This document shows positions 1 to 64,000 of a stretch of DNA of 64,000 nucleotides, piece after piece. The position numbers were made by a program, and so were the translations under genes. Under the pieces are notes generated by a model. The model searched no databases. It saw only the letters and a program-made list of their open reading frames with translations, and was not told where the DNA came from. Source of the DNA: Marsupella aquatica (lineage: Eukaryota > Plantae > Marchantiophyta); the NCBI GenBank assembly GCA_973895155.1, contig OZ316897.1, positions 18,634,457 through 18,698,456 on the forward strand, read 5' to 3'. Each line of letters begins with the position of its first letter. Positions within the stretch are counted from its first letter, which is position 1.

Positions 1-3051
<3,051 letters not shown>

Positions 3052-4789
3052 CCAGTTTTCAATGGCTCTATATTAGTGACCGACATTGCTTTAGTCCCAA
3101 AATCTTAAAAAAATTGCTCGAGGAATTCTGCATCGTCTCAGGTGTAGGGTCCTTCCACCCACTCACACAGATGTACATGAATAGCCCAGAAATTGCTTTC
3201 TGAATCTTGAGGGAGTGTGAACAGTCAACCCTAAAATGCTGGTCCAAGCTAAATCTACAACTATAATAAGGGAATCCGGCCTTTCTTAGTACTTAGTCCA
3301 AATACAAAAAAAGCTCCAGGGCGGGAAAGATCCACAGCCATTGGATTTGATTGTGTTTTTTTCTGACCATTGATGGAAGAAATGAGCACCCCTGGTGCAT
3401 ATGTGCTTCCCCATGCTCCCCTATAAATGCCCCGGCCCAACTCCCCATGGCCGACCCTCCTTGCGCCGTGCACTGCACGGGCATAGGGCTCGAGCTCGTG
3501 GTGCATGGGCATAGGGCTCGTGCTCAATAACCGCTGAAACCGGGCAGTCAGGAATCTTACTACATGTCATTTGACAATACAGAAACTTTCAATAAACGGT
3601 GAATACCCGGAGGTTATAGTACTTATAATGGATATGTACCCGAAAGAAATGGGAAGAAGCCAGAAAATAGCTCGAGAATTCGTGCCATCCTGAGCAGCAC
3701 CTGGTCTAAAATCGCCAGGTTAGTTAGTAGGCAAGCTGGATCTGAGGGTTGCAGCACAGGAGGCTAAATTAAGCTGTGAGATTACAGTCATGAAATGAGT
3801 TTTGTGATACGTAAATTTCACTAACACTTGGTTTTCAAAAGCAATTAATAGAAATGTTGGCACTTTCGTCGACAAGAGAAAGGGACTTTTCTTGTGTGAA
3901 TCCTGAATCCTGAATGATTATATACATGATTTCTACTTCTCAATCCGTGCATCGTTCTCATCGGCAGTCTGCAGAAGCATCATGATACCATTGATCAGCC
4001 TTAGGGTCACTTCACTGTGCAATATATGTATTTATTTGCAGCTCACTTCTTCGCTTCTACGATAATCCGAGATGTGCTCTACTCAAGCTTTAATTTGATG
4101 AAGGCCAGTAGGTCACTTAACTTCTCATGAGGCTTCCTTAATATTTCATAGGATTCCTTCCAGTATTTCATGAGGGTCACTAAGTACTGCTCATGAGGCC
4201 CCATACTGATGGGCAATGGTCATGGGGTTCTCGTCATGCTTCCCTGATGCTTTACCAAGTCTTGAATTAGGGCCTAGGTTGTGGTCCAATTCCATGTGCT
4301 CTGGCCTCTCAACCCCACCCCACATATAGTTTCCCAGATTATGGGAACCAATCCCAATTGTTCAAATTATCAGGGCACCTCTTCCTGGCACAGTAGTCTA
4401 TGGACAAGGCATTCACAGATTTTCCATTCTGGGGGGTCAAGAGACAGGTGGGGCAAACATGGAATAAGCCTGAATGTAAGTCTGTTTAGGATTTAGGGCA
4501 AATAGTTGCTAAAATCCACAGCTTGTGCAAAAGGACTATGTGCCCCCTCCCATGGCTATCCCCTTCAACCGTACATGCCCCCCACAATAATGTCATTTGT
4601 GCTTACTTATATAGGTTGACAAGTTCTTCATAGAGCTAACTAGAGTGGCTTGACCAGGAAGCATGAGCATGTGGAGGGAAGACATGCAAATCAATATATA
4701 GAGGTCTTGAATGTGCAGCAAACATAGTTCCATTTTATTGTTGTGGATAGCTGTGGATTGGAGAGAGAAATCAAAAGCATTGAACACTC

Positions 4790-5715
4790 CTGTTTTCCCC
4801 CAAACACAACGCCCGGGCGCTGTGCTTGAATATGAGATGTTTAGGGTCCTAAAAGGAAAAAAATGTTTTTCTTCAAACACAACGTCGTATTAATACAACG
4901 CCCGGCCGTTGTGTTCGAAGTTGGCATTGTGTTTGAATAGTTGACATTGTGTTGGAAATTTCACCCCGTGTTTGAGAGATTTGAAGTTGGCGCTTTGTTC
5001 GAATAGTTGGCGCATTGTTCGAATAGTTGGCGCTATGCACCCTATGTTTGAGAGAGATCCTATTTTGTGTTTCCCGCTACATTTGAAGCTGAAGCAAAAC
5101 TGAACCAAAAAAGTTCTCCACAGTTTTTGCAGCGTCTTGCAATAGACTTCGCAACAATTTCTGGAGCAAAAGCTCAGACACACGTACTCGACTGAAGGGG
5201 CACTCGAAAACTTTATCTCCTTGTGAAACTTCTTATGTGAATGTGCACATACACAAAGTTAGAAATCAGATCAATAATCATGAATCTGAATCTCTAAACT
5301 CTTATTTTGACTTATCTCCTACAAATAGATCATCCAATTTGTGACAGGCTCTCCTTTACTCAATAGGATACTAGAGATACTCTTGGCTCTCTTCCCTTGT
5401 GTAATTTCAATATTTGAATTACCTACACATTCCCAAACACTTTCTTTAAGACATCAGTTATGTACATGAATTTTAGTTGTGCTTACACCATAAATTAATC
5501 TCCTAGCCTTATACACAACCCCTAAACTCAAACACAACATCAAACTCAAACATAATGCCATTTTTCAAACACAGTGCCACAAGTGAAAAAATCCAAAACC
5601 TTGTGACAAAATTTGAACACAATGCCTAGGGCGCTGTATTTGAATATAGCCTCCTCCCCCCCCCCGGTCCACTATTCGAATGTAGTGCCTGGGTGTTGTG
5701 TTTGGGGGAAGACAG
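4790..5715. mobile_element. MITE-like non-autonomous DNA transposon with ~43-bp imperfect terminal inverted repeats
   Basis: Left end ctgttttcccccaaacacaacgcccgggcgctgtgcttgaata (from 4790) is the near reverse complement of tattcgaatgtagtgcctgggtgttgtgtttgggggaagacag (ending 5715). Internal copies of aacacaacgcc occur in both orientations. TC flanks both ends. No coding capacity recognised. Confidence 0.7.
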
Positions 5716-6369
5716 TCGGCAAATTGGAAGGGTTAGCATCTCCCTCTTGCCAGGGGGAGAAGTGGTGATTAGATGACATTGGCAAAGGTTTATATGTTTG
5801 GATAATGCTCTAGAGTCCAGCTTAAATATGTTTGAGAGTTTTAGCTGGGAGAGGTCACAAGGTCCATGCACACTATGGCTTACCCCACAGCTGGCCATTT
5901 ATAGCCTTCAAAATGTATGTGCCCTTGAGGTCTCTTTGGGTGAGTATCTTTCCAATAAGTGCATGCGAAATGGCCTATGCACCTCCACATGTCATTTGTC
6001 AGCTCACACACATTTGGATTCCTCATACCTGTAACCCTCATAGTGCACGATTCAACTGCATATTTAAGTACATGAAAGTATAATGTGTATTTGTCCACTA
6101 ACTGCACTTATCAATAAATGTTTCTAATGTATGCATTGCACTAATTGATAAATGCATGTGCACTCTTATAAACATAAATGCACTTATGTATAGGACATTT
6201 AGTACGCACTTATGAATTGTCCATTTCTTGCTGCATTTACAAAGGAAAATGTTACCATATTAGACAACCAACCTGCAGTTAACCATGGTTAACAACACCC
6301 GACAGTAATCGCTCTGCTTCGATGACACTCCCGCTCTGCCTTTTCAGTCTGATTCACAGCATTGTCTTC

Positions 6370-6620
6370 GGAATTGGAACTAATTAACTTTTTGAAATTG
6401 GAATTGGAATCGGATCGACTGCTGGAATCCGAACGCGCATTTTCGTTCGAAGTGGAACATATTGTTATTCAGCTGCCCAATTTCGGGACGCTGATCCGCC
6501 CTTTTTCTCTCGGGAATTGGAATTACTTGGATCGATCAGAATTTGAATTGGAATCGAAATACACATGCTCCTGAATCGCGAATTGAACTGGAATCGATAC
6601 GACAGCACTAGCTTGAATTG
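6370..6620. repeat. Low-complexity cluster of short gaattggaa(t/c) motifs
   Basis: ggaattggaa, gaaattggaattggaatcg, gggaattggaatt, gaatttgaattggaatcg and gaattgaactggaatcg recur across ~250 bp. Confidence 0.5.
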
Positions 6621-7677
6621 ATCCTTCCATTTCGCCTTCCTGGATTCCTCGCGTTGAGCTGAAAGGAGGATTGGGAATGTTCGGCCCATGCAACCCTCAA
6701 TTAATAGCAGTTTATCACCCCTGCTTGTAAGGTGGTCTGCACAATCAGGAACTCCACAGTGTTTGGACCGCAAAGCTCGGTCGTGCTCAGTTTCTAGTGG
6801 ACGAAGGACTCCAGTGACCCAACGCCAAGTACACGGTGAGCTCCGTTCATATCCAACACAACAAATTGGAATGTCACCTTCAAGTTTTCGGAGATGTGCA
6901 ACTTCTTACAATGATTCAGATACGAATGGTTTTGTAGAACAGTACTAATATACGACACATTTCTATTGAAACTTCGAGCATTCATAGATTTGAGCATGGT
7001 ATGTTACTGATCGATCCTTGCCTATGATTGTCCAAATTTGAGCCCCACTGTTCAACTGCTGTGGTTGTGATGCACTTGTACATGTGGAGCCAACCGCGCA
7101 GAATATGGGCACAAGCGTCAATCCACGTCTTAGAAAATCTGTTCCATCTGGATGCTCTTAACGTGTATCTATCGTTTTCGACGTGCCCTCACTGAATGTG
7201 TTCTTCGCGTAATGCAGATCGGACCGAATAGCATATTGAGCATTCGGCGATTTGAATTGAAATTTGAACAAACGGCAACATTGTTGCAAACGGTTAGATT
7301 TACAGGCAGGTAAAAAGGTATGTCGCCAGTCTGTGTAGCTAGGACACTTGACTTCTGCGGGGCATAATGAAATCAGCGCCTATCCATCCTCCATTTTCAG
7401 CAGTCAGTATTAATTAGCATGCAGTGTTCCGAGCTCTGATTCAGGCTCGCTGTGAAGAATTTCTGGGTTTGTGATCGCGATCTCTCGGGATCTCTGTACC
7501 CGGCTTTCTGTAGGTGATATATGTCCACTCGTCTTCGCAAGCTTGGTCGACGAGTTCAGGTGTGGCTTTGAATATCTGACGAGATATCTGAATTTTTGCG
7601 ATGTTCGTGCACGGCCGTTTTAACCTTAGAGAAGTTTGTGAAGCAGAACTCTAGGCACTCGATCTGCGCGGAGCACC

Positions 7678-8271
7678 ATGGCGGCACGTACTAAGAGCAC
7701 GGAGATCATGGGCAAGGGTGATGGAAGAACCTCTGCTGCATCCGCTGAGGACATCATGAACCTCAAGGAGACGACAGCTCAGGGAATGGGCACGGGCGAC
7801 GAACGCACCTCTGCTACATGCGCTGAGGACATGCTCGACCTCAAGGCGAAAACAGAGGTGATGGGCAATGCGGAGGCCAAGGGTGGAGGAAGCATCTCCG
7901 CCGACAACAGGGAGGTCAAGCCTGCAGGGATGGTTGAAGCTAGCAGTTCTAGCACCGGTGCTAACGCAAGATCACAACAGCGAATCGTCGTGAAGAAGTG
8001 GAATTCATTACTCTTCTGGACTTGGGACGTGGAAACAAAAGACGTCTGTCCCATATGTAGGAACCGTTTGACGGAACCCTGCAGTGAAGTCTGCAGAGTG
8101 TCTCGAGTCGGCGCAAGCTATGGAGAGTGCCAAGCCCGGTGCCAAGTTGTACAGGGAGAGTGCGAGCATTCTTTCCATGACCACTGCATCAGTCGATGGC
8201 TGGTGCGACGTCCAGTGTGCCCTATAGACGGACTCAAATGGACCTCGGACGAGTTGGGTACCAGTGATTGA
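7678..8271 (+). CDS. RBX1/ROC1-like RING-H2 protein (cullin-RING ligase subunit-like), intronless, with repetitive N-terminal extension
   Basis: IVVKKWNSLLFWTWDV..DVCPICRN...PC...C....GECEHSFHDHCISRWLVRRPVCPID..W matches the RBX1 pattern (FEVKKWNAVALWAWD, CAICRN, GVCNHAFHFHCISRWL, CPLD). Single ATG-to-stop ORF. Confidence 0.85.
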   Translation: MAARTKSTEIMGKGDGRTSAASAEDIMNLKETTAQGMGTGDERTSATCAEDMLDLKAKTEVMGNAEAKGGGSISADNREVKPAGMVEASSSSTGANARSQQRIVVKKWNSLLFWTWDVETKDVCPICRNRLTEPCSEVCRVSRVGASYGECQARCQVVQGECEHSFHDHCISRWLVRRPVCPIDGLKWTSDELGTSD

Positions 8272-10338
8272 TCTACGTACTGTAGAACGTTAGGCAAGTA
8301 TTGTTCTTCCATTATGATCACGTGCACTGGAATGTATATATGGGTTCACGATCGACTTCATAGCTCAGGTACTTACTAGTGTTTCTGAAGTACGCTGATT
8401 GATTATTTGGACGTGTTATATAACAGCGAACAAACTTTCTTCACTTCCATTCCGTTCTATTGAGATTCATTCATTCGGCGGCATTGTGAAACTTGTCGAT
8501 GATAGAGAATGACTAATTATTAATAATGTATCTCGTCAGTTCAGAGCTTCTAAGAAAGCAATGTTGTGGAAATAATGTATGTCCACCTAGATTTCGAAGC
8601 CAGATTAATCATGTAAGGAATGCACAAGGAAGCCTGTTCATTTAGTCTTCCCCTGATATATATGTATCTAGAATACATGAGGCGTTTGTTTCTCTCTCCT
8701 TCTACATATCGCGTAGTTCTTTCATACTGTGGTCTTAGAGTAATCAGTCCGATGGATCGTGGGTCCATTTGTCCGTTTCCCCTGATACTCGATCATCACC
8801 CAGACTGTGAAGAGACTGCATTCAAAACGTGGTGTGATCTCTTGTCCGTCGATCAATCGATCGCGTCGTTCTAAGCAGCTCTAATTCGATGCCGAACTCC
8901 CAAAATTATCGCATCGACGTGTACGTCAACCATGAACAGGGACCAATTTGAATTCAGGACGCAAAGTCATTAGCAGCTGATGACATTAGCAAATCTAGAA
9001 TTTACATTATCGTTCGCTGAAGTCTTGTCCTGCATTGAAGAGGACACAGGCTTTGTCGTGCAGTAGTTTTGCTTTAGAGCCCATTGAAGTCGAGACTGCA
9101 TGAAACACTAATATGCCATAGATTCTATTTGGATTGTACGTAGCGCTGCAGATGGCTGGAAAATCACTCGATCTAATTAATGTACACTATTAGATCTATT
9201 CAAATAGCGGCTTTACATCGTAGCCAATACTTTGAATCCCTGGCCGGCATCGATTTACTTCGAAAAGAACGAGGCCTACGTTTCTTCCAGACTATTGCAA
9301 CGGCGGAAAGAATAAATTCCGGTCGGGTAGTTCTTGCATCCACAAGGTGCAAAATTTATTCGATGATCGAGAATCTCGGAAAGGACGTACGGGGGAAAGA
9401 ATTTTTGTTGAAAAGAACCAGACCGGATTTCAGTGTCTTCGGTATATATAGCTCAGACACACTAGTCAATGGCGTAAAGAATCGAAGAAACGGAATGAGA
9501 AAGATCACTGACGAAAAAGATGTCGGCTGCTACACAGACGAGAAAGATGTCGGCCGCTACACAAACTGTCAATTTGTGAAAAGAATTCTGACAGAATTTT
9601 ATTATCTAACGAGAGAGGTTATTCACATCGTATAGAATCACGGAGTCACTGACCTCAAGCGACCTGGATATGCCCGCATCAACTGATAAAGAACTACTGT
9701 TCCAGTTGTACCGGGAAACAGTGTAATTTCAGAACATCTATGATTGAAAATCAAATGAGCTAGTCGCAAAATTGAAGTCTAGACCAAGTTGAGATCATCC
9801 CAATTGTTTTGCAAATGATAGAATGAATCAATGGCCAGCACGATCGTGCTAAAACCTGTCATTCGATTGATTGCAATGATCGACTACTACACTATAAGCC
9901 GACTTCTATATGTACCTTCTGTGATTGCCAAAACTCACAAAAAGTTAGTCCAGTGCGCTACAAATTGAATCACTGGTCACGAATGTCACTAGAAAGAAAC
10001 TACGTACAGCCCGGAAAGTGTACGCTGCGGGGCCTAGTAAGAGAATTGTAATGTACAGAACAAGAGACTAGAATTGTACGCATGAGACAAGTCATTCAAT
10101 GCTCTCTGGTCACAGATTTTTTCATTCACGATCGAGTTCGAGCCAAGTCTTCTGCATAGGCTATGAGACTTGCCTCCCGCTAGCTCCGCCTGGATATGGA
10201 GGGTCGTGATGAATTTGTAACGTGTCGATGAGCTCTCTTTGCTCAAAAGGGTCAACTTCAATGAATGTGCGATATTGAGTGGATACATCAATCAGGCAGT
10301 AATCGTCAGTCCAAGACTTCGATGGATGTCATCAGTGA

Positions 10339-12639
10339 TCATCCAAATCGTTCCATGTTGTTTCCCAGGACAGTATGCAACACATTTTGCCCAATTTTAG
10401 GCTCTGGGAGACAGTTAGTCACATCTCGAAATGCGCAGCGTGGAGAAAGCCGTCCGTCGTGTGCGTTCTTCAACGGAGAGGGGATGGCTTGCAGAGACGT
10501 CTGCAAAACGTCTTCGTGGTGATCAAGAGGATGGGATTTGGCGGAATTGTCGTCGGTAGTAATTACATCATGGTTCTTCAACTCCTCAAGCTCTCTCAGT
10601 CCAGCAGGTGAAGCCTAATAGAAGAATAAAAACATCCAAACGATCGTCAGGGATCCTAAATCTGTTGTAATCTTGTACGTAGGAAATTTGCAAATCACTC
10701 AATCAACCAAGATGGCTAATTCATATAATACAAGAGGAATCATTTGAGAATTATAAACTCGATACACCAGTTCGCAAAAGATTGAGACTAGAAAAGTACA
10801 ATTATACAGTTGAAAGGCAACTGTCCTAATCTTGTTAGTCCGTAACTTAAAATTCAGGTATAGAACTAGCCAAGATCGAGCAACGTCATCGCAAAGTTAC
10901 ATGATTGTACTGACGTCTGTTAAAGCGACAGTTTAGAGTTCAGAATCCATGCTTGGTCGACTGTTGAAACTAATCTACTTAATTATATACCATCCCCATT
11001 TTCCTCCAGATATGTTATTAGCCTTCTTACAGGCATGGCCAACGTGAAGAAGACAGGTCCTTACCACGTATAGAAATGCCTTCCCTCTTCCACCATCTCC
11101 AACCCGGTAGACCTTGTGTTGCGTCAGTAATCTGCACACAGTGATGAGTTTAGAGTAATCTGCACACTATCTGAGTTCAAGTGGGCACTTACTGGCTACT
11201 TGATGCATGACAGCTCCTGACTATTCTCTAGAGTTTCAGATGTTCGTCGGAATAACATACAGCGCACTGCATCGCATGATCGTACGAGAGGAACTTAGAT
11301 AAAATACAAATGGGAATACAAAACTTTCAATGCACCATGACAGGAAGAGGTTTATAATAATTTTACAGTCTTAAAGCCTTGCTGGTGTCAGGGTTGTTTC
11401 CGAAAGCTCCGCGGATAAACTTCTCCGCAGTGCTTCCGTCACCGACAAACTGTAAGATTCTCTTGGCCAGGCCCTGCACACGGGTATCCTTGCCGGGCAT
11501 TCGTCGTGCACGACGCTTAGATAGGACGCAGGAAACTCTCTTGTTTCCATTGGCCACCTTATCGAAATTGATCCTGGAGCTTTTGGGCGGGCAAGCCATG
11601 ATCTTCTTGCCTACCGTACCGTGCTGCGAGACAAATTTCAGAATCACCGTGTTTGAGGTACTACGATTGTTTGTACAAGAACGCTTCAAAGGGAAGGCAC
11701 TTGTATTCTGGGCAGACCGTTCCAGCCACGACGGCTGACTATGGTGTCCTGTCGTTAGATTTTCAGTTCTCTGTCTCTTGGCAACGTCAGGGGCTCCAGC
11801 ACCTACAATTTTGTTCCTGCAACTGCCGTTTGTGAAGCTGCTTGACCCGTTGATCCACAAAACCTTTCTCGGAGTGCGGCGCTTCTTCACCAACTATCAT
11901 TACAATGTATGACAACGTCAGATAAGAAAGACCAAAGAATCTGTTACGAAAATTAGCTAGAATACGAGTACATTAATTAAGAAATGACGCTGCTTCGCGC
12001 AATACTGCTGGAATGATGAGTAACGAACTTTACCAGACATATCCGATGAGCTTTTACATGTGAAGTAGATCGAAAATGCCTGACACGAGTCTAGATTTTT
12101 ATATTTCGAGCTACCTAAAGGATGATGCTGATGGAGATCGAAGCCTTCACATATTAGGGGTGACTCACAACTAAACTCACTTGGTTAGAATTAAAGTCCA
12201 GCCAAGAAGTGCATGTCAGAATGTCAAGCGCATTACCTGGAAATGCTTAATCGATACCTCCAATTCGCAGGCAACAGTCGCGAGTTTGAACAAGTTCTCA
12301 AGGTCTCTAATATCGCAGTTGGAATCGAGGCTCGAAGTTGAACACAAATTTTGGAAATAGACCCCAGTGCCAACTGCTAGTGGTGGTTCTTTTCGTTCTC
12401 GTGACAGAGTCGACTGATCTCCCTTGGAGGTATCGAGTTTTCCAGTCAGTGAACTGAGTTGGAGAGCTATACTGCAACACCTTGTCAGTGCCGGCTTCTG
12501 CGCTGTCACGGGATCATGAATTCCTGCTTTTGTGTTATCTGGTGGTAAAGAGGTATCCAGTACTTTCTCCATGTACCTAGAACTCCGAGTCTTTGACATT
12601 TCATGACATTCCCCCAACACAGCTGCGTTATTGAAGCGC
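10339..12639 (-). CDS. Plant protein of unknown function with an HTH-like domain (GNxPDTSKALR family); exons ~12639-12237, 11893-11367, 11131-11065, 10614-10339; start uncertain
   Basis: Spliced product contains LAKRILQFVGDGSTAEKFIRGAFGNNPDTSKALRL|LLTQHKVYRVGDGGRGKAFLYV, resembling a conserved plant motif (E..IR..LGNxPDTSKALRxL...V.R.G.GG...PY.Y). GT/AG sites at each boundary keep the frame. A basic NLS-like VKKRRTPRK is present. Confidence 0.7.
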
Positions 12640-13766
12640 CTATACGTAAGAAGTCAAACTAAAACGTTGACAAGCTTTGAAGACGTATTGGTCCGCTAAC
12701 TGCGCTGTGATATAGATGTCAGCATGGAAATCTTCGTAGCGCAGGATTTTGACTAATGACTCCAAGTACAGAAAAAAAAGTCACAAATCATCAAGGAATC
12801 GTGCCAAATATTACTGGAACGATCAAACTACAATAAATAGTCTAATCTTGAAACAGTCAAGTCACACAGTTAATTAAGCGAAAGTATTGTCAAATCCTTT
12901 TGAGCGGAACGAGAGTGTCAAAGCTTTTAACACTCACATTTCGTAATCTCGCCCGGAAGCGCCTGCGATTCCAGTGTGGAGCTACGGAGAACGATACTCT
13001 CTAACCGAGCTTCACGCACAGATCACGTGAATCATATACAACTCTCCCAGGCCAATGCGTCCAGAGATAAGCTTGTAGGTCAATTGTCCTGCCAATTCGG
13101 TCAATAGTACTAGATCTCGATACAGTAGCTACCGTAGCTCGGTCTCGATAGACTTGCTTACCAAGCAATGCCCGAATTACCACTACCTAGCCGATCTCTT
13201 CCCCGATCTCCAGCTCTATTCGCAACTAAAATGAATCGAATCGCTGTGAATGCCGGGGAATGAACTACTCGCTCGTTTATACTAGACCGAGAACCCAACT
13301 GTACCTCAACATGTCTGATCGCTCGTTCAATCGATCGAGCACTTCGAATGCTCAGCCATCGCTCATATATACAATCGGATCAAGGCCTGAGCTAGAGGGA
13401 TCGGATCTCATGCATGGCGCCTAAAGGAAATGACGAATTCGAAACGGGCGACGTAAAGAGCGCCACCGTCGGCGACAGATTTTTTTCGATTGCTGTGTTA
13501 CACATCTATCACCTTCCCCTCAACGAATTCCGCAGTATCTCATGCGAACTATGGCGACGCGACGCGAATGGTTTGTGGCCGTCCAGGAGGAAGGAGACGA
13601 GTTTGGGAGTTCGGAGCTGCAGCTGAAGAAAGCGCGAGCGCGAGAGAAGAGCATGTTGCAGCAGCTCAAGTGTTCAAGTGTGCAAGTGTTCCACTTGGGC
13701 TCTCGCTGAGAGTGATGCGTACGTGTTCTTACTCCTAATTTCGGTACGGACTAAAGGTTACCTGCG

Positions 13767-14129
13767 TGTGACTAGTTTTGGAGGTCCCCGAACAAAGGTT
13801 ACCCGGTGTAAGGTTACCGGTGTGTTATGAGTTTTGGAGATCCCGGAAGAAAGGTTACCATTGTGTGACCATTTTTTGAGGTAATGGAAGAAAGATTACG
13901 AATGTGTAATCATTTTTGGAAGTCCCAGAAGAAAGATTACCATGGTGTGACCATTTTTAGAAGTAATGGAAGAAAGATTACCAATGCATAACCATTTTTG
14001 GAGGTCCCAAAAGAAAGATTACCATTTTGTGACCATTTTTTGAAGTAATGGAAGAAAGATTACCAATGTGTAACCATTTTTGGAGGTCCTAGAAGAAAGA
14101 TTACATGTGCAATTATTTCTGGAGGTCCC
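13767..14129. repeat. Tandem minisatellite, ~40-bp monomers in alternating A/B (~80-bp) higher-order units
   Basis: Alternating ttttggaggtcccagaagaaagattaccattgtgtgacca and tttttgaagtaatggaagaaagattaccaatgtgtaacca-type units, about 9 monomers. Confidence 0.85.
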
Positions 14130-14526
14130 TGTTATTTCCATAATTTTCTTGCTCCAACAACTTATGCTTGTTAACCTTTATTTTTGTACCTTATTTACAG
14201 ACTATAAGGATAGTCTGGGCTGGGGTCAAATGTTTTTTGTGGGCAAACATTATTTAGCCAATCACTTACCCAAAAAATAGGCAGGCAAATGATACTCAGG
14301 CAAAATAAATTTAAAATGTTCCAATCACCACCACCAAATGCACTATGGGGGGAGCATTAGCCAAAATGTACTCTATAACTGTCAAAAAATACTGTATAAT
14401 TTCAGAAAGTACTTATAACCAAACCTATGCTTGTGTGTAGGGTATAGAGATCACCTTGGCGAGTGTTTGAGTGTTAAAGTTAACTCTAGTCTTGGGTTAA
14501 CTTCTTGTTAACCAGGCTAATTTGCC

Positions 14527-14592
14527 ATTAGGGTGTTAATAGTTTAGGGTATAGGGTGTTAGGGTTTAAGGTTTAGGGTGTAGATTTTGGGG
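14527..14592 (+). repeat. Degenerate interstitial telomere-like repeats (TTTAGGG/TTAGGG)
   Basis: ttagggtgttaatagtttagggtatagggtgttagggtttaaggtttagggtg. Confidence 0.5.
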
Positions 14593-15778
14593 TCGCTTAA
14601 AAATGACAAGTTTACTCTTAATAATGTGCTATGCCAGCCTCCATCAGTGTGCACTAAGTGTGCAATTGGCTAGGTGAGGAGCTGGCCAATGGAGACCAAA
14701 AAAATAGTGAATTTTTACTTTTCAGAGAGGTGGAATGTAGTGAATTTTCTGATTAAAAACTCTGACATGAGAGTTATACGCCAATGAACTTGATGGAGAG
14801 TTCTGTGGCGGCACCAAAAAACTGGTTACCTATATAAATCACCCCTCACACTGCACGCACACTTCTGGATCCACTCCCGATCCATTATTCATAAGTGCAT
14901 GTTGTGTTTAAGTAGAGTAAAATATGCACTTGTGGGTGGGGATCATGTTTACGGCGGAAATGTACAACATACTAAGGAAGACACAGGAATCCAGACTGAT
15001 AGAGGGCCCGTGGCACATCTGTAAAACACGTGATTCATATTATTCAATAAATGCGAATTCCAAAGCTTTTGCACTTATCATGTAATGTGAACCCTGTTTA
15101 CACACAGTTGGCTTCTTCCCTGGAGTGTCCACTTAGCCACACTTGTACTTTGCAAACGTCCATCATGTAGAATACCATTCGTATTTACTTTTCACTTGAG
15201 AGCTCCTGACTCTTACATGGGTCAAAGGGTCATACTCAAAGGTTACTTCAGTCTGGGCCAAAGTGAGGTTGGCTGGGGCATCACTGATGAAACTGCAAGG
15301 TAAGCCAGGGAGAGCCATAAGTGACAAAATTAATTTGCGTGGTTGGACCTCAACAATACGGGTGGATCTGGCAACCACTGTCTGAAAGAAATGAAGAAGG
15401 TGGCAAATTGGTGTTAAAAAAGGGTTGTCCTTGTGTTTTCCTTCATATGTGTAGCTTACCCAAATCTTGGGTACAAATTCGGCAAGTTTTCTCCCATTCC
15501 CTGGTAACTGCAGCTAAATGCCCCTTCCTTAGACACTATGGATGGGAAGATGATCAAGCATTTAAGTAGTGTAGATGGGCAGGTGACTCACTACTACCTG
15601 AGGGACTACCTGAGTCAAGTGGGCCAATCTTCCACATTTTCTTCTTGAAGGCCAAATTTAGCCTCTTATTACCCTATGCCAAGTGCCTGCATTTTGAATT
15701 CTTTAGGCAACAATTTCTTTTAGATAACAAATGATGTATTTTTCTTTTATACATGACATACGAGCTCAATACCCATGC

Positions 15779-18675
15779 GTTGCACAAAAGATGTCGTGAC
15801 GCCCAAGATGTTGTTAAGAGAAAAGATGTTGTGTCACCCAAGATGTTGTTAAGAGAAAATATGTCGTTAAGAGAAAAGATGTCATTGAGACAAAAGATGT
15901 CACTACGCCCAAGATGTCGTTAACATAAAAGATGTTGTTAAGTATAAAGTTGTTGTTAAGTACAAAATGGTCCATAGTGATGTTTGTTAGCATATATGTT
16001 ATCAAGACTCCGTTGCACAAAAGATGTTGTTGCGTAAATACGTCCTTGCATTTACAATATTGTTAAATAAAAGATATCACTAAGTAAAATATGTGGTTGC
16101 TCGAAAGATGTCGTTGTGCAAAAGATGTAGTCTACTAAAAGATATCGTTCGGCGAAAGACGTCAATGCATAATAGATGACGTTGTGCTAATGATGTAGTT
16201 GAAAAATATCATGGGGCAAAATATATCGGGAAATATATCTTTGTTAGAAAGTTCTATTGCATACAAAAAATTGTCAAGTGAAAGAAGCCATAACACAAAG
16301 AGAGGCAAAAACCACCACCAAAGTACAACAAAATGAGAATTATTTTTTAATTATTTTTGTAATGTATATCTTTTAAAACCTTCCTTCTTTTTCACTATTT
16401 TTCTTGTCTTGTATTTGTCTCATTGATTAGGTTGTGCACTATTTTCTTGAATTATGTAAAATATTTGTCATTAAACTCCTCTCATGATACATGCAGCACT
16501 TCCTTTGCGTGGATGATATGACAAGGGGCATAGTATGGCATGGATGGTAGAGGGAGTAGCACTTTGTATGCACGATTGGCATGGATGGTAGAGGGAGGAG
16601 CATGGGTAGCATGGATGGTAAAGGGGAAGCCTTTGTACTTTCCTTGCTTGGAAAAGAGTGTTCACACAAAACATACTTATTTTCTCTTATTTCTTTCTCT
16701 TTTTACAGTTCCTTTTTCTTTCACTTAAAAAGCCTCTCCAAATTTGAATGACGACCACTTCAAAAAGTGGCGCAACTCTGTATTATAGTTTCTAATTTGT
16801 GCAACAATATAGTTTACTCTATGAAATCCTAATCACAACACCTATTTTGTGGAACAATCTCCTTTGTATGCAACGACATTTTTACACAAGTATCTCTTTA
16901 ATTTGCCAAACAACTTTTGTTACGCAACATGTTTTCCTTCACGACTAACAATATGTTTAATTTCCGCTTTGACTTCATTTATGCAATATCGACATCTTTG
17001 CATAACAGCATCTTATGCATTGACAATTTCTATGCCACACCATCTTTAGTGCAACTAACGGCAATGAACTAGTTTACAATAATTAAATGTGCCGCACATA
17101 GGGGGAGAAGTGAGTCCCAGCATACACTAAGGTAGAGTTTTTCTGGCCTTGTATAAAATAGTATTGCATTGTGGTCTTTCAATACTGCACAAAGCATCTA
17201 CAAGGAGAATGGCAAAGCAGACCCTCCAATCCAATAGGGATGGAGGAGGGAACAGGCAAATGTGGCCAAGTGGTAAATTGGAAGAAAGACAATCAAATCC
17301 GGCCCTGGATTTCTGGCACCCTCCCAGATTGAATTTCCCCACACACAGTCATGAAACTTTTACTCTTGTTGATAAAAATGCACTTGCCAGCATTGCCTTG
17401 AGTCAGTACTAGTGCCACTCCCGTCTCTCTTCCCCAACTTTCCCCCTCAACTTGTGGAATGAGAAATGAGGGGAGGATGTGACAGGGGGCTAAATGTCTT
17501 GTTGCACAGGTGGAAAGTTATAGCTAACTTTTTCCAAAAAGGACAGGCAAGTGCAACAAGTGACTTCCATGTGGTTTTCTGGATAATTCATTTTTAATCT
17601 TTAATTTTAGTTCTCTGGATAGCTTCAGAGGATCCAGATCAGTCATTAAATGGAAGCTAGATTGAAGTTCTGATTGAGGGCCTTCGCACACAACCTTGTT
17701 GGTCTTTCTTCTTTTCATCCTTTTGACTTCCATTATGGTTCTAAAGACATTTTGGCTTAAGTTTGGCCATAACCTTGAGTTGTTCAAAACATTTTACCCT
17801 CTTCTTATGAATGCAAGCAAAAGTAGTTTACCACAAGGACTTCACAGTTAGTCTCTTGCCATATACATGTGAAGGACTTTGTAATCTTAGTTAGTGGAAT
17901 TCACACTTAGTTAGTGCCATCATGGTTTTCATTCAAATTTTCAGTGTCAACAAAAGTTAATCCTATCAAAGAGAAAGAATAAAGGCTATTAAATTTAGTG
18001 TGCACCAAAAAGAGAAAACTGAGGTACTTTCCAAACAAGAGGGAAATCAAATGGGAGACAAACCAAGAGGGAGCTAATGCACATGCAGGAGGATTAAGGA
18101 GGATCCTGATCCATACACAAGAAGTACAAGAGTACATAGTGAATACGGTACTGTGTAATAATAATTAGAGTATTGCAGGTTCTCAGGTCCAGGCGCACCC
18201 AACTCAGACACTGTCAAGTGAGCCATCCCCGGTCCTAACTCAACCCCTCACCTTGGTTCCAATTCCCAGCCCTTCGTTGCCATTATGTCTTGCCACTCGG
18301 TTCTGGACTAAAGTCACATGAGTTGGGGGTGCACAACAACATCACCATTTGCACAACAACACAATTTACTTAACAACTTCTCTCACCTCAACAACATCTT
18401 TTACTGAACGGCATCTTTTACGCTCGCTTTTATGAATTGGCAACATCTTTTGGTTAACGACAGATGTTAAATCAGTAACATTTTCTACTATAAACATTGT
18501 GTACGTAACAAAATTTGTTGTTTCACAACATTTTTTACTAATGACATCCCTTCACTTATCAACATCTTTTTACCGGGCTTTTTACTTAATGACATCTTTG
18601 TCACCACGACATCATCTTTGTACCTGATGACATTTTTAACATAACGACATGATCTTTTTACTTAACAACATCTTG
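15779..18675. mobile_element. Foldback/TIR-type repetitive element(s) built from degenerate aaaagatgt(c/t)gt motifs in opposite orientations
   Basis: Many aaaagatgtcgt/aagatgttgttaag copies at 15779-16200. Reverse-complement copies (acaacatcttt, catctttagtgcaa, cttaacaacatct) at ~16860-17055 and ~18350-18675. No ORF with a recognisable domain. Confidence 0.55.
16537..16627. repeat. Short direct repeats (g)gcatggatggtagagggag x3
   Basis: Copies at ~16537, ~16578 and ~16609. Confidence 0.6.
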
Positions 18676-18974
18676 TGGAAACCCAAGTGTAAACCCCACA
18701 AAAGCTCTTCAGAGTAGCAAGCACACATAACTCACAATGTTTGATAGTGTGCTACTTGCCAACGTGTATCATTTTTATGTAACTGGAATACTCTTAATCA
18801 ATGGAATTAGATTTAAATGACTTAGATTACTACAGGTTTGAAGGCAAGTAGTACAGATGTACGTGCTTCCTGAGAATTACAAGAGTTTAATTTGATTGAT
18901 GACTTTGGAAGTACTAAGATATTAGCCAAGGGATGGTAGAGGAGAGTTTGAAGAGCATTATGCATGGCATCAGT

Positions 18975-20093
18975 TTTTGAAAAAATATACACACTTTTTA
19001 TATACAAAGGGACCAAACAGAGTACAAATGAACAAACAAAAGAGGGCCCAAGTGGACAAAACCAATCGAAAAAGAAGTGAGCAAAAGGGAACCACTAAAC
19101 ACCAAGAAAGAGGAACTAAAAGTAAGAAATGAACAATAGGGAACCCCTAAAAACCAAGAAAGAGAGAGAGACTAAAACTAACCCAAGCGGACCGAGGTCC
19201 TCATCATTCCTACCGATTGTGGCAAAAAGCTAATGGTCCACATCAAGAGTCAAAACTAGATCGGCAAGTGGGACTGGAACATCCTCAAGGGGAGCTAGCC
19301 GCTGCGGAGGCACACTAGCACCCACTGTAAGAGATCGACGATAGATGGCCCGAGCTTGAGCACGCTGTAAGGTGACTGAAATGCGTTGGCGAAAGTGCGT
19401 GGTCAAAATAGAAAGCGGGGGTCCGGTGGGACCCATTCGGCCATGAACATCCCGGGCAGCTTGCCGAAGAAGCCCATCAAACTGAGGATGAAGACGCCCA
19501 AATAGCTCCACAGCAAGGGGGAGGAAGCTGTCGGATGAAGCTCGTGCAGCATATTTGGCCTCCTTCGTTGTTGCCGCACGTGACGCTGCTGCCCCTGCTG
19601 TAGTTGCCGCTGTCCCAATGATGTCTTGGCGCAATGGGTTTGCCACCACAACCTCTGCCAAATTACGTTGACCCTCACGGACCATGGTAAGATCCACCCG
19701 TAACCGCTGTGATGGAGGACCAGGTAACTCGAGTACCACCTCCCGCCGCACGCATACCAAAGAGCCAGAGAGAACCTGAGCAGTCGCATCTTGCACAGCG
19801 TCGTGAACAATAATGGTTTCACCTCCCAAACTGCACCGAAGAAGATGGACACCTGTGGCATCACAAGGCTTCCCACAAGTGCAAGAAGGAGGTAAACCTG
19901 CAAGAAGTGGGTGGGGCAGCCCCAGACGAAGACACATGGCTGTGGAGAACTCCGTTGAAGACATCCGCAAATGAGGAATGACTGGATTGGCCTGAAGCCA
20001 TCCACCTGCGCCCTTCCCTCCGGACGAAAGAATCCGAGCTCGGTCCGTGTCAGGTGCCTCGGAGAGGATGCTGGAAAGGGTGAAAGTGTGCAT
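18975..20093 (-). mobile_element. 5'-truncated CRE-like non-LTR retrotransposon (zinc knuckle plus restriction-like endonuclease region, 3' UTR, A-rich tail); ORF 19230-20093
   Basis: DRARILS.GG.GAGGWL.A.P...F..A..LRLG, zinc knuckle CTCG...D..G.H...C, HDAV, RVDL...AEV...KEAKY (PD-(D/E)xK-like RLE) and FLPLAVELFG...QRISVTLQRAQA are typical of the C-terminus of CRE/RLE-clade elements. A pyrimidine-rich 3' UTR (minus strand) ends in tataaaaaa...caaaaa. No RT domain is present. Confidence 0.8.
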
Positions 20094-20144
20094 ACGCCAC
20101 AACTGGGTGCATACTGGCCACAACTGGGTGCATACTGGCCACAA
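20088..20144. repeat. 21-bp tandem repeat (gtgcatactggccacaactgg) x~3 at the retroelement 5' junction
   Basis: Directly visible; encodes the LWPVCTQ repeats in the ORF track. Confidence 0.85.
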
Positions 20145-20296
20145 CTTTACTCTACAATGCAACTGATGCAAAGGAAGTTAAACTGCATTTTTGAACAGCA
20201 TGAAATCATCCACATGCTTCCCTGGTCCATGGATTTAATTGCCAGATGTGATGCTCGCCATAGTCTAGGGAAAGTCTGGCTTCCTTGATTAGTTTA

Positions 20297-20700
20297 ATAT
20301 ATCATTCCCAAATTGGACCAAGCAATTTTTGACACCCAGAAAGTGCGAACATAAAGGTGTCATCCCAGTACGACATGATGCTTCTGAAGTAATCCATGGG
20401 GATTGGATTAGTCCAATCAAACACCACGTCAAGCATTGTAATCTATTATAACTTGAGACCATTGGAGCATCTTATCACACATTGTGAACTTCTTCAATTT
20501 TTGCTTCGATATATCATCCCCAAATTGGACCAAGCATTTTTTGACACCCAGAAAGTGAGAATGTAAAGGTGTCCTCCCAGTAAGACATGATGTTTCAGAA
20601 GCTATCCATGCAGACTGGGTCAGTCCATTCAAACACCCTGTCAAACATTGTAATCTAAGATAACTTGATGCCATTGGAGCATCTTATCAAACATTGTGAT
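20297..20700. repeat. ~213-bp diverged tandem duplication
   Basis: atatcat(t/c)cccaaattggaccaagca.tttttgacacccagaaagtg...ccattggagcatcttatca.acattgtga starts at ~20298 and ~20511. Confidence 0.85.
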
Positions 20701-21820
20701 CTATCCGAGAGCTTCAAGTTTTGCACTCACGAGGACCTCCCATCCATCCAATAAAAAGTGTGATAAAACAAACTAAGATAAGGGCCTACCATCTACAGTG
20801 AAGTTCTAGGCGTTGGCTTCGTCTGGAACTGGAAACCAATAGGATAGTACCCACCATGTATGTATTAGAACTATTCATGCTCGCGCAGAACCCTTCTCCA
20901 AGAAAAGACAATAAAGGTAGTGCTGGAAAATAGGACCCACCTTCCACGTGGCGCTAGCAGAGAGCAGAAGTTCACACGTGTCCAGCCGCTAGCAGCTCTC
21001 GTCTTACCTTTCAGATAGTCCCTTCATGCCAAGCAAGGCGAAGTAAAACGAGCTCGCGAGTGAAAGTAAAGCAAAGCGGCGTCATACGAAGAATTACAGC
21101 GAGCGGTGGAAACCCAATCGCCTCAGCAAGCCCTGCTGTGCTGTGCTGAGATCTGCCAAGCATGCAAGCTGACTAAGAAAGCAAAGCAGAATCCAATCCG
21201 CTCAACTTGACTGCAGCTTCGAGAGGATCTGCCGTGCAAGCTGAGCAAAGAAATTGAAGCCCAGAGAGTCAGCGATGGCGGTGAGAAATGAAATGGGCAC
21301 TCTCAATCCTCTTTCCCAGGTGCGGTGGTCACAGGTGGTTGTGAAGGGAGAGTGAGCAGAGTAGATTCTGATTCATGGTGGCAGAATGCCGCAGACGAGC
21401 CTTGAAGCTCGGCTTGGAAGGAGACGAGGAGTCCTCTGTAATTACGGTTGCTTAAATGTCATCGCAACAATTCCACCTCCCGTGCCTTACCTCTCTTGCT
21501 CGTTTTAATATACCTCACAAATCTCAAGAGTTGAATTGCAATGAATGATTCCGAGAGGGGTTCCTCCATTGCCACCAATTCTGAACACCTGAAAGGTTTG
21601 TTGTTTGTTCCCTCGGAGGTAGGAAAAGAGATAGATCTCGTCGCTGGAAAGGGCTTGGAAGAGCTGTCATGGCTGGGCGGCATCTCTGTATGGGAGCCAG
21701 CCAGTGAATTGAAGCACGGGGCGATCCTTCGATGCACATTGTGGCGATCATGACAAATTATCGTGGAGGAAGGGTTTAAAGGGGAGGGTTTAGGTCGCTG
21801 AGAAAGGAGGGGTTTTCGCC

Positions 21821-24800
21821 ATGGGCCTCACAGACAGAGCCAAGAAGCTCGTGAGCGAGACGCTGCGGCCGTGGCTGCGGCGCGACGTGTCTCCGATTCT
21901 CAATATCAGTGTCTCAGAGATCACGATGGTGTTGCCTGATCTGGAATTCGATGCGGAGGCGTTGAATCTCTCGGGCATGGAGTCGTCTCCGCTGTTGGTC
22001 AAGAAGGAGTCGTCGATGAAGGCAGAGAGCGTTCAACTGACGTTCGCTCCATTTCGGCAGCCCGTGCTAGCCGTCTTGGTGCAAGGCTGGCATGTGGACC
22101 TCGAACCAAGGTTTCTCCCAACCTGCTGCCCGCGGTTCAATGGTGAATGACTACTGTTGTGCGAGGATTTGTTGGGCCGGAGCAAGTCATTAACCCCTCC
22201 TGGTCACTCACAACCTTGTAATTAACGTCTCTCTGCCTCCGATTTAGGACATATATCAGAGCAATTGAATTCGGTGGAGCATTGATAGATAAGCTAGTAA
22301 CTCACAACCTTGCAATGAACGTCTCTCTGTCTCTAATTCGAGAAAGATATTATCGTATCAAATTCAGTGAGGCATTGATAGAGAGGGGAGTGAAATTAGC
22401 TTCTTAAAAACTGTAGCTGACTCTGTATTTCTTTTGTCTAACTAGGTCCGCCGAAGATGTTTGGTGGGAGAAGAAGAAGGACAAGGCTGCTGAGCAGAAG
22501 CAGATTGCCGCGCTTGAGGCCCTTGACCCACAGGTACTTCATTTCCTTCTTTTGTTGTATGCCGATTAGTTCAGGGTACTCGGCAACTTTTCCAATTGAC
22601 TCTGCGTCTGTTTTGTGCTGATAATCGGTTTGGACCTCGTGCCAAAATTTGAAATGCAATTTCATCATTGACGTATTCAATAATCAACATTGATTTGTTA
22701 AGAGGAACCGATGGAGGTCATGGGGCTGCCCTATGCACTTATTGTGTTTCATAACCTGATCATTTCCGGTTTCTGGCTGTACGTTGGCCGTATATTTTGG
22801 CTATCGTTCATTGTAGAATTCAACTGATATGTTGCTGTAAATGAGTAGGACATTGGAAAGAATTTATTTCTATGTTGGCAAGTGTTTAGATTTTGTGGGT
22901 TGAATACAGATTGTTCCGCATGAATCTCTGACTTTCAAAACTGTTTGGGTTGACCCGTTTTTGAAAGTCAGTGTTTGAGCATGATCCTTTTGAAGGCAAT
23001 TCGGAAACTTCTTCTCTCTGAGTCCAGAAGTGCTGTGTTGGTGGTTTTGAGATAAACCATCTAGGGGCTGCATAAATTTGAGCTAGAACAAATATTAACT
23101 TCAGATGTGGAAACACCTTCATTTCTGGTGTCGGTGCAGGGAGCTAGTGTGCACACAGCTGCCCAGGGGCTTGCAGAGGGGAAAAGCAGAAACAGTCTGA
23201 TAAGCCAATTCGTTACGAGCCTGATGTTGACGTCGGTTAGGCTGGAGTTCCGGGATTGCTCTATCAGACTGGTCTCGCATGTCCACGGTGGGCGTGTGCA
23301 TGTTTGCACCGTTCCCTTGACGAGCTTCGAGTTTGGAGGTGATGATAGTAAGGGTTTTAGCTGGTCAGGCGGCTTGATGGGCGCAGTCACAGCAGCTTTG
23401 GGTGGAATCTGGACGAAATGTGGAGCTCCTACTGAAAAGTACTGTGTCGCAAAAGGTCTTGGGCTGCTGGTTGAAACGCACGCTGCCGAGGACGATGGCC
23501 ACGGGAGCAGAAGGGAAGACAACCAACTGGATAATATAAATGCAGGCATAGATGACAGTGATCACCAGAACTCCTCTGACCAATCCACATTAGAGAATGA
23601 CGGGATGGCAGTATCGGCAACTCAAGCGATTTCTGTTAAGAAAAGAGATAGCTATGTCATTCTGTTTGAAGACTTGGTGCTCGGCATAAGGTTCATGGAG
23701 TTGGCAATGGATGCCATGGAATTTGATGCCCGAGAATTCGCAGTTGGTTTAGAACTTGAAGAAATTAATGCTCTTCAAACTTTAGTATCCCAAATTCAAG
23801 GCCCTGGCCAAGATTCATCAACCAGAGCTCAAGCAAGAGTAAGTGACTCAGTGGATGCTATTCGTTCTGGAAGGACGCCTGCAGAGATGTGGAAAAGGGG
23901 GATCCGAAAAGCTATGGAGCGTACTTCCCGAGGGCGTCTCACTTACACTTTTCAAGCAGGGATCTTGAGGAGTAGATATTCCTGGCTTTATGAATCCTGG
24001 CTTCTAGAGCTCGGATGGGGACGAAGACCAGATGATAGAGCTGAAAGAAACCAAAGTAAGAAGCGGGGAGACCGCGTCAAGAAGCTTTCAGAGGAAATCT
24101 CTGAAATTCAGAAGAAACTTCCAATTGAAGCCATAGCTTTGGGCAGACGTCTTGCTCGACGTCGAGTTTCAGCTGCCAGACATTCAAGTGAAAATACAGT
24201 CGGAAAGACGAACTCCTCATTTCAATATGAGCGCTTGACAAAAGCATACTCCTCATTTCAGGCGTTTATGGTTTCCTTCTGGAGGATAGTTGTAATGTCT
24301 ACTATCCTCATGCGGGGCAAGGCTCTTGGGGCGTCAATGTGGATGTCAGCTGCTCGGAGACTCGGTGTCAGTGAGTGGAAATCAGTTTCTAGTATCTTCT
24401 GGAAGTCTGGAAGTAAGGAAGGTGCACTTGCTTTGGATGACTCACAACCGATCTCAGGTTTAGAGTCTTCATCGGTATCAGTCGATCAGAGCAGTTTTGA
24501 TGACTACACACCAGAATGTGGCACTCCTGAGAATTATTTTCAGCTAGGTGGCTTGAAAGGGGATTGTGAAAGTGAAAATCATTTTGCAGAGAAGAAGAGG
24601 GGTTGGGGAATGGTGTACGCCTTTAAGATAAGAAGGGGATCCATAACTCTTGCTGGTAGAGCAATCAAAACACTCTACAAGGGAGAAGAAGCAGCTTCCA
24701 AACGAGAAGAACTTCAGTTGGAAAGTGCCTTGATTCCAGCTGTTAGTCTTTTTTGGAAAGAGATGGTGCTTGCATATGGCTCAACTGGAAATAATTATGG

Positions 24801-27800
24801 TACAAGCGTATCTTGTGGTACTTTGGGGGCTGAACTGTTCGCAGTCATTCCCTCACAACTCTCTCAAAGACTAACTGCAAACCTGGATGCCGAGGTATTT
24901 CACAAGGAATTTTCATCCCTTGGAAGGTGGACGTGCAAACAACGTGATAGAGCTTTATTGCTTTCAAGTTCTCCTTGTCCCCAGCAAAAGAAGATTGGCT
25001 CAGAAACCATCAGTGGGCACCCTCTCGCTGGCGAAATATATGAAAGGCACTGGACTTGGCAAGAACGACACCTGGAATCATGGACCAGGTCTTGGCCAAA
25101 ATCCAGGGTTACACAAGGAGTTAGTGGTGGTCAACACACGACGCCACTTCCGGATGATTTTGGTAGACCTTTCTTGCTAGCGGAGTTTAATAATTTAGAT
25201 GATGAGCCCAGCACAGAAGCTTACCCAGGAGGTCTGATCGAGTCCTCTTTAGCATTGGGTCAGCTGGATCTGATTCTGAAAGGGGCTTCCTTTACATGTG
25301 TTTTCCACCTGCTAAATGAATTTTTTACGTCTGAAAAGCCGACTGAAACGAAGCACACAGAAGCTACAATTCAATCTCAGAGTCAGAATGCACCTGTTGT
25401 CTACCTGGAGAAGATGTGGGATGACAATTATAGCAAGTATCTGGACATGTGCCGAGATTCTATGGTTGGTATTGTTCCCAAGAAGAGCATATTCCTCTCA
25501 GCAGTAGTTGAATGTCCCAGGTTTAGAGTGTCTGCCACTGCTGCTGAACTCCAAGAGCATAGGCCTGAGGGTAATAGATATACAAGTAGCAAAACGTCGA
25601 CACTGAACTCAAACACAGAGGCTACTATCATCTTTGATTTGGGACGGTTTGAATTGGCCATGTGGCCACCGCAGAAACAAACGGATGCAGTTGTAGAAAT
25701 ACCTTCGGAGGCCGTAGGAAGTGAATCTAGAGCTCCAAGCGAGTTGTGGAATCGTTCAGTGGAAAGTAAAGTCTGGCTAAAGAAGCCCCCTGCATCGGCA
25801 CACCCGGACTTTGGGGAGAAGAGACTTTGGGAACATGACCAAGTAGGAACCAACATGTACGCATGCATTGAAGGGTTGACGTTTGCACTGGAGTTGCAGC
25901 AGCAAGGCTTAAAGGAGCTTCCGGTTTTCGGACCCTTGGCTCTAACCGTTGAGACTTCTCTATGCTGGGACCAATACAGCTCGCTGTTGAGTACAAAGAA
26001 ATCTGTGTCAGCAACGGTCAATGCAGAATTGTTGTCTTTGACAGTGCAGTCATACATGTCGGAAGTCACACTTATACAACAGGTCGTTGGCTTCTATACG
26101 CAAGTCATGAAGTCAAGGTTGGGTGGCAATCCTGTGATGGTTGTGGAAGGAGAAGATAAGTTTCTGACCGTGGAGGCTAATGTACAGGAAGACCAGGTTT
26201 ATTGGGCAGAGGAAGGCCAAAATTCTGACTCAACACTTGACTCCGTATTGAGTGAGGAAGCCTCCTCCACTGCATGTACTCTAGCATTTGCGGTGGATCT
26301 TCAGAACTTCAGATTAGCTTTGGGGGACTCTAGACAAGCTGGTTATTCATCCAGCGGGAAGGGTGTTCCTCGTGCCCAAGGAAAGATGACGCAAAATGAG
26401 TATTTGCAGGACGAAGAAAGAGGTAAAAAATTGCCAGCTAGATATGGTCATGAGGGAGATAATGATGATCTATCAGGTGCAGTCTTGGGCAGGGAGGTTT
26501 ATGTTTTAATTCAGGATATTTCTTTCGGAGTATCTTTAGGAGATGAAGAGAATGTTGGCATCTTCATGGGGATGAAAAATACATTTGTACGGCTGGTGAA
26601 TTCTGGCAGTGACAGCAGGAGGAGTGATCTGGCTAAATTGAGAACTGATTTCTTCTCTGCATCCGTGAAATCTTTTCCTGGGCTCGTGCTTGCCGAGGTG
26701 GATGTGGAGTATTTTAGAGTAAAAGCGTTTAGTTCTGGTGCTCATCCAAGTACACTGAAGAAACTAGATTTTACTGAAAGGAATCGAACTACGCAGCAAG
26801 TTGATGGACCACAGTTGTCATCTCACCTGTCTGAAACCAATCTTGTGGACCTTGTGCAAAGTTCTTATGCAGATCCCACCAATATGACAGTCAAAGTAAA
26901 TGCAGAGCAACTCAAATCTGAGGATCAAAATAGTCCAGAGCAACAAAGATCCATCCAATCTGATGAAACCAGCAGCTCAAGCCCTATGAAGGGTGAGACT
27001 TTCTGGTTGGCCGCTGATGTGGAAGTAAGCAAAGTATTGGTAACTGATGGGTCCATAGATGTGCTTCTGGCCAAAGTTTCACGTCTGGCAAACGGTGAAG
27101 AAACCTTGCAGCTGCACTTTGGTGTTGACAGGGCTGTCCAGAACATTTCTGTAGGGGTGCAAGGTGGATTAATACTGGTTCATACTGCGGCTATAGCTAC
27201 TTTGTTTCAGTTCTGTGGGGACTTGGGGAATGTGATTGCGAGACCAGCAGACCTTACCAGTAACTCGTCTGAATCGCCTCACGAAATGTCCAACTTTCCT
27301 GTAAACAACGGATCTTTGCATGACCGGAAAGGAAGTCCCCCGCCAAGTGTTTATAGATCAGCTTCTGCACCAGCCTTATCTACGGAGAATCACATGAAAA
27401 ACATGAAGCGGACTTTTTCAGCCCCTGCCATAGCAGAGGTCCCTATCCCTGAGAAATCTGAGCTAGTTTCGTTGTTGCCAATATTTGATGGGGTCGTGTT
27501 CTCAAAACTTGCTGGATTTTCCTTGGTGTTAGCAAAACAGAGTGGAACTGACTCAGAAGGTGTTCTCCTCGAGCTAGAAATTTCCACGATGCTTGAAGTT
27601 GGTGAAAGTGCAAATAAGGCAAAGTTTGACCTTACGCGATTCACAATTCTCGGTCTTCAATCTCGAGGTCCTGAAAACTCACGTAAAGGGCCTCTAGGCA
27701 GGACTAGCTCTCGGACTCCACAGTTTGGTGCCTCCTTCAAACTAGGAGCAGTTGATCCACTTACGCAGGCTTCCAGTTCTCTCGAAGCAGTTTCAGAAAC

Positions 27801-30800
27801 TGGTGATAGTGGAAGAGTGGAAGACCAGCCCAAGAAGGAATCCACTGACCACTCGTCACCTAATTCTCTTTCCAGTCCAAAAGAACAGGTTGTTGCTGAA
27901 AATGGTGGATTGAAGGGAAAGGATGGGCCCCAGCAACCTGCAAGCGTAGACGAGCAAGCTGAGCGGTTTTACAATTCCCTCTCAGATTTCAACTCTTTCA
28001 TTCTGGAGCACTTGCTTGTGCATTTTTCTATGGAGAAGGTTAACGATCAACATAAGGTGTGGAAGTGGACCAATGCTTGGCAGGGCCAGTGCTTTGTAGG
28101 TGGATTCGATTTCGCCATCACCACCTCTGAAATTGAGTTGCTTGAATCTCTGGTGGCTCCTCTGTCCAGCATTGGAGGGTCGGGGTCTTCTAAATCCACT
28201 GGAGGGGAAGGTGCAGGCTTTGAAGTAACCCAAGAAGTCACTGATGAAACTAACTTTGAGATTCCGGATGGAGCTATAATTGCGATCAAGGATATTTACG
28301 AACACTGCTATCTGGCTGTCGAAGAGATATCCACCAACAAGGGACGCTATCGCTTGGTAGGGGTTCTGCATTACACTTTGGCTGGAGACAAGGCACTCTT
28401 TAAGGTGAAGTATCAGGATCCTCTCAGGAAAAACTCCGACGAGGATGCTTGGTTCTGGCTCTTGTCCGTTCATGCCAAGGGTGCTGATGGGGAGCCTTTC
28501 CGTGTGCACTGCCGCTCCGGGTCTGGTTTGGCTGATATTTCGTCGACAAAGGATGGACCATGGGAGAAATGGAGGTTTCTACCAGCCAAATCGTCGACTG
28601 ACGAAAACAGTGAAGAAGTTGGCGCTCAAAACCCGACCAAGAAGCACTTGTTTCACCTGGTGAATTACAAAAACGGAAGTGGTATTGCTTTTGAGGAAAA
28701 TGTTCCGGTCATAGTAAAGCAACCTGGAAATCCCTTTAAAGTAAAGATTTTTGCCGAGGCCCCAAATCAGAGAGGTGAATCGGAGGAAGATCTTGCGCGA
28801 CCGGAAAAGGTTCAGCAAGAAGTAGTTGGGTTAGTCAACTCTATACCAAGCATTGTCTGCACATTTGACACTTTTATTTTCACAGTGCTGCATGAAGCTG
28901 GTGGTGGCTTACATTTATTGCCGCTGGTGAGGCTTCGAATACCTGGCGGTGAGGGAGTAATGCATATGGGTCTGTCTAAGACAAGGACAATTCTTCAGTG
29001 TGCCATAGTGCTGGAGCATTTTGAATCTCAGAGCAGCCGATGGGTTTCAATTATCAATCCTATTGAAACAGATCTCTTCTATCGGGCCAGAAGCACAAGA
29101 TCTGAGTTAGGAGCTGCGAATAATGACTTGAAGTGCCCAGTGGCCTTCTTCTCAAGATTCAGGAAGGTAGATGTTGTGCTGAGTGAACCCTCCTTGGATG
29201 CGCTCCTCTTCTTGATTGGAGCTTTGGATTTAGCCGGGCCCTTTTCCTTGAAGTCCTCACCAGTGCAAGCAAATCGTTGCTTCGTGAAGAATATGACTGG
29301 GGTAGATGCACTCTGTAGTTTCGATCAAGCTTCGTCCAAAGTTGGTGGGAGGATTCCATCCTGGCATTCCGATGCATTCTTGATGAGGCATATGACTTCA
29401 CGGAGAGATTCGGGACCAGCAAAAGTTGCTTCCTCAGCTGCACTGTATCTCCAAAAGTCAGGCAAGGGGACGACATCACCTGTGATTGTGAGTCTAGGGG
29501 ATCCTGGAGTGTTTGCAATTAAGACTCGCCTCCGGGCTGATGCAGGACAAAACACTACTGGACCCATGGTTGTGGTGGATATTTCCAGGCGAAATGAGCA
29601 AGGGATAGTTGTCTCCGTCTCACCCATGGTCCGCATTCGAAATTCAAGTGGTCTTCCGCTTGAGCTCAGATGTAGACGAGATTCCGCTGGAGAGGAAGGT
29701 GCTGTGGTGGTGCTGGAAGATGGAGATACAATTGATGACTCAATGGCAGCATTTGATGCATTGAACCTTGCCGGGGAACTAAGAAAAGCTCTCGCATCTC
29801 TAAATCTTGGGAACTACTACCTGTCTGTAAGACCTGCTCCCGATTCTTCAATTGAAGGATTTTCTGACATGAGTGGCAAGGATGTCAATTTCGACTGGTC
29901 TGAGGACATCAAGGGAGCAAAGCCTGTGAAATCATCAGGAGCGTTGGACAAGCTTCAGTACAATTTCAGTAACACTGTGAACGCTAACAACCTGAAATCG
30001 TCATTCGGTGTGGTATTTTGCTCGTCAAAACTGAAGTCTTCGAAGGAGTCTTCTGGCCCTGATGATGAGGGAGGCCTGCACTTCTTGGTGAGGACAACTC
30101 GTCGTCAGGTACCCGTCTCCAGACCAAAAAAGGGAACCGAAAATGACCAGCAGCATGGACAGTACTCCATTGTAGCTTGGCAACAACAGCAAGAGCTTCT
30201 TTTGCTCCCGACTGTTCGTTTAATGAATCTTACTACGGCAAACATCTCAGTCCTACTTGTGTCAACATCGGACCGTAGAAAGACAAAAAATCAGGGAGAT
30301 GCCTTTCGGAAAAATGTCCCCATCTCGAGTTTTGGTACAAAATCTATGTATGTGGATCTCGGAGACCTTCTTTTGACTGTGAAGCAGGAGGATCTCAACC
30401 TTATAAGCAGGCCAATTAGTGTGGGAGTGGGGAGTAAGGAATTCTCTAAAAATTCCAAGCTTGGTCGCATAAGAGATGTAGAGATGGAAGTGGATTTTGG
30501 AGATGGTATGCATTCTGCTCTTGCTGATGTAAGACGAGGAGCGGATGGTGTCTTGGAGATCCTCCTCTTGACCAGATACACTTTGCAGAATGATAGTCAT
30601 GCAAACCTGCTCTGCTGTTCAGGAAGGCATCGTTCATCTTGGTGGGGAGGGATGCGAAAGAATCAGGAGCCAGATTGGCCTAGTTCGGGCACTGTGCTCA
30701 CCATAGCACCCAAATCAAAACTGTCATGGTTTGAAAAATCCACCATCGTACTTTTCAAACGAACGGAACCATTAGCAGAAACAGCACTCCTCGATCTTGA

Positions 30801-33519
30801 ATCTGTTTCTGGGTCAATGGAAATTAGTCTACGAGTCCACTGCCCAGACCGTGTGGATAACAGAATTCAACTGGGTGTCCAGCTGAAGGTGCCATCTGCT
30901 GAGGACTCCAACCCCTCGTGTATTATTCTCCTGGTCCCAAGATACGTTGTTGCGAATGACTCAAGTGAGGCAATACTTGTTTGTCAAGATGGATTTCAGG
31001 ACACTAATGCAACGATAACATTGGCACCAGGAGAAAGGTCTGCCTTAAACGCTCAGGAAGTGCCTGGTCAACCCGACAAGAATGGATCAGGGGATGAGGA
31101 AGTGGGACCTGACATTCTTCTCAAAGTGCGTTTCCGTCCTAAGGAATCAGGGTGCAGTTGGTCTGGTCCAGTATGCGCGGCTGCTCTAGGCTCGTTTTCT
31201 GTAAAGATAAAGCGCTTACAACAAGACGAACCTGAGTTTTCATCTCAAAAGCCGCAAACAGAGGAGGTCTTATTTGCAGTGGTAGAGGTACAGGAGAAAG
31301 ATTCATCTTTGATTATGGCCTTCCGGCGACAACCTGGTGATAGGATTCCGTACCTCATTGAAAATGCTCTAAGATCAGCTGCAATCACTTACAACCAAGA
31401 GGGTTTGGAAAACTCCGAATTGCTGGAAACTGGGGCATCTGTGGGTTATGTTTGGGATGACCTTGACAAGCCTCACACTCTGATTGTGAGTCTTGCTGGC
31501 GCTGCTGTGCAAGATCTGATCAATCCAGACAAGCTGAGGAGCTGGAAGCGATTCAGGGCATCCAGAGGGACAACGGGTCTTCTTCAGATACCATTCCTGA
31601 ACGATTTGAGTCGTCTGGCATTGTATGGAGATAGAAATGACGATGATGATGCGCCCACCTCAAAGGGTAATCAGCCACGTATAGGGTATGAAGTTTATGC
31701 CGATGGCCCCACTCGAGTTGTACGTATTTGTGAGGAGAAAGATGCCAGAGTTGAGAGAAACTGGCAGTCTGATGTGTCCAGGCCCAAAATGGAGATTGAC
31801 ATGCGAATACCAATTTTTACTGTAACTATTGCTGAGCCTGGGAAAGGGCCAGAGGAGGCTGAAAAGGAGGAAGGGACCAGTTTTGATACTGTACCATACG
31901 TACCAGTAATTTGTTTAAGGTTGACAAATGTTTTAATTGAAGCAAGGGTCACACCAGAGTACACGTTCTTTCAATTGAAAGATGAGCGGCTGGACGTGGA
32001 TGTGAAGTGGAAGGGAGCTCCAGTAGCTGCAATGCTCAGGGGTCATAATCAAGACCGCTTCGGGACAGGCCACACGATACTTCACACGGCCATAGTTATC
32101 TCCAACCGTGCGAAGAACCCAATACAACTCAAATATGCCTCCGTTTTACTTCAGGCAATCGATGTCAATCTTGACGAGGAGACCTTAATGAAGCTTGTCC
32201 CCTTTTATAGGGTCTCCCTCTCTGAATCGACTGCTCCAAGTCGACAAATATACTTCGAGCGTTTTGAGATTCATCCAATCAAGATTGTTGGGAGCTTTCT
32301 TCCCGGAAGTCCACGTGCGGACTATTCCTCAGGACAGGAAACCCTCCGAGCTCTCTTGCACTCAGTCATCAAGGTCCCAACCGTGCGTGGGGCCACTGTG
32401 GAACTCAATGGGGTGCTTCTCTCAAATGCTCTGCTTACCTTTAAGCAACTGGCCCTCAAGTGTGCTCAGCATTACTCTTGGTACTCGATGCGGGCTATAT
32501 ATATTGCCAGAGGGAGTAAGCTGCTACCTCCGGGATTTGCATCACTCTTTGATGACTCTGCAGCATCATCCTTGGATGTGTTTTTTGATCCGTCAAGTGG
32601 GTCTGTGGATCTGCAAGGTTTGACATTGGGTATGTTCGGGATGCTCAAGAGAGGATTGCGCAAGAAAGGGAAAGGAGGAGGCACTCAGCGTTATTTGGGG
32701 GATCTCCAACATAGCGTGAAGGCAGCAGGGTCCAATATTCTCTTTGCAGCAGTGACGGAGGTGTCAGACAGCGTGGTGAAGGGTGCAGATGCGAATGGAT
32801 TCGATGGTGTGTTGAGTGGCTTCCGGCGTGGCATATTGAATGTTGCAATGAGGCCATCTGTGCTGAGAGGTGCAGTGGTCCAAGGTGGTGCCATCAGAAG
32901 AATCAAGTTGGACCGGATTGTGGGGGCTAATGAGGCATACATTGAGGGCTATTTGCAGGCAACGTTGGATGCCTTGTTCAAGCAAAGTTATGTCAGGGTG
33001 AAGGTAATAGATGACCTGGTCCTTCTAAAAAATCTCCCTCCAAACACCACCTTGATGGAGGAAATGGTACAATGTGTAAGGGACTTCTTGATAGGAGAGG
33101 GGCTTCTTGCAGGAGAGTCTTCACCAGCTGCTCTCAGTGCACTCAGACGGCTTCAAGGAGAAGATAGACGACTGGGGGCTACATTGGTTGCCGTCTGTGA
33201 ACAATTGCTTGTCATAATAGTGGTGCGTTCCCTGCGTCGTCAAACAATAACAGTGCTTCGCAAAAAGAACATCACCTTCATTGGAGGGACCCAGCCAGAG
33301 ATTTATGACTCCGCCCAAACTGACAAGGACAAGGCAAAGGAAGAGCACAAGGAACAGCCACGTCAAGGGTTTTTTGAAGGAATCAACGTGAAGAATGCGC
33401 TGCTTAGCTTTGCCTTTTCGAGTGCACTGGCATATGTAGATGGCAGAATCTGTCGGCACATACCAAATCCTTTGGTTCGCCGTGTAGTTAGTGGATTTTT
33501 ACTCAGCTTTGTTGAGTGA
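21821..33519 (+). CDS. VPS13X: VPS13-family bridge-like lipid transfer protein, plant VPS13X-type (~3585 aa); exons 21821-22110, 22446-22533, 23140-33519
   Basis: N-terminal LRPWL, LDPQ|G; W......A region and Y..LY typical of VPS13; VAB/SHR-BD-like repeats (PRYVVAN, WSGP, PYLIEN, YVWDD...P, DGPTRVVRI); C-terminal IYFERFEIHPIKI and ...YVDGRICRHIPNPLVRRVVSGFLLSF, which I recall as characteristic of Arabidopsis At3g50380-like proteins. Splice phases (2, 0) are consistent. Confidence 0.85.
22205..22382. repeat. ~95-bp diverged tandem duplication in VPS13X intron 1
   Basis: actcac(ac)aaccttg.aat.aacgtctctctg...gcattgataga occurs twice (~22205 and ~22300). Confidence 0.65.
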
Positions 33520-34904
33520 ACTGTAAATCTTTCAGTCCTCGTTTTGGGGGTTCCACTCTTTTCAATTGTACACTACTCAATTGTATACTACAGGAAATTT
33601 TCTCAACGTCTTCCCCAATCGATTGTTTGCAATTCTATCTGTGCGTGCACGGTTTAAACAATTTGTTGCCAATGGGAAATCGCCAGCAATTAGTATTTCC
33701 ACATATGGACTAAACTACCAAGCCTTCTCTTGAAAATGATAGACTAAACATGAATGAAATTATACATTCTGCCATCCAATGGTTGATACAGTTGGCAGAA
33801 CCTTCTGGACTTGCACTGTCAAATTCCTGATTCAGTAGAGTTTGTATATTAAGAATGGGGTGGAATGAAGGATGATGTGATTCAGTATAACAGTAGAGTA
33901 CCTGTTAAAGAATGGGGTTGAAATTGAAGGATGAAGACTGTTGTTAAGCCCAAAAGACGAGTAACAGTACATTCTCAAATGGACACAGATTGACCCACGA
34001 AACTCTGGTTGAGGTCATGGAGCAAGGCTGTGAACTCAAAGTCATCTCGTTCTGCTCCAAGGAACCCCCAGCGATATGGAGCAACGCATTCCGAAGTCCT
34101 TATGGCAGTTTCAGCCCATACTCGAATCATGAGTAGTTCAAGTGAGAAATCACCCTCAACTCACCCTAATTTGGCCTCATGAGGGACATATAACTGGTTG
34201 CGTCCAAAGCCCTTTGTCTTCCTTTGACAACTGGCCTTTGTGCCCTGACCATTCATTGGCTTGGAGTCCTCTGATGTTAGGCATGACTTGGGCTGCAACC
34301 TCGTGTTGATCTTGAGTCCAAAGTGCAGCCCCAAGAGGATTTGCTTGATGGACCCCAAAATGAATTGTGATACTTACTAGGACCTCTGAAGGTTCTGGTA
34401 CATTGATATAAGGTCAATCAATGGTGTCAATCAATGGTCTGGATCACTCAGGGGTCCTATTAAATGACACGTTTCATTTTGGGGTCCTATCAAGGAAATC
34501 CCTAGCAGCCCCAAGCTTGGCTTCAACTTCCACTTCCACTAGCATAGCGGCCTCAGCTTTGACCCAAGGTGTGGGCTCGGCTGGGTCCAACGGATCAAGT
34601 ACTAAACCCTTTCTCGATTAAGAGATATCACAATCTCATTACCGTCACAAACTTAGCCGTTTAAAATTGATTTCTTTGATTATGTCGCCATCCCTTGTCC
34701 ACAATGCTTGCTTCCCGGCTTGAATTGTTCGCATTCCTCTAGTCTTCAACTAAAGCTAGCTCACTCTGAACACAGGTTGACGCCAAATGCAGCCTCTATG
34801 TCAAAGAAACAATTGTTGGTCTCCCTCTCACACCATAGCTTTCTTAAATTAAAAAAACTACAAATCCTTCATGTGAAGCGATGACTTGTTTGTTTTGTGT
34901 GTTC

Positions 34905-35320
34905 TTCATGAATCAAATGTACATTTCTTCTCAATGCTGCGAATCTTTGGGCAGGCTGAAATATACATAGAATTGGGCATTTGTTTTTTGGCACTTTAAA
35001 AATTATACGAAGCATGAATAATGTACATTTTTCACAATTCTGTGTATCTTCGGGCACTTTGAAATATACGAAGAATGGGGCACTTCTTTTTTGGCACTTA
35101 AAAAATATACGAAGCATGTATAATGTACATTTCTTCACAATGCTGTGAATCTTTGGGCAGTTAGAAATATAGGAAGAATTGGGCACTTATTTTTTGGCAC
35201 TTTAAAAACCATAGGAAGCATGAATGAAATGTACATATCTTGTCAATGCTGCATTTCTTTGGGCAGCTTCAAATGTACGAAGCATGAATCAACTGTACAA
35301 TTCTTCTCAGTGCTGCGAAT
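34905..35320. repeat. ~103-bp tandem repeat x~3.5 immediately upstream of ALDH10
   Basis: aatgtacattt...aatgctg.gaatctttgggca...gaattgggcac.t.ttttttggcacttta aaaa..atacgaagcatg recurs at ~34917, 35021, 35122 and 35228. Confidence 0.85.
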
Positions 35321-35595
35321 AGTTCTGATCGATTCGAACGCAAGAGTACAGTAGTAGACTCCTGTTCTGTCTCGAGACTCGAGAACCTATACATCACTCT
35401 GTAGCTTTGCCAGATCGCAGAATTGTTGACACAATTAAATCCAGTCCGATCCGATTCGAGAATTGGGTATTTGGGTTCGGTAACTCGTTCCGTCTCGGCT
35501 TGATCGACCGGGATTCAAGGATTTCGATTTGGGTATTGCATGTTTGTTCCTTGAGGTTTTGATCGACCAGATCGAGAGACCATCGATAGATCGAG

Positions 35596-38500
35596 ATGGT
35601 GGTAGCGATGGCAGTCTCATCGGCTCCGACGATACCCTCTCGGCAGCTCTTCATAGGAGGTGACTGGGTCGCGCCCGTGAAAGGCCAGCGGATCCCCGTC
35701 GTCAACCCAGCTACGGAGGAGCCAGTAGGTATCTATCGATTGATCTATCTTTCTTCGTCCGTCCTCGGCTCGCTTGCCTCCATCCTCTGTTTCGAAGCTT
35801 TGAGTGGAACGATGTGAAGAACTGGCACGACAGCATCGGAAAGCTGCTTCGAAATGACGCTGACGCCAGTGGAGCATTACATGAATGAACGCATTTTGAG
35901 CAGAATGGTTTCAGAGGTCATACAGAGTCCCCTGTTCCGACTTGCTGTAATTCCTGCGATACCGTCGATTTAGGTGCATGCACTTTCTTCATTCGCAAAT
36001 TAATCTGGTCAGGTGGCCGTAGCTTTATCGAGCTCAATTCTAATCGTCGGTGTTATCGTCAGGTGAAGTACCCTCTGCAACAGCTGAGGATGTGGAGGCT
36101 GCAGTTAAGTCTGCCCGTGAGGCCCTGTCACGAGACAAGGGCAAGGCTTGGTCTCGGGCTTCTGGCAAGCTCCGAGCTCAGTATCTACGAGCTATTGCCG
36201 CGAAGGTCAGTCCTCATGTCTCTTGGTGCAAACTCACAGATCCAAACAGGCAACGTGAAGAGGTTTGCCTCAACAAATGGGAACAGAGATTTGCACTACC
36301 TGCTTGTTGGGGATTTGTTCCTCTACTTTTGAGTTTCAACCGAATTAGTTGACAGTTGCAATGGGAAATGTGTGAATCGCAAGACCACATCATACTGCAG
36401 AATTAGTCAACTCCTGAAATATATTCAACTCATTGAGTAGACAGGGGTTTGTCCTTCTTTGTCTTCCATTTTGGTGCGTACAATCTCTAAAATTTAAACT
36501 GAAGGTCATAATTGGTACCTCCTTTGAAGCTATTTGGCGAATCGGATACTGTATAGGTGCTTGAACGGAAGAAAGAGCTGGCACAGCTGGAGTCCGTGGA
36601 CTGTGGCAAGCCAATTGACGAAGCAGAATGGGACATGGTGAGCACTTAACTTGCTTAACTATCATTGGGTTAGAATCCGGTTGCTCTCTTTGCCACTGAC
36701 CTCCATGAGCGTTGTGAGTTCAATTATTCCACCGACTGCATGCTAATGCCAGCAAGGCTCTTACTGCCAATTCCAATACTCGGCAATGGATCTCACAATG
36801 GAAGACTTTGCGACCTTTTGTGTAATTTCTTGGTCAGAATGCCGTCCATACCAAACTTGTCATTTGACATAGTGAGGCTAATGTATAATTCAATGCTATA
36901 ATTGATTCAATGTCAGTCGTGTTCTAACAAATGGATGTGGGTTTGAAGGACGATGTTGCAGGTTGTTTTGAGTACTATGCAGGCCTAGCAGAGGGGTTCG
37001 ATGCGAAACAACTCACTTCTGTGGAACTTCCCATGGAACAGTTCAAGTGCAATGTCCTGAAGGAGCCGATTGGAGTTGTGGGTCTTATCACCCCATGGTA
37101 AGTTAAAACTGGTCATCGCTGTAAGTTTCAAGAGTAGTTTTCCTTTTCCATCCTATTCCTTCCTGGTCCGTGTGGTCTTTGTTGTTTGGAAGCCCCAGCA
37201 AGATTGTGTGTGGCCAGGATAAAGATTCATCTGCGCTTGTCGAAGGATCTCAATTACAGTATTGGGGAGAACTTGTATAACCGATGGTGTTTAATTGCAG
37301 GAACTATCCACTGTTAATGGCAACTTGGAAAGTTGCACCGGCTCTTGCTGCAGGTTGCACAGCTATTTTGAAGCCCTCTGAGATGGCCTCAGTGTACGTT
37401 TCTTGACCCACTTGGAACAAATGGATGTTTCAAGACAGGCAGGAAAGAATCTCATTCTTGGGACTACAGAGTTGGAATAGTCACTTTCTTCTTTTATGTT
37501 GATTGATATCGTTGGTCAGTTCTGTCTGAGACTGAATTGTACTATTCAATCTTTTGAAACTGCTGTCCAGTACATGTTTGGAGCTTGGAGCAATTGCGAA
37601 GGAAGTTGGACTTCCTCCAGGTGTTCTCAATATTCTCACTGGGCTCGGAGGTACAGCAGGGGCACCACTTGCGTCGCATCCAGGGGTTGACAAGGTGAGG
37701 AATATGTTGTTCAATTTAGTTTATTGTTGACGACAATGGATCCTAAGTTTACTCATTGTGCGTATAATGTCCGAAATTACACGAAGACACTGTTTGGCCC
37801 ATGAATTTGGAGGACGGTTTGTCGTCTGGATGATCCATATAATTTCTCTTTCGTGCCTCGTCTATATCTTAATGTCCAAACTGCAGGTTGCTTTCACAGG
37901 AAGTACGAATACCGGTAGAGCAGTCATGAAATCTGCAGCAGAGATTATCAAGGTGAAATAGAACTCTTTTTCTCGTTTGTCTTCTCTTTACCACATGTTT
38001 ATGTTCGGCATTTTTCTTTTGTGGACTTTTCGTCTACATGGGAGATAGATGCACTGTAGTGATCATGTTCTGACGAAAGAACGTAGCCTTCTCTTTGACT
38101 TGAAGCGTTTGACGGCTCCAGGCGCAATGAGCCCGATCTTTTGCAATGTAAAGGACCATTCATCGTCAAGTCATTCTTCACCTTGGTTTGGTTGCTGTGT
38201 CCGTTCTAGTCTAGCATCTTGGTCGTGAATTACGAACTAATGATTCTCACATTGATTGTTGGTTGCAGCCTGTGACGTTGGAGCTTGGTGGAAAAAGTCC
38301 GATCATTGTATTTGAGGATGCGGACATTGACAAAGGTATCCTCTAAATTATCAATTCAGCTGAAACAGGAAGCCTTATTAAAATAGGCTTTCCATATGGT
38401 TTCGTGATAATTGTGTCGGTGTCAACCTCGCCAAGGATCTAGCACGCGTGGTGAAAGTCTCTCGCCGAGGATTCTGCAATCTTTGCTGCTCACTGGCAAG

Positions 38501-40522
38501 AATTTTCATTGCGTATGTGTACAATTTTAAATATTAAAGTTGATAAAATGCGGAAATGATCCTCGAGGATTGACATAGCTGACATGACGGGCTCTGTATA
38601 AATGTAGCTGTGGAGTGGGCCATGTTTGGGGCTTTTTGGACAAATGGCCAAATATGCAGTGCCACCTCCCGCTTGTTGATACAGGTAATCACATTCAAAG
38701 AGCGCAGAAATTGAGCTTCCAAAGCATTCCTTCTATATAGTATTTTATACGTTATAGCTAATGTAGTTGATCTTTGGCTGTTGTAAGTAAAACTGATAAG
38801 GTGGTCCTTAAAAATCTTCTTACTGGAGTTAGTTCCGTTTTCCCCTCGGCATCTCAAAGCTGGACGGACGTTGAAATCCTGCGTCTGGACACAACGCTTG
38901 TGCAGGACAGCATTGCTCCTGAATTCTTGAAGAAGTTGGGTATATGGGCATCAAGTATAAAAATTTCGAACCCCCTCGAAAAGGACTGCCGACTAGGACC
39001 TGTTGTTAGTGCCAGTCAGGTACTTGAGATCCTTTTCACAGATTCTCTTCATGCTCTTGTTACCCTTCTTAAACTAGCAGGCGTCTTGTTTGGAGACATC
39101 CTGTTTCAAGGAATAGTCATTTTATTGCCATGATTTTTTATGACTATAAAGCCATTTTGGCGATGTTATTTTATCTTGTAACTTTCATTTAGGCTTGCCA
39201 AATATAATATGACTAAAACCTCTTCATCTCTTAAGTGAAAGAGGCATTGACTGGCAGGACTAGCATATAGGTTCTTATATTACTTGTTTCTGTTATGATT
39301 TGTAGTACAAGAAAGTACTTGGCTACATCAAAACAGCTCAGGAGGAAGGTGCAACTCTCGTGTGTGGTGGAAAACGACCACAGGTCCGGAACCCTCTACA
39401 TCTGCAAATCTTTTCTCATTTGCTATTTCGCTTCTCGTTCACATTTCTGCGGTCCTAGCTGTACTTTCGAGCGACTTTGAAGTGCGTTCTGGTTGTGACA
39501 TGTTTGGGCGTGGTTTTGACTCCATAGCACCTGGATAAGGGATACTATTTGGAGGCAACTGTGCTTTCAAACGTTACTCCAGCAATGCAAATTTGGAGAG
39601 AAGAGGTATTTGGGCCAGTCTTGGCAGTGACGACGTTCAAGACAGAGGAGGAAGCCATTGAGCTTGCAAATGATACAGAGTATGCTGTCACAACTCCTGC
39701 TCTGTCGCATACCGTGAGCCTTGATTGATTGATAATCGTGTTTCGGTTTGTGAGGGAACTTTCGAAGTTCATTGACAGATGTCTGGTTTTGTTCAGATAT
39801 GGTCTTGGCGGTGCTGTTATTTCAAAAGATGACGATCGCTGCCAGCGTGTATCTGAGGTACCACTTTATTCTCTCCTGTCCTGTACAAATTGAAACTTAT
39901 GCTTGTAGCGGGTAAATGGGATTGCTACATGGGCTTTACAGTCAGCTCAGAACCTTACTTAAAACTGTTGTATGGATTACGCAGCAACTGCAAGCTGGGA
40001 TCATATGGATCAACTGTTCTCAACCCTGTTTCTGTCAAGCTCCTTGGGGCGGCAACAAAAGAAGTGGGTTTGGCCGGGAATTGGGAGAATGGTAAGCATG
40101 CGCTTGCATTGCAACTATGGATCTTATTGCAAAATTGAAGGGGTAACAGAGAATTGAGGCTTGAAGTGTGTGGAAATGCAATCCATATCAGTATGCTATC
40201 ATTCCGTTGGTCAGTTGCTTGCTTCATCACGACGAAGATTGAAAGCAATCTTCTATATTGAAATGTCGGCCTAGTTTCTCAATTTTCAACTCAAATTGCC
40301 GCAATCTTTCATTGTTCAAACATCTGTTTGTCGCACTCCAAAGTAGGCATTGTTCCACGATTCCAAACTCCACATTCATTTAGAGAATATTTAATTACCC
40401 TTCGTCATTGGTGGTGTTGCATGGCTGGCAGGGGTTTGGACAACTATATAACAACGAAGCAAATCACTCGCTACGTTTCAAGTGATCAATGGGGATGGTA
40501 CCCTAAACCTTCCAAGTTGTGA
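35596..40522 (+). CDS. ALDH10: Aldehyde dehydrogenase family 10 (aminoaldehyde/betaine aldehyde dehydrogenase), multi-exon, peroxisomal
   Basis: [31 protein letters not shown]|[41 protein letters not shown], catalytic [44 protein letters not shown]-terminus [10 protein letters not shown] (PTS1). Confidence 0.96.
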
Positions 40523-40781
40523 GGTTTTAGATTTCAGCACAATAAAATTAACCAGAGAAATGGGTTATAACTCTGTCCAGCTGTTAGAAAGTTGTTTGTC
40601 TGATGTATATACATACAATTTCAGAAATAACAGTTGACCCACAGATTGACGTCTTTTGCATTCCCCAAGTATTCACCCGTGGTAGATTTGTGAAGTTAAA
40701 CGTATGATATGGAGAAAACTGCGTTGATATTTCACCAAGACTGCTTCAGTGAGAGAACTTCCAATTTATTTCGCTTAGTAT

Positions 40782-40885
40782 TCTTCACTGGAGGCTGGAC
40801 CTTCTTCTGCATATATTTTACTTGACTAAGAATGCTTCACTGGAGGCTGGACCGTGGTCAGCATGTATTTTACTTGACTAAGAAT
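40782..40885. repeat. ~52-bp direct duplication between the convergent 3' ends of ALDH10 and GlnRS
   Basis: cttcactggaggctggacc...gcat.tattttacttgactaagaat occurs twice. Confidence 0.75.
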
Positions 40886-41294
40886 ACCTTTAAATAGGAA
40901 AGGAGGAACCTTCGCACGCTGTCAGGGTCGTTCATATGCATCACTGATTGATCTGACCAGCCTGATTATCTGTTCCTTGACCGCAAAATAGAGGTGACGG
41001 CAAAATCACGTATCTTCCCAGTAAAAATTTCATCAAAATGAACTGGTCAGGCAAACTACATGCACGTTGATTATCCAAACCTCTCATAAAACGAAAGGAA
41101 GGTCGCTGTCCGCAAACCATAGCCAAACACTAGTTGACACTAGCCCTTCAGGAGGCGGACAGTAGACAGTAAATTCAATTTCCTGCATTCCACTGATCAT
41201 CCTATGCAGTCGGACAGAACTCTTCACTAGATAAATACAGATTTTCTCATAACATTTGTACTAAAGATTAGGAGAACATTCACTACAGATAGTA

Positions 41295-44200
41295 TCATTT
41301 CCCGGGAACTTTGACATAAGAATCCCGCAAAGTAACTGTCCTGTTGAACACCACCGTCTCAGGAGTTGTATCTCTGTCCACGCAATAGTATCCTGGAGCA
41401 GGGCAAAAATACAAAACACACGCAAACACACGAGACACATAAGAATGCGCAGATAGAAACAAAGAGTTGAAGACTGATGAGCAAACAAACCTATCCATTT
41501 AACAACGGTATAAATCACGCAATCACGTATCCACAAGGATACAGCTGATTGAAATGTCAGTATTTACCCAATCGCTCGAATTGGAATTTACTGCCCACCG
41601 ATGCATGCCTCAATGGTGGTACTGCCATTGCGCCCGTAATGGCTTCTTTTGAGTTTGGATTAATGTCACCCAGCCAATCCTCAAGTTCAGCAGGGTTCTG
41701 TTCAGCAGCGTTCAAAGAGAATCAAATCTAGATGCAAATAACCTGTTCTCTTGTAAGCATGAGAAGTAAAAACAATCTGGAGTCCGAATCATAAGAAGAA
41801 TCCAGATAAATTCATTTTCTTCACGAGGACTTGACTGATTCCAAGACTCCATGAGGATCCAAGACGCTTGATTACATTCACCCATGTGAGAGCACAGAAA
41901 CTCTCTCAAATCTGAAGAGCAACCTCAGATCGACCGAGAAAACAGCATAGACTGCAGGTGGAGGACAACAATTACCTCTGATTTAAAGAGCTTATCGAAA
42001 TTTCGGACCTCAACCTTCAAAGGGTCCACCCCAGGCGCTGGTTCTGCCACCCAGTGAATAACCTGCACAATGTTCAGAACACGAGGTCCTGCATATACTT
42101 AGCACTGCCAGGTATATTCTTCCTCAAATAATAAACTACATGAAAATCGTGAACGAACTGTTATTACTAACCTTCGGTTTGGTACTCTTCAAACGATCAT
42201 ATTCAGCATGAACTTCAAGAATTGTTTCTTTGTCTGCTTTGAAAACCACATTTGTACACTTGATCGGATAAGCATATCTGCGAGAAGGAAGGTAACACGA
42301 TGTCAAAACTCAACCTCTGAAACTGCATCTTCAAATCTCAGTAATCACCTACTCTCACAGGAAGTGCAACATGTTCCTGCCAAACTGGACAGGGATAGGG
42401 GAGACACAAACCTTAACATGACACTTTTGTTTGGAGCTAGTCCATAATAATCTTTGGAGTCCTTTAATCGGAAATCGGACTGTTCAATGTACAGAACTCG
42501 GCTGAATGGGATCTGTCAAAATCAGTTTCTTTAAGTCAAAATCCGGGATTAAGCGCTGTTTTAGACTGATTGATCGGCCCAGGATTCAAATTCCAGGCCT
42601 GTGCATGTTGTGAGCATGGTTACTGTGTGACCTGAGTATCGGGTGCTTGTAAGCCCAACAAAAATTGGAAAAACAAAAAAGCAAAAATTGAATTAAACAC
42701 TCTCCGCAGGGAGATAACCCTTACAACTTGAGAAGAGTTATCACACCTTAAATACTTCCCACCCAGCCAATTGATTATTGTTGTGTCCAAAAGAAAACCT
42801 GGCATCGTACCTTGTAAGTTTCTAGTGATCTATCACCTTCCTTCGCTTCTGGCCAGATTTTTGCCTCCAACTCTTCCACAGTGGCTTCATCCATATTTGT
42901 GATTACCACCTTAAACACATTCAAACCACACTTATAGCAACAATAAAATCTGTAAATATGAGGAATCAAATAAGGGAGCAAGTAGAAGTACAACCAGTGG
43001 AAATGAAAAGCTGGGCCCCGAAAACCAGAAATATCATACATGCAAACTCTTTCTATGGATTCAAGGAATCAGTTGCAACTCTACTCATTGTCCTGCCCTT
43101 GCAGTAGCTTCCATACCAAGACTGGATAGAAGGAACCCATACGAGGAAAGGACAGAACAAGAAGAGATTGAAAATTTCTTCTATAAGGAGGCTGTAAGGG
43201 ATTCACACTGCTTCCAAATCGACGAGAGACTTCGCTTATGGTAGCAATGGAAAACACTCATTCCACCTGCCTTACGAACTTGTCATGATGTTTATCTAGA
43301 ATGTCAATAATCCTTAGTTGAGATGGGCACGCAATTCCTTCCAGATCGATGGTTTAGGTAGACTATTTTCGTGTATGAAAACAAATTTTGTCAGTGCCTT
43401 TACCTTCAAAGGTCGGAGAACAACCATAGTCCGCGGTGCATTTTTGTTTAAGTCATCCCTCATGAAATGCTCCAGAAGCTCAGTTCTTATGAGGTTGTCA
43501 CTGTACAGTAGAATACAACTCTGTAAGAATACCCCTCAATGCAGAGATATTCCAATGGAGCCATACCAGCTCTTTTGAATCAACTTCACGCACCAAATGT
43601 TCCTCTTGTTTTCAGATTACCAATCCTTGAACGAAATTAGAACCACGAGAAAGATTCAGCTAAGATCAGTATCAAGTACCTGCGTGTAATGCCGACACCT
43701 CGACAGAAGGCCTGAATTGCTTCAGGAGAAGCACCTCTCCTTCGCAACCCGGCAAGGGTTATAAGACGGGGATCCTCCCATCCATCCACCCAATTCTCTG
43801 TTACGAGTCTGTTTAACTGCCATAACCACATCTTCTTAGCGGATATGCACCATTTGTCACCAACAAACGGAGAGATCATTTTGGTCTCCCTCGCTGAAAA
43901 ACTACGTCACACTTTATTCTTCATGTCTGAAAGCACGATGCCTAGACTCCGGCATTAGAAGCAAAATTGAACGTCATCAGAGTTGGCATATTCAGAAGTA
44001 GTGTCCCTTTATTTTGTACGATCCAAGCATGGGAATTTACAGGAAAACATCCATGATACACACAGTAGCCTGGAACCAAGAACAGTCATTTGTACAGGTC
44101 GCCAACTAGAAGCAGAAGCTACCTTTCGTTTAGACATGACATTGTTTGTCACGTTCAGACGTGAGTACTCCCAAACATATGGCAGATAAAGGTCCAATGC

Positions 44201-47200
44201 CTCTAACAACCAGTAATATGAAGCTCGGCGTGATTCGAACTCTAATGTACAGAGCTGGAACAACGACAATATAACCAGCTCAGTGAACCGGAATGGCCAA
44301 GAATTAAAACCCATGAGAATATTATCGTCGGCTTACACCTAGTAAAGGCTTGCTTTAAAACTATCACAAAATCATCTATAAGATAGCATAAATCCTATTA
44401 GCTTGTTTCAGTCAAAGCAACATAAATCCCTTCATTTACTTAGTGAAGCCCAAAGGCATTCCAAGACAGGCTTTGAATAATTCACTTACAGAGTGGGAGA
44501 TGTTCTCAAGAGAGTCGACGATGCAATGTGTATAGTCATAACTTGGATAAATGCACCATTTGTCACCAACATGTGGGTGTGGGGAAAACTGAAACTCAAC
44601 AATTTCTCGTCAGCTTGATGTTTCATGAAGCGAAAACGCGAAAAATTCCTGTAGCTCAAGTTTCAGAAATGCTGGAAAAATTATGGAGCCTGTCATGTCA
44701 CGTGCAGTTGGAATGTTACAGATTTATGATTTGCAGGGATACCTTGATTCGGTAAGCAATAAGATCATACATATTGAAGTTGTCATTTTTCATGTCTTGT
44801 TTCATCCTCAGTGTGGCCTTCCCTTCATTAATCAGACCTCGCCGCATATCATCAAAGAGCTTCAGTGACTCTTGTATTGGACGATTTCGCCATGGACTAT
44901 CCATTTTCTTCTCTCTGTATTCCTTGATCTCGTCTGCTGTCTGGCAAGGATGCACGAATATATTCTCATGAGGAAATCGTCTCAAACATCTAGCTTGCCA
45001 AACTGGGGTGCAGCTAAATTCATAGCTATCCGACTGCAAGGTTTACTCGACGAAGCCATCAGGTTCCAAAATCTGCAATTCTCACCTGATGATCAACATA
45101 TGCGCGGTCTCGTTTGATCAACTCTACTGCCAGGTCATATAGCTCCTGAAAGTAATCACTACTGTAGGTTACCTGCAGGATGAACCAGAACAGCGACATT
45201 AGCACCTCGCTTATTGGCAGCAAGAGTCCTATTTTTAAATATCTGTGAAAAGTAATTTGAGGCAACAGCGGAAATACAACCTTGTAAGGTTTCCAGCCCA
45301 TCCAACCAATGATCTCTTGGATATGGTCAATATACTCCTTCTTCTCTGCCTCGGGATTTGTGTCATCAAACCTGTCCGATGATATCCAAATTTGACGAAG
45401 TCACGTCAATGTGTACAACACATGCAAAAGTACTCCAAACTAATATTGCGTACACACACACAACTACAGAAAACTCACAGAGACAGAATTCAACTCATTC
45501 CTAGTAGTATTCGGGGAGTGTTATAATATAGGAAGTGTTATGAAGTTATGCCCGTCTAGCCAAGAAAATGTAAAGTGTTCCATCTTTAGATTAGCTTCTT
45601 CTTGCATGTTTGAGAGCGACTTCAAACATATTAGCCATCCGCCCACCTTAAGTAACAATGTCCTCCACTTGCATGGGCAAGACCAAAATCTACAAACATG
45701 GCCTGCCACACCCACGCGGCAAAAACTATGGATGAATAAGTGGTTGATGTCCAACAAAATCCACTGCCAGAAAATAACTATCAGACACTCTTTAAACCCA
45801 AATTCCATCACACACAAATGAGAGATTCACTCTGCAAATTGCACCGAGTAAGACCTTAAAGGCAGGAACTGGAGGGAAAAGTCGACGCACGCCATTTAGA
45901 TCTGGAAACTCTACTTACCAACAGTAAGACCAATCTAACGTACAGAAGGTTTCAAACATTCGGACGGAGCACCAGCAGATCAGACGCCTTTTCTACTTCA
46001 AATTAAAAAGGTATAGTAGAGGGTATACCTTTGCATGCCCAATGTGCAGATAACCATTGGGCTCTGGAGGGAACCGACTGAAAACTTTCCCACCAGTGAA
46101 CTTTAGATGTTTTTCCAGCCTGTCTTTTGAATTATGGGGTCGCCAGATCGGGCCATCACTGAAAAATATCTCCGTGTGTACCTGAACAAATCCAGACCTG
46201 ACGACCCATTGTCACTATCATCTGACTTTGGTCGCACCTTCCCAGTCCAATACAAAGCATAATGAGGGCCTCGGTCAAAAACAATTTGTAACTTATGTTC
46301 CAAAGACTTACCATGTTGTTTTCCTGCGGTTTGGGGAAGATCGAAAATGGATCACTTTCCTCAACTGGTGCGGTTGAAGCAGTATCTCGACCAGATTGGG
46401 TCACCTCCTGTTAAACGAAGACTTAAATTTCAATGCACGAAGTAACTAAGATTGTGACAGGCGAAACGGAGCGTGTTCCCTTCCCAACTGAGAAACAGCA
46501 TGACATGGTACCTCTGCCTTGGGACCTCCCCTTGGCTTCTTTTCCTTTTTCATCTGGAGGGGCTTCTCATCTTCAGCAGTTTTCTCCCCGAGGAGCTCCT
46601 TTAATTGTGCATCCATTTCCTCCTGCACAAAGTCGACTCCATCGACTCAAGACGCACTCATATGAAAACATCCAGATTCTCTTCCTAGTGAAATTTGCAA
46701 TCTCTTCAAGTTTTGGTTACATGAACAGAAAATACTGCTCACAAAGAACATAATACTTTGGACACAGCTTAAGGACAAAACGAGTCATTCTTGACTTCGC
46801 ATGTTACCTTGACGGTTTTACCGTCGGCCCATGGCTCCAACGCACGAACTTGGCCAAGGAGAATACCGACTGCAAAAATAACAAACACATTGGCGACCGT
46901 ATTTCACGCGATTCTCAGACATTTGAAATGGATCCCTTCCTAATCATTAGGGCCCAATATAGAAATCTGGTGAGTGAATAATAAGAAAACTGACATACCA
47001 TTGACACGGTAGCGCTGTTCCTTTATGAGGTCCTTATTTTTAGTTATGACCGACTTGACGGCATCCCTGATCTCCTCTGGAGACACCTCAATACCTGCAA
47101 AAGCAATGTAAAAATTCCCTTAGATTACCTGTCACAATAGTCACTGTTAAGAATCGCAAAGGGTAGGTCCTCCATGAATAGAACAGCCCACTGGGTACGT

Positions 47201-48278
47201 ACCCACTCCACATGCTTTCTCAAGATCTCCCGCAAGGTATGGTTCGGGGCCAACTTTAGAAAGGAAGGTGAAAGCTGCCTCAACCTGTGGTATGGACTTC
47301 ACCTGCACATTAAACCCATTGCTCAAACAATAAATATAGCAATCATCATAGTATATCTTGCACATACTTAAGACAAGTCGAAACAGTAACGCAAATGGAT
47401 ACTTTAAGAAACCAATGTGGCGCACCTTGCCCTCGGCAACATATTTTAGCAGTACAGGACGATGCTTCAGAGCATTGTTTGGAAACTTGGTTGCAACCTG
47501 TTAAAAAATATATATGAATTAGTGACCAAAACAATTCGTCACTCTGGCCATTTACAAAGTCCAAATGAAAGAAGCCAAACGAGCGGCCTTGACGTCGATC
47601 ACGTTAGTAAGGAGAATTACCGAGTACAGCAGGTTCCCTATTGATCTGTCACACCCGTCCTCTAATCCAGCCTGCAATCAACAAACGAGTGGAGCTCAAT
47701 GAGGATTCCGACCTCTAACCCATCTCAACCAAAACCAGGAATCTACATATCTTCACTGACCACAAATTCGCGTGGAACTAAGTATGTGTAATTTGAAACA
47801 AAAACAAGGCAGAGGACGATTCAGTCGGTAAACAATCACAAAAACCCTAAACCCTACATTCCACGGCAACTGGCAGAAGCCGTTGAACTTGACGTAATAA
47901 ACATATGAAATCTCGCGGTGGCGACTGACGTGACGTGACACACTCTAGATTACTGGATTCCGGAAATGATGCAAGGAAAATTGCACCCATTCAAGGCTCT
48001 GAATTTTCGTTAGCAATGCCAATTCCGGATTCCAGAAAGAGAGGCATGGAATAAACAAACAATATAGAAGATTAAGGGAGAAGCGTGCATATCTCCGGGA
48101 AAGAAAATGCTGAAACAAGAATACTAACCTCACTGATGACGGCTGTGAGATTCGCTGTGACTTTGGCATTGGCGACTGCATTTTGGGCAGTCTTCTCGTC
48201 CAGTCCAATCTTCAGAAAGAGCTGCTTCGCGGCCGAATTCTTCAGCTCCTTCTCGCTTTTCTCATCCGGAGCTGGCAT
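41295..48278 (-). CDS. GlnRS: Cytosolic glutaminyl-tRNA synthetase (class I), multi-exon
   Basis: N-terminal [19 protein letters not shown]; [16 protein letters not shown] (HIGH, ~46030-46090); [10 protein letters not shown]; [10 protein letters not shown]; [16 protein letters not shown]; LRMKQDM; [17 protein letters not shown]; LCTLEF; VWEYSRLNV...VMSKRKL; [16 protein letters not shown]; FQFERLGYY; [12 protein letters not shown]...stop at 41295. Confidence 0.96.
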
Positions 48279-50380
48279 GGTCGCTTCTCGCGCGAGCGCG
48301 CGCAGATCAGATTGATTCGGCGTAAGGGCTCACGCACAGCACAAAATCAGAAGCTCAACGATTGAGCGCCACAAAACCTCTCTGAAGGTGAAAACTCAAA
48401 CTCGACCCATTTTCCGTATCGTCTACGATACATTCAGCAGCACACAGAAGTGATATTATCCCAGCTAGAATGTTTACTAGAATAGTATTATCCCAGAAAA
48501 CTGATACTATAACCTTGTCATCCCAGATGTGCCATACTAAAGCAGTAGTATCCCGGATGTACCCAGCCAAAGGGGTTTCAGAGCCCACGAGCAGGAGTGG
48601 GATCGAAGAAATGGATTACAGAAATTCCTGAGAACAGAGGAGCTGCCGCCCAGGAAAGCACTTTTGATGGGTGCCAGTTATCGCAGCAGAGATGGGTCTC
48701 GAAACACGTGATATGTTCGGCCAGATCGAACAAACCATACGGAGTATTAGAAGGTAGTGAGGTTTCGAGGTCCTCCCAACTCAACTCCTACGAAACTGTG
48801 ATCATCGCTGCTCTGGTCACTGCTTCGCCTGAATTCTTCGCCGGCTGTTCGTCTGCAAAATCCCGAAGGTAGACACTACTCCATGATCCAAGACAGAACC
48901 TGCCAATCTCAATTCTCTGTTGACCGAAAACAAGACCCGCTTCGGTGACTTATTTCACTCTTCCAAAATTCTCGTATTCGTTTGCATGTACTCTCTTCAT
49001 ATCACCAGATTAGGACACTGTGTAAACATTTCTATGCTTTGTAAAAGGTGGTATTTCTTGGGTGGGTGGGGTTTCCAGGCTCGTTTGCTTTTGCAGCCCG
49101 GTACCTCAATTTCTCTTTCTCTGTTGTCTACCATTGAACAACGACAGATTACTTCGACCGTGATTTAACACTGGGCAATTGGTTATTGTCCACGTGAGAA
49201 GCCCTTTTTGAGGTGCGTGCATCATTGGTGTCTCCAGATCGAGCTGTGCCCAGACGAGGTAACTGGCTTGGCTGGTACTTCTTGTTCGCATTCAGAATCT
49301 CGGATCTGATGCTGCTGGTCTGGAGAGTTTTGGAAGGACCTGCCAATTGTTGAAACGGAGCATCGCGTGCGTATCTTTCCTGATCTGGACATCCTCGCGT
49401 GTTCTTCGAGCTTTCCAGCTAGCTATGAGCGGGTTTAGAACCTAATGACAATCCATTTGGGACCTAGGCATCCCCGTAGGCCTCCCCTCGGAATGCAACA
49501 TTCTACCTCAAGAAATTACTCAGAAGGAGAGCTTCGAAGGGAAGGAGGTCCTAGACTCTTCAGAGAGTATTACCCTGCCCGTTGGTGATACTACGTAACC
49601 TTAGCAACTACTTCGCCTTACCGACACAGGTGTTGGCTTCCAAGCTTTGTAGATGACAGTCGATTCACGTCCTTAATCTTTTTGAGAACTTCATCTTTTA
49701 CTGGGTCTTTGAGATGTATGTACCAGTCGAACATCTCTGTCCTCGAGCAGAACCTTGTTTTGTTGACAGTGAGCATATACAAACAATATCTTTGGAACAG
49801 TCATGCTTCTAATTAGAAACAAATGAACTTGGTGATCTGAACTCGGTGGTCATCTTTAGAATTAATTACCAGTTGTGGAGAACGTTTCGATGTCGCTTCC
49901 ACATTTCCTTCCATGGTTTTGCAGATTGACATTCATTGACCCCAACAACGATTTTCGAGTACCTTTGGTCAAAGAATGGTTTCCATTGCCTCACACTGTT
50001 GTTACCTTTTGGAGAATGCTATCGATTGCCTGATCTGTTGTGGAGCATCCTCTCCCAGGTCTCCCCGAGCATCTGGATCTTCCGAAATACATAGACATGT
50101 GTCTCAAGTACTGTAATTCTTCTCTCAACTCCTTCCTTTCGGCATTTTGGTGAAATTTTGAGTGGCTTATTCCTTTCTTCTGGATGGCTCCGAAGACCTC
50201 AGATCTGGCATACTATGTGGATTGAATTATGATGTAGCTTGATGTATCAGAAAATCATGATTCCTTTGATAGTTGTTGACTCGTACCCAAGTCCTTTGGC
50301 ACTAGCATTGCACTTACTCGCAAAGCGCATGTCAAATAGAATTACAATGGTCTCTCGTTTTTGGCGTTTGGTTCTGTCAG

Positions 50381-53300
50381 GTAAACGACTCCTTGTACTT
50401 GCTGCACAAACCGAAAGGCACGAGTCCCAGTATACAGATCTTGTTCTTTCATGGTCTCCAATTTGGACAAGATTATTCCAACGCACATGTTTCAACTTGG
50501 GAAAACCATGATGGTTCTTGCATCTGGCCACAAACGTGGTTGGTTGAGGAGTTTCCCAAGGCTCATATGTTAACTGTGTGTTACACTGAAGGTTTGAAAA
50601 AGAGGTCAAATGGAGGCATGGACATGTACAACATAGGAGAAAACCTGGTATCTGATCTTCTGCTGGAGAATATCGGGTCTTCTTGTCCTGTTGTATTGGT
50701 TGGTCACTCCATTGGCGGATTGGTTATCAAGCAGTTGTGTATCCAAGCACATGATATGCTCCACAGCAGCTCCGAGCCTCAGGCAGCCAAGTTGAAGGCC
50801 TTTCTAAAGAGCATCAAGGGGATATTTTATTATTCAACTCCTCATCAAGGAAGCCCCGTTGCAAACAGATTGAAAGATCTCTTTGGAAATTCTCTCTTGA
50901 TGTACTTTGCATCGCTCAGTACGGACACACAAAGACTCAATTCTAAATTTGACAATATATCCAACGTACATTACCACTGGTTGTTTGCTGGACTCGGTGA
51001 AACTCTCTCTACTGATTTGGTACGAAGTTATTTGAATTGAGCTACAAATTGCACGATGTAATATTGTGTATGCGTGGGTTGCATGTCTGGAAGAAATTCG
51101 ATATGTGAGTCTATTGAGTTCGCGTCAGTTACAGTTCACATTTGAACTGTAACAAGTAGAAATCCAACAATGTAACTGAACAATCCAATGTCATGTTAGT
51201 CAAAGTTTGTGAGCATTGCCATCTATTTCGTCTCAGGTGGAAATTCATGTGATACCTTTGCTTGAGTCCCGTATTTATATGATCAAGTTGCGTGAGTTTT
51301 ATCCTGAAACAAAAATGTGGGTATTAACATTATGTACTGGATTCTGTTGTTGATTTGGTTTGCTTCAAAGTGTTCCTAAGAAGTCTACTAGAGACTCTGC
51401 CTGAAAGGGGTCCAGATTTGTACATCTTCAGAATTTGAATTTGACTGTATACTGTGTTGGGCAGGGACCATTTGTGGGCGACGTTGTACCGGAGGCGTCT
51501 GCAAGGGTAGCTGCCAATTTCAATCTTGTGGAGGGAGCGGATCACTTTTCCATTTGTAGACCAAGAAGCAAAATCGTAAGAAACTTCTCGAAACTTCACA
51601 AATTTATCCACGGGATTGCCAATGACTGGAAGGTAGGATGACTGGACCCTTTACAGCTAGTGAAGCAATGCCTTATTCGTATTGATATCGTCAATATAGC
51701 TTGTTCATGTATGAGTCAAATTTGGAACTTAATGTGCTGATATTCAATGTCGCTGAAAACTCAGGAGGATCATGAGAACGCCACTGCCAGTAAGGTAGAA
51801 CGATTGCCGCTGCCATTCCTGAAAGACCCCAAATATGTGGTATTCCAAACAACCACGATCAGAGTTCAAGAAGCTCTGGAGAGTGAAACGACAGGCCCTG
51901 TGGTCACACTCTGTGGAGGACCGGGACAAGGGAAAACAAGCATGGCAAGATATCTGGCTTTGTATTACCAGACCACGTCCATGCGAACTGAATCATCAAA
52001 AGTTGTTCAAAATGAAGAGTTTGCTTGCAAGGATTTGGCTTCCAGTAGATTTGTAGACGGGGTAGTCTTCTTGCCATGCGGTCCGAACATGAATAGCAAA
52101 GACCTCCTATTCAAACTTTGGGAAATTTTGGGCTACCAGCGTCTCCCGTTGATGGGAGTTATGCACGGCCATGCAAGTTCCAGTACTGTGATGGAACAAG
52201 TCTTCGTAACTGAGTCATTACTATCCAATGAGCTCACAAGAAGGCTTTCGACTCAAAAGCTTTTGATTATACTTGATGATGTCTGGGAAGCCGCGCTGGT
52301 AGAGAGGCTATTGTTTCCTGGGCAATGGCTGAGATATTTAATCACTACGCAGATACCACAATTGTGGAATGATGCTAGATGTGAGCAGATCCCGTTGGAT
52401 TGTCCAACTTCACAGGAGGCAAACCAAATTCTCACAAACCATGTATATGGGAGACCCAAAGACATCACGCCACCATTGCAGGTAAGATCCTTATTCATAT
52501 TCAAATTTTGCCTTGCGGTATAGAATGATCGCACTTTTTGTTTGACAGTCACTTCGAGTTAAGTGGATGTTGTTACCCAGAATTTAAAATGGAAGGCAAT
52601 TTCAAGATATGGAGGTAACCTCTGTGAGCATGTGTGTGGCAGGAGGCAATTGATTCAATTGTTGAGAAGGCAGATCGTCACCCTTTGGTGCTTGCCAACA
52701 TGGCTTCAAATATACTTGCAAGTATTCAAGGCAAAGATGTTGATGAATTGGTAGAATGGAAAAACATCGTAGAGTATTTTGATGATCTAATCCAGGATGA
52801 TGCTTCCAGCTCCCCCGTTGTTTTATTTAATCACACATACCCAAAAACCATGAAAGCTTCAATGACATTGGCCTTGAGTTCTCTTTCAGAGCACGCTCAA
52901 ACTCTATTGTTGGTGGCCTCAATATTTGACAGCCAACCAGTTCTAGTTCCTGAAGTGGTATTTAAACTCTTTTTTCGAAGGCTCCATTGTACTTTGGCCA
53001 AGTTTTCGAGATGCTCCAAGCACTTGCAAAACAACAACTTTGTCCAAATCGATAGTAAAGATCTTCCATGGAGTGCCATCCCTGAGAAGACCTGGTCATT
53101 ACATGCTATGCGGCAAACGTTTATCGAGATACTCAAAGGGAGTGAAGTGAAATCAATGGGTGACATGTTTTTGGAATGCAAGACAGAGGAGGACATTCTT
53201 ATTGAATTGCTACTGCTTTACGGGCAAGAGCAATGGCGTGACCAAGCAGCAAACAAATTAGGGGTCCCAAAGAGCATGCAATTAGGTCCCATCAAATCTT

Positions 53301-56300
53301 TCGTCTGGCTCCTCCATGGAGATGCCAGGGAAGAGTGGGAGGAAAAATCACATCAATTGGCTAAGCAGGTAAGTTAGTCTTCATATGTCCTTTGCATTAG
53401 TGCTTTATCTCTGACTTTGATGTCAGTTGGTTAAATTAATCTAGTACTATGTCTTTATTGTACCAAATATACTTTCTCAATTATTGTGATACGCTCCTTG
53501 TGAATTGATATTGGGTTTGGTCTACGGTAATATGCTAAGCTATGGCTTAACTTGTATATCCATATCTTACAATCCCTTTCGAGATTGTCTCAGCCAGTTG
53601 TATGTCTATTTACCTTTGTTGACCTATGGTTATGTTACAATGTTTTGAATCTCCATCCATGTGGTGAAAGTGAAATAATGAGATTGAAGGAGTCAGTCTT
53701 GGTACGTCGATCAGGGGATCTTATGATTTATACATGATGATTGATACGGTGAGCTTCTACAATGTTTCATTCACTAGTTTCTATTGCTTTCTTGGCATAG
53801 TGATGACTCTTTACTTCTTGACCTTCCAGATTCTCCAAAAGTACATATATTGCCATGAGCTTGATGACAACAGCCTCTGTGCATTGTTGAGCACAACAGA
53901 GACAACTTTGCACACATTGGATGCCCTCCGGAAATTTCTCACCTGGAATGTACCTACACTAGTCATTCCCAGAACACTTCATGCTCTTGTGAATCTCCTA
54001 GAACTGACAAACAACAGTCGAGAGCATGTTCTGTTGCCATTGACATTGGTGCTAAGCAACCTTTTCTATCAATATCCTCATCAAAGGATTGAGTTTACTT
54101 CAATTCCACATGCCCTGGACAGACTTCTCATCCTCTTGGCCGCGGATGTAGATGAGCATGTACAACAGTGGGCAATCAATGCATTAGGAAATTTGGCCTT
54201 AGATGGTGGAAATAGGACCAAGATCATCAAGTTTCCAAATGTCATTGGAAGACTTGTCACGCTCTTGGCCGAGGGCACTGCCAAGAATTTACAATCTTCT
54301 GCTGCCTTTGTGTTGGGAAATTTGGCAGCGGATGTTGAAGGCAGGAACAAGATTGTCAAATATCCAAATGTCATTGGGAGACTTGTGGCCCTTTTGGCTG
54401 AGGATGTAGGTGAGGATGTACAAAAATGGGGGGCTTACACATTAGCAAAGTTGGCTATGGATGAGGAAAACAGGATCAAGATCATCAAATATCCAAATGT
54501 CTTTGGGAGACTTGTGGCCCTCTTGGCTGGGGATGTAGTCAAAGATATACAACAGTTGGCAGCTCAGGCATTAGGCAACTTAGCCAAGGATGTTGGAAAT
54601 AGAATTAAGATCATGGAGTTTCCAAATGTGATTGGAAGGCTTGTCGCGCTATTGATCGACGGCACTAGCAAAGAGTTGCTATCATGTGCAGCTTTGGCAT
54701 TAGGGAATTTAGCCCTGGATATTGAAACCCGAATAAAGATTGTTGAATTTCCAAATGTCATTGGCAGACTTGTGGCCCTCTTGGCTGAGGATGTAGGTGA
54801 GGATGTTCAACGATGGGGAGCTTTCACATTAGCAAAGTTGGTTGCGGATGTTGAAAACAGGATCAAGATTGTCGAATTTCCAACTGTCATTGGGAGACTT
54901 GTGGCCCTCTTGGCTGAGGATGTAGGCAAGGATGCTCAACAGTGGGCAGCTCAGGCATTGGGTAACTTAGCCATGGATGTTGAAAACAGAAACAAAATTG
55001 TTGAATGTCCGAGTGTTATTGGAAGACTTGTGGCCCTCTTGGCCGAGGATAGAGACAACAAAGTACAGCTATTTGCAGCTCGGGCGTTAGCCAACTTAGC
55101 CTCTATTGTTGAGAACAGGATCAAGATCATTGAATATCCAAATGTCATTGGGAGACTTGTGGCCCTCTTGGCCAAGGATGTAGGCGAGGATGTACAGCAG
55201 TGGGCGGCTTGTGCATTAGGGAACTTGGCCTTGGATATTGAAAATAGGATCAAAATCATGGAGTTTCCAAATGTCATTGGAAGACTTGTCGCGCTCTTGG
55301 CTGACGATGTAGGCAAGGATGCACAGCAGTGGGGGGCTTTCATGTTAGCACACTTGGTTGTGGATGCTGAAAACATGATCAACATTGCCAAATTTCCAAA
55401 TGTCATTGAGAGACTTGTGGCCCTCTTGGCAGAGGATGTAAGCAAGGATGTACAACAGTGGGCAGCTCTGGCATTAGGTAACTTAGCCTTTGATGTTGAA
55501 ACTAGGATGAAGATTGTTGAATGTCCAAATGTCATTGAGAGACTTGTCGCCCTCTTGGCCGAGGATGTAGGCAAGGATGTACAGCGATGGGGGGCTTTCA
55601 CATTAGCACAATTGCTTGTGAATGCTGAAAACATAAACAAAATTGTCAAATTTCCAAATGTCATTGGAAGACTTGTGGCCCTCTTGGACAGGGATGTAGG
55701 TGAGGATGTTCAACAATGGGCAGCTCTGGCATTAGGCACCTTAGCCTTGGATGTTGAAACCAGGATGAAGATTCTCGAATGCCCAAATGTCATGGGGAGA
55801 CTTGTGGCCCTCTTGGCAGAGGATGTAGGCGAGAATGTACAGCGGTTGTCAGCTCGGGCATTAAGGAATTTAGCCTTAGATATTGAAAACAGGATCATGG
55901 TCATCCAATTCCCACAGCTTATTGGGAGACTTGTGGCTCTGTTTTCCTTGGATGTGAGTGATGGTACAAGAAGTTGTGTAGCAAAAACCTTGCGAATATT
56001 GTCGTTGGAAGTACAGAGTGGGGACTATGAGGGGGCACTTCAGGATTATGAAGACACTCTGGCGGGGATTGATCCAAAAAATGGGGTTCTTTTATGGTAA
56101 AGAAGCTTATCACTTGGTAGAAGTACCATACAATAATTGATTGATGATTAGATCATGGATGAAAATTAGCCTCAAAGCTGATAGATAGGGCTTTCTTGTA
56201 TAGGTGTGATGGAAGTTTTATAAAGCTGATTGATTGATTGTTAGGAGAGAAAGATAGTCACTACATGCAGTACCCTCTAATATCTTTCCCCACAAAATGA

Positions 56301-56729
56301 TGGCCCCGGCAATTTCATTATTTTCTCACAGGATTGGACATGCTGTCTTTGATTTGCAGTAACAGATGTTTTGTGAAAGCAAAGCGTGGAGATTTTGACG
56401 GGGCTCTCACAGATATCAATAAGTTCATTGAACTAGGAGGTGACAGAGTTGTTGGCTTGCAGGAAAGGGGCATTGTGAAACGAATGAAAGGCGACCTGCA
56501 TGGGGCACTCGCAGATTTGAACGAATGCTTAAGCCTGCACCGAGATGACTATGAATGCCTTAAACATCGCGGTTACATCAGGTTCTTGTTGTCGGATGAA
56601 AATGGAGCCCGGGCGGATGCTGAGCGTGCACGCACAGCCAAACCTGGATATGTAGACAACTGTGGGTATGGAAGTGACCTTCTCCTCGGAACAAAGTCAG
56701 TAGAATATCTCGGCTATAACCTAAAATAG
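50381..56729 (+). CDS. NLR-like STAND protein: alpha/beta-hydrolase + NB-ARC + ARM repeat array + TPR; exons 50381-51019, 51465-51632, 51765-52481, 52643-53368, 53830-56096, 56360-56729 (>=1628 aa; first exon not located)
   Basis: Hydrolase motifs ILFFHGL, WPQTWL, VVLVGHSIGGLVIK (GxSxG), YYSTPHQGS, GADHFSICRP. NB-ARC motifs GGPGQGKTS (P-loop), LLIILDDVW (Walker B), YLITTQ (RNBS-B), DRHPLVL (GLPL-like), WSLHA (MHD-like). 43-aa ARM repeats follow, then TPR-like GDYEGALQDY, GDFDGALTDINK, RGIVKRMKGDLHGALADLNECL. The six exons total 4887 nt and are all GT-AG and in frame. Confidence 0.88.
54106..56010 (+). repeat. Coding tandem array of 129-bp (43-aa) ARM repeats, 14 full + 1 partial
   Basis: ccaaatgtcattgg.agacttgtggccctcttggc.gaggatgtagg recurs exactly every 129 bp from 54106 to 55912. 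Confidence 0.95.
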
Positions 56730-59293
56730 CAAGGCTGTACATCACAACCGCACATTACTTGTTACTTATCATGATATTGAAAGTTTCTTGAGTTGTACCA
56801 GGCTACGATATATGCTTTCAAAATGAATGATTGTTGAACATGATCTTCTATAGAAGTTTCGTTTACGGGAGCTAGACTGAGTCGGCGTTGTCACGAGGAT
56901 GGGTGGCTGAGACCAAGGTCATAGTCTTCATATTTCTCATTGGAGTCTCTGCAGGTGTTGTTCCCGGTGTTGTTCTTTGCATTGGAAATCAACCTGTTGC
57001 GTATACCTGGGATCGGTTTTCCCAACACGTTTGCTGACAAGCTAGGAGTGAGGAAGTTTAACCCACTGCTACCGTCATCACCATGAAGAGTCTCCTGTGT
57101 TTGTAAACTAAAACCGTATATCCTCTTCACCGCTATTTTATCGTGATCGCATTCTCCTGAGAATTGTTGGTTAAATTTTCAGAATTGCAGAATACTAGAT
57201 ACATGCAGGTTGCTCATTGTGTCATGATCGCCATATTCGTGAAATTATATTCTACTCTTTCGGGTTAGCCGTATGTTAATCCACCCGTTACTTCTACACC
57301 TTCCACTTTTGGTCATGCACTCATACATGAGCAATATTAGAAACAGGAAACTCTCGGATTATTCTCCAGGCAGCGCTAAGTGTGGCATTCAAATTCTCAT
57401 GGACTACTTCACTGAATGAACCCACCGCACTTACTATGTGAATATTGACTCATGTTGTCAGTGGTCACTTTGATTGCTTAGATAAACTCATCCTTATCTT
57501 TAAGGCAGACCGGTTTGAGAACTTGTGGCAATTGTCGTCTGTCTATTGAGACCCAATAGTAGATATGACTGATACTGATTACAATTGATATAATCCTACG
57601 CTGATGATGGGTCCCTAAGGAATTTTCAGTCCCTTGGTAGCCATTACAGAAGCTTCCTATTGCGTGCGGGATTGCATGACCAGATGTTGATTCCATTTTC
57701 CATCTGATGCACCGAGGTCACGAATGTAGAAACAATTTGTGCCTACTCAAAACTTCAGGTCAGTCTCCATGAAACGTTCAGTATAAGCAATAAGCTTGGA
57801 ACTCTATTCCAATTGTACTACGAAGCACCTAAAACCTGGATGAAATAACTTGCCTGCCATTGGGATCCCAATCATCATCTGTAGACATAAAATGCTCAGC
57901 AGTCGCCATGGTACAGCTCGTCAACAATTTAATACTCCAGCATTGTACACTTTCAGGCCAGCTAGCACAATGAATAGACATGCAATGTAATCGTCATTGC
58001 TTTGAGCAAAATCCAACCACGTAAGCGAGAAGGATTAAAACAAGTACCTGTGCGTCTCGAGGACTGCTGTAAGTGACTACTTTGGCGCACACTTTCATTT
58101 TTGACTGCATTGTTTGCAATGTAGGTCAGCAAGTATCTGGGGGTGACTTATGAACCTTCGAGGATACCTTACAAAATACTGGAGAAGGAGCAACTATCCA
58201 GCTCTGAATCAGTCGACGGATCCGGAGTCACAGGATCGTTGTTGTAAGGGTTGACGGTTAGTTGAAGCATACAATATAGAATTTTGTAATCCGGTTTCTT
58301 CCAGTGTCGGTGAAGTCTGTTTGGTCCCTTCTTTGATGGGTATATGCCATCACAGCCAGAATTCGTATCTATGTTTTCGCTCACGATTTTGAGCTTACCC
58401 CGTTGCAATTCATGATCATCAAAATGGAGAGATGATTGTGCTCCTTCCATGCGACAGCCCCTTGGCTGTGTACATAGTAGTCAAGTAGGTGCCTAAACTT
58501 GACAACTGGACAAAGATTCCGAACTGCCTATACAGAACATTGAAACAAGACCAAAATGAACGAAAAAGAATGGAAAAAGCTTGTTCGTATCTCATGAGAT
58601 CATTCCACAGAGATACCAACAACACAGGAAAAAACGCGTGCAGGGGCAGATATCATGTTCTAGAAAGCGAATTCGAGGTATACCAATACAATGCGGACAA
58701 AGAACACAGATTTCTTGTCTCTTTACGTTGTGACGGGTAGAACACTGTCTACGCGCAATTATGATGATCGATAACAGACATCACTCTTGTGCCCACCCGA
58801 AACTAAGATCCAAGGCCACGGAGGTCAACTCAGACCACAAAAAGATGGCGTACCTTACCTAGCGCTGGTACACAGGGACATGATTGCCCTTACGATAATC
58901 ATTCCTGAACTACCTTGTTGGAGCCACAATTCTTGGTCTGGGGTGAGAGGAAGAATTCTGAAGTTTTTGTCTGAGTCTTTTTCCATTGCATACAAGAAAG
59001 ACAGTACAGGGAACCGGGAAGCTGTTATAGTAGTGTAGAAAATTCATATCTGATTATCTGACAGGTGTTGTGTATTCTCTCCCAAGAGGTGAAATTGTAC
59101 CAGGTTCCTTTCATGCCTTGGTTGTACAACAAGCTTGGAGGTGTACCGAGTACTCCTTATGCTTTGACTCTTATAGATCACATTGCCATTTAAGAACAAC
59201 CCCGGATTCTCCTCACACCTTCACTGTTATATATCACATTGCCAAAGAACAAGTCTGGGTTCTTCTCATGCCAATGAACCAAAAACAACAGGA

Positions 59294-61275
59294 AACTTAG
59301 TAGAGGGGAGTAAACATGGGAAAAACTTGGTCATTGGTTTTTTATTGGTTTTTCCATTAGTAAGAAAGTCCCCCCAAAATGACCACAGTTAGGACTCAGG
59401 TATGATTCAATTATGACTTCTTTTCACTTGAGTCAAGTCTAAGACTCAAGGGCTCAAGTTATTTGTCTTGCCACTCCATAAGTCATTTGAATGACTCTTG
59501 TAGGAGTCTTTATAATTACAGCGTGCACTTCCACCTAGAGTCTCCCCAATCATAACAAATGACTCAATTAGTCATAATTAAGTACAGTAGTAGGGATTGA
59601 TTCCAAGAGTCATAAGTAACGAACCTCCTAGTTGTACTTAAAGACTAGTGATTATAGTGGTTATAATTAATTACTCCCATAGTCATTCATATTGACTCAA
59701 AAAAGTCATATTGGGTCATACACACTCGCATACACAAGTGATATTAGTCTATATATTAGTCACAATTAATGGCTTCATGAATAATAGTTAACAAATATTT
59801 TGAATGACTCACAATGATAAGTATCCACTCAGAAAGAGATTTTTGTGGAGTCACAAGTGACACAAGTCATGAGACTAAGCTATCTCAGACGGGAGAGCTA
59901 AGAATCATCAGATCATTGAATGAATCCTTGTAGGGACATGACACAAGATCACTTGCTCCAACTTCAATAATCCAGTTAATACAAATACAAATATGCAAAA
60001 TAAAAATGTTTCATAGCTCAATCAATTGATAACTCAAAATCATAATCAAATTTGATGTAGATTAACATAAAATTTGATTGATACCATAAAATCATAATTC
60101 TTTTTCGAAAGCACTATTCCCAATTTGACTATTGAGACCTCCGAGCATCTTTGTGTAGCCCTTGCCCCACGCTACCTTCCCTCCACATTCTTTCTTCCAA
60201 AATTTCATCCCAAAATTAAAACTGTTCATCCACTTTAGTCTCCAAAATTGAAACTGCCCTTAACTTTCTCCTAGAATATATGTCAGAATCATTACGTATT
60301 GCCACATCTTGTTGCCTATCCCTTGCCCTAGGCTACCTTCCTATCAACTTTTAAACACAAGACCACCATTCATGAATAAGCTTTTGGCCTTCCTCATTGG
60401 GATTTGACCCTCCAACTTTTCATCTCTAACTTCACATTCTTGGGTCTAGCCATGAAGCCCTAGCTGATACTGTGCTCCTTATTTAATTTCAACCCAAGAA
60501 AACTTCTCTACACTTCTTAATTTCTCACAATAAGAACAAAATCAAAAAATTAATTGTCACAAAAAGTGTCAAAAGTTCAATCTCTCCACATCGACTTGAC
60601 TTCCTTCCATTTTCACCAAGAAAGTGACTCATCCACAGAAGTCTCCACTAGAACCTTCAAACTTCAAGCCACTACAAGAAAAGAGCAATCACTCCTATCT
60701 ACACTCCCATCATCTTCTATTCTCCCTCTCCTAACTCCACATCAAACTCCATAGCTATCCACCTAGAAAACCTCACCAAAAATTTAGAGAGCAAGTCAGC
60801 AATGAATTATTCTCACAATTCCACTTTTTCTCCACAATACTTCTTTTTCTCCATGATAGCCTTCCACTACACAATATTTTTCAACATCTTCTCTTCTTCT
60901 CTTCTAGTATGCTTCTCCAAACTTCCATCTCAAGGCTCACCACCTTGAAGCCCAACACTTGGCGGCACCTCAACCATAACCAAACCAACAAATGCCACAT
61001 GATTGCTCTTCCTATGTGCGACCTCACTTCTCTTGATATATTTACTTATATGTAGTACTATGTAAGTTACACAAGTTTACATAGTCCAAATCAAGAAACC
61101 TTGAGTCATACAAAAGAATGATTGGAGTCATTCTTGTTGACTTAGCTATACTCCTATGACATTAGTCATTGAGGGAGTGTTGTAAATGACTCCATTCCAT
61201 TTGGAGTCGTAGAAAATGGCTGGGGCACCTGAGCCCTAAGTAGTTGGGTCATAATCAACCCCTTTTCTACTAGTG
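59294..61275. mobile_element. Possible non-autonomous CACTA (En/Spm)-like element rich in TGACTC/GAGTCA subterminal motifs
   Basis: ccttttctactagtg at 61261-61275 reads CACTAGTAGAAAAGG on the minus strand. A degenerate counterpart (acttagtagagggg) lies at ~59295. gactc/gagtc motifs are dense at 59390-59880 and 61100-61210. No clear 3-bp TSD. Confidence 0.4.
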
Positions 61276-61871
61276 TTCATAGCACAGTTTAAGACCTGGT
61301 CATTTAATAAGATGAAAATAAAGGTTGGCTGCTAGAATTTCTTTTTCAGTGTGCGGTCCAATACTCTGCCCCTTTTATCTGGGCTTTTTGCCTTAGAAGG
61401 CAGCAATTCACTTCACCGTCGAAAGTACCAAGGTTCCCGAGTTCCTCACTTCTTTTCATCCTGCTGGCTACCCATTGCGCTCAAAGAAGTTAGGGTTATG
61501 TCTTTTAAAGACTTTGCTGGAGACTTTTAAAGTTTTGTTGAAGAAAATAGGGGTGTTTTAATCCAATTTTGAGAATTATAAGAACTATAGGGGATTTTAA
61601 TTCCAAATTTGGGAATAATATTCCATAAAGTTAGGGGTTAAGAAATAGTTAAAACATATCTTATTTTCTTAACTTTTAGGGTGTTTATTACTTGAAAACT
61701 TTGAGTGTGATAGAGGACCTCCTTGGAGTGAGGCCCCTGAGCCAAGGTTCTTTCATGGTGTTCAATGTTCCAAAGTTTTAAAGTATCTCATGAAGTGTTT
61801 TGTTTTTATAGTGCTCTCCCTCATCATAGAAAAAGAGCAAAACTTCTCCATCAAGTGTTATCTGTAAAAGT

Positions 61872-62082
61872 ATATAATCAATATTGAAAGTTACTCTCTG
61901 GGCCTAGTGTTGTGATGTCTATAAAATTATATATTAATCACATAGAAACCTACTCCCTGGGCCTAGTGTTGTGACATCTATAAAAGTATATAATCACAAT
62001 TGAAAGCCACTCCCTGGGCCTAGTGCCGTGATTTCTATAAAATTATAATTACAATTGAAAGCTACTCCCTAGGCCTAGTGTC
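61872..62082. repeat. ~56-bp tandem repeat x4
   Basis: tataatcacaattgaaag.tactccctgggcctagtgttgtga..tctataaaa repeated four times. Confidence 0.85.
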
Positions 62083-62676
62083 TAGAGTGAAAACTCTATA
62101 TAGACTTTGGGGATATGACTAAAAGTGAGGGTGCAGACAGAAAACCATGGAGCAAGGATGATCAAAACAAGTAGGGAATATTTTTTCAAGGTTCATTTTT
62201 TATCTCACCTCTATTTACGTTCAAGGAAGGAGGGTAGTCAGGCTAACCCTTAGTGTCGTAGAACTACTTATCTCAAAGCGCTAGGCAGATTCTCTACAAA
62301 AAATTAGAGGGCACTCACGAAGCAAGGTCAGCAAATGAACTTGTTTCATGCGATTACATCAAGCCGACCCAGATTTTAACTCACTACAATGCTCAGTTAC
62401 AACAGACTAATTTCAAATTCTCCTTACGGTCCTCCTTCAACTCCCAAGATTCAAGGAATAGAAAAATATTGGTGATCATTAAGGCATCTCAAGGCTTCGT
62501 AGTTATAAATCATGGCTTTTGGCCTTAAATAATTGGCCACAGTTTTTTCACATGGTTGCGTAAAAATTTGTTTTTTTCAGTAGCCTCTACACTGACTTAT
62601 GGTTTGGCCAAAGGTTTTTCACAGGGTTATGTAAAAAAAATTAGAAATCTCACTAATCCCTATAGTGACTTATGGA

Positions 62677-62703
62677 TTAGGGGTTTAGGGTTTAGGGTTA
62701 GGG
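62677..62703 (+). repeat. Short interstitial telomere-like tract
   Basis: ttaggggtttagggtttagggttaggg. Confidence 0.55.
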
Positions 62704-63475
62704 CATATTACCAATCTTCATGGGCAAAAGTTATGGATTATGAATTAGGTAGTCCACAACTTGTTCTGTTTGCCATTCATTAAATTTGATGGTTTCAGAC
62801 CCCCATTTTATCCCAGGGGCACCAGCGACCATGAAAGTTAAAGACAGTCGACTCTGTATCGTGTTAGTAGGGCATCTCAAACTTCTTCATTTTGCCTCCG
62901 GTCACTGTCGAGCACATTTTCCCGGAGAAAAGTGGCAGACACCAAAACAAGTTTGTGGACACGCTTGTGACCACAGATCAAAACTGGTACTTACAGGCCA
63001 GGTTTTTTTGGTTTGAGACTCCTTGTTACCACCCCAATCTGAACTGGTACTTTCAGGCCAGGTTTTCCTTCGGCGGACCTACAGGTTTGAGACACCCTAT
63101 TACTCATAATTTGAACAAACAGTGGGCAGCTTGTCAAAATTGACCAGAGAGCGGTTAGAGGCTTTCCAAGGTTTTGGCTATCTGCAATTAGTGTTTACTT
63201 GAACTTTTTCCCAGGCATAGGGGTATTGGGTTCCAAATCTGGAGATTTGGTGCGCAGGAACGTTAAGATCATGCCAGATCAGATGGTGCCGGAGATGATG
63301 CACAGAAAGCCCACACGAGCATTCCTGTTCTCGAATACTACTGTAGATGATGCAAGCATTCCTGTTCTTGAATACTAGCCTGATTATTCATGCTTTATTC
63401 ATGCTTTGAATCTAAGTAGAGATCGGGGAATTAGATATATATCCAAAAACAATTATGAGCTATTTTCCATTCATC

Positions 63476-63710
63476 TTTGCCACCTCTATTTTGTGTCTAC
63501 CCTCACTTTGTCTTTGCCACCCCTATTTTGCGTCCACCCTCACTTTCAGTTTTTGCCTTTGCCACCCCTATTTTGTGCCCACCCTCACTTTCAGTTTGTG
63601 TCTTTGCCACCCCTATTTTGTGTCCACCCTCCCTTTCAGTTGTCCTTATTAAAAGTTGAAGTCAACCTATTTAATGTCCACACTCACTTTCAGTTTTATC
63701 CTTATTAAAA
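63476..63710. repeat. ~33-42-bp minisatellite (tttgccacccctattttgtgtccaccctcactttcagtt) x4 plus a partial copy
   Basis: Directly visible; produces the repetitive spurious ORFs at 63406-63708. Confidence 0.85.
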
Positions 63711-64000
63711 GAAGTTAATGTCTAGAGGCCTCACTCTAGACCCAAACCCTGGAAAGCAGCTTTGCACACTCTTTCATCACTCTATATTAGAAAGATGACG
63801 AGGCTAAAGAGAAGCCTCAACTAAAACAGCTGCAATCAAATTGTGCCACATGAGACCCCTTCCTGAAGGTACTTGAGATGATACACATGATTCCAAATAT
63901 GACACGCACAATCAAAGCATACAAGCCATCTGAGATGATAGACGCTGTTCCCCGAGAGGCAATCAATCATATAAAAAAAAGTGTACAGAGACTTTATAGA

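Follow-up and report, generated by a model that had tools for sequence, protein, structure and literature searches.

A probably head-swapped NB-ARC-ARM-TPR gene with an alpha/beta-hydrolase domain in the liverwort Marsupella aquatica

A gene predicted to join an alpha/beta-hydrolase head, an NB-ARC nucleotide switch, an armadillo (ARM) array and a TPR tail was found in a 64-kb stretch of Marsupella aquatica DNA (the window). With a probability of roughly 0.6, we assign it to an NB-ARC-ARM-TPR family that expanded in liverworts, with a head that was likely swapped and a likely role as an intracellular immune sensor. Judged from sequence comparison, three of its four parts (NB-ARC, ARM and TPR) are those of an existing liverwort subfamily in the published CC-NB-ARM (RLS1) cluster, and the gene is therefore best described as a head-swapped variant and not as a new class. 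What appears to be new is a hydrolase of the Hyd-NLR (LRR) type on an NB-ARM-TPR body. We found no published instance of this and no hydrolase-NB-ARM protein in the literature; the supplement of PMC11218826 may list such proteins under "other". A first-pass annotation had called the four-part combination unfamiliar, which is right for the order as a whole, unpublished as far as we found, but not for the body.

Results

Six predicted exons, all with GT-AG ends, join into 4887 nt, or 1628 aa and a stop codon, with no internal stops, and encode hydrolase, NB-ARC, ARM and TPR in this order (Table 1). The six in-frame exons annotated earlier therefore stand as an open frame with suitable predicted splice sites, but that model begins with Val and has no start codon, so a first exon is missing from it. 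The leader exon upstream probably belongs to the gene: it extends the open frame to 5019 nt across seven exons, and in a 2.1-kb tblastn search space it was matched weakly by the N-terminal ends of P0009 (E 0.003), P0036 (E 0.007) and P0002/4/5 (E 0.042). Each of the five introns between the leader and the ARM exon is in phase 0. For the last intron, acceptor 56359 is preferred because it keeps both the frame and the match to the relatives P0013 and P0027; rival acceptors at 56331 and 56365 would cut off the TPR exon.

Table 1. Predicted features of the gene and of its second copy, in window coordinates.
Feature	Start	End	Strand	Remarks
Stretch absent from second, diverged copy	49654	54060		Seen in runs X3 and X4; takes out the leader, hydrolase and NB-ARC
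Probable first coding exon	49976	50107	+	44 aa, ATG to phase-0 GT donor; Cys-/Ser-rich leader; in frame, giving 1672 aa
Hydrolase exon A	50381	51019	+	Alpha/beta-hydrolase core; Ser110 (50708-50710), Glu207 (50999-51001); Pfam DUF676/PGAP1, AlphaFold, Foldseek
Hydrolase exon B	51465	51632	+	His240 (51543-51545)
Phase-0 intron, likely head/body swap point	51633	51764	+	Step in identity to relatives
NB-ARC nucleotide-binding exon	51765	52481	+	P-loop (51915-51941), Walker B, sensor-1 TTQ; Pfam NB-ARC 4e-8
NB-ARC HD1/WHD and start of helical linker	52643	53368	+	RHPL for GLPL, LHA for MHD; 64% identity to P0062
Large exon	53830	56096	+	Linker end, 15 ARM repeats (54082-56016), first TPR
Terminal exon	56360	56729	+	Two more TPRs, conserved C-terminal tail; Pfam TPR_2

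We regard the model as more than a chance assembly because exon junctions 3/4 and 4/5 map to consecutive residues of the Calypogeia fissa relative P0062 (564/565 and 820/821), because GC content differs between exons (43-47%) and introns (36-41%), and because the 13 core ARM repeats have a dN/dS of about 0.35. Separate genes for the hydrolase, NB-ARC and ARM-TPR parts were ruled out by the colinear homologues P0013, P0027 and P0062, which span the junctions. Pfam, scored per exon frame, detected neither LRR families nor a TIR domain in the six frames, and the earlier proposal of a single NLR-type gene with a non-LRR sensor is supported. No second copy of the gene was found within the window. 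The four sequencing runs at the locus cover the introns and contain no GT-AG joints, and are therefore uninformative on expression.

The NB-ARC was placed in a careful tree of 36 rows; fragments were left out of this tree, and four spurious or second P-loop matches out of another. The window gene falls into a clade of 26 rows (100/99), whose named members are all liverworts. Its sister consists of four vascular CC-NB-ARMs (100/99), and the joint branch received 97/92 in this tree and 97/94 in a subset of 20 rows. Rice RLS1 is absent from the tree and is represented by P0064 and P0192, the former with Val at 366, the residue altered in gain-of-function RLS1; no TNP sequence is included in the trees. 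Of the proteins within or next to the group of four, three are listed in the published CC-NB-ARM cluster with rice RLS1: Ceratopteris 13G054700, Selaginella XP_024540053 and the latter's cluster mate XP_024519935, the Selaginella XP ids being matched to the XM numbers of the table by a constant offset. Hyd-NLRs form a separate NB-ARC clade (100/99), and this tree rejects an origin of the window gene from a Hyd-NLR with its LRR replaced by ARM. In the 20-row tree, AU tests spoke only marginally against an NB-ARC grouping with Hyd-NLRs (p 0.040) or CNLs (p 0.043).

Non-hydrolase paralogues make up 16 of the 26 clade members in the tree. The label "CC" for the other heads rests on their length, the lack of a hydrolase match and the annotation of the paper; in the head of P0063, Pfam detected no CC family. 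Nine of these 16 paralogues share the TPR tail, which by its spread is ancestral in the clade and was rejected as a new addition. The three or so TPRs annotated earlier are present (Pfam TPR_2 3.1e-6), but the idea of two stacked solenoid sensors fails in that the tail was not added separately. The tail encoded by the terminal exon is 48-54% identical to those of P0013 and P0027, and is also homologous to the tails of the Hyd-NB-LRR proteins P0012, P0041 and P0049. An HMM of the linker matches many members of the liverwort NB-ARM clade, and the linker and tail HMMs match members from Marchantia, Riccia and Calypogeia, which gives the window gene the features of the NB-ARM-TPR subclade. The linker HMM did not match P0064 (E 0.68) and hence provides no link from it to the clade.

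The closest relatives are from the liverwort Calypogeia fissa, in which two annotated proteins, P0013 and P0027, share the domain order of the window gene; we found no paper on Calypogeia NLRs. Hydrolase-headed members from Riccia lie in the NB-ARC clade, and since no ARM family was detected in them, they were not counted as four-part proteins. A search of the ESM Atlas with residues 340-900 of P0062 returned only generic NB-ARC/STAND clusters. A metagenome scan left two loci out of 214 pattern matches; L001 is a bacterial DnaB-like helicase region, and thus a false lead, and L002 gave the same match.

The NB-ARC and hydrolase trees, which the first-pass annotation had suggested building separately, group the two parts differently. 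In the hydrolase trees, one of them on a subset of 24 rows, the window hydrolase is nested among the heads of C. fissa Hyd-NB-LRR proteins; it is 57-58% identical to P0002/4/5, versus 36% to P0062, while the NB and ARM parts are 64-68% identical to P0062 (68% in the nucleotide-binding exon). The change is abrupt. In windows of 40 aa, identity to P0062 is 25-57% ahead of intron 51633-51764 and, from the first codon of the following exon on, climbs to 50-85% for 480 aa, and identity to P0002/P0005 drops across the same intron from 40-78% to 10-28%. The AU test rejects the window and P0062 hydrolases as a clade (p 0.0012). A single origin of the hydrolase-headed NB-ARMs was likewise rejected, both for the NB-ARC (p 0.003) and for the four Calypogeia-type heads (p ~1e-48). 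The NB tree needs four head changes in this lineage, at least three of them forced by the starred branches. These comparisons suggest that a Hyd-NLR-type hydrolase likely replaced a helical head at the phase-0 intron.

The GHSIGG motif and the candidate catalytic His (DHFSIC) noted in the first-pass annotation are both present, and Pfam matched DUF676 (9.7e-5) above its cut-off and PGAP1 (4.6e-4) below it. Together with Glu207, a putative acid residue chosen by conservation, Ser110 and His240 would form an intact triad. Exon A alone is folded by AlphaFold with a pLDDT of 84.5, and Foldseek with this model returned a broad range of serine hydrolases (best E 6.7e-5, TM ~0.5), with no substrate class indicated; when P0010 was searched against the PDB, the sole hydrolase match was weak (E 0.46). 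A lipase output is nonetheless uncertain because only two of the ten hydrolase heads in this lineage, those of the window gene and P0013, retain Ser. Two others have Cys and six have Asp, and the motif census found no His motif in the six Asp-type heads. The activation of a lipid hydrolase, as envisaged earlier, is thus possible with the triad of the window gene, but is weakened by the eight heads without Ser.

The same figures bear on the reading, unlikely in our view, that the hydrolase is an integrated decoy or a non-catalytic scaffold, and that signalling proceeds through a CC-headed NB-ARM paralogue or another helper. The many non-hydrolase members of the tree would also agree with it, and so would the occurrence of this head type on U-box, B-lectin, DnaJ and tandem-hydrolase proteins, which marks it as a mobile module. 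The lipase-like domains of the EDS1 family retain the triad and yet serve as scaffolds (PMC8813719). On the other side, the hydrolase occupies the exact place of the helical head, and Ser is retained in 53, Glu in 61 and His in 61 of the 65 aligned hydrolase domains (15 near-duplicate or partial heads were left out of one hydrolase tree). Furthermore, in N. benthamiana two isolated Marchantia Hyd-NLR heads sufficed to trigger ion leakage and an HR-like death, according to section 8 of PMC11218826, which reports no catalytic mutants. The signalling mode of hydrolase-headed NLRs is an open question (PMC10586772).

The switch retains its P-loop (GGPGQGKTS) and Walker B (IILDDVW), as annotated earlier, but it is not fully canonical. 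Sensor-1 is Gln or Glu in 24 of the 26 clade members (Gln in the window gene, motif census), and the MHD Asp is lost in 24 of the 26, so that the off-state may deviate from the canonical one. The four vascular CC-NB-ARMs, in contrast, all have Arg at sensor-1, and three of them keep the MHD Asp. This deviation from typical NLRs would suit a STAND protein that regulates development, senescence or organelle quality instead of immunity, and RLS1 itself was initially linked to the breakdown of chloroplasts during senescence (cited in PMC10030324). We consider such a role highly unlikely, as the expansion, the head swaps, the homogenised repeats with a variable groove and the deleted copy fit non-self recognition better (compare fungal NLRs, PMC4986451).

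The ARM array consists of 15 repeats of 43 aa (129 nt), and repeat analysis found a period of 129 with 14.0 copies and 72% matches. Pfam (ARM_ARMC5 7.6e-30, Arm 2.2e-14), AlphaFold (pLDDT 85.8, three helices per repeat) and Foldseek (ARM proteins, e.g. Vac8 and beta-catenin) agree on the long solenoid recognised in the first pass. The repeats are homogenised, and the variation that remains is mostly on helix 3. Among the 13 core repeats, which have 11 invariant positions, the mean entropy at positions 26, 29, 30, 33, 36, 37, 40 and 41, which we take from the designed-armadillo literature to be groove positions, is 1.73 versus 0.92 overall. The excess has a p of 0.0002, or 0.003 among variable columns alone, values that are optimistic since the eight-position set was named after the per-position table had been seen. 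At these positions dN/dS is 0.76 versus 0.27 elsewhere. Values above 1 (1.6-1.8) arise only when the two or three sites with the most variation are selected after the fact, and the repeats are not independent. In the AlphaFold model, the long third helix contains positions 26-37. The most variable positions are 29, 40 and 30 in P0062, and 30 and 33 in P0027.

A second, diverged copy of the gene joins position 49653 to 54061 in one contig each of runs X3 and X4, both from one study, with short sides of 49 and 52 letters. It lacks head and switch, which fits presence/absence variation. It could also mean that the window gene arose recently by recombination and is not under selection, or that it is decaying within a family of rapid turnover, and in either case is silent or dispensable. 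The first exon, which is inferred, and the two alternative acceptors that would truncate the tail leave room for this reading, and the protein searches did not return the window's own protein. We judge it quite improbable, given the open frame over all seven exons with triad and P-loop intact, the constraint on the ARM repeats, contigs from runs of two studies that match the window exactly, and the four-part order that P0013 and P0027 share with it.

Discussion

The window gene belongs to the NB-ARM lineage, but it is no CC-NB-ARM because its head is an alpha/beta-hydrolase. With the CC-NB-ARM cluster (rice RLS1, LOC_Os02g10900) it shares the NB-ARC lineage, an HPL-type variant of GLPL and the ARM sensor. 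The cluster includes the Marchantia NB-ARM-TPR genes Mp5g08960, Mp5g10840, Mp5g21860 and MpNBS-LRR15, six of its 62 rows being Marchantia (NBARC)(ARM)(TPR) entries (Table S3 of PMC12512272), and the TPR tail is also found in M. paleacea P0101. None of the 62 rows carries (a/b), whereas the window gene has the hydrolase and no N-terminal coiled-coil. In addition, RLS1 has three ARM motifs versus 15 homogenised repeats here, and the vascular proteins keep the sensor-1 Arg where the window gene has Gln and has lost the MHD Asp. RLS1, once activated, brings about cell death and confers resistance (PMC10030324).

Bryophyte Hyd-NLRs (hydrolase-NB-ARC-LRR) have a similar DUF676/PGAP1-like N-terminal head, and some from C. 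fissa carry the same TPR tail. They differ by their NB-ARC clade and by their LRR, which the window gene lacks, and ARM is absent from every row underlying the 70 "Hyd-NLR" entries in Table S3 (PMC12512272). TIR-NB-TPR proteins (TNPs) are also non-LRR plant NLRs with an enzyme-type head and TPRs, but the window gene has no TIR, and TNPs form a separate cluster in PMC12512272.

Fungal NLRs with a sesB-like head, NB-ARC or NACHT, and TPR (Dyrka et al. 2014, PMC4986451) resemble the window gene in their lipase-like head and non-LRR sensor, in head swapping between close NOD domains, and in internally conserved repeats that vary on the concave face. This likeness is one of analogy, not of membership: the window gene has a plant-type NB-ARC and ARM repeats, and "armadillo" does not appear in the main text of that study. 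Internal repeat identity is 63% (aa) in the window gene, below the 85% criterion of PMC4986451, and 83% in P0062.

If the gene is an immune sensor, the ARM solenoid would keep the switch off, and its helix-3 groove would bind a microbial or modified host protein. Binding would open the NB-ARC and lead to an oligomer, probably in the ADP state as in RPP1, because sensor-1 is Gln instead of Arg; Gln or Glu at this position accompanies ADP-bound resistosomes (PMC8813719). Clustering of the heads would then produce a defence or cell-death output. Under this immune-sensor model we lean slightly towards Ser-dependent ester or lipid hydrolysis by the head, with a non-catalytic docking role at somewhat less than even odds. 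We found no tested function for any member of the liverwort clade, and nothing bearing on the allorecognition role that had also been suggested.

More tentatively, and with the odds against it, RLS1-type NB-ARMs may have turned into a fungal-style combinatorial receptor family in liverworts. Homogenised ARM arrays with a hypervariable peptide-binding groove would sense, coiled-coil and hydrolase heads would be exchanged with LRR-type NLRs at the phase-0 intron, and the window gene would be a ligand-activated hydrolase resistosome. If the head is inert or the gene silent, the finding amounts to a further instance of domain shuffling in a rapidly evolving family. If the combinatorial reading is true, plant NLRs would have an enzyme output besides TIR and kinase, on a non-LRR body. 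The helical head of P0063, the Cys-type hydrolase of P0062 and the Ser-type hydrolase of the window gene, all on the same switch, offer a natural matched set for separating catalysis from clustering as the output. The findings also suggest that plant NLRs from distant NB-ARC lineages can exchange their heads, and that plants can use ARM arrays, for which the rules of peptide binding have been studied well, as variable sensors in immunity.

Gene model and surroundings

The first-pass annotation had read six in-frame exons, and this reading holds: every intron is GT-AG, and the joined exons give 1628 aa and one stop. Pfam searches of the six exon frames returned DUF676/PGAP1, then NB-ARC, ARM and TPR, which is the domain order originally claimed, while exon frames two and four had no match. 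In line with the proposed hydrolase and solenoid, AlphaFold models exon 1 as an alpha/beta-hydrolase (pLDDT 84.5) and exon 5 as an armadillo solenoid with regular three-helix repeats (pLDDT 85.8). Foldseek matches were serine hydrolases for the former, and axonemal ARM chains, Vac8 and beta-catenin for the latter.

The splicing of the model rests on homology. Its length of 1628 aa stands as an open joined frame, but the first residue is a Val directly behind an acceptor, and inclusion of a candidate first exon extends the product to 1672 aa. This leader has two Cys-Cys pairs, which could possibly make it a lipid anchor; P0036, a related protein, begins with a Gly-Cys-Cys motif. Three acceptors are candidates for the last exon (56331, 56359 and 56365, forward strand), and because two of them would end the protein ahead of the last TPRs, tail-less isoforms are possible.

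Features of the receptor gene and its surroundings, in window positions
Feature	Position	Strand	Remark
Subtilase exons	23-3051	+	
RBX1-like frame	7642-8271	+	RING-H2
Tandem arrays	13754-16201		several
315-aa frame	19230-20177	-	no Pfam match
VPS13-like frame	23065-33519	+	3484 aa, unbroken; VPS13 adaptor-binding domain (Pfam 1.4e-9)
Glutaminyl-tRNA synthetase, first exon	48072-48329	-	Pfam tRNA_synt_1c_R1
Candidate first exon	49976-50107	+	ATG, phase-0 donor, weak likeness to N-termini of five related proteins
Exon 1	50381-51019	+	
Exon 2	51465-51632	+	
Exon 3	51765-52481	+	
Exon 4	52643-53368	+	
Exon 5	53830-56096	+	
Exon 6	56360-56729	+	
ARM array	54082-56016	+	fifteen repeats, each exactly 43 aa

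The glutaminyl-tRNA synthetase gene and the receptor gene are divergently oriented, with about 1.7 kb between this first exon and the probable receptor start. An intron-free VPS13-like frame of such length seems unusual in plants. By eye, the 315-aa frame resembles what we take to be the end of a retroelement ORF.

In two sequencing runs of one study, X3 and X4, a second, diverged copy of the locus lacks 49654-54060 (one contig per run), alongside contigs identical to the window. This copy may be another haplotype or subgenome. The gene could also be a silent or decaying recombinant; weighing this copy against the open joined frame, we regard that as improbable.

A known body and its relatives

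At E up to 1e-30, a profile of NB-ARC plus linker recovered 75 of 1.84 billion representatives; 20 were looked up, namely 16 from liverworts, three from vascular plants and one unnamed. The trees recommended in the first-pass annotation scatter the heads and put the switch, as judged by its sequence, in the NB-ARM lineage. Within the 36-row NB-ARC tree, the window falls into a clade of 26 (100/99), separate from CNLs and from the hydrolase-NB-ARC-LRR receptors (Hyd-NLRs). Its sister group comprises four vascular proteins, 1044-1104 aa long (100/99; joint branch 97/92). In Table S3 of PMC12512272, the CC-NB-ARM cluster includes the Ceratopteris and Selaginella proteins and rice RLS1, six of its Marchantia rows are annotated (NBARC)(ARM)(TPR), a hydrolase occurs in none of its 62 rows, and ARM in none of the rows underlying all 70 "Hyd-NLR" entries.

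The link to RLS1 itself has limits. P0064, one of two proteins standing in for RLS1 in the tree, shares its Val at 366 and matches a streptophyte NB-ARC/Arm cluster at 0.98, and was not matched by the linker HMM. Alternatives to the link are rejected in a 20-row tree at p 0.040 and 0.043 only, and the branches behind it are long. Since the TPR tail is shared by nine of the 16 liverwort-clade members in the tree that lack a hydrolase, NB-ARM-TPR is likely the ancestral body of the clade. The body of the window gene belongs to an already known lineage.

The hydrolase search returned 61 proteins (374-2000 aa), mostly from Calypogeia fissa, then Riccia, Marchantia and Ceratodon, and the NB exon search a single match, C. 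fissa P0062 (68%); the window's own protein was absent from the matches of both. These matches place the window in a liverwort near Calypogeia. Among C. fissa proteins, P0013 and P0027 show the same four-part order as the window gene; P0062 ends without the TPR tail, and in P0063 a helical head replaces the hydrolase. The supposed novelty of this order survives only in part: no hydrolase-NB-ARM protein was found in a literature survey covering mainly open-access papers, but the order recurs in C. fissa on a body of known type. The gene differs from CC-NB-ARM proteins in its head, from Hyd-NLRs in its switch and absence of an LRR, and from TNPs (TIR-NB-TPR) in the absence of a TIR.

Sensor, switch and output

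Across the 13 core ARM repeats, identity is 74% for nucleotides and 63% for amino acids (dN/dS 0.35), with variability highest at positions 40 (7 residues), 33 (6), 6 and 29 (5 each). Positions 26, 29, 30, 33, 36, 37, 40 and 41, presumably the armadillo peptide groove, have a mean entropy of 1.73 vs 0.92 (p 0.0002; p 0.003 among variable columns; set chosen after viewing the table) and a dN/dS of 0.76 vs 0.27. These values indicate that selection on helix 3 is relaxed or diversifying; they are no proof of positive selection, because the groove set was named post hoc. Internal identity is 83% in P0062, where variation peaks at 29, 40 and 30, 75% in P0027 (peaks at 30 and 33), and 53% in the less homogeneous P0063. 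A like pattern of variation is described for fungal NLR repeats (PMC4986451).

As first noted, the P-loop and Walker B of the window NB-ARC are intact. Sensor-1 is Gln/Glu in 24 of the 26 members of the clade, and the four vascular proteins all have Arg; two of the 26 retain the MHD Asp. A sensor-1 Gln/Glu is a mark of TNLs like RPP1, with an ADP-bound active form (PMC8813719).

The nucleophile Ser and candidate catalytic His are recovered as Ser110 and His240, together with Glu207; among 65 aligned heads they are kept in 53, 61 (His240) and 61 (Glu207), respectively. The nucleophile in ten heads on NB-ARM-type switches is Ser (2), Cys (2) or Asp (6), and no His motif was found in the six Asp-type heads. 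These eight non-Ser heads are the chief argument against lipase activity as a general output. Asp occupies this position, with no His motif found, in a hydrolase-headed NB-ARC clade, Riccia where named (P0060, P0086, P0087, P0120, P0127, P0129), whose long C-terminal regions match no Pfam family. A head serving as decoy or scaffold, with a helper required, would suit such substitutions, and is unlikely for the window gene.

The predicted working mode is most likely NLR-like. With a probability of roughly 0.6, a ligand bound by the ARM groove would free the NB-ARC, whose oligomerisation would cluster the hydrolase heads, and clustered heads would give a defence or cell-death signal; a catalytic output is slightly favoured over a non-catalytic one. 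Indirect support comes from two precedents: Marchantia hydrolase heads trigger an HR-like death in N. benthamiana (PMC11218826), and RLS1 once activated gives cell death and resistance (PMC10030324). A non-immune regulator appears very unlikely.

Origin of the head

With the hydrolases of LRR-bearing C. fissa proteins (P0002, P0004, P0005), the window hydrolase shares 57-58% identity. Compared with P0062 it reaches 36% only, whereas NB-ARC and ARM reach 64-68%. In a tree of 50 hydrolase domains, six NB-ARM-linked heads fall in six places, and AU tests on a 24-row subset rejected a window and P0062 hydrolase clade (p 0.0012) and a clade of the four Calypogeia-type heads (p about 1e-48). The head label changes four times on the NB-ARC tree, at least three of these forced by starred branches, in counts that carry no direction. 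Heads other than hydrolases occur in the vascular sister group and in most of the clade, from which we infer a hydrolase gain, and thus a borrowed head in the window gene. The closest relative changes at the first codon 3' of intron 51633-51764, and since all five introns from the leader through the ARM exon are phase 0, exchange without frameshift would be allowed.

The Hyd-NLR head is also fused, without NB-ARC, to U-box, B-lectin and DnaJ domains (P0010, P0011, P0018, P0021, P0026, P0008); P0010, P0021 and P0026 derive from short contigs of Logan, which may be transcripts. The TPR tail of the NB-ARM clade also occurs on C. fissa Hyd-NB-LRR proteins (P0012, P0041, P0045, P0049), in P0012 as three tandem copies. 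With the head on other proteins and the tail on Hyd-NB-LRRs, exchange between the NB-ARM and Hyd-NLR receptor lineages seems to affect both protein ends.

Follow-up and report, generated by a model that had tools for sequence, protein, structure and literature searches.

Three kinds of protein are already known: NB-ARC-ARM proteins, hydrolase NLRs and HiC-repeat NLRs. In the sections cited here, rice RLS1, a CC-NB-ARM protein, has a role in cell death and resistance and works together with a host protein, RMC (PMC10030324), and ARM-type NB-ARC proteins are reported to be expanded in Selaginella (PMC10030324, PMC12512272, PMC8559963). Bryophyte Hyd-NLR (HNL) proteins carry an alpha/beta-hydrolase at the N-terminus, on the NB-ARC; two Marchantia NLR hydrolase domains are reported to elicit HR-like responses (cited parts of PMC11218826). 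TIR-NB-ARC-TPR (TNP) proteins are non-LRR NB-ARC proteins with a TPR end (PMC12512272, section cited).

The gene described here was found in a window of 64,000 nucleotides (the whole stretch of DNA that was analysed) from the liverwort Marsupella aquatica. Like RLS1, it has ARM repeats after the NB-ARC and no LRR (PMC10030324, PMC12512272, PMC8559963, as cited). The N-terminus of RLS1 is a CC, and its 1040 aa include three ARM motifs; the M. aquatica gene combines a hydrolase with 15 regular units and a TPR domain. Its hydrolase is of the Hyd-NLR type, and is about 40% identical to those of the Hyd-NB-LRR proteins P0056 and P0057; in contrast to Hyd-NLRs, which have a C-terminal LRR, it lacks an LRR, and the NB-ARC of P0056 and P0057 lies outside its clade. 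It shares the TPR end with TNP, but has no TIR and has a long ARM array. In the passages of open-access papers that were searched, no description was found of hydrolase-NB-ARC-ARM-TPR proteins in plants or of homogenised, groove-variable plant ARM arrays.

Such proteins may be included, under 'other' or CC-NB-ARM classes, in the data sets of PMC11218826 and PMC12512272.

Gene structure and domain composition

The ARM array is the C-terminal part of an open-frame gene with the order alpha/beta-hydrolase, NB-ARC, ARM and TPR according to Pfam and a predicted splice model; in this model, six GT-AG-spliced exons give an intact frame of 1628 codons (Table 1). Introns 1-4 are in phase 0 and lie at or inside domain borders; phase-0 introns flank the hydrolase module. 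The putative first coding exon is one of three ATG-to-donor candidates, and its end weakly resembles the P0001 and P0054 N-termini in tblastn (E 5 and 19). A stand-alone ARM gene was considered and rejected because the NB-ARC and TPR exons join the array in frame by splicing. Microbial origin is rejected by the introns, the liverwort homologues and an intron-rich GlnRS neighbour.

Table 1. Features of the hydrolase-NB-ARC-ARM-TPR gene (positions within the window)
Feature	Positions	Strand	Remarks
Putative first coding exon	49976..50107	+	44 aa, phase-0 donor; tentative
Alpha/beta-hydrolase part 1 exon, nucleophile elbow GHSIGG	50381..51019	+	Pfam DUF676 E=1.4e-4, PGAP1 E=6e-4
Hydrolase part 2 exon, ADHF motif with likely catalytic His	51465..51632	+	Ends at phase-0 intron
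NB-ARC exon	51765..52481	+	Pfam NB-ARC E=4e-8; 73% identity to P0001
NB-ARC helical/winged-helix exon	52643..53368	+	RHPLV; WSLHA at MHD position; 68% identity to P0001
ARM exon start, degenerate helical repeats preceding array	53830..54105	+	
ARM array, 14 full 129-bp units and degenerate 15th	54106..56040	+	TRF, Pfam, model, Foldseek
ARM exon end, linker to TPR	56041..56096	+	Phase-2 donor at 56097
Final exon, TPR domain and stop	56360..56729	+	Pfam TPR_2 E=3e-6

The layout is that of a STAND/NB-ARC protein, with P-loop and Walker B, an N-terminal effector-type domain and C-terminal repeats. The NB-ARC exon encodes the P-loop GGPGQGKT, the Walker B motif IILDDVW and an RNBS-B-like LITTQ. Pfam gives no LRR match in the gene; it finds neither a TIR nor a coiled coil at the N-terminus, where the hydrolase lies instead. 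The canonical sensor-1 Arg and MHD are not present in this NB-ARC, which has LITTQ and LHA in their place. Most family members examined likewise lack the sensor-1 Arg and the MHD Asp; the NB-ARC switch may therefore be atypical.

The hydrolase is 36-40% identical to those of P0001, P0054, P0056 and P0057. It keeps the GxSxG-type Ser, while the P0001 and P0054 hydrolases have Cys at the nucleophile position. The TPR tail is 44-51% identical to those of P0003, P0004, P0014, P0015 and P0032.

Family relationships and exchange of N-terminal domains

Calypogeia fissa P0001 is the nearest protein, with identities of 73% in the NB part, 68% in the helical part, 64% in the ARM part and 38% in the hydrolase. 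The NB-ARC region of P0001 as query gives 86 matches. Thirty of these were looked up by name: 26 are from Marchantia, Riccia or Calypogeia, two are distant metagenome TPR proteins, and none of the 30 is named as an angiosperm protein. All named close matches of the family are from liverworts. Many family matches combine NB-ARC with ARM and/or TPR; in most relatives the N-terminus is shorter and is not a hydrolase. P0014, P0015 and P0032 represent single-copy-like orthologue sets in Marchantia, Riccia and Calypogeia.

In a quick NB-ARC tree of 49 rows, from which matches lacking a P-loop or with less than 300 aa of the region were excluded, the M. aquatica gene is sister to P0001 (SH-aLRT 100). 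Hydrolase-bearing members are found in four separate places within the family; the NB-ARC of P0056 and P0057 lies outside the clade of the M. aquatica gene. When the hydrolases are placed in a tree (12 rows), the partner of P0001 is P0054 (100/99). The hydrolase data reject a clade of the M. aquatica gene and P0001 (AU p=8.6e-5; the tested pair came from the NB-ARC tree, though the quick hydrolase tree had been seen earlier). The hydrolase is shown to have a history different from that of the NB-ARC; since the trees are discordant, the N-terminal modules have likely been exchanged.

The ARM array

TRF finds a 129-bp array at 54132-55937 with 14.0 copies, 72% matches and a score of 1483. Read in frame from 54106, there are 14 full units of 43 aa each and a degenerate 15th that ends at 56040, with no gaps or stops. 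The array has Arm and HEAT matches in Pfam (Arm E=2e-14). A single-sequence model of the ARM exon (pLDDT 78, pTM 0.73) has three helices per unit, and matches beta-catenin and Vac8 in Foldseek (E 1e-12 or better). Top sequence matches of the array are engineered ARM proteins, Vac8 and importin-alpha; an ARM-only search at near lengths gives four distant matches. As modelled, the array is established as an ARM superfamily fold of three-helix solenoid repeats. The initial annotation had placed an internal ARM array at 54106, which agrees with all of these results, and the 14 helix-3 motifs that it quoted are all exact and in order.

Within a unit, helix 2 occupies columns 1-13, helix 3 columns 17-31 and helix 1 columns 34-41. 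The scaffold had been called nearly invariant. This is accurate for helix 2, where mean DNA identity over columns 1-12 is 87.5% (range 72-94%, units 2-14), but not for helix 1, which holds the NRIKI motif (71%), nor for whole units; pairwise identity among units 1-14 is 53-88% for DNA and 42-81% for protein. Mean DNA identity in helix 3 is 67% (units 2-14, as for helix 1).

The most variable columns of the array are 32, 25 and 21, followed by 41. Variation had been described at fixed helix-3 positions, and it does follow the predicted groove register; outside helix 3, it is also seen at columns 13, 16, 34 and 41, and the core-facing columns 23, 26 and 31 vary too, co-varying by repeat type. 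The helix-3 Asn at column 29, which had been taken as conserved, is kept in only 9 of the 14 units; the others have K, K, H, Q and T. Column 25 is never W in the 14 units, so that no continuous helix-3 Asn (WxxxN) ladder is seen in this array.

Variation at the predicted groove

Columns 18, 21, 22, 25, 28, 29, 32 and 33 were used as the groove set, which follows designed-ARM numbering; the set was fixed after the M. aquatica entropies had been seen and before the four other arrays were aligned. In this register, the W..N of the conserved paralogues P0014, P0015 and P0032 comes to lie at columns 25 and 29. The binding motif of importin-alpha, WxxxN, has the same spacing (PMC4540411, section cited).

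In the M. aquatica array, entropy is 1.73 bits at groove columns and 0.92 at polar non-groove columns (p=0.004); a random distribution of the variable residues had been named by the initial annotation as a refuting result. The corresponding values are 0.79 and 0.15 for P0001 (10 units, p=0.017), 2.03 and 0.87 for P0112 (13 units, p=0.001), 1.36 and 0.30 for P0084 (12 units, p=0.004; regex anchoring missed some units of both P0112 and P0084), and 1.88 and 1.43 for P0055 (one irregular unit of 17 left out, p=0.079); these p values are approximate, as columns are not independent. The entropies support a concentration of variation at the predicted groove register in M. aquatica and in three of the four other arrays (p<0.02), with groove facing and burial taken from the repeat register rather than from model coordinates.

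M. aquatica and P0001 units are 23% identical inside the groove set and 74% identical outside it. Asn at column 29 is found in 0 of 12 units in P0001 and in 12 of 12 aligned units in P0084; the Asn ladder is replaced in P0001 and P0055.

One reading of these arrays is that each repeat reads about two residues of an extended peptide, in the manner of designed armadillo proteins, and that shuffling of repeats reprograms specificity. The units are regular and gap-free on a uniform scaffold, nine of the 14 units keep Asn, as do all aligned P0084 units, related contigs contain many distinct helix-3 cassettes (see below), and the variable positions fall on the helix that makes the pockets of designed ARM binders (cited sections of PMC10684580 and PMC11228518). 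In contrast, the ladder is interrupted at every second or third unit. In designed ARM proteins one helix 3 serves two adjacent pockets, so that neighbouring modules are not independent (PMC11228518, as cited), and the order of repeats in M. aquatica follows the duplication of blocks and not a free permutation. With an Asn ladder that is interrupted here and missing from the closest relative, P0001, it is doubtful that an extended peptide is read in the canonical way; modular reading of this kind is highly improbable. The per-repeat code that was first suggested as a possibility for this array is weakened by the broken ladder, the shared pockets of designed proteins and the block-wise history. 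The broadest version, in which liverworts have a programmable peptide-reading NB-ARC family with swappable executioners, homogenised ARM arrays and helix-3 cassettes that specify target residues, and in which shuffled repeats would give new specificities in the manner of a TALE/PPR-like code for proteins, is very doubtful. Recognition is most likely by a composite surface of several repeats, as in fungal NLRs, and not by a code of one repeat for one residue.

The groove might also track a host partner or tune NB-ARC autoinhibition, with no foreign ligand involved. RLS1, the sole studied NB-ARM protein, works with host RMC (PMC10030324, as cited), and the family includes the single-copy-like orthologue sets of P0014, P0015 and P0032. 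However, the sub-lineage of the M. aquatica gene turns over fast: in P0001 the groove residues are wholly different and so is the hydrolase, and this is difficult to reconcile with a single conserved host partner. A guard or regulatory role of this kind is improbable.

Repeat duplication and homogenisation

The order of unit types in the array is A-B-C, A-B-C, A-A, A-C, A-C, A-A. In a helix-3 tree, units 3, 6, 10 and 12 form one group (99) and units 2 and 5 another (93); identity between units peaks slightly at an offset of three (0.759 vs 0.72-0.75 elsewhere). A PHI-type test gives p=0.0005-0.004 for recombination among units, although it may also be affected by regional rate differences. AU tests among segment trees are biased, since each tree was built from its own segment. 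Three-unit higher-order repeats are clear in P0001 and P0112.

Unequal crossover had been proposed for the evolution of the array. Whole-unit and block duplications are seen among the units and, with the recombination signal, agree with this proposal. Only four identical tracts of at least 30 bp are shared between units, and the longest is 34 bp. The array probably grew by in-register unequal crossover and conversion, first by a three-unit block and then by two-unit blocks. Helix 2 would stay uniform during this process, and helix-3 cassettes would diversify under relaxed or weakly positive selection.

Fungal HiC repeats are defined by at least 85% identity over 100 aa among internal repeats (PMC4986451, section cited). 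Measured without gaps over 100 aa, the highest internal identity is 100 in P0001, 91 in P0084 and 91 in P0112, which pass this cut-off; it is 78 in M. aquatica and 74 in P0055, and 45-59 in the conserved orthologue sets. The likeness to fungal NLRs that had been noted thus holds at the level of the family, but the M. aquatica array itself falls below the cut-off. This, together with the longest identical tract of 34 bp, suggests that homogenisation was not very recent. The arrays differ in scaffold and in unit length (43-46 aa) and sit on separate branches; homogenisation therefore likely has more than one origin.

Selection on the groove

Pairwise comparison of units gives a dN/dS of 0.35 overall and of 0.38-0.48 for the groove. 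On one tree, codon site models favour M2a over M1a (LRT 6.84, p=0.033). Columns 21, 25 and 32 are flagged in every fit with omega of about 3 (3.2 in the one-tree model). With segment-specific trees, M2a gives p=0.21; the helix-3 segment alone gives p=0.033, with columns 21, 25 and 32 again. Of 129 simulations on mosaic trees with no selection, 8 reach 6.84 and 2 reach 12.18, which is the observed value in that pipeline. Fixed-site tests of columns 21/25/32 (omega 3.3) and 21/22/25/29/32 (2.1) are circular and are not counted. For columns 21, 25 and 32, the case for selection is borderline and tree-dependent (p 0.02-0.21).

Omega is 1.22 in the eight-column groove set chosen a priori and 0.44 elsewhere; the two differ (p=9e-7), and 1.22 is not above 1 (p=0.34). 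In these codon comparisons, relaxation of constraint at the predicted groove is clear, and the evidence for positive selection there is only suggestive. An excess of nonsynonymous change had been named as a check; it is borderline and depends on the tree, and the pairwise ratios are below 1.

The groove variation could be a by-product, in which duplication makes the repeats alike, packing holds the core and helix 2, and an unbound concave face drifts. A groove omega no different from 1, the non-significant M2a result on segment trees, and the way in which helix-3 variants and core residues change together by repeat type, a reflection of past duplications, agree with drift. However, polar non-groove columns are far less variable than the groove in four of five arrays with different scaffolds, ordinary ligand-binding ARM paralogues conserve their groove (the W..N ladder of P0014, P0015 and P0032), and the long reading frame of the M. 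aquatica gene is intact. Drift on an unbound face is rather unlikely.

Related arrays in other sequencing runs

Six sequencing runs, none of them recorded as RNA, were compared as contigs, and no contig spans the array. Four listed pieces from run X1 lie in or overlap the array and have no differences; the matched parts are therefore not assembly artefacts. An assembly artefact is rejected, since units are too divergent and contig support is exact. Among the pieces listed, X3 and X4 contigs likewise cover stretches of the array without a single difference. Very rapid turnover of these stretches is thereby made less likely.

X3 and X4 also carry a diverged copy, about 85-95% alike. It has a joint from 49653 to 54061, which omits the hydrolase and NB-ARC exons, and single-base losses at 55691, 55770 and 56638. 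In X3, an in-register joint from 55298 to 55622 makes the copy two units shorter (net 258 bp). One X6 contig also begins matching at 54061. The diverged copy is an allele, a homoeologue or a paralogue; the pattern fits birth-and-death turnover. Its truncation and frameshifts can also be read in favour of drift, as genes of this type can be dispensable.

Where the intervening letters of a joint are known, 10 of the 13 tested are whole-unit multiples (joints were taken from those listed; two more, which involve unit 15, are whole-unit multiples when counted by hand). In six of the ten whole-unit joints, the unmatched letters lie inside columns 20-33. Read by hand, they are new helix-3 cassettes that keep the core pattern, for example VSVALTLRVLS (X1), ASACLTLRQL (X3) and GAAAFILG (X4). 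Joints of this type indicate that further arrays on the same scaffold exist in these samples.

X6 has the same species label as X3 and X4 but is from a different study. One of its 27 contigs matches at 99% or more, and the listed pieces have 9-35 differences each, at a depth of about 5 with no neighbour-gene control. Run X5 has related units at a low share only. Summed contig depth climbs strongly over scaffold words; this is not a copy number.

Proposed function

We consider it reasonably probable that the M. aquatica gene encodes an NLR-like receptor in which the predicted groove binds a non-self or perturbed protein and activates the hydrolase. A protein of this kind would bind the helix-3 groove of the ARM array; binding would relieve autoinhibition of the NB-ARC, and the NB-ARC would switch on the hydrolase, which would likely trigger defence or cell death. 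We infer the immune role, ligand binding by the groove, NB-ARC activation and the hydrolase output from analogy with RLS1 (PMC10030324), the Marchantia hydrolases (PMC11218826) and fungal NLRs (PMC4986451), as described in the sections cited.

As the units are regular and free of gaps, specificity can be tested by swapping repeats, and genetics is possible because Marchantia and Riccia have members of the family. The liverwort arrays also offer natural ARM scaffolds and pocket variants for the design of modular peptide binders.

Comparison with known systems

Designed ARM proteins and importin-alpha have a regular ARM solenoid with a constant scaffold and specificity positions in helix 3, as does the M. 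aquatica array (cited sections of PMC11228518, PMC10684580 and PMC4540411). Their W..N ladder is not kept in M. aquatica, where W is missing from column 25 and Asn is limited to nine units.

Among fungal HiC-repeat NLRs, the sesB-like/NB-ARC/TPR protein Pa_2_10340 is an example of the effector-NOD-repeat layout that both groups have in common. Combinatorial N-termini, internally conserved repeats and variable sites on the concave face are features of the fungal proteins; the liverwort family resembles them in this, with its concave face predicted from the repeat register. The fungal proteins use WD, ANK and TPR repeats, and the word 'armadillo' is absent from the main text of PMC4986451; M. 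aquatica uses ARM. Allelic polymorphism in repeat length is demonstrated in fungal NLRs, whereas the M. aquatica comparison is drawn from non-spanning contigs (PMC4986451 for all fungal statements, in the sections cited).

By analogy, the M. aquatica gene is probably the equivalent, in a plant, of the fungal receptors that shuffle their repeats, and its family would converge on fungal NLR evolution. The family would represent a third route in liverworts, in which ARM solenoids on NB-ARC switches have been homogenised several times independently, with variation on the groove face and exchanged N-termini.

Genes and repeats around the receptor gene

The hydrolase-NB-ARC-ARM-TPR receptor gene lies head-to-head with an intron-rich glutaminyl-tRNA synthetase gene, which is separated by ~1.7 kb from the receptor's probable first exon. 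The window also contains a 3431-aa ORF without interruption, which is unusual among intron-rich neighbours. A VPS13 adaptor-binding domain (near residues 2530-2731) is the sole domain match in this ORF. Probably the ORF belongs to a VPS13-type gene, in which it would form one very long exon.

Features of the window around the receptor gene
Feature	Position	Strand
Subtilase fragment	242-577	+
RING-H2 (Rbx1-like) finger ORF	7678-8271	+
Non-coding tandem repeat, period 41 bp	13810-14129	
TTTAGGG runs, telomere-like	near 14530 and near 62680	
Non-coding tandem repeat, period 17-18 bp	15783-16201	
Probable VPS13-type ORF	23224-33519	+
Non-coding tandem repeat, period 103 bp	34907-35286	
Glutaminyl-tRNA synthetase gene	about 44000-48280	-
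Non-coding tandem repeat, period 57 bp	61855-62081	
Non-coding tandem repeat, period 45 bp	63507-63641	

Variation among copies and relatives

Contigs from sequencing runs X3 and X4 carry a diverged copy of the receptor locus. In this copy the upstream region runs straight into the beginning of the ARM array (joint 49653-54061); the hydrolase and NB-ARC are absent, and frameshifts are present.

In the Calypogeia fissa proteins P0001 (the closest relative) and P0054, the hydrolase nucleophile elbow is GHCLGG; its Cys occupies the position of the Ser found in the receptor gene and in the hydrolase-NB-LRR proteins P0056 and P0057. P0001 and P0054 have sister hydrolases, yet their NB-ARC domains are not sisters. 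P0055, an NB-ARC protein of the same species without a hydrolase, has 17 ARM units of 44 aa each, and their most variable column is the usual Asn position itself.

The NB-ARC domains of the receptor gene (exons 51765-53368) and its relatives contain two sites which we take to be sensor-1 and MHD. Sensor-1 is TTQ, TSQ or TSE, without the usual Arg, in nine of the ten family members listed; the MHD site mostly has LH or IH followed by a residue that is small or variable, without the Asp. Because these two residues are mostly missing, the sequences suggest that the NB-ARC switch of this family is atypical.
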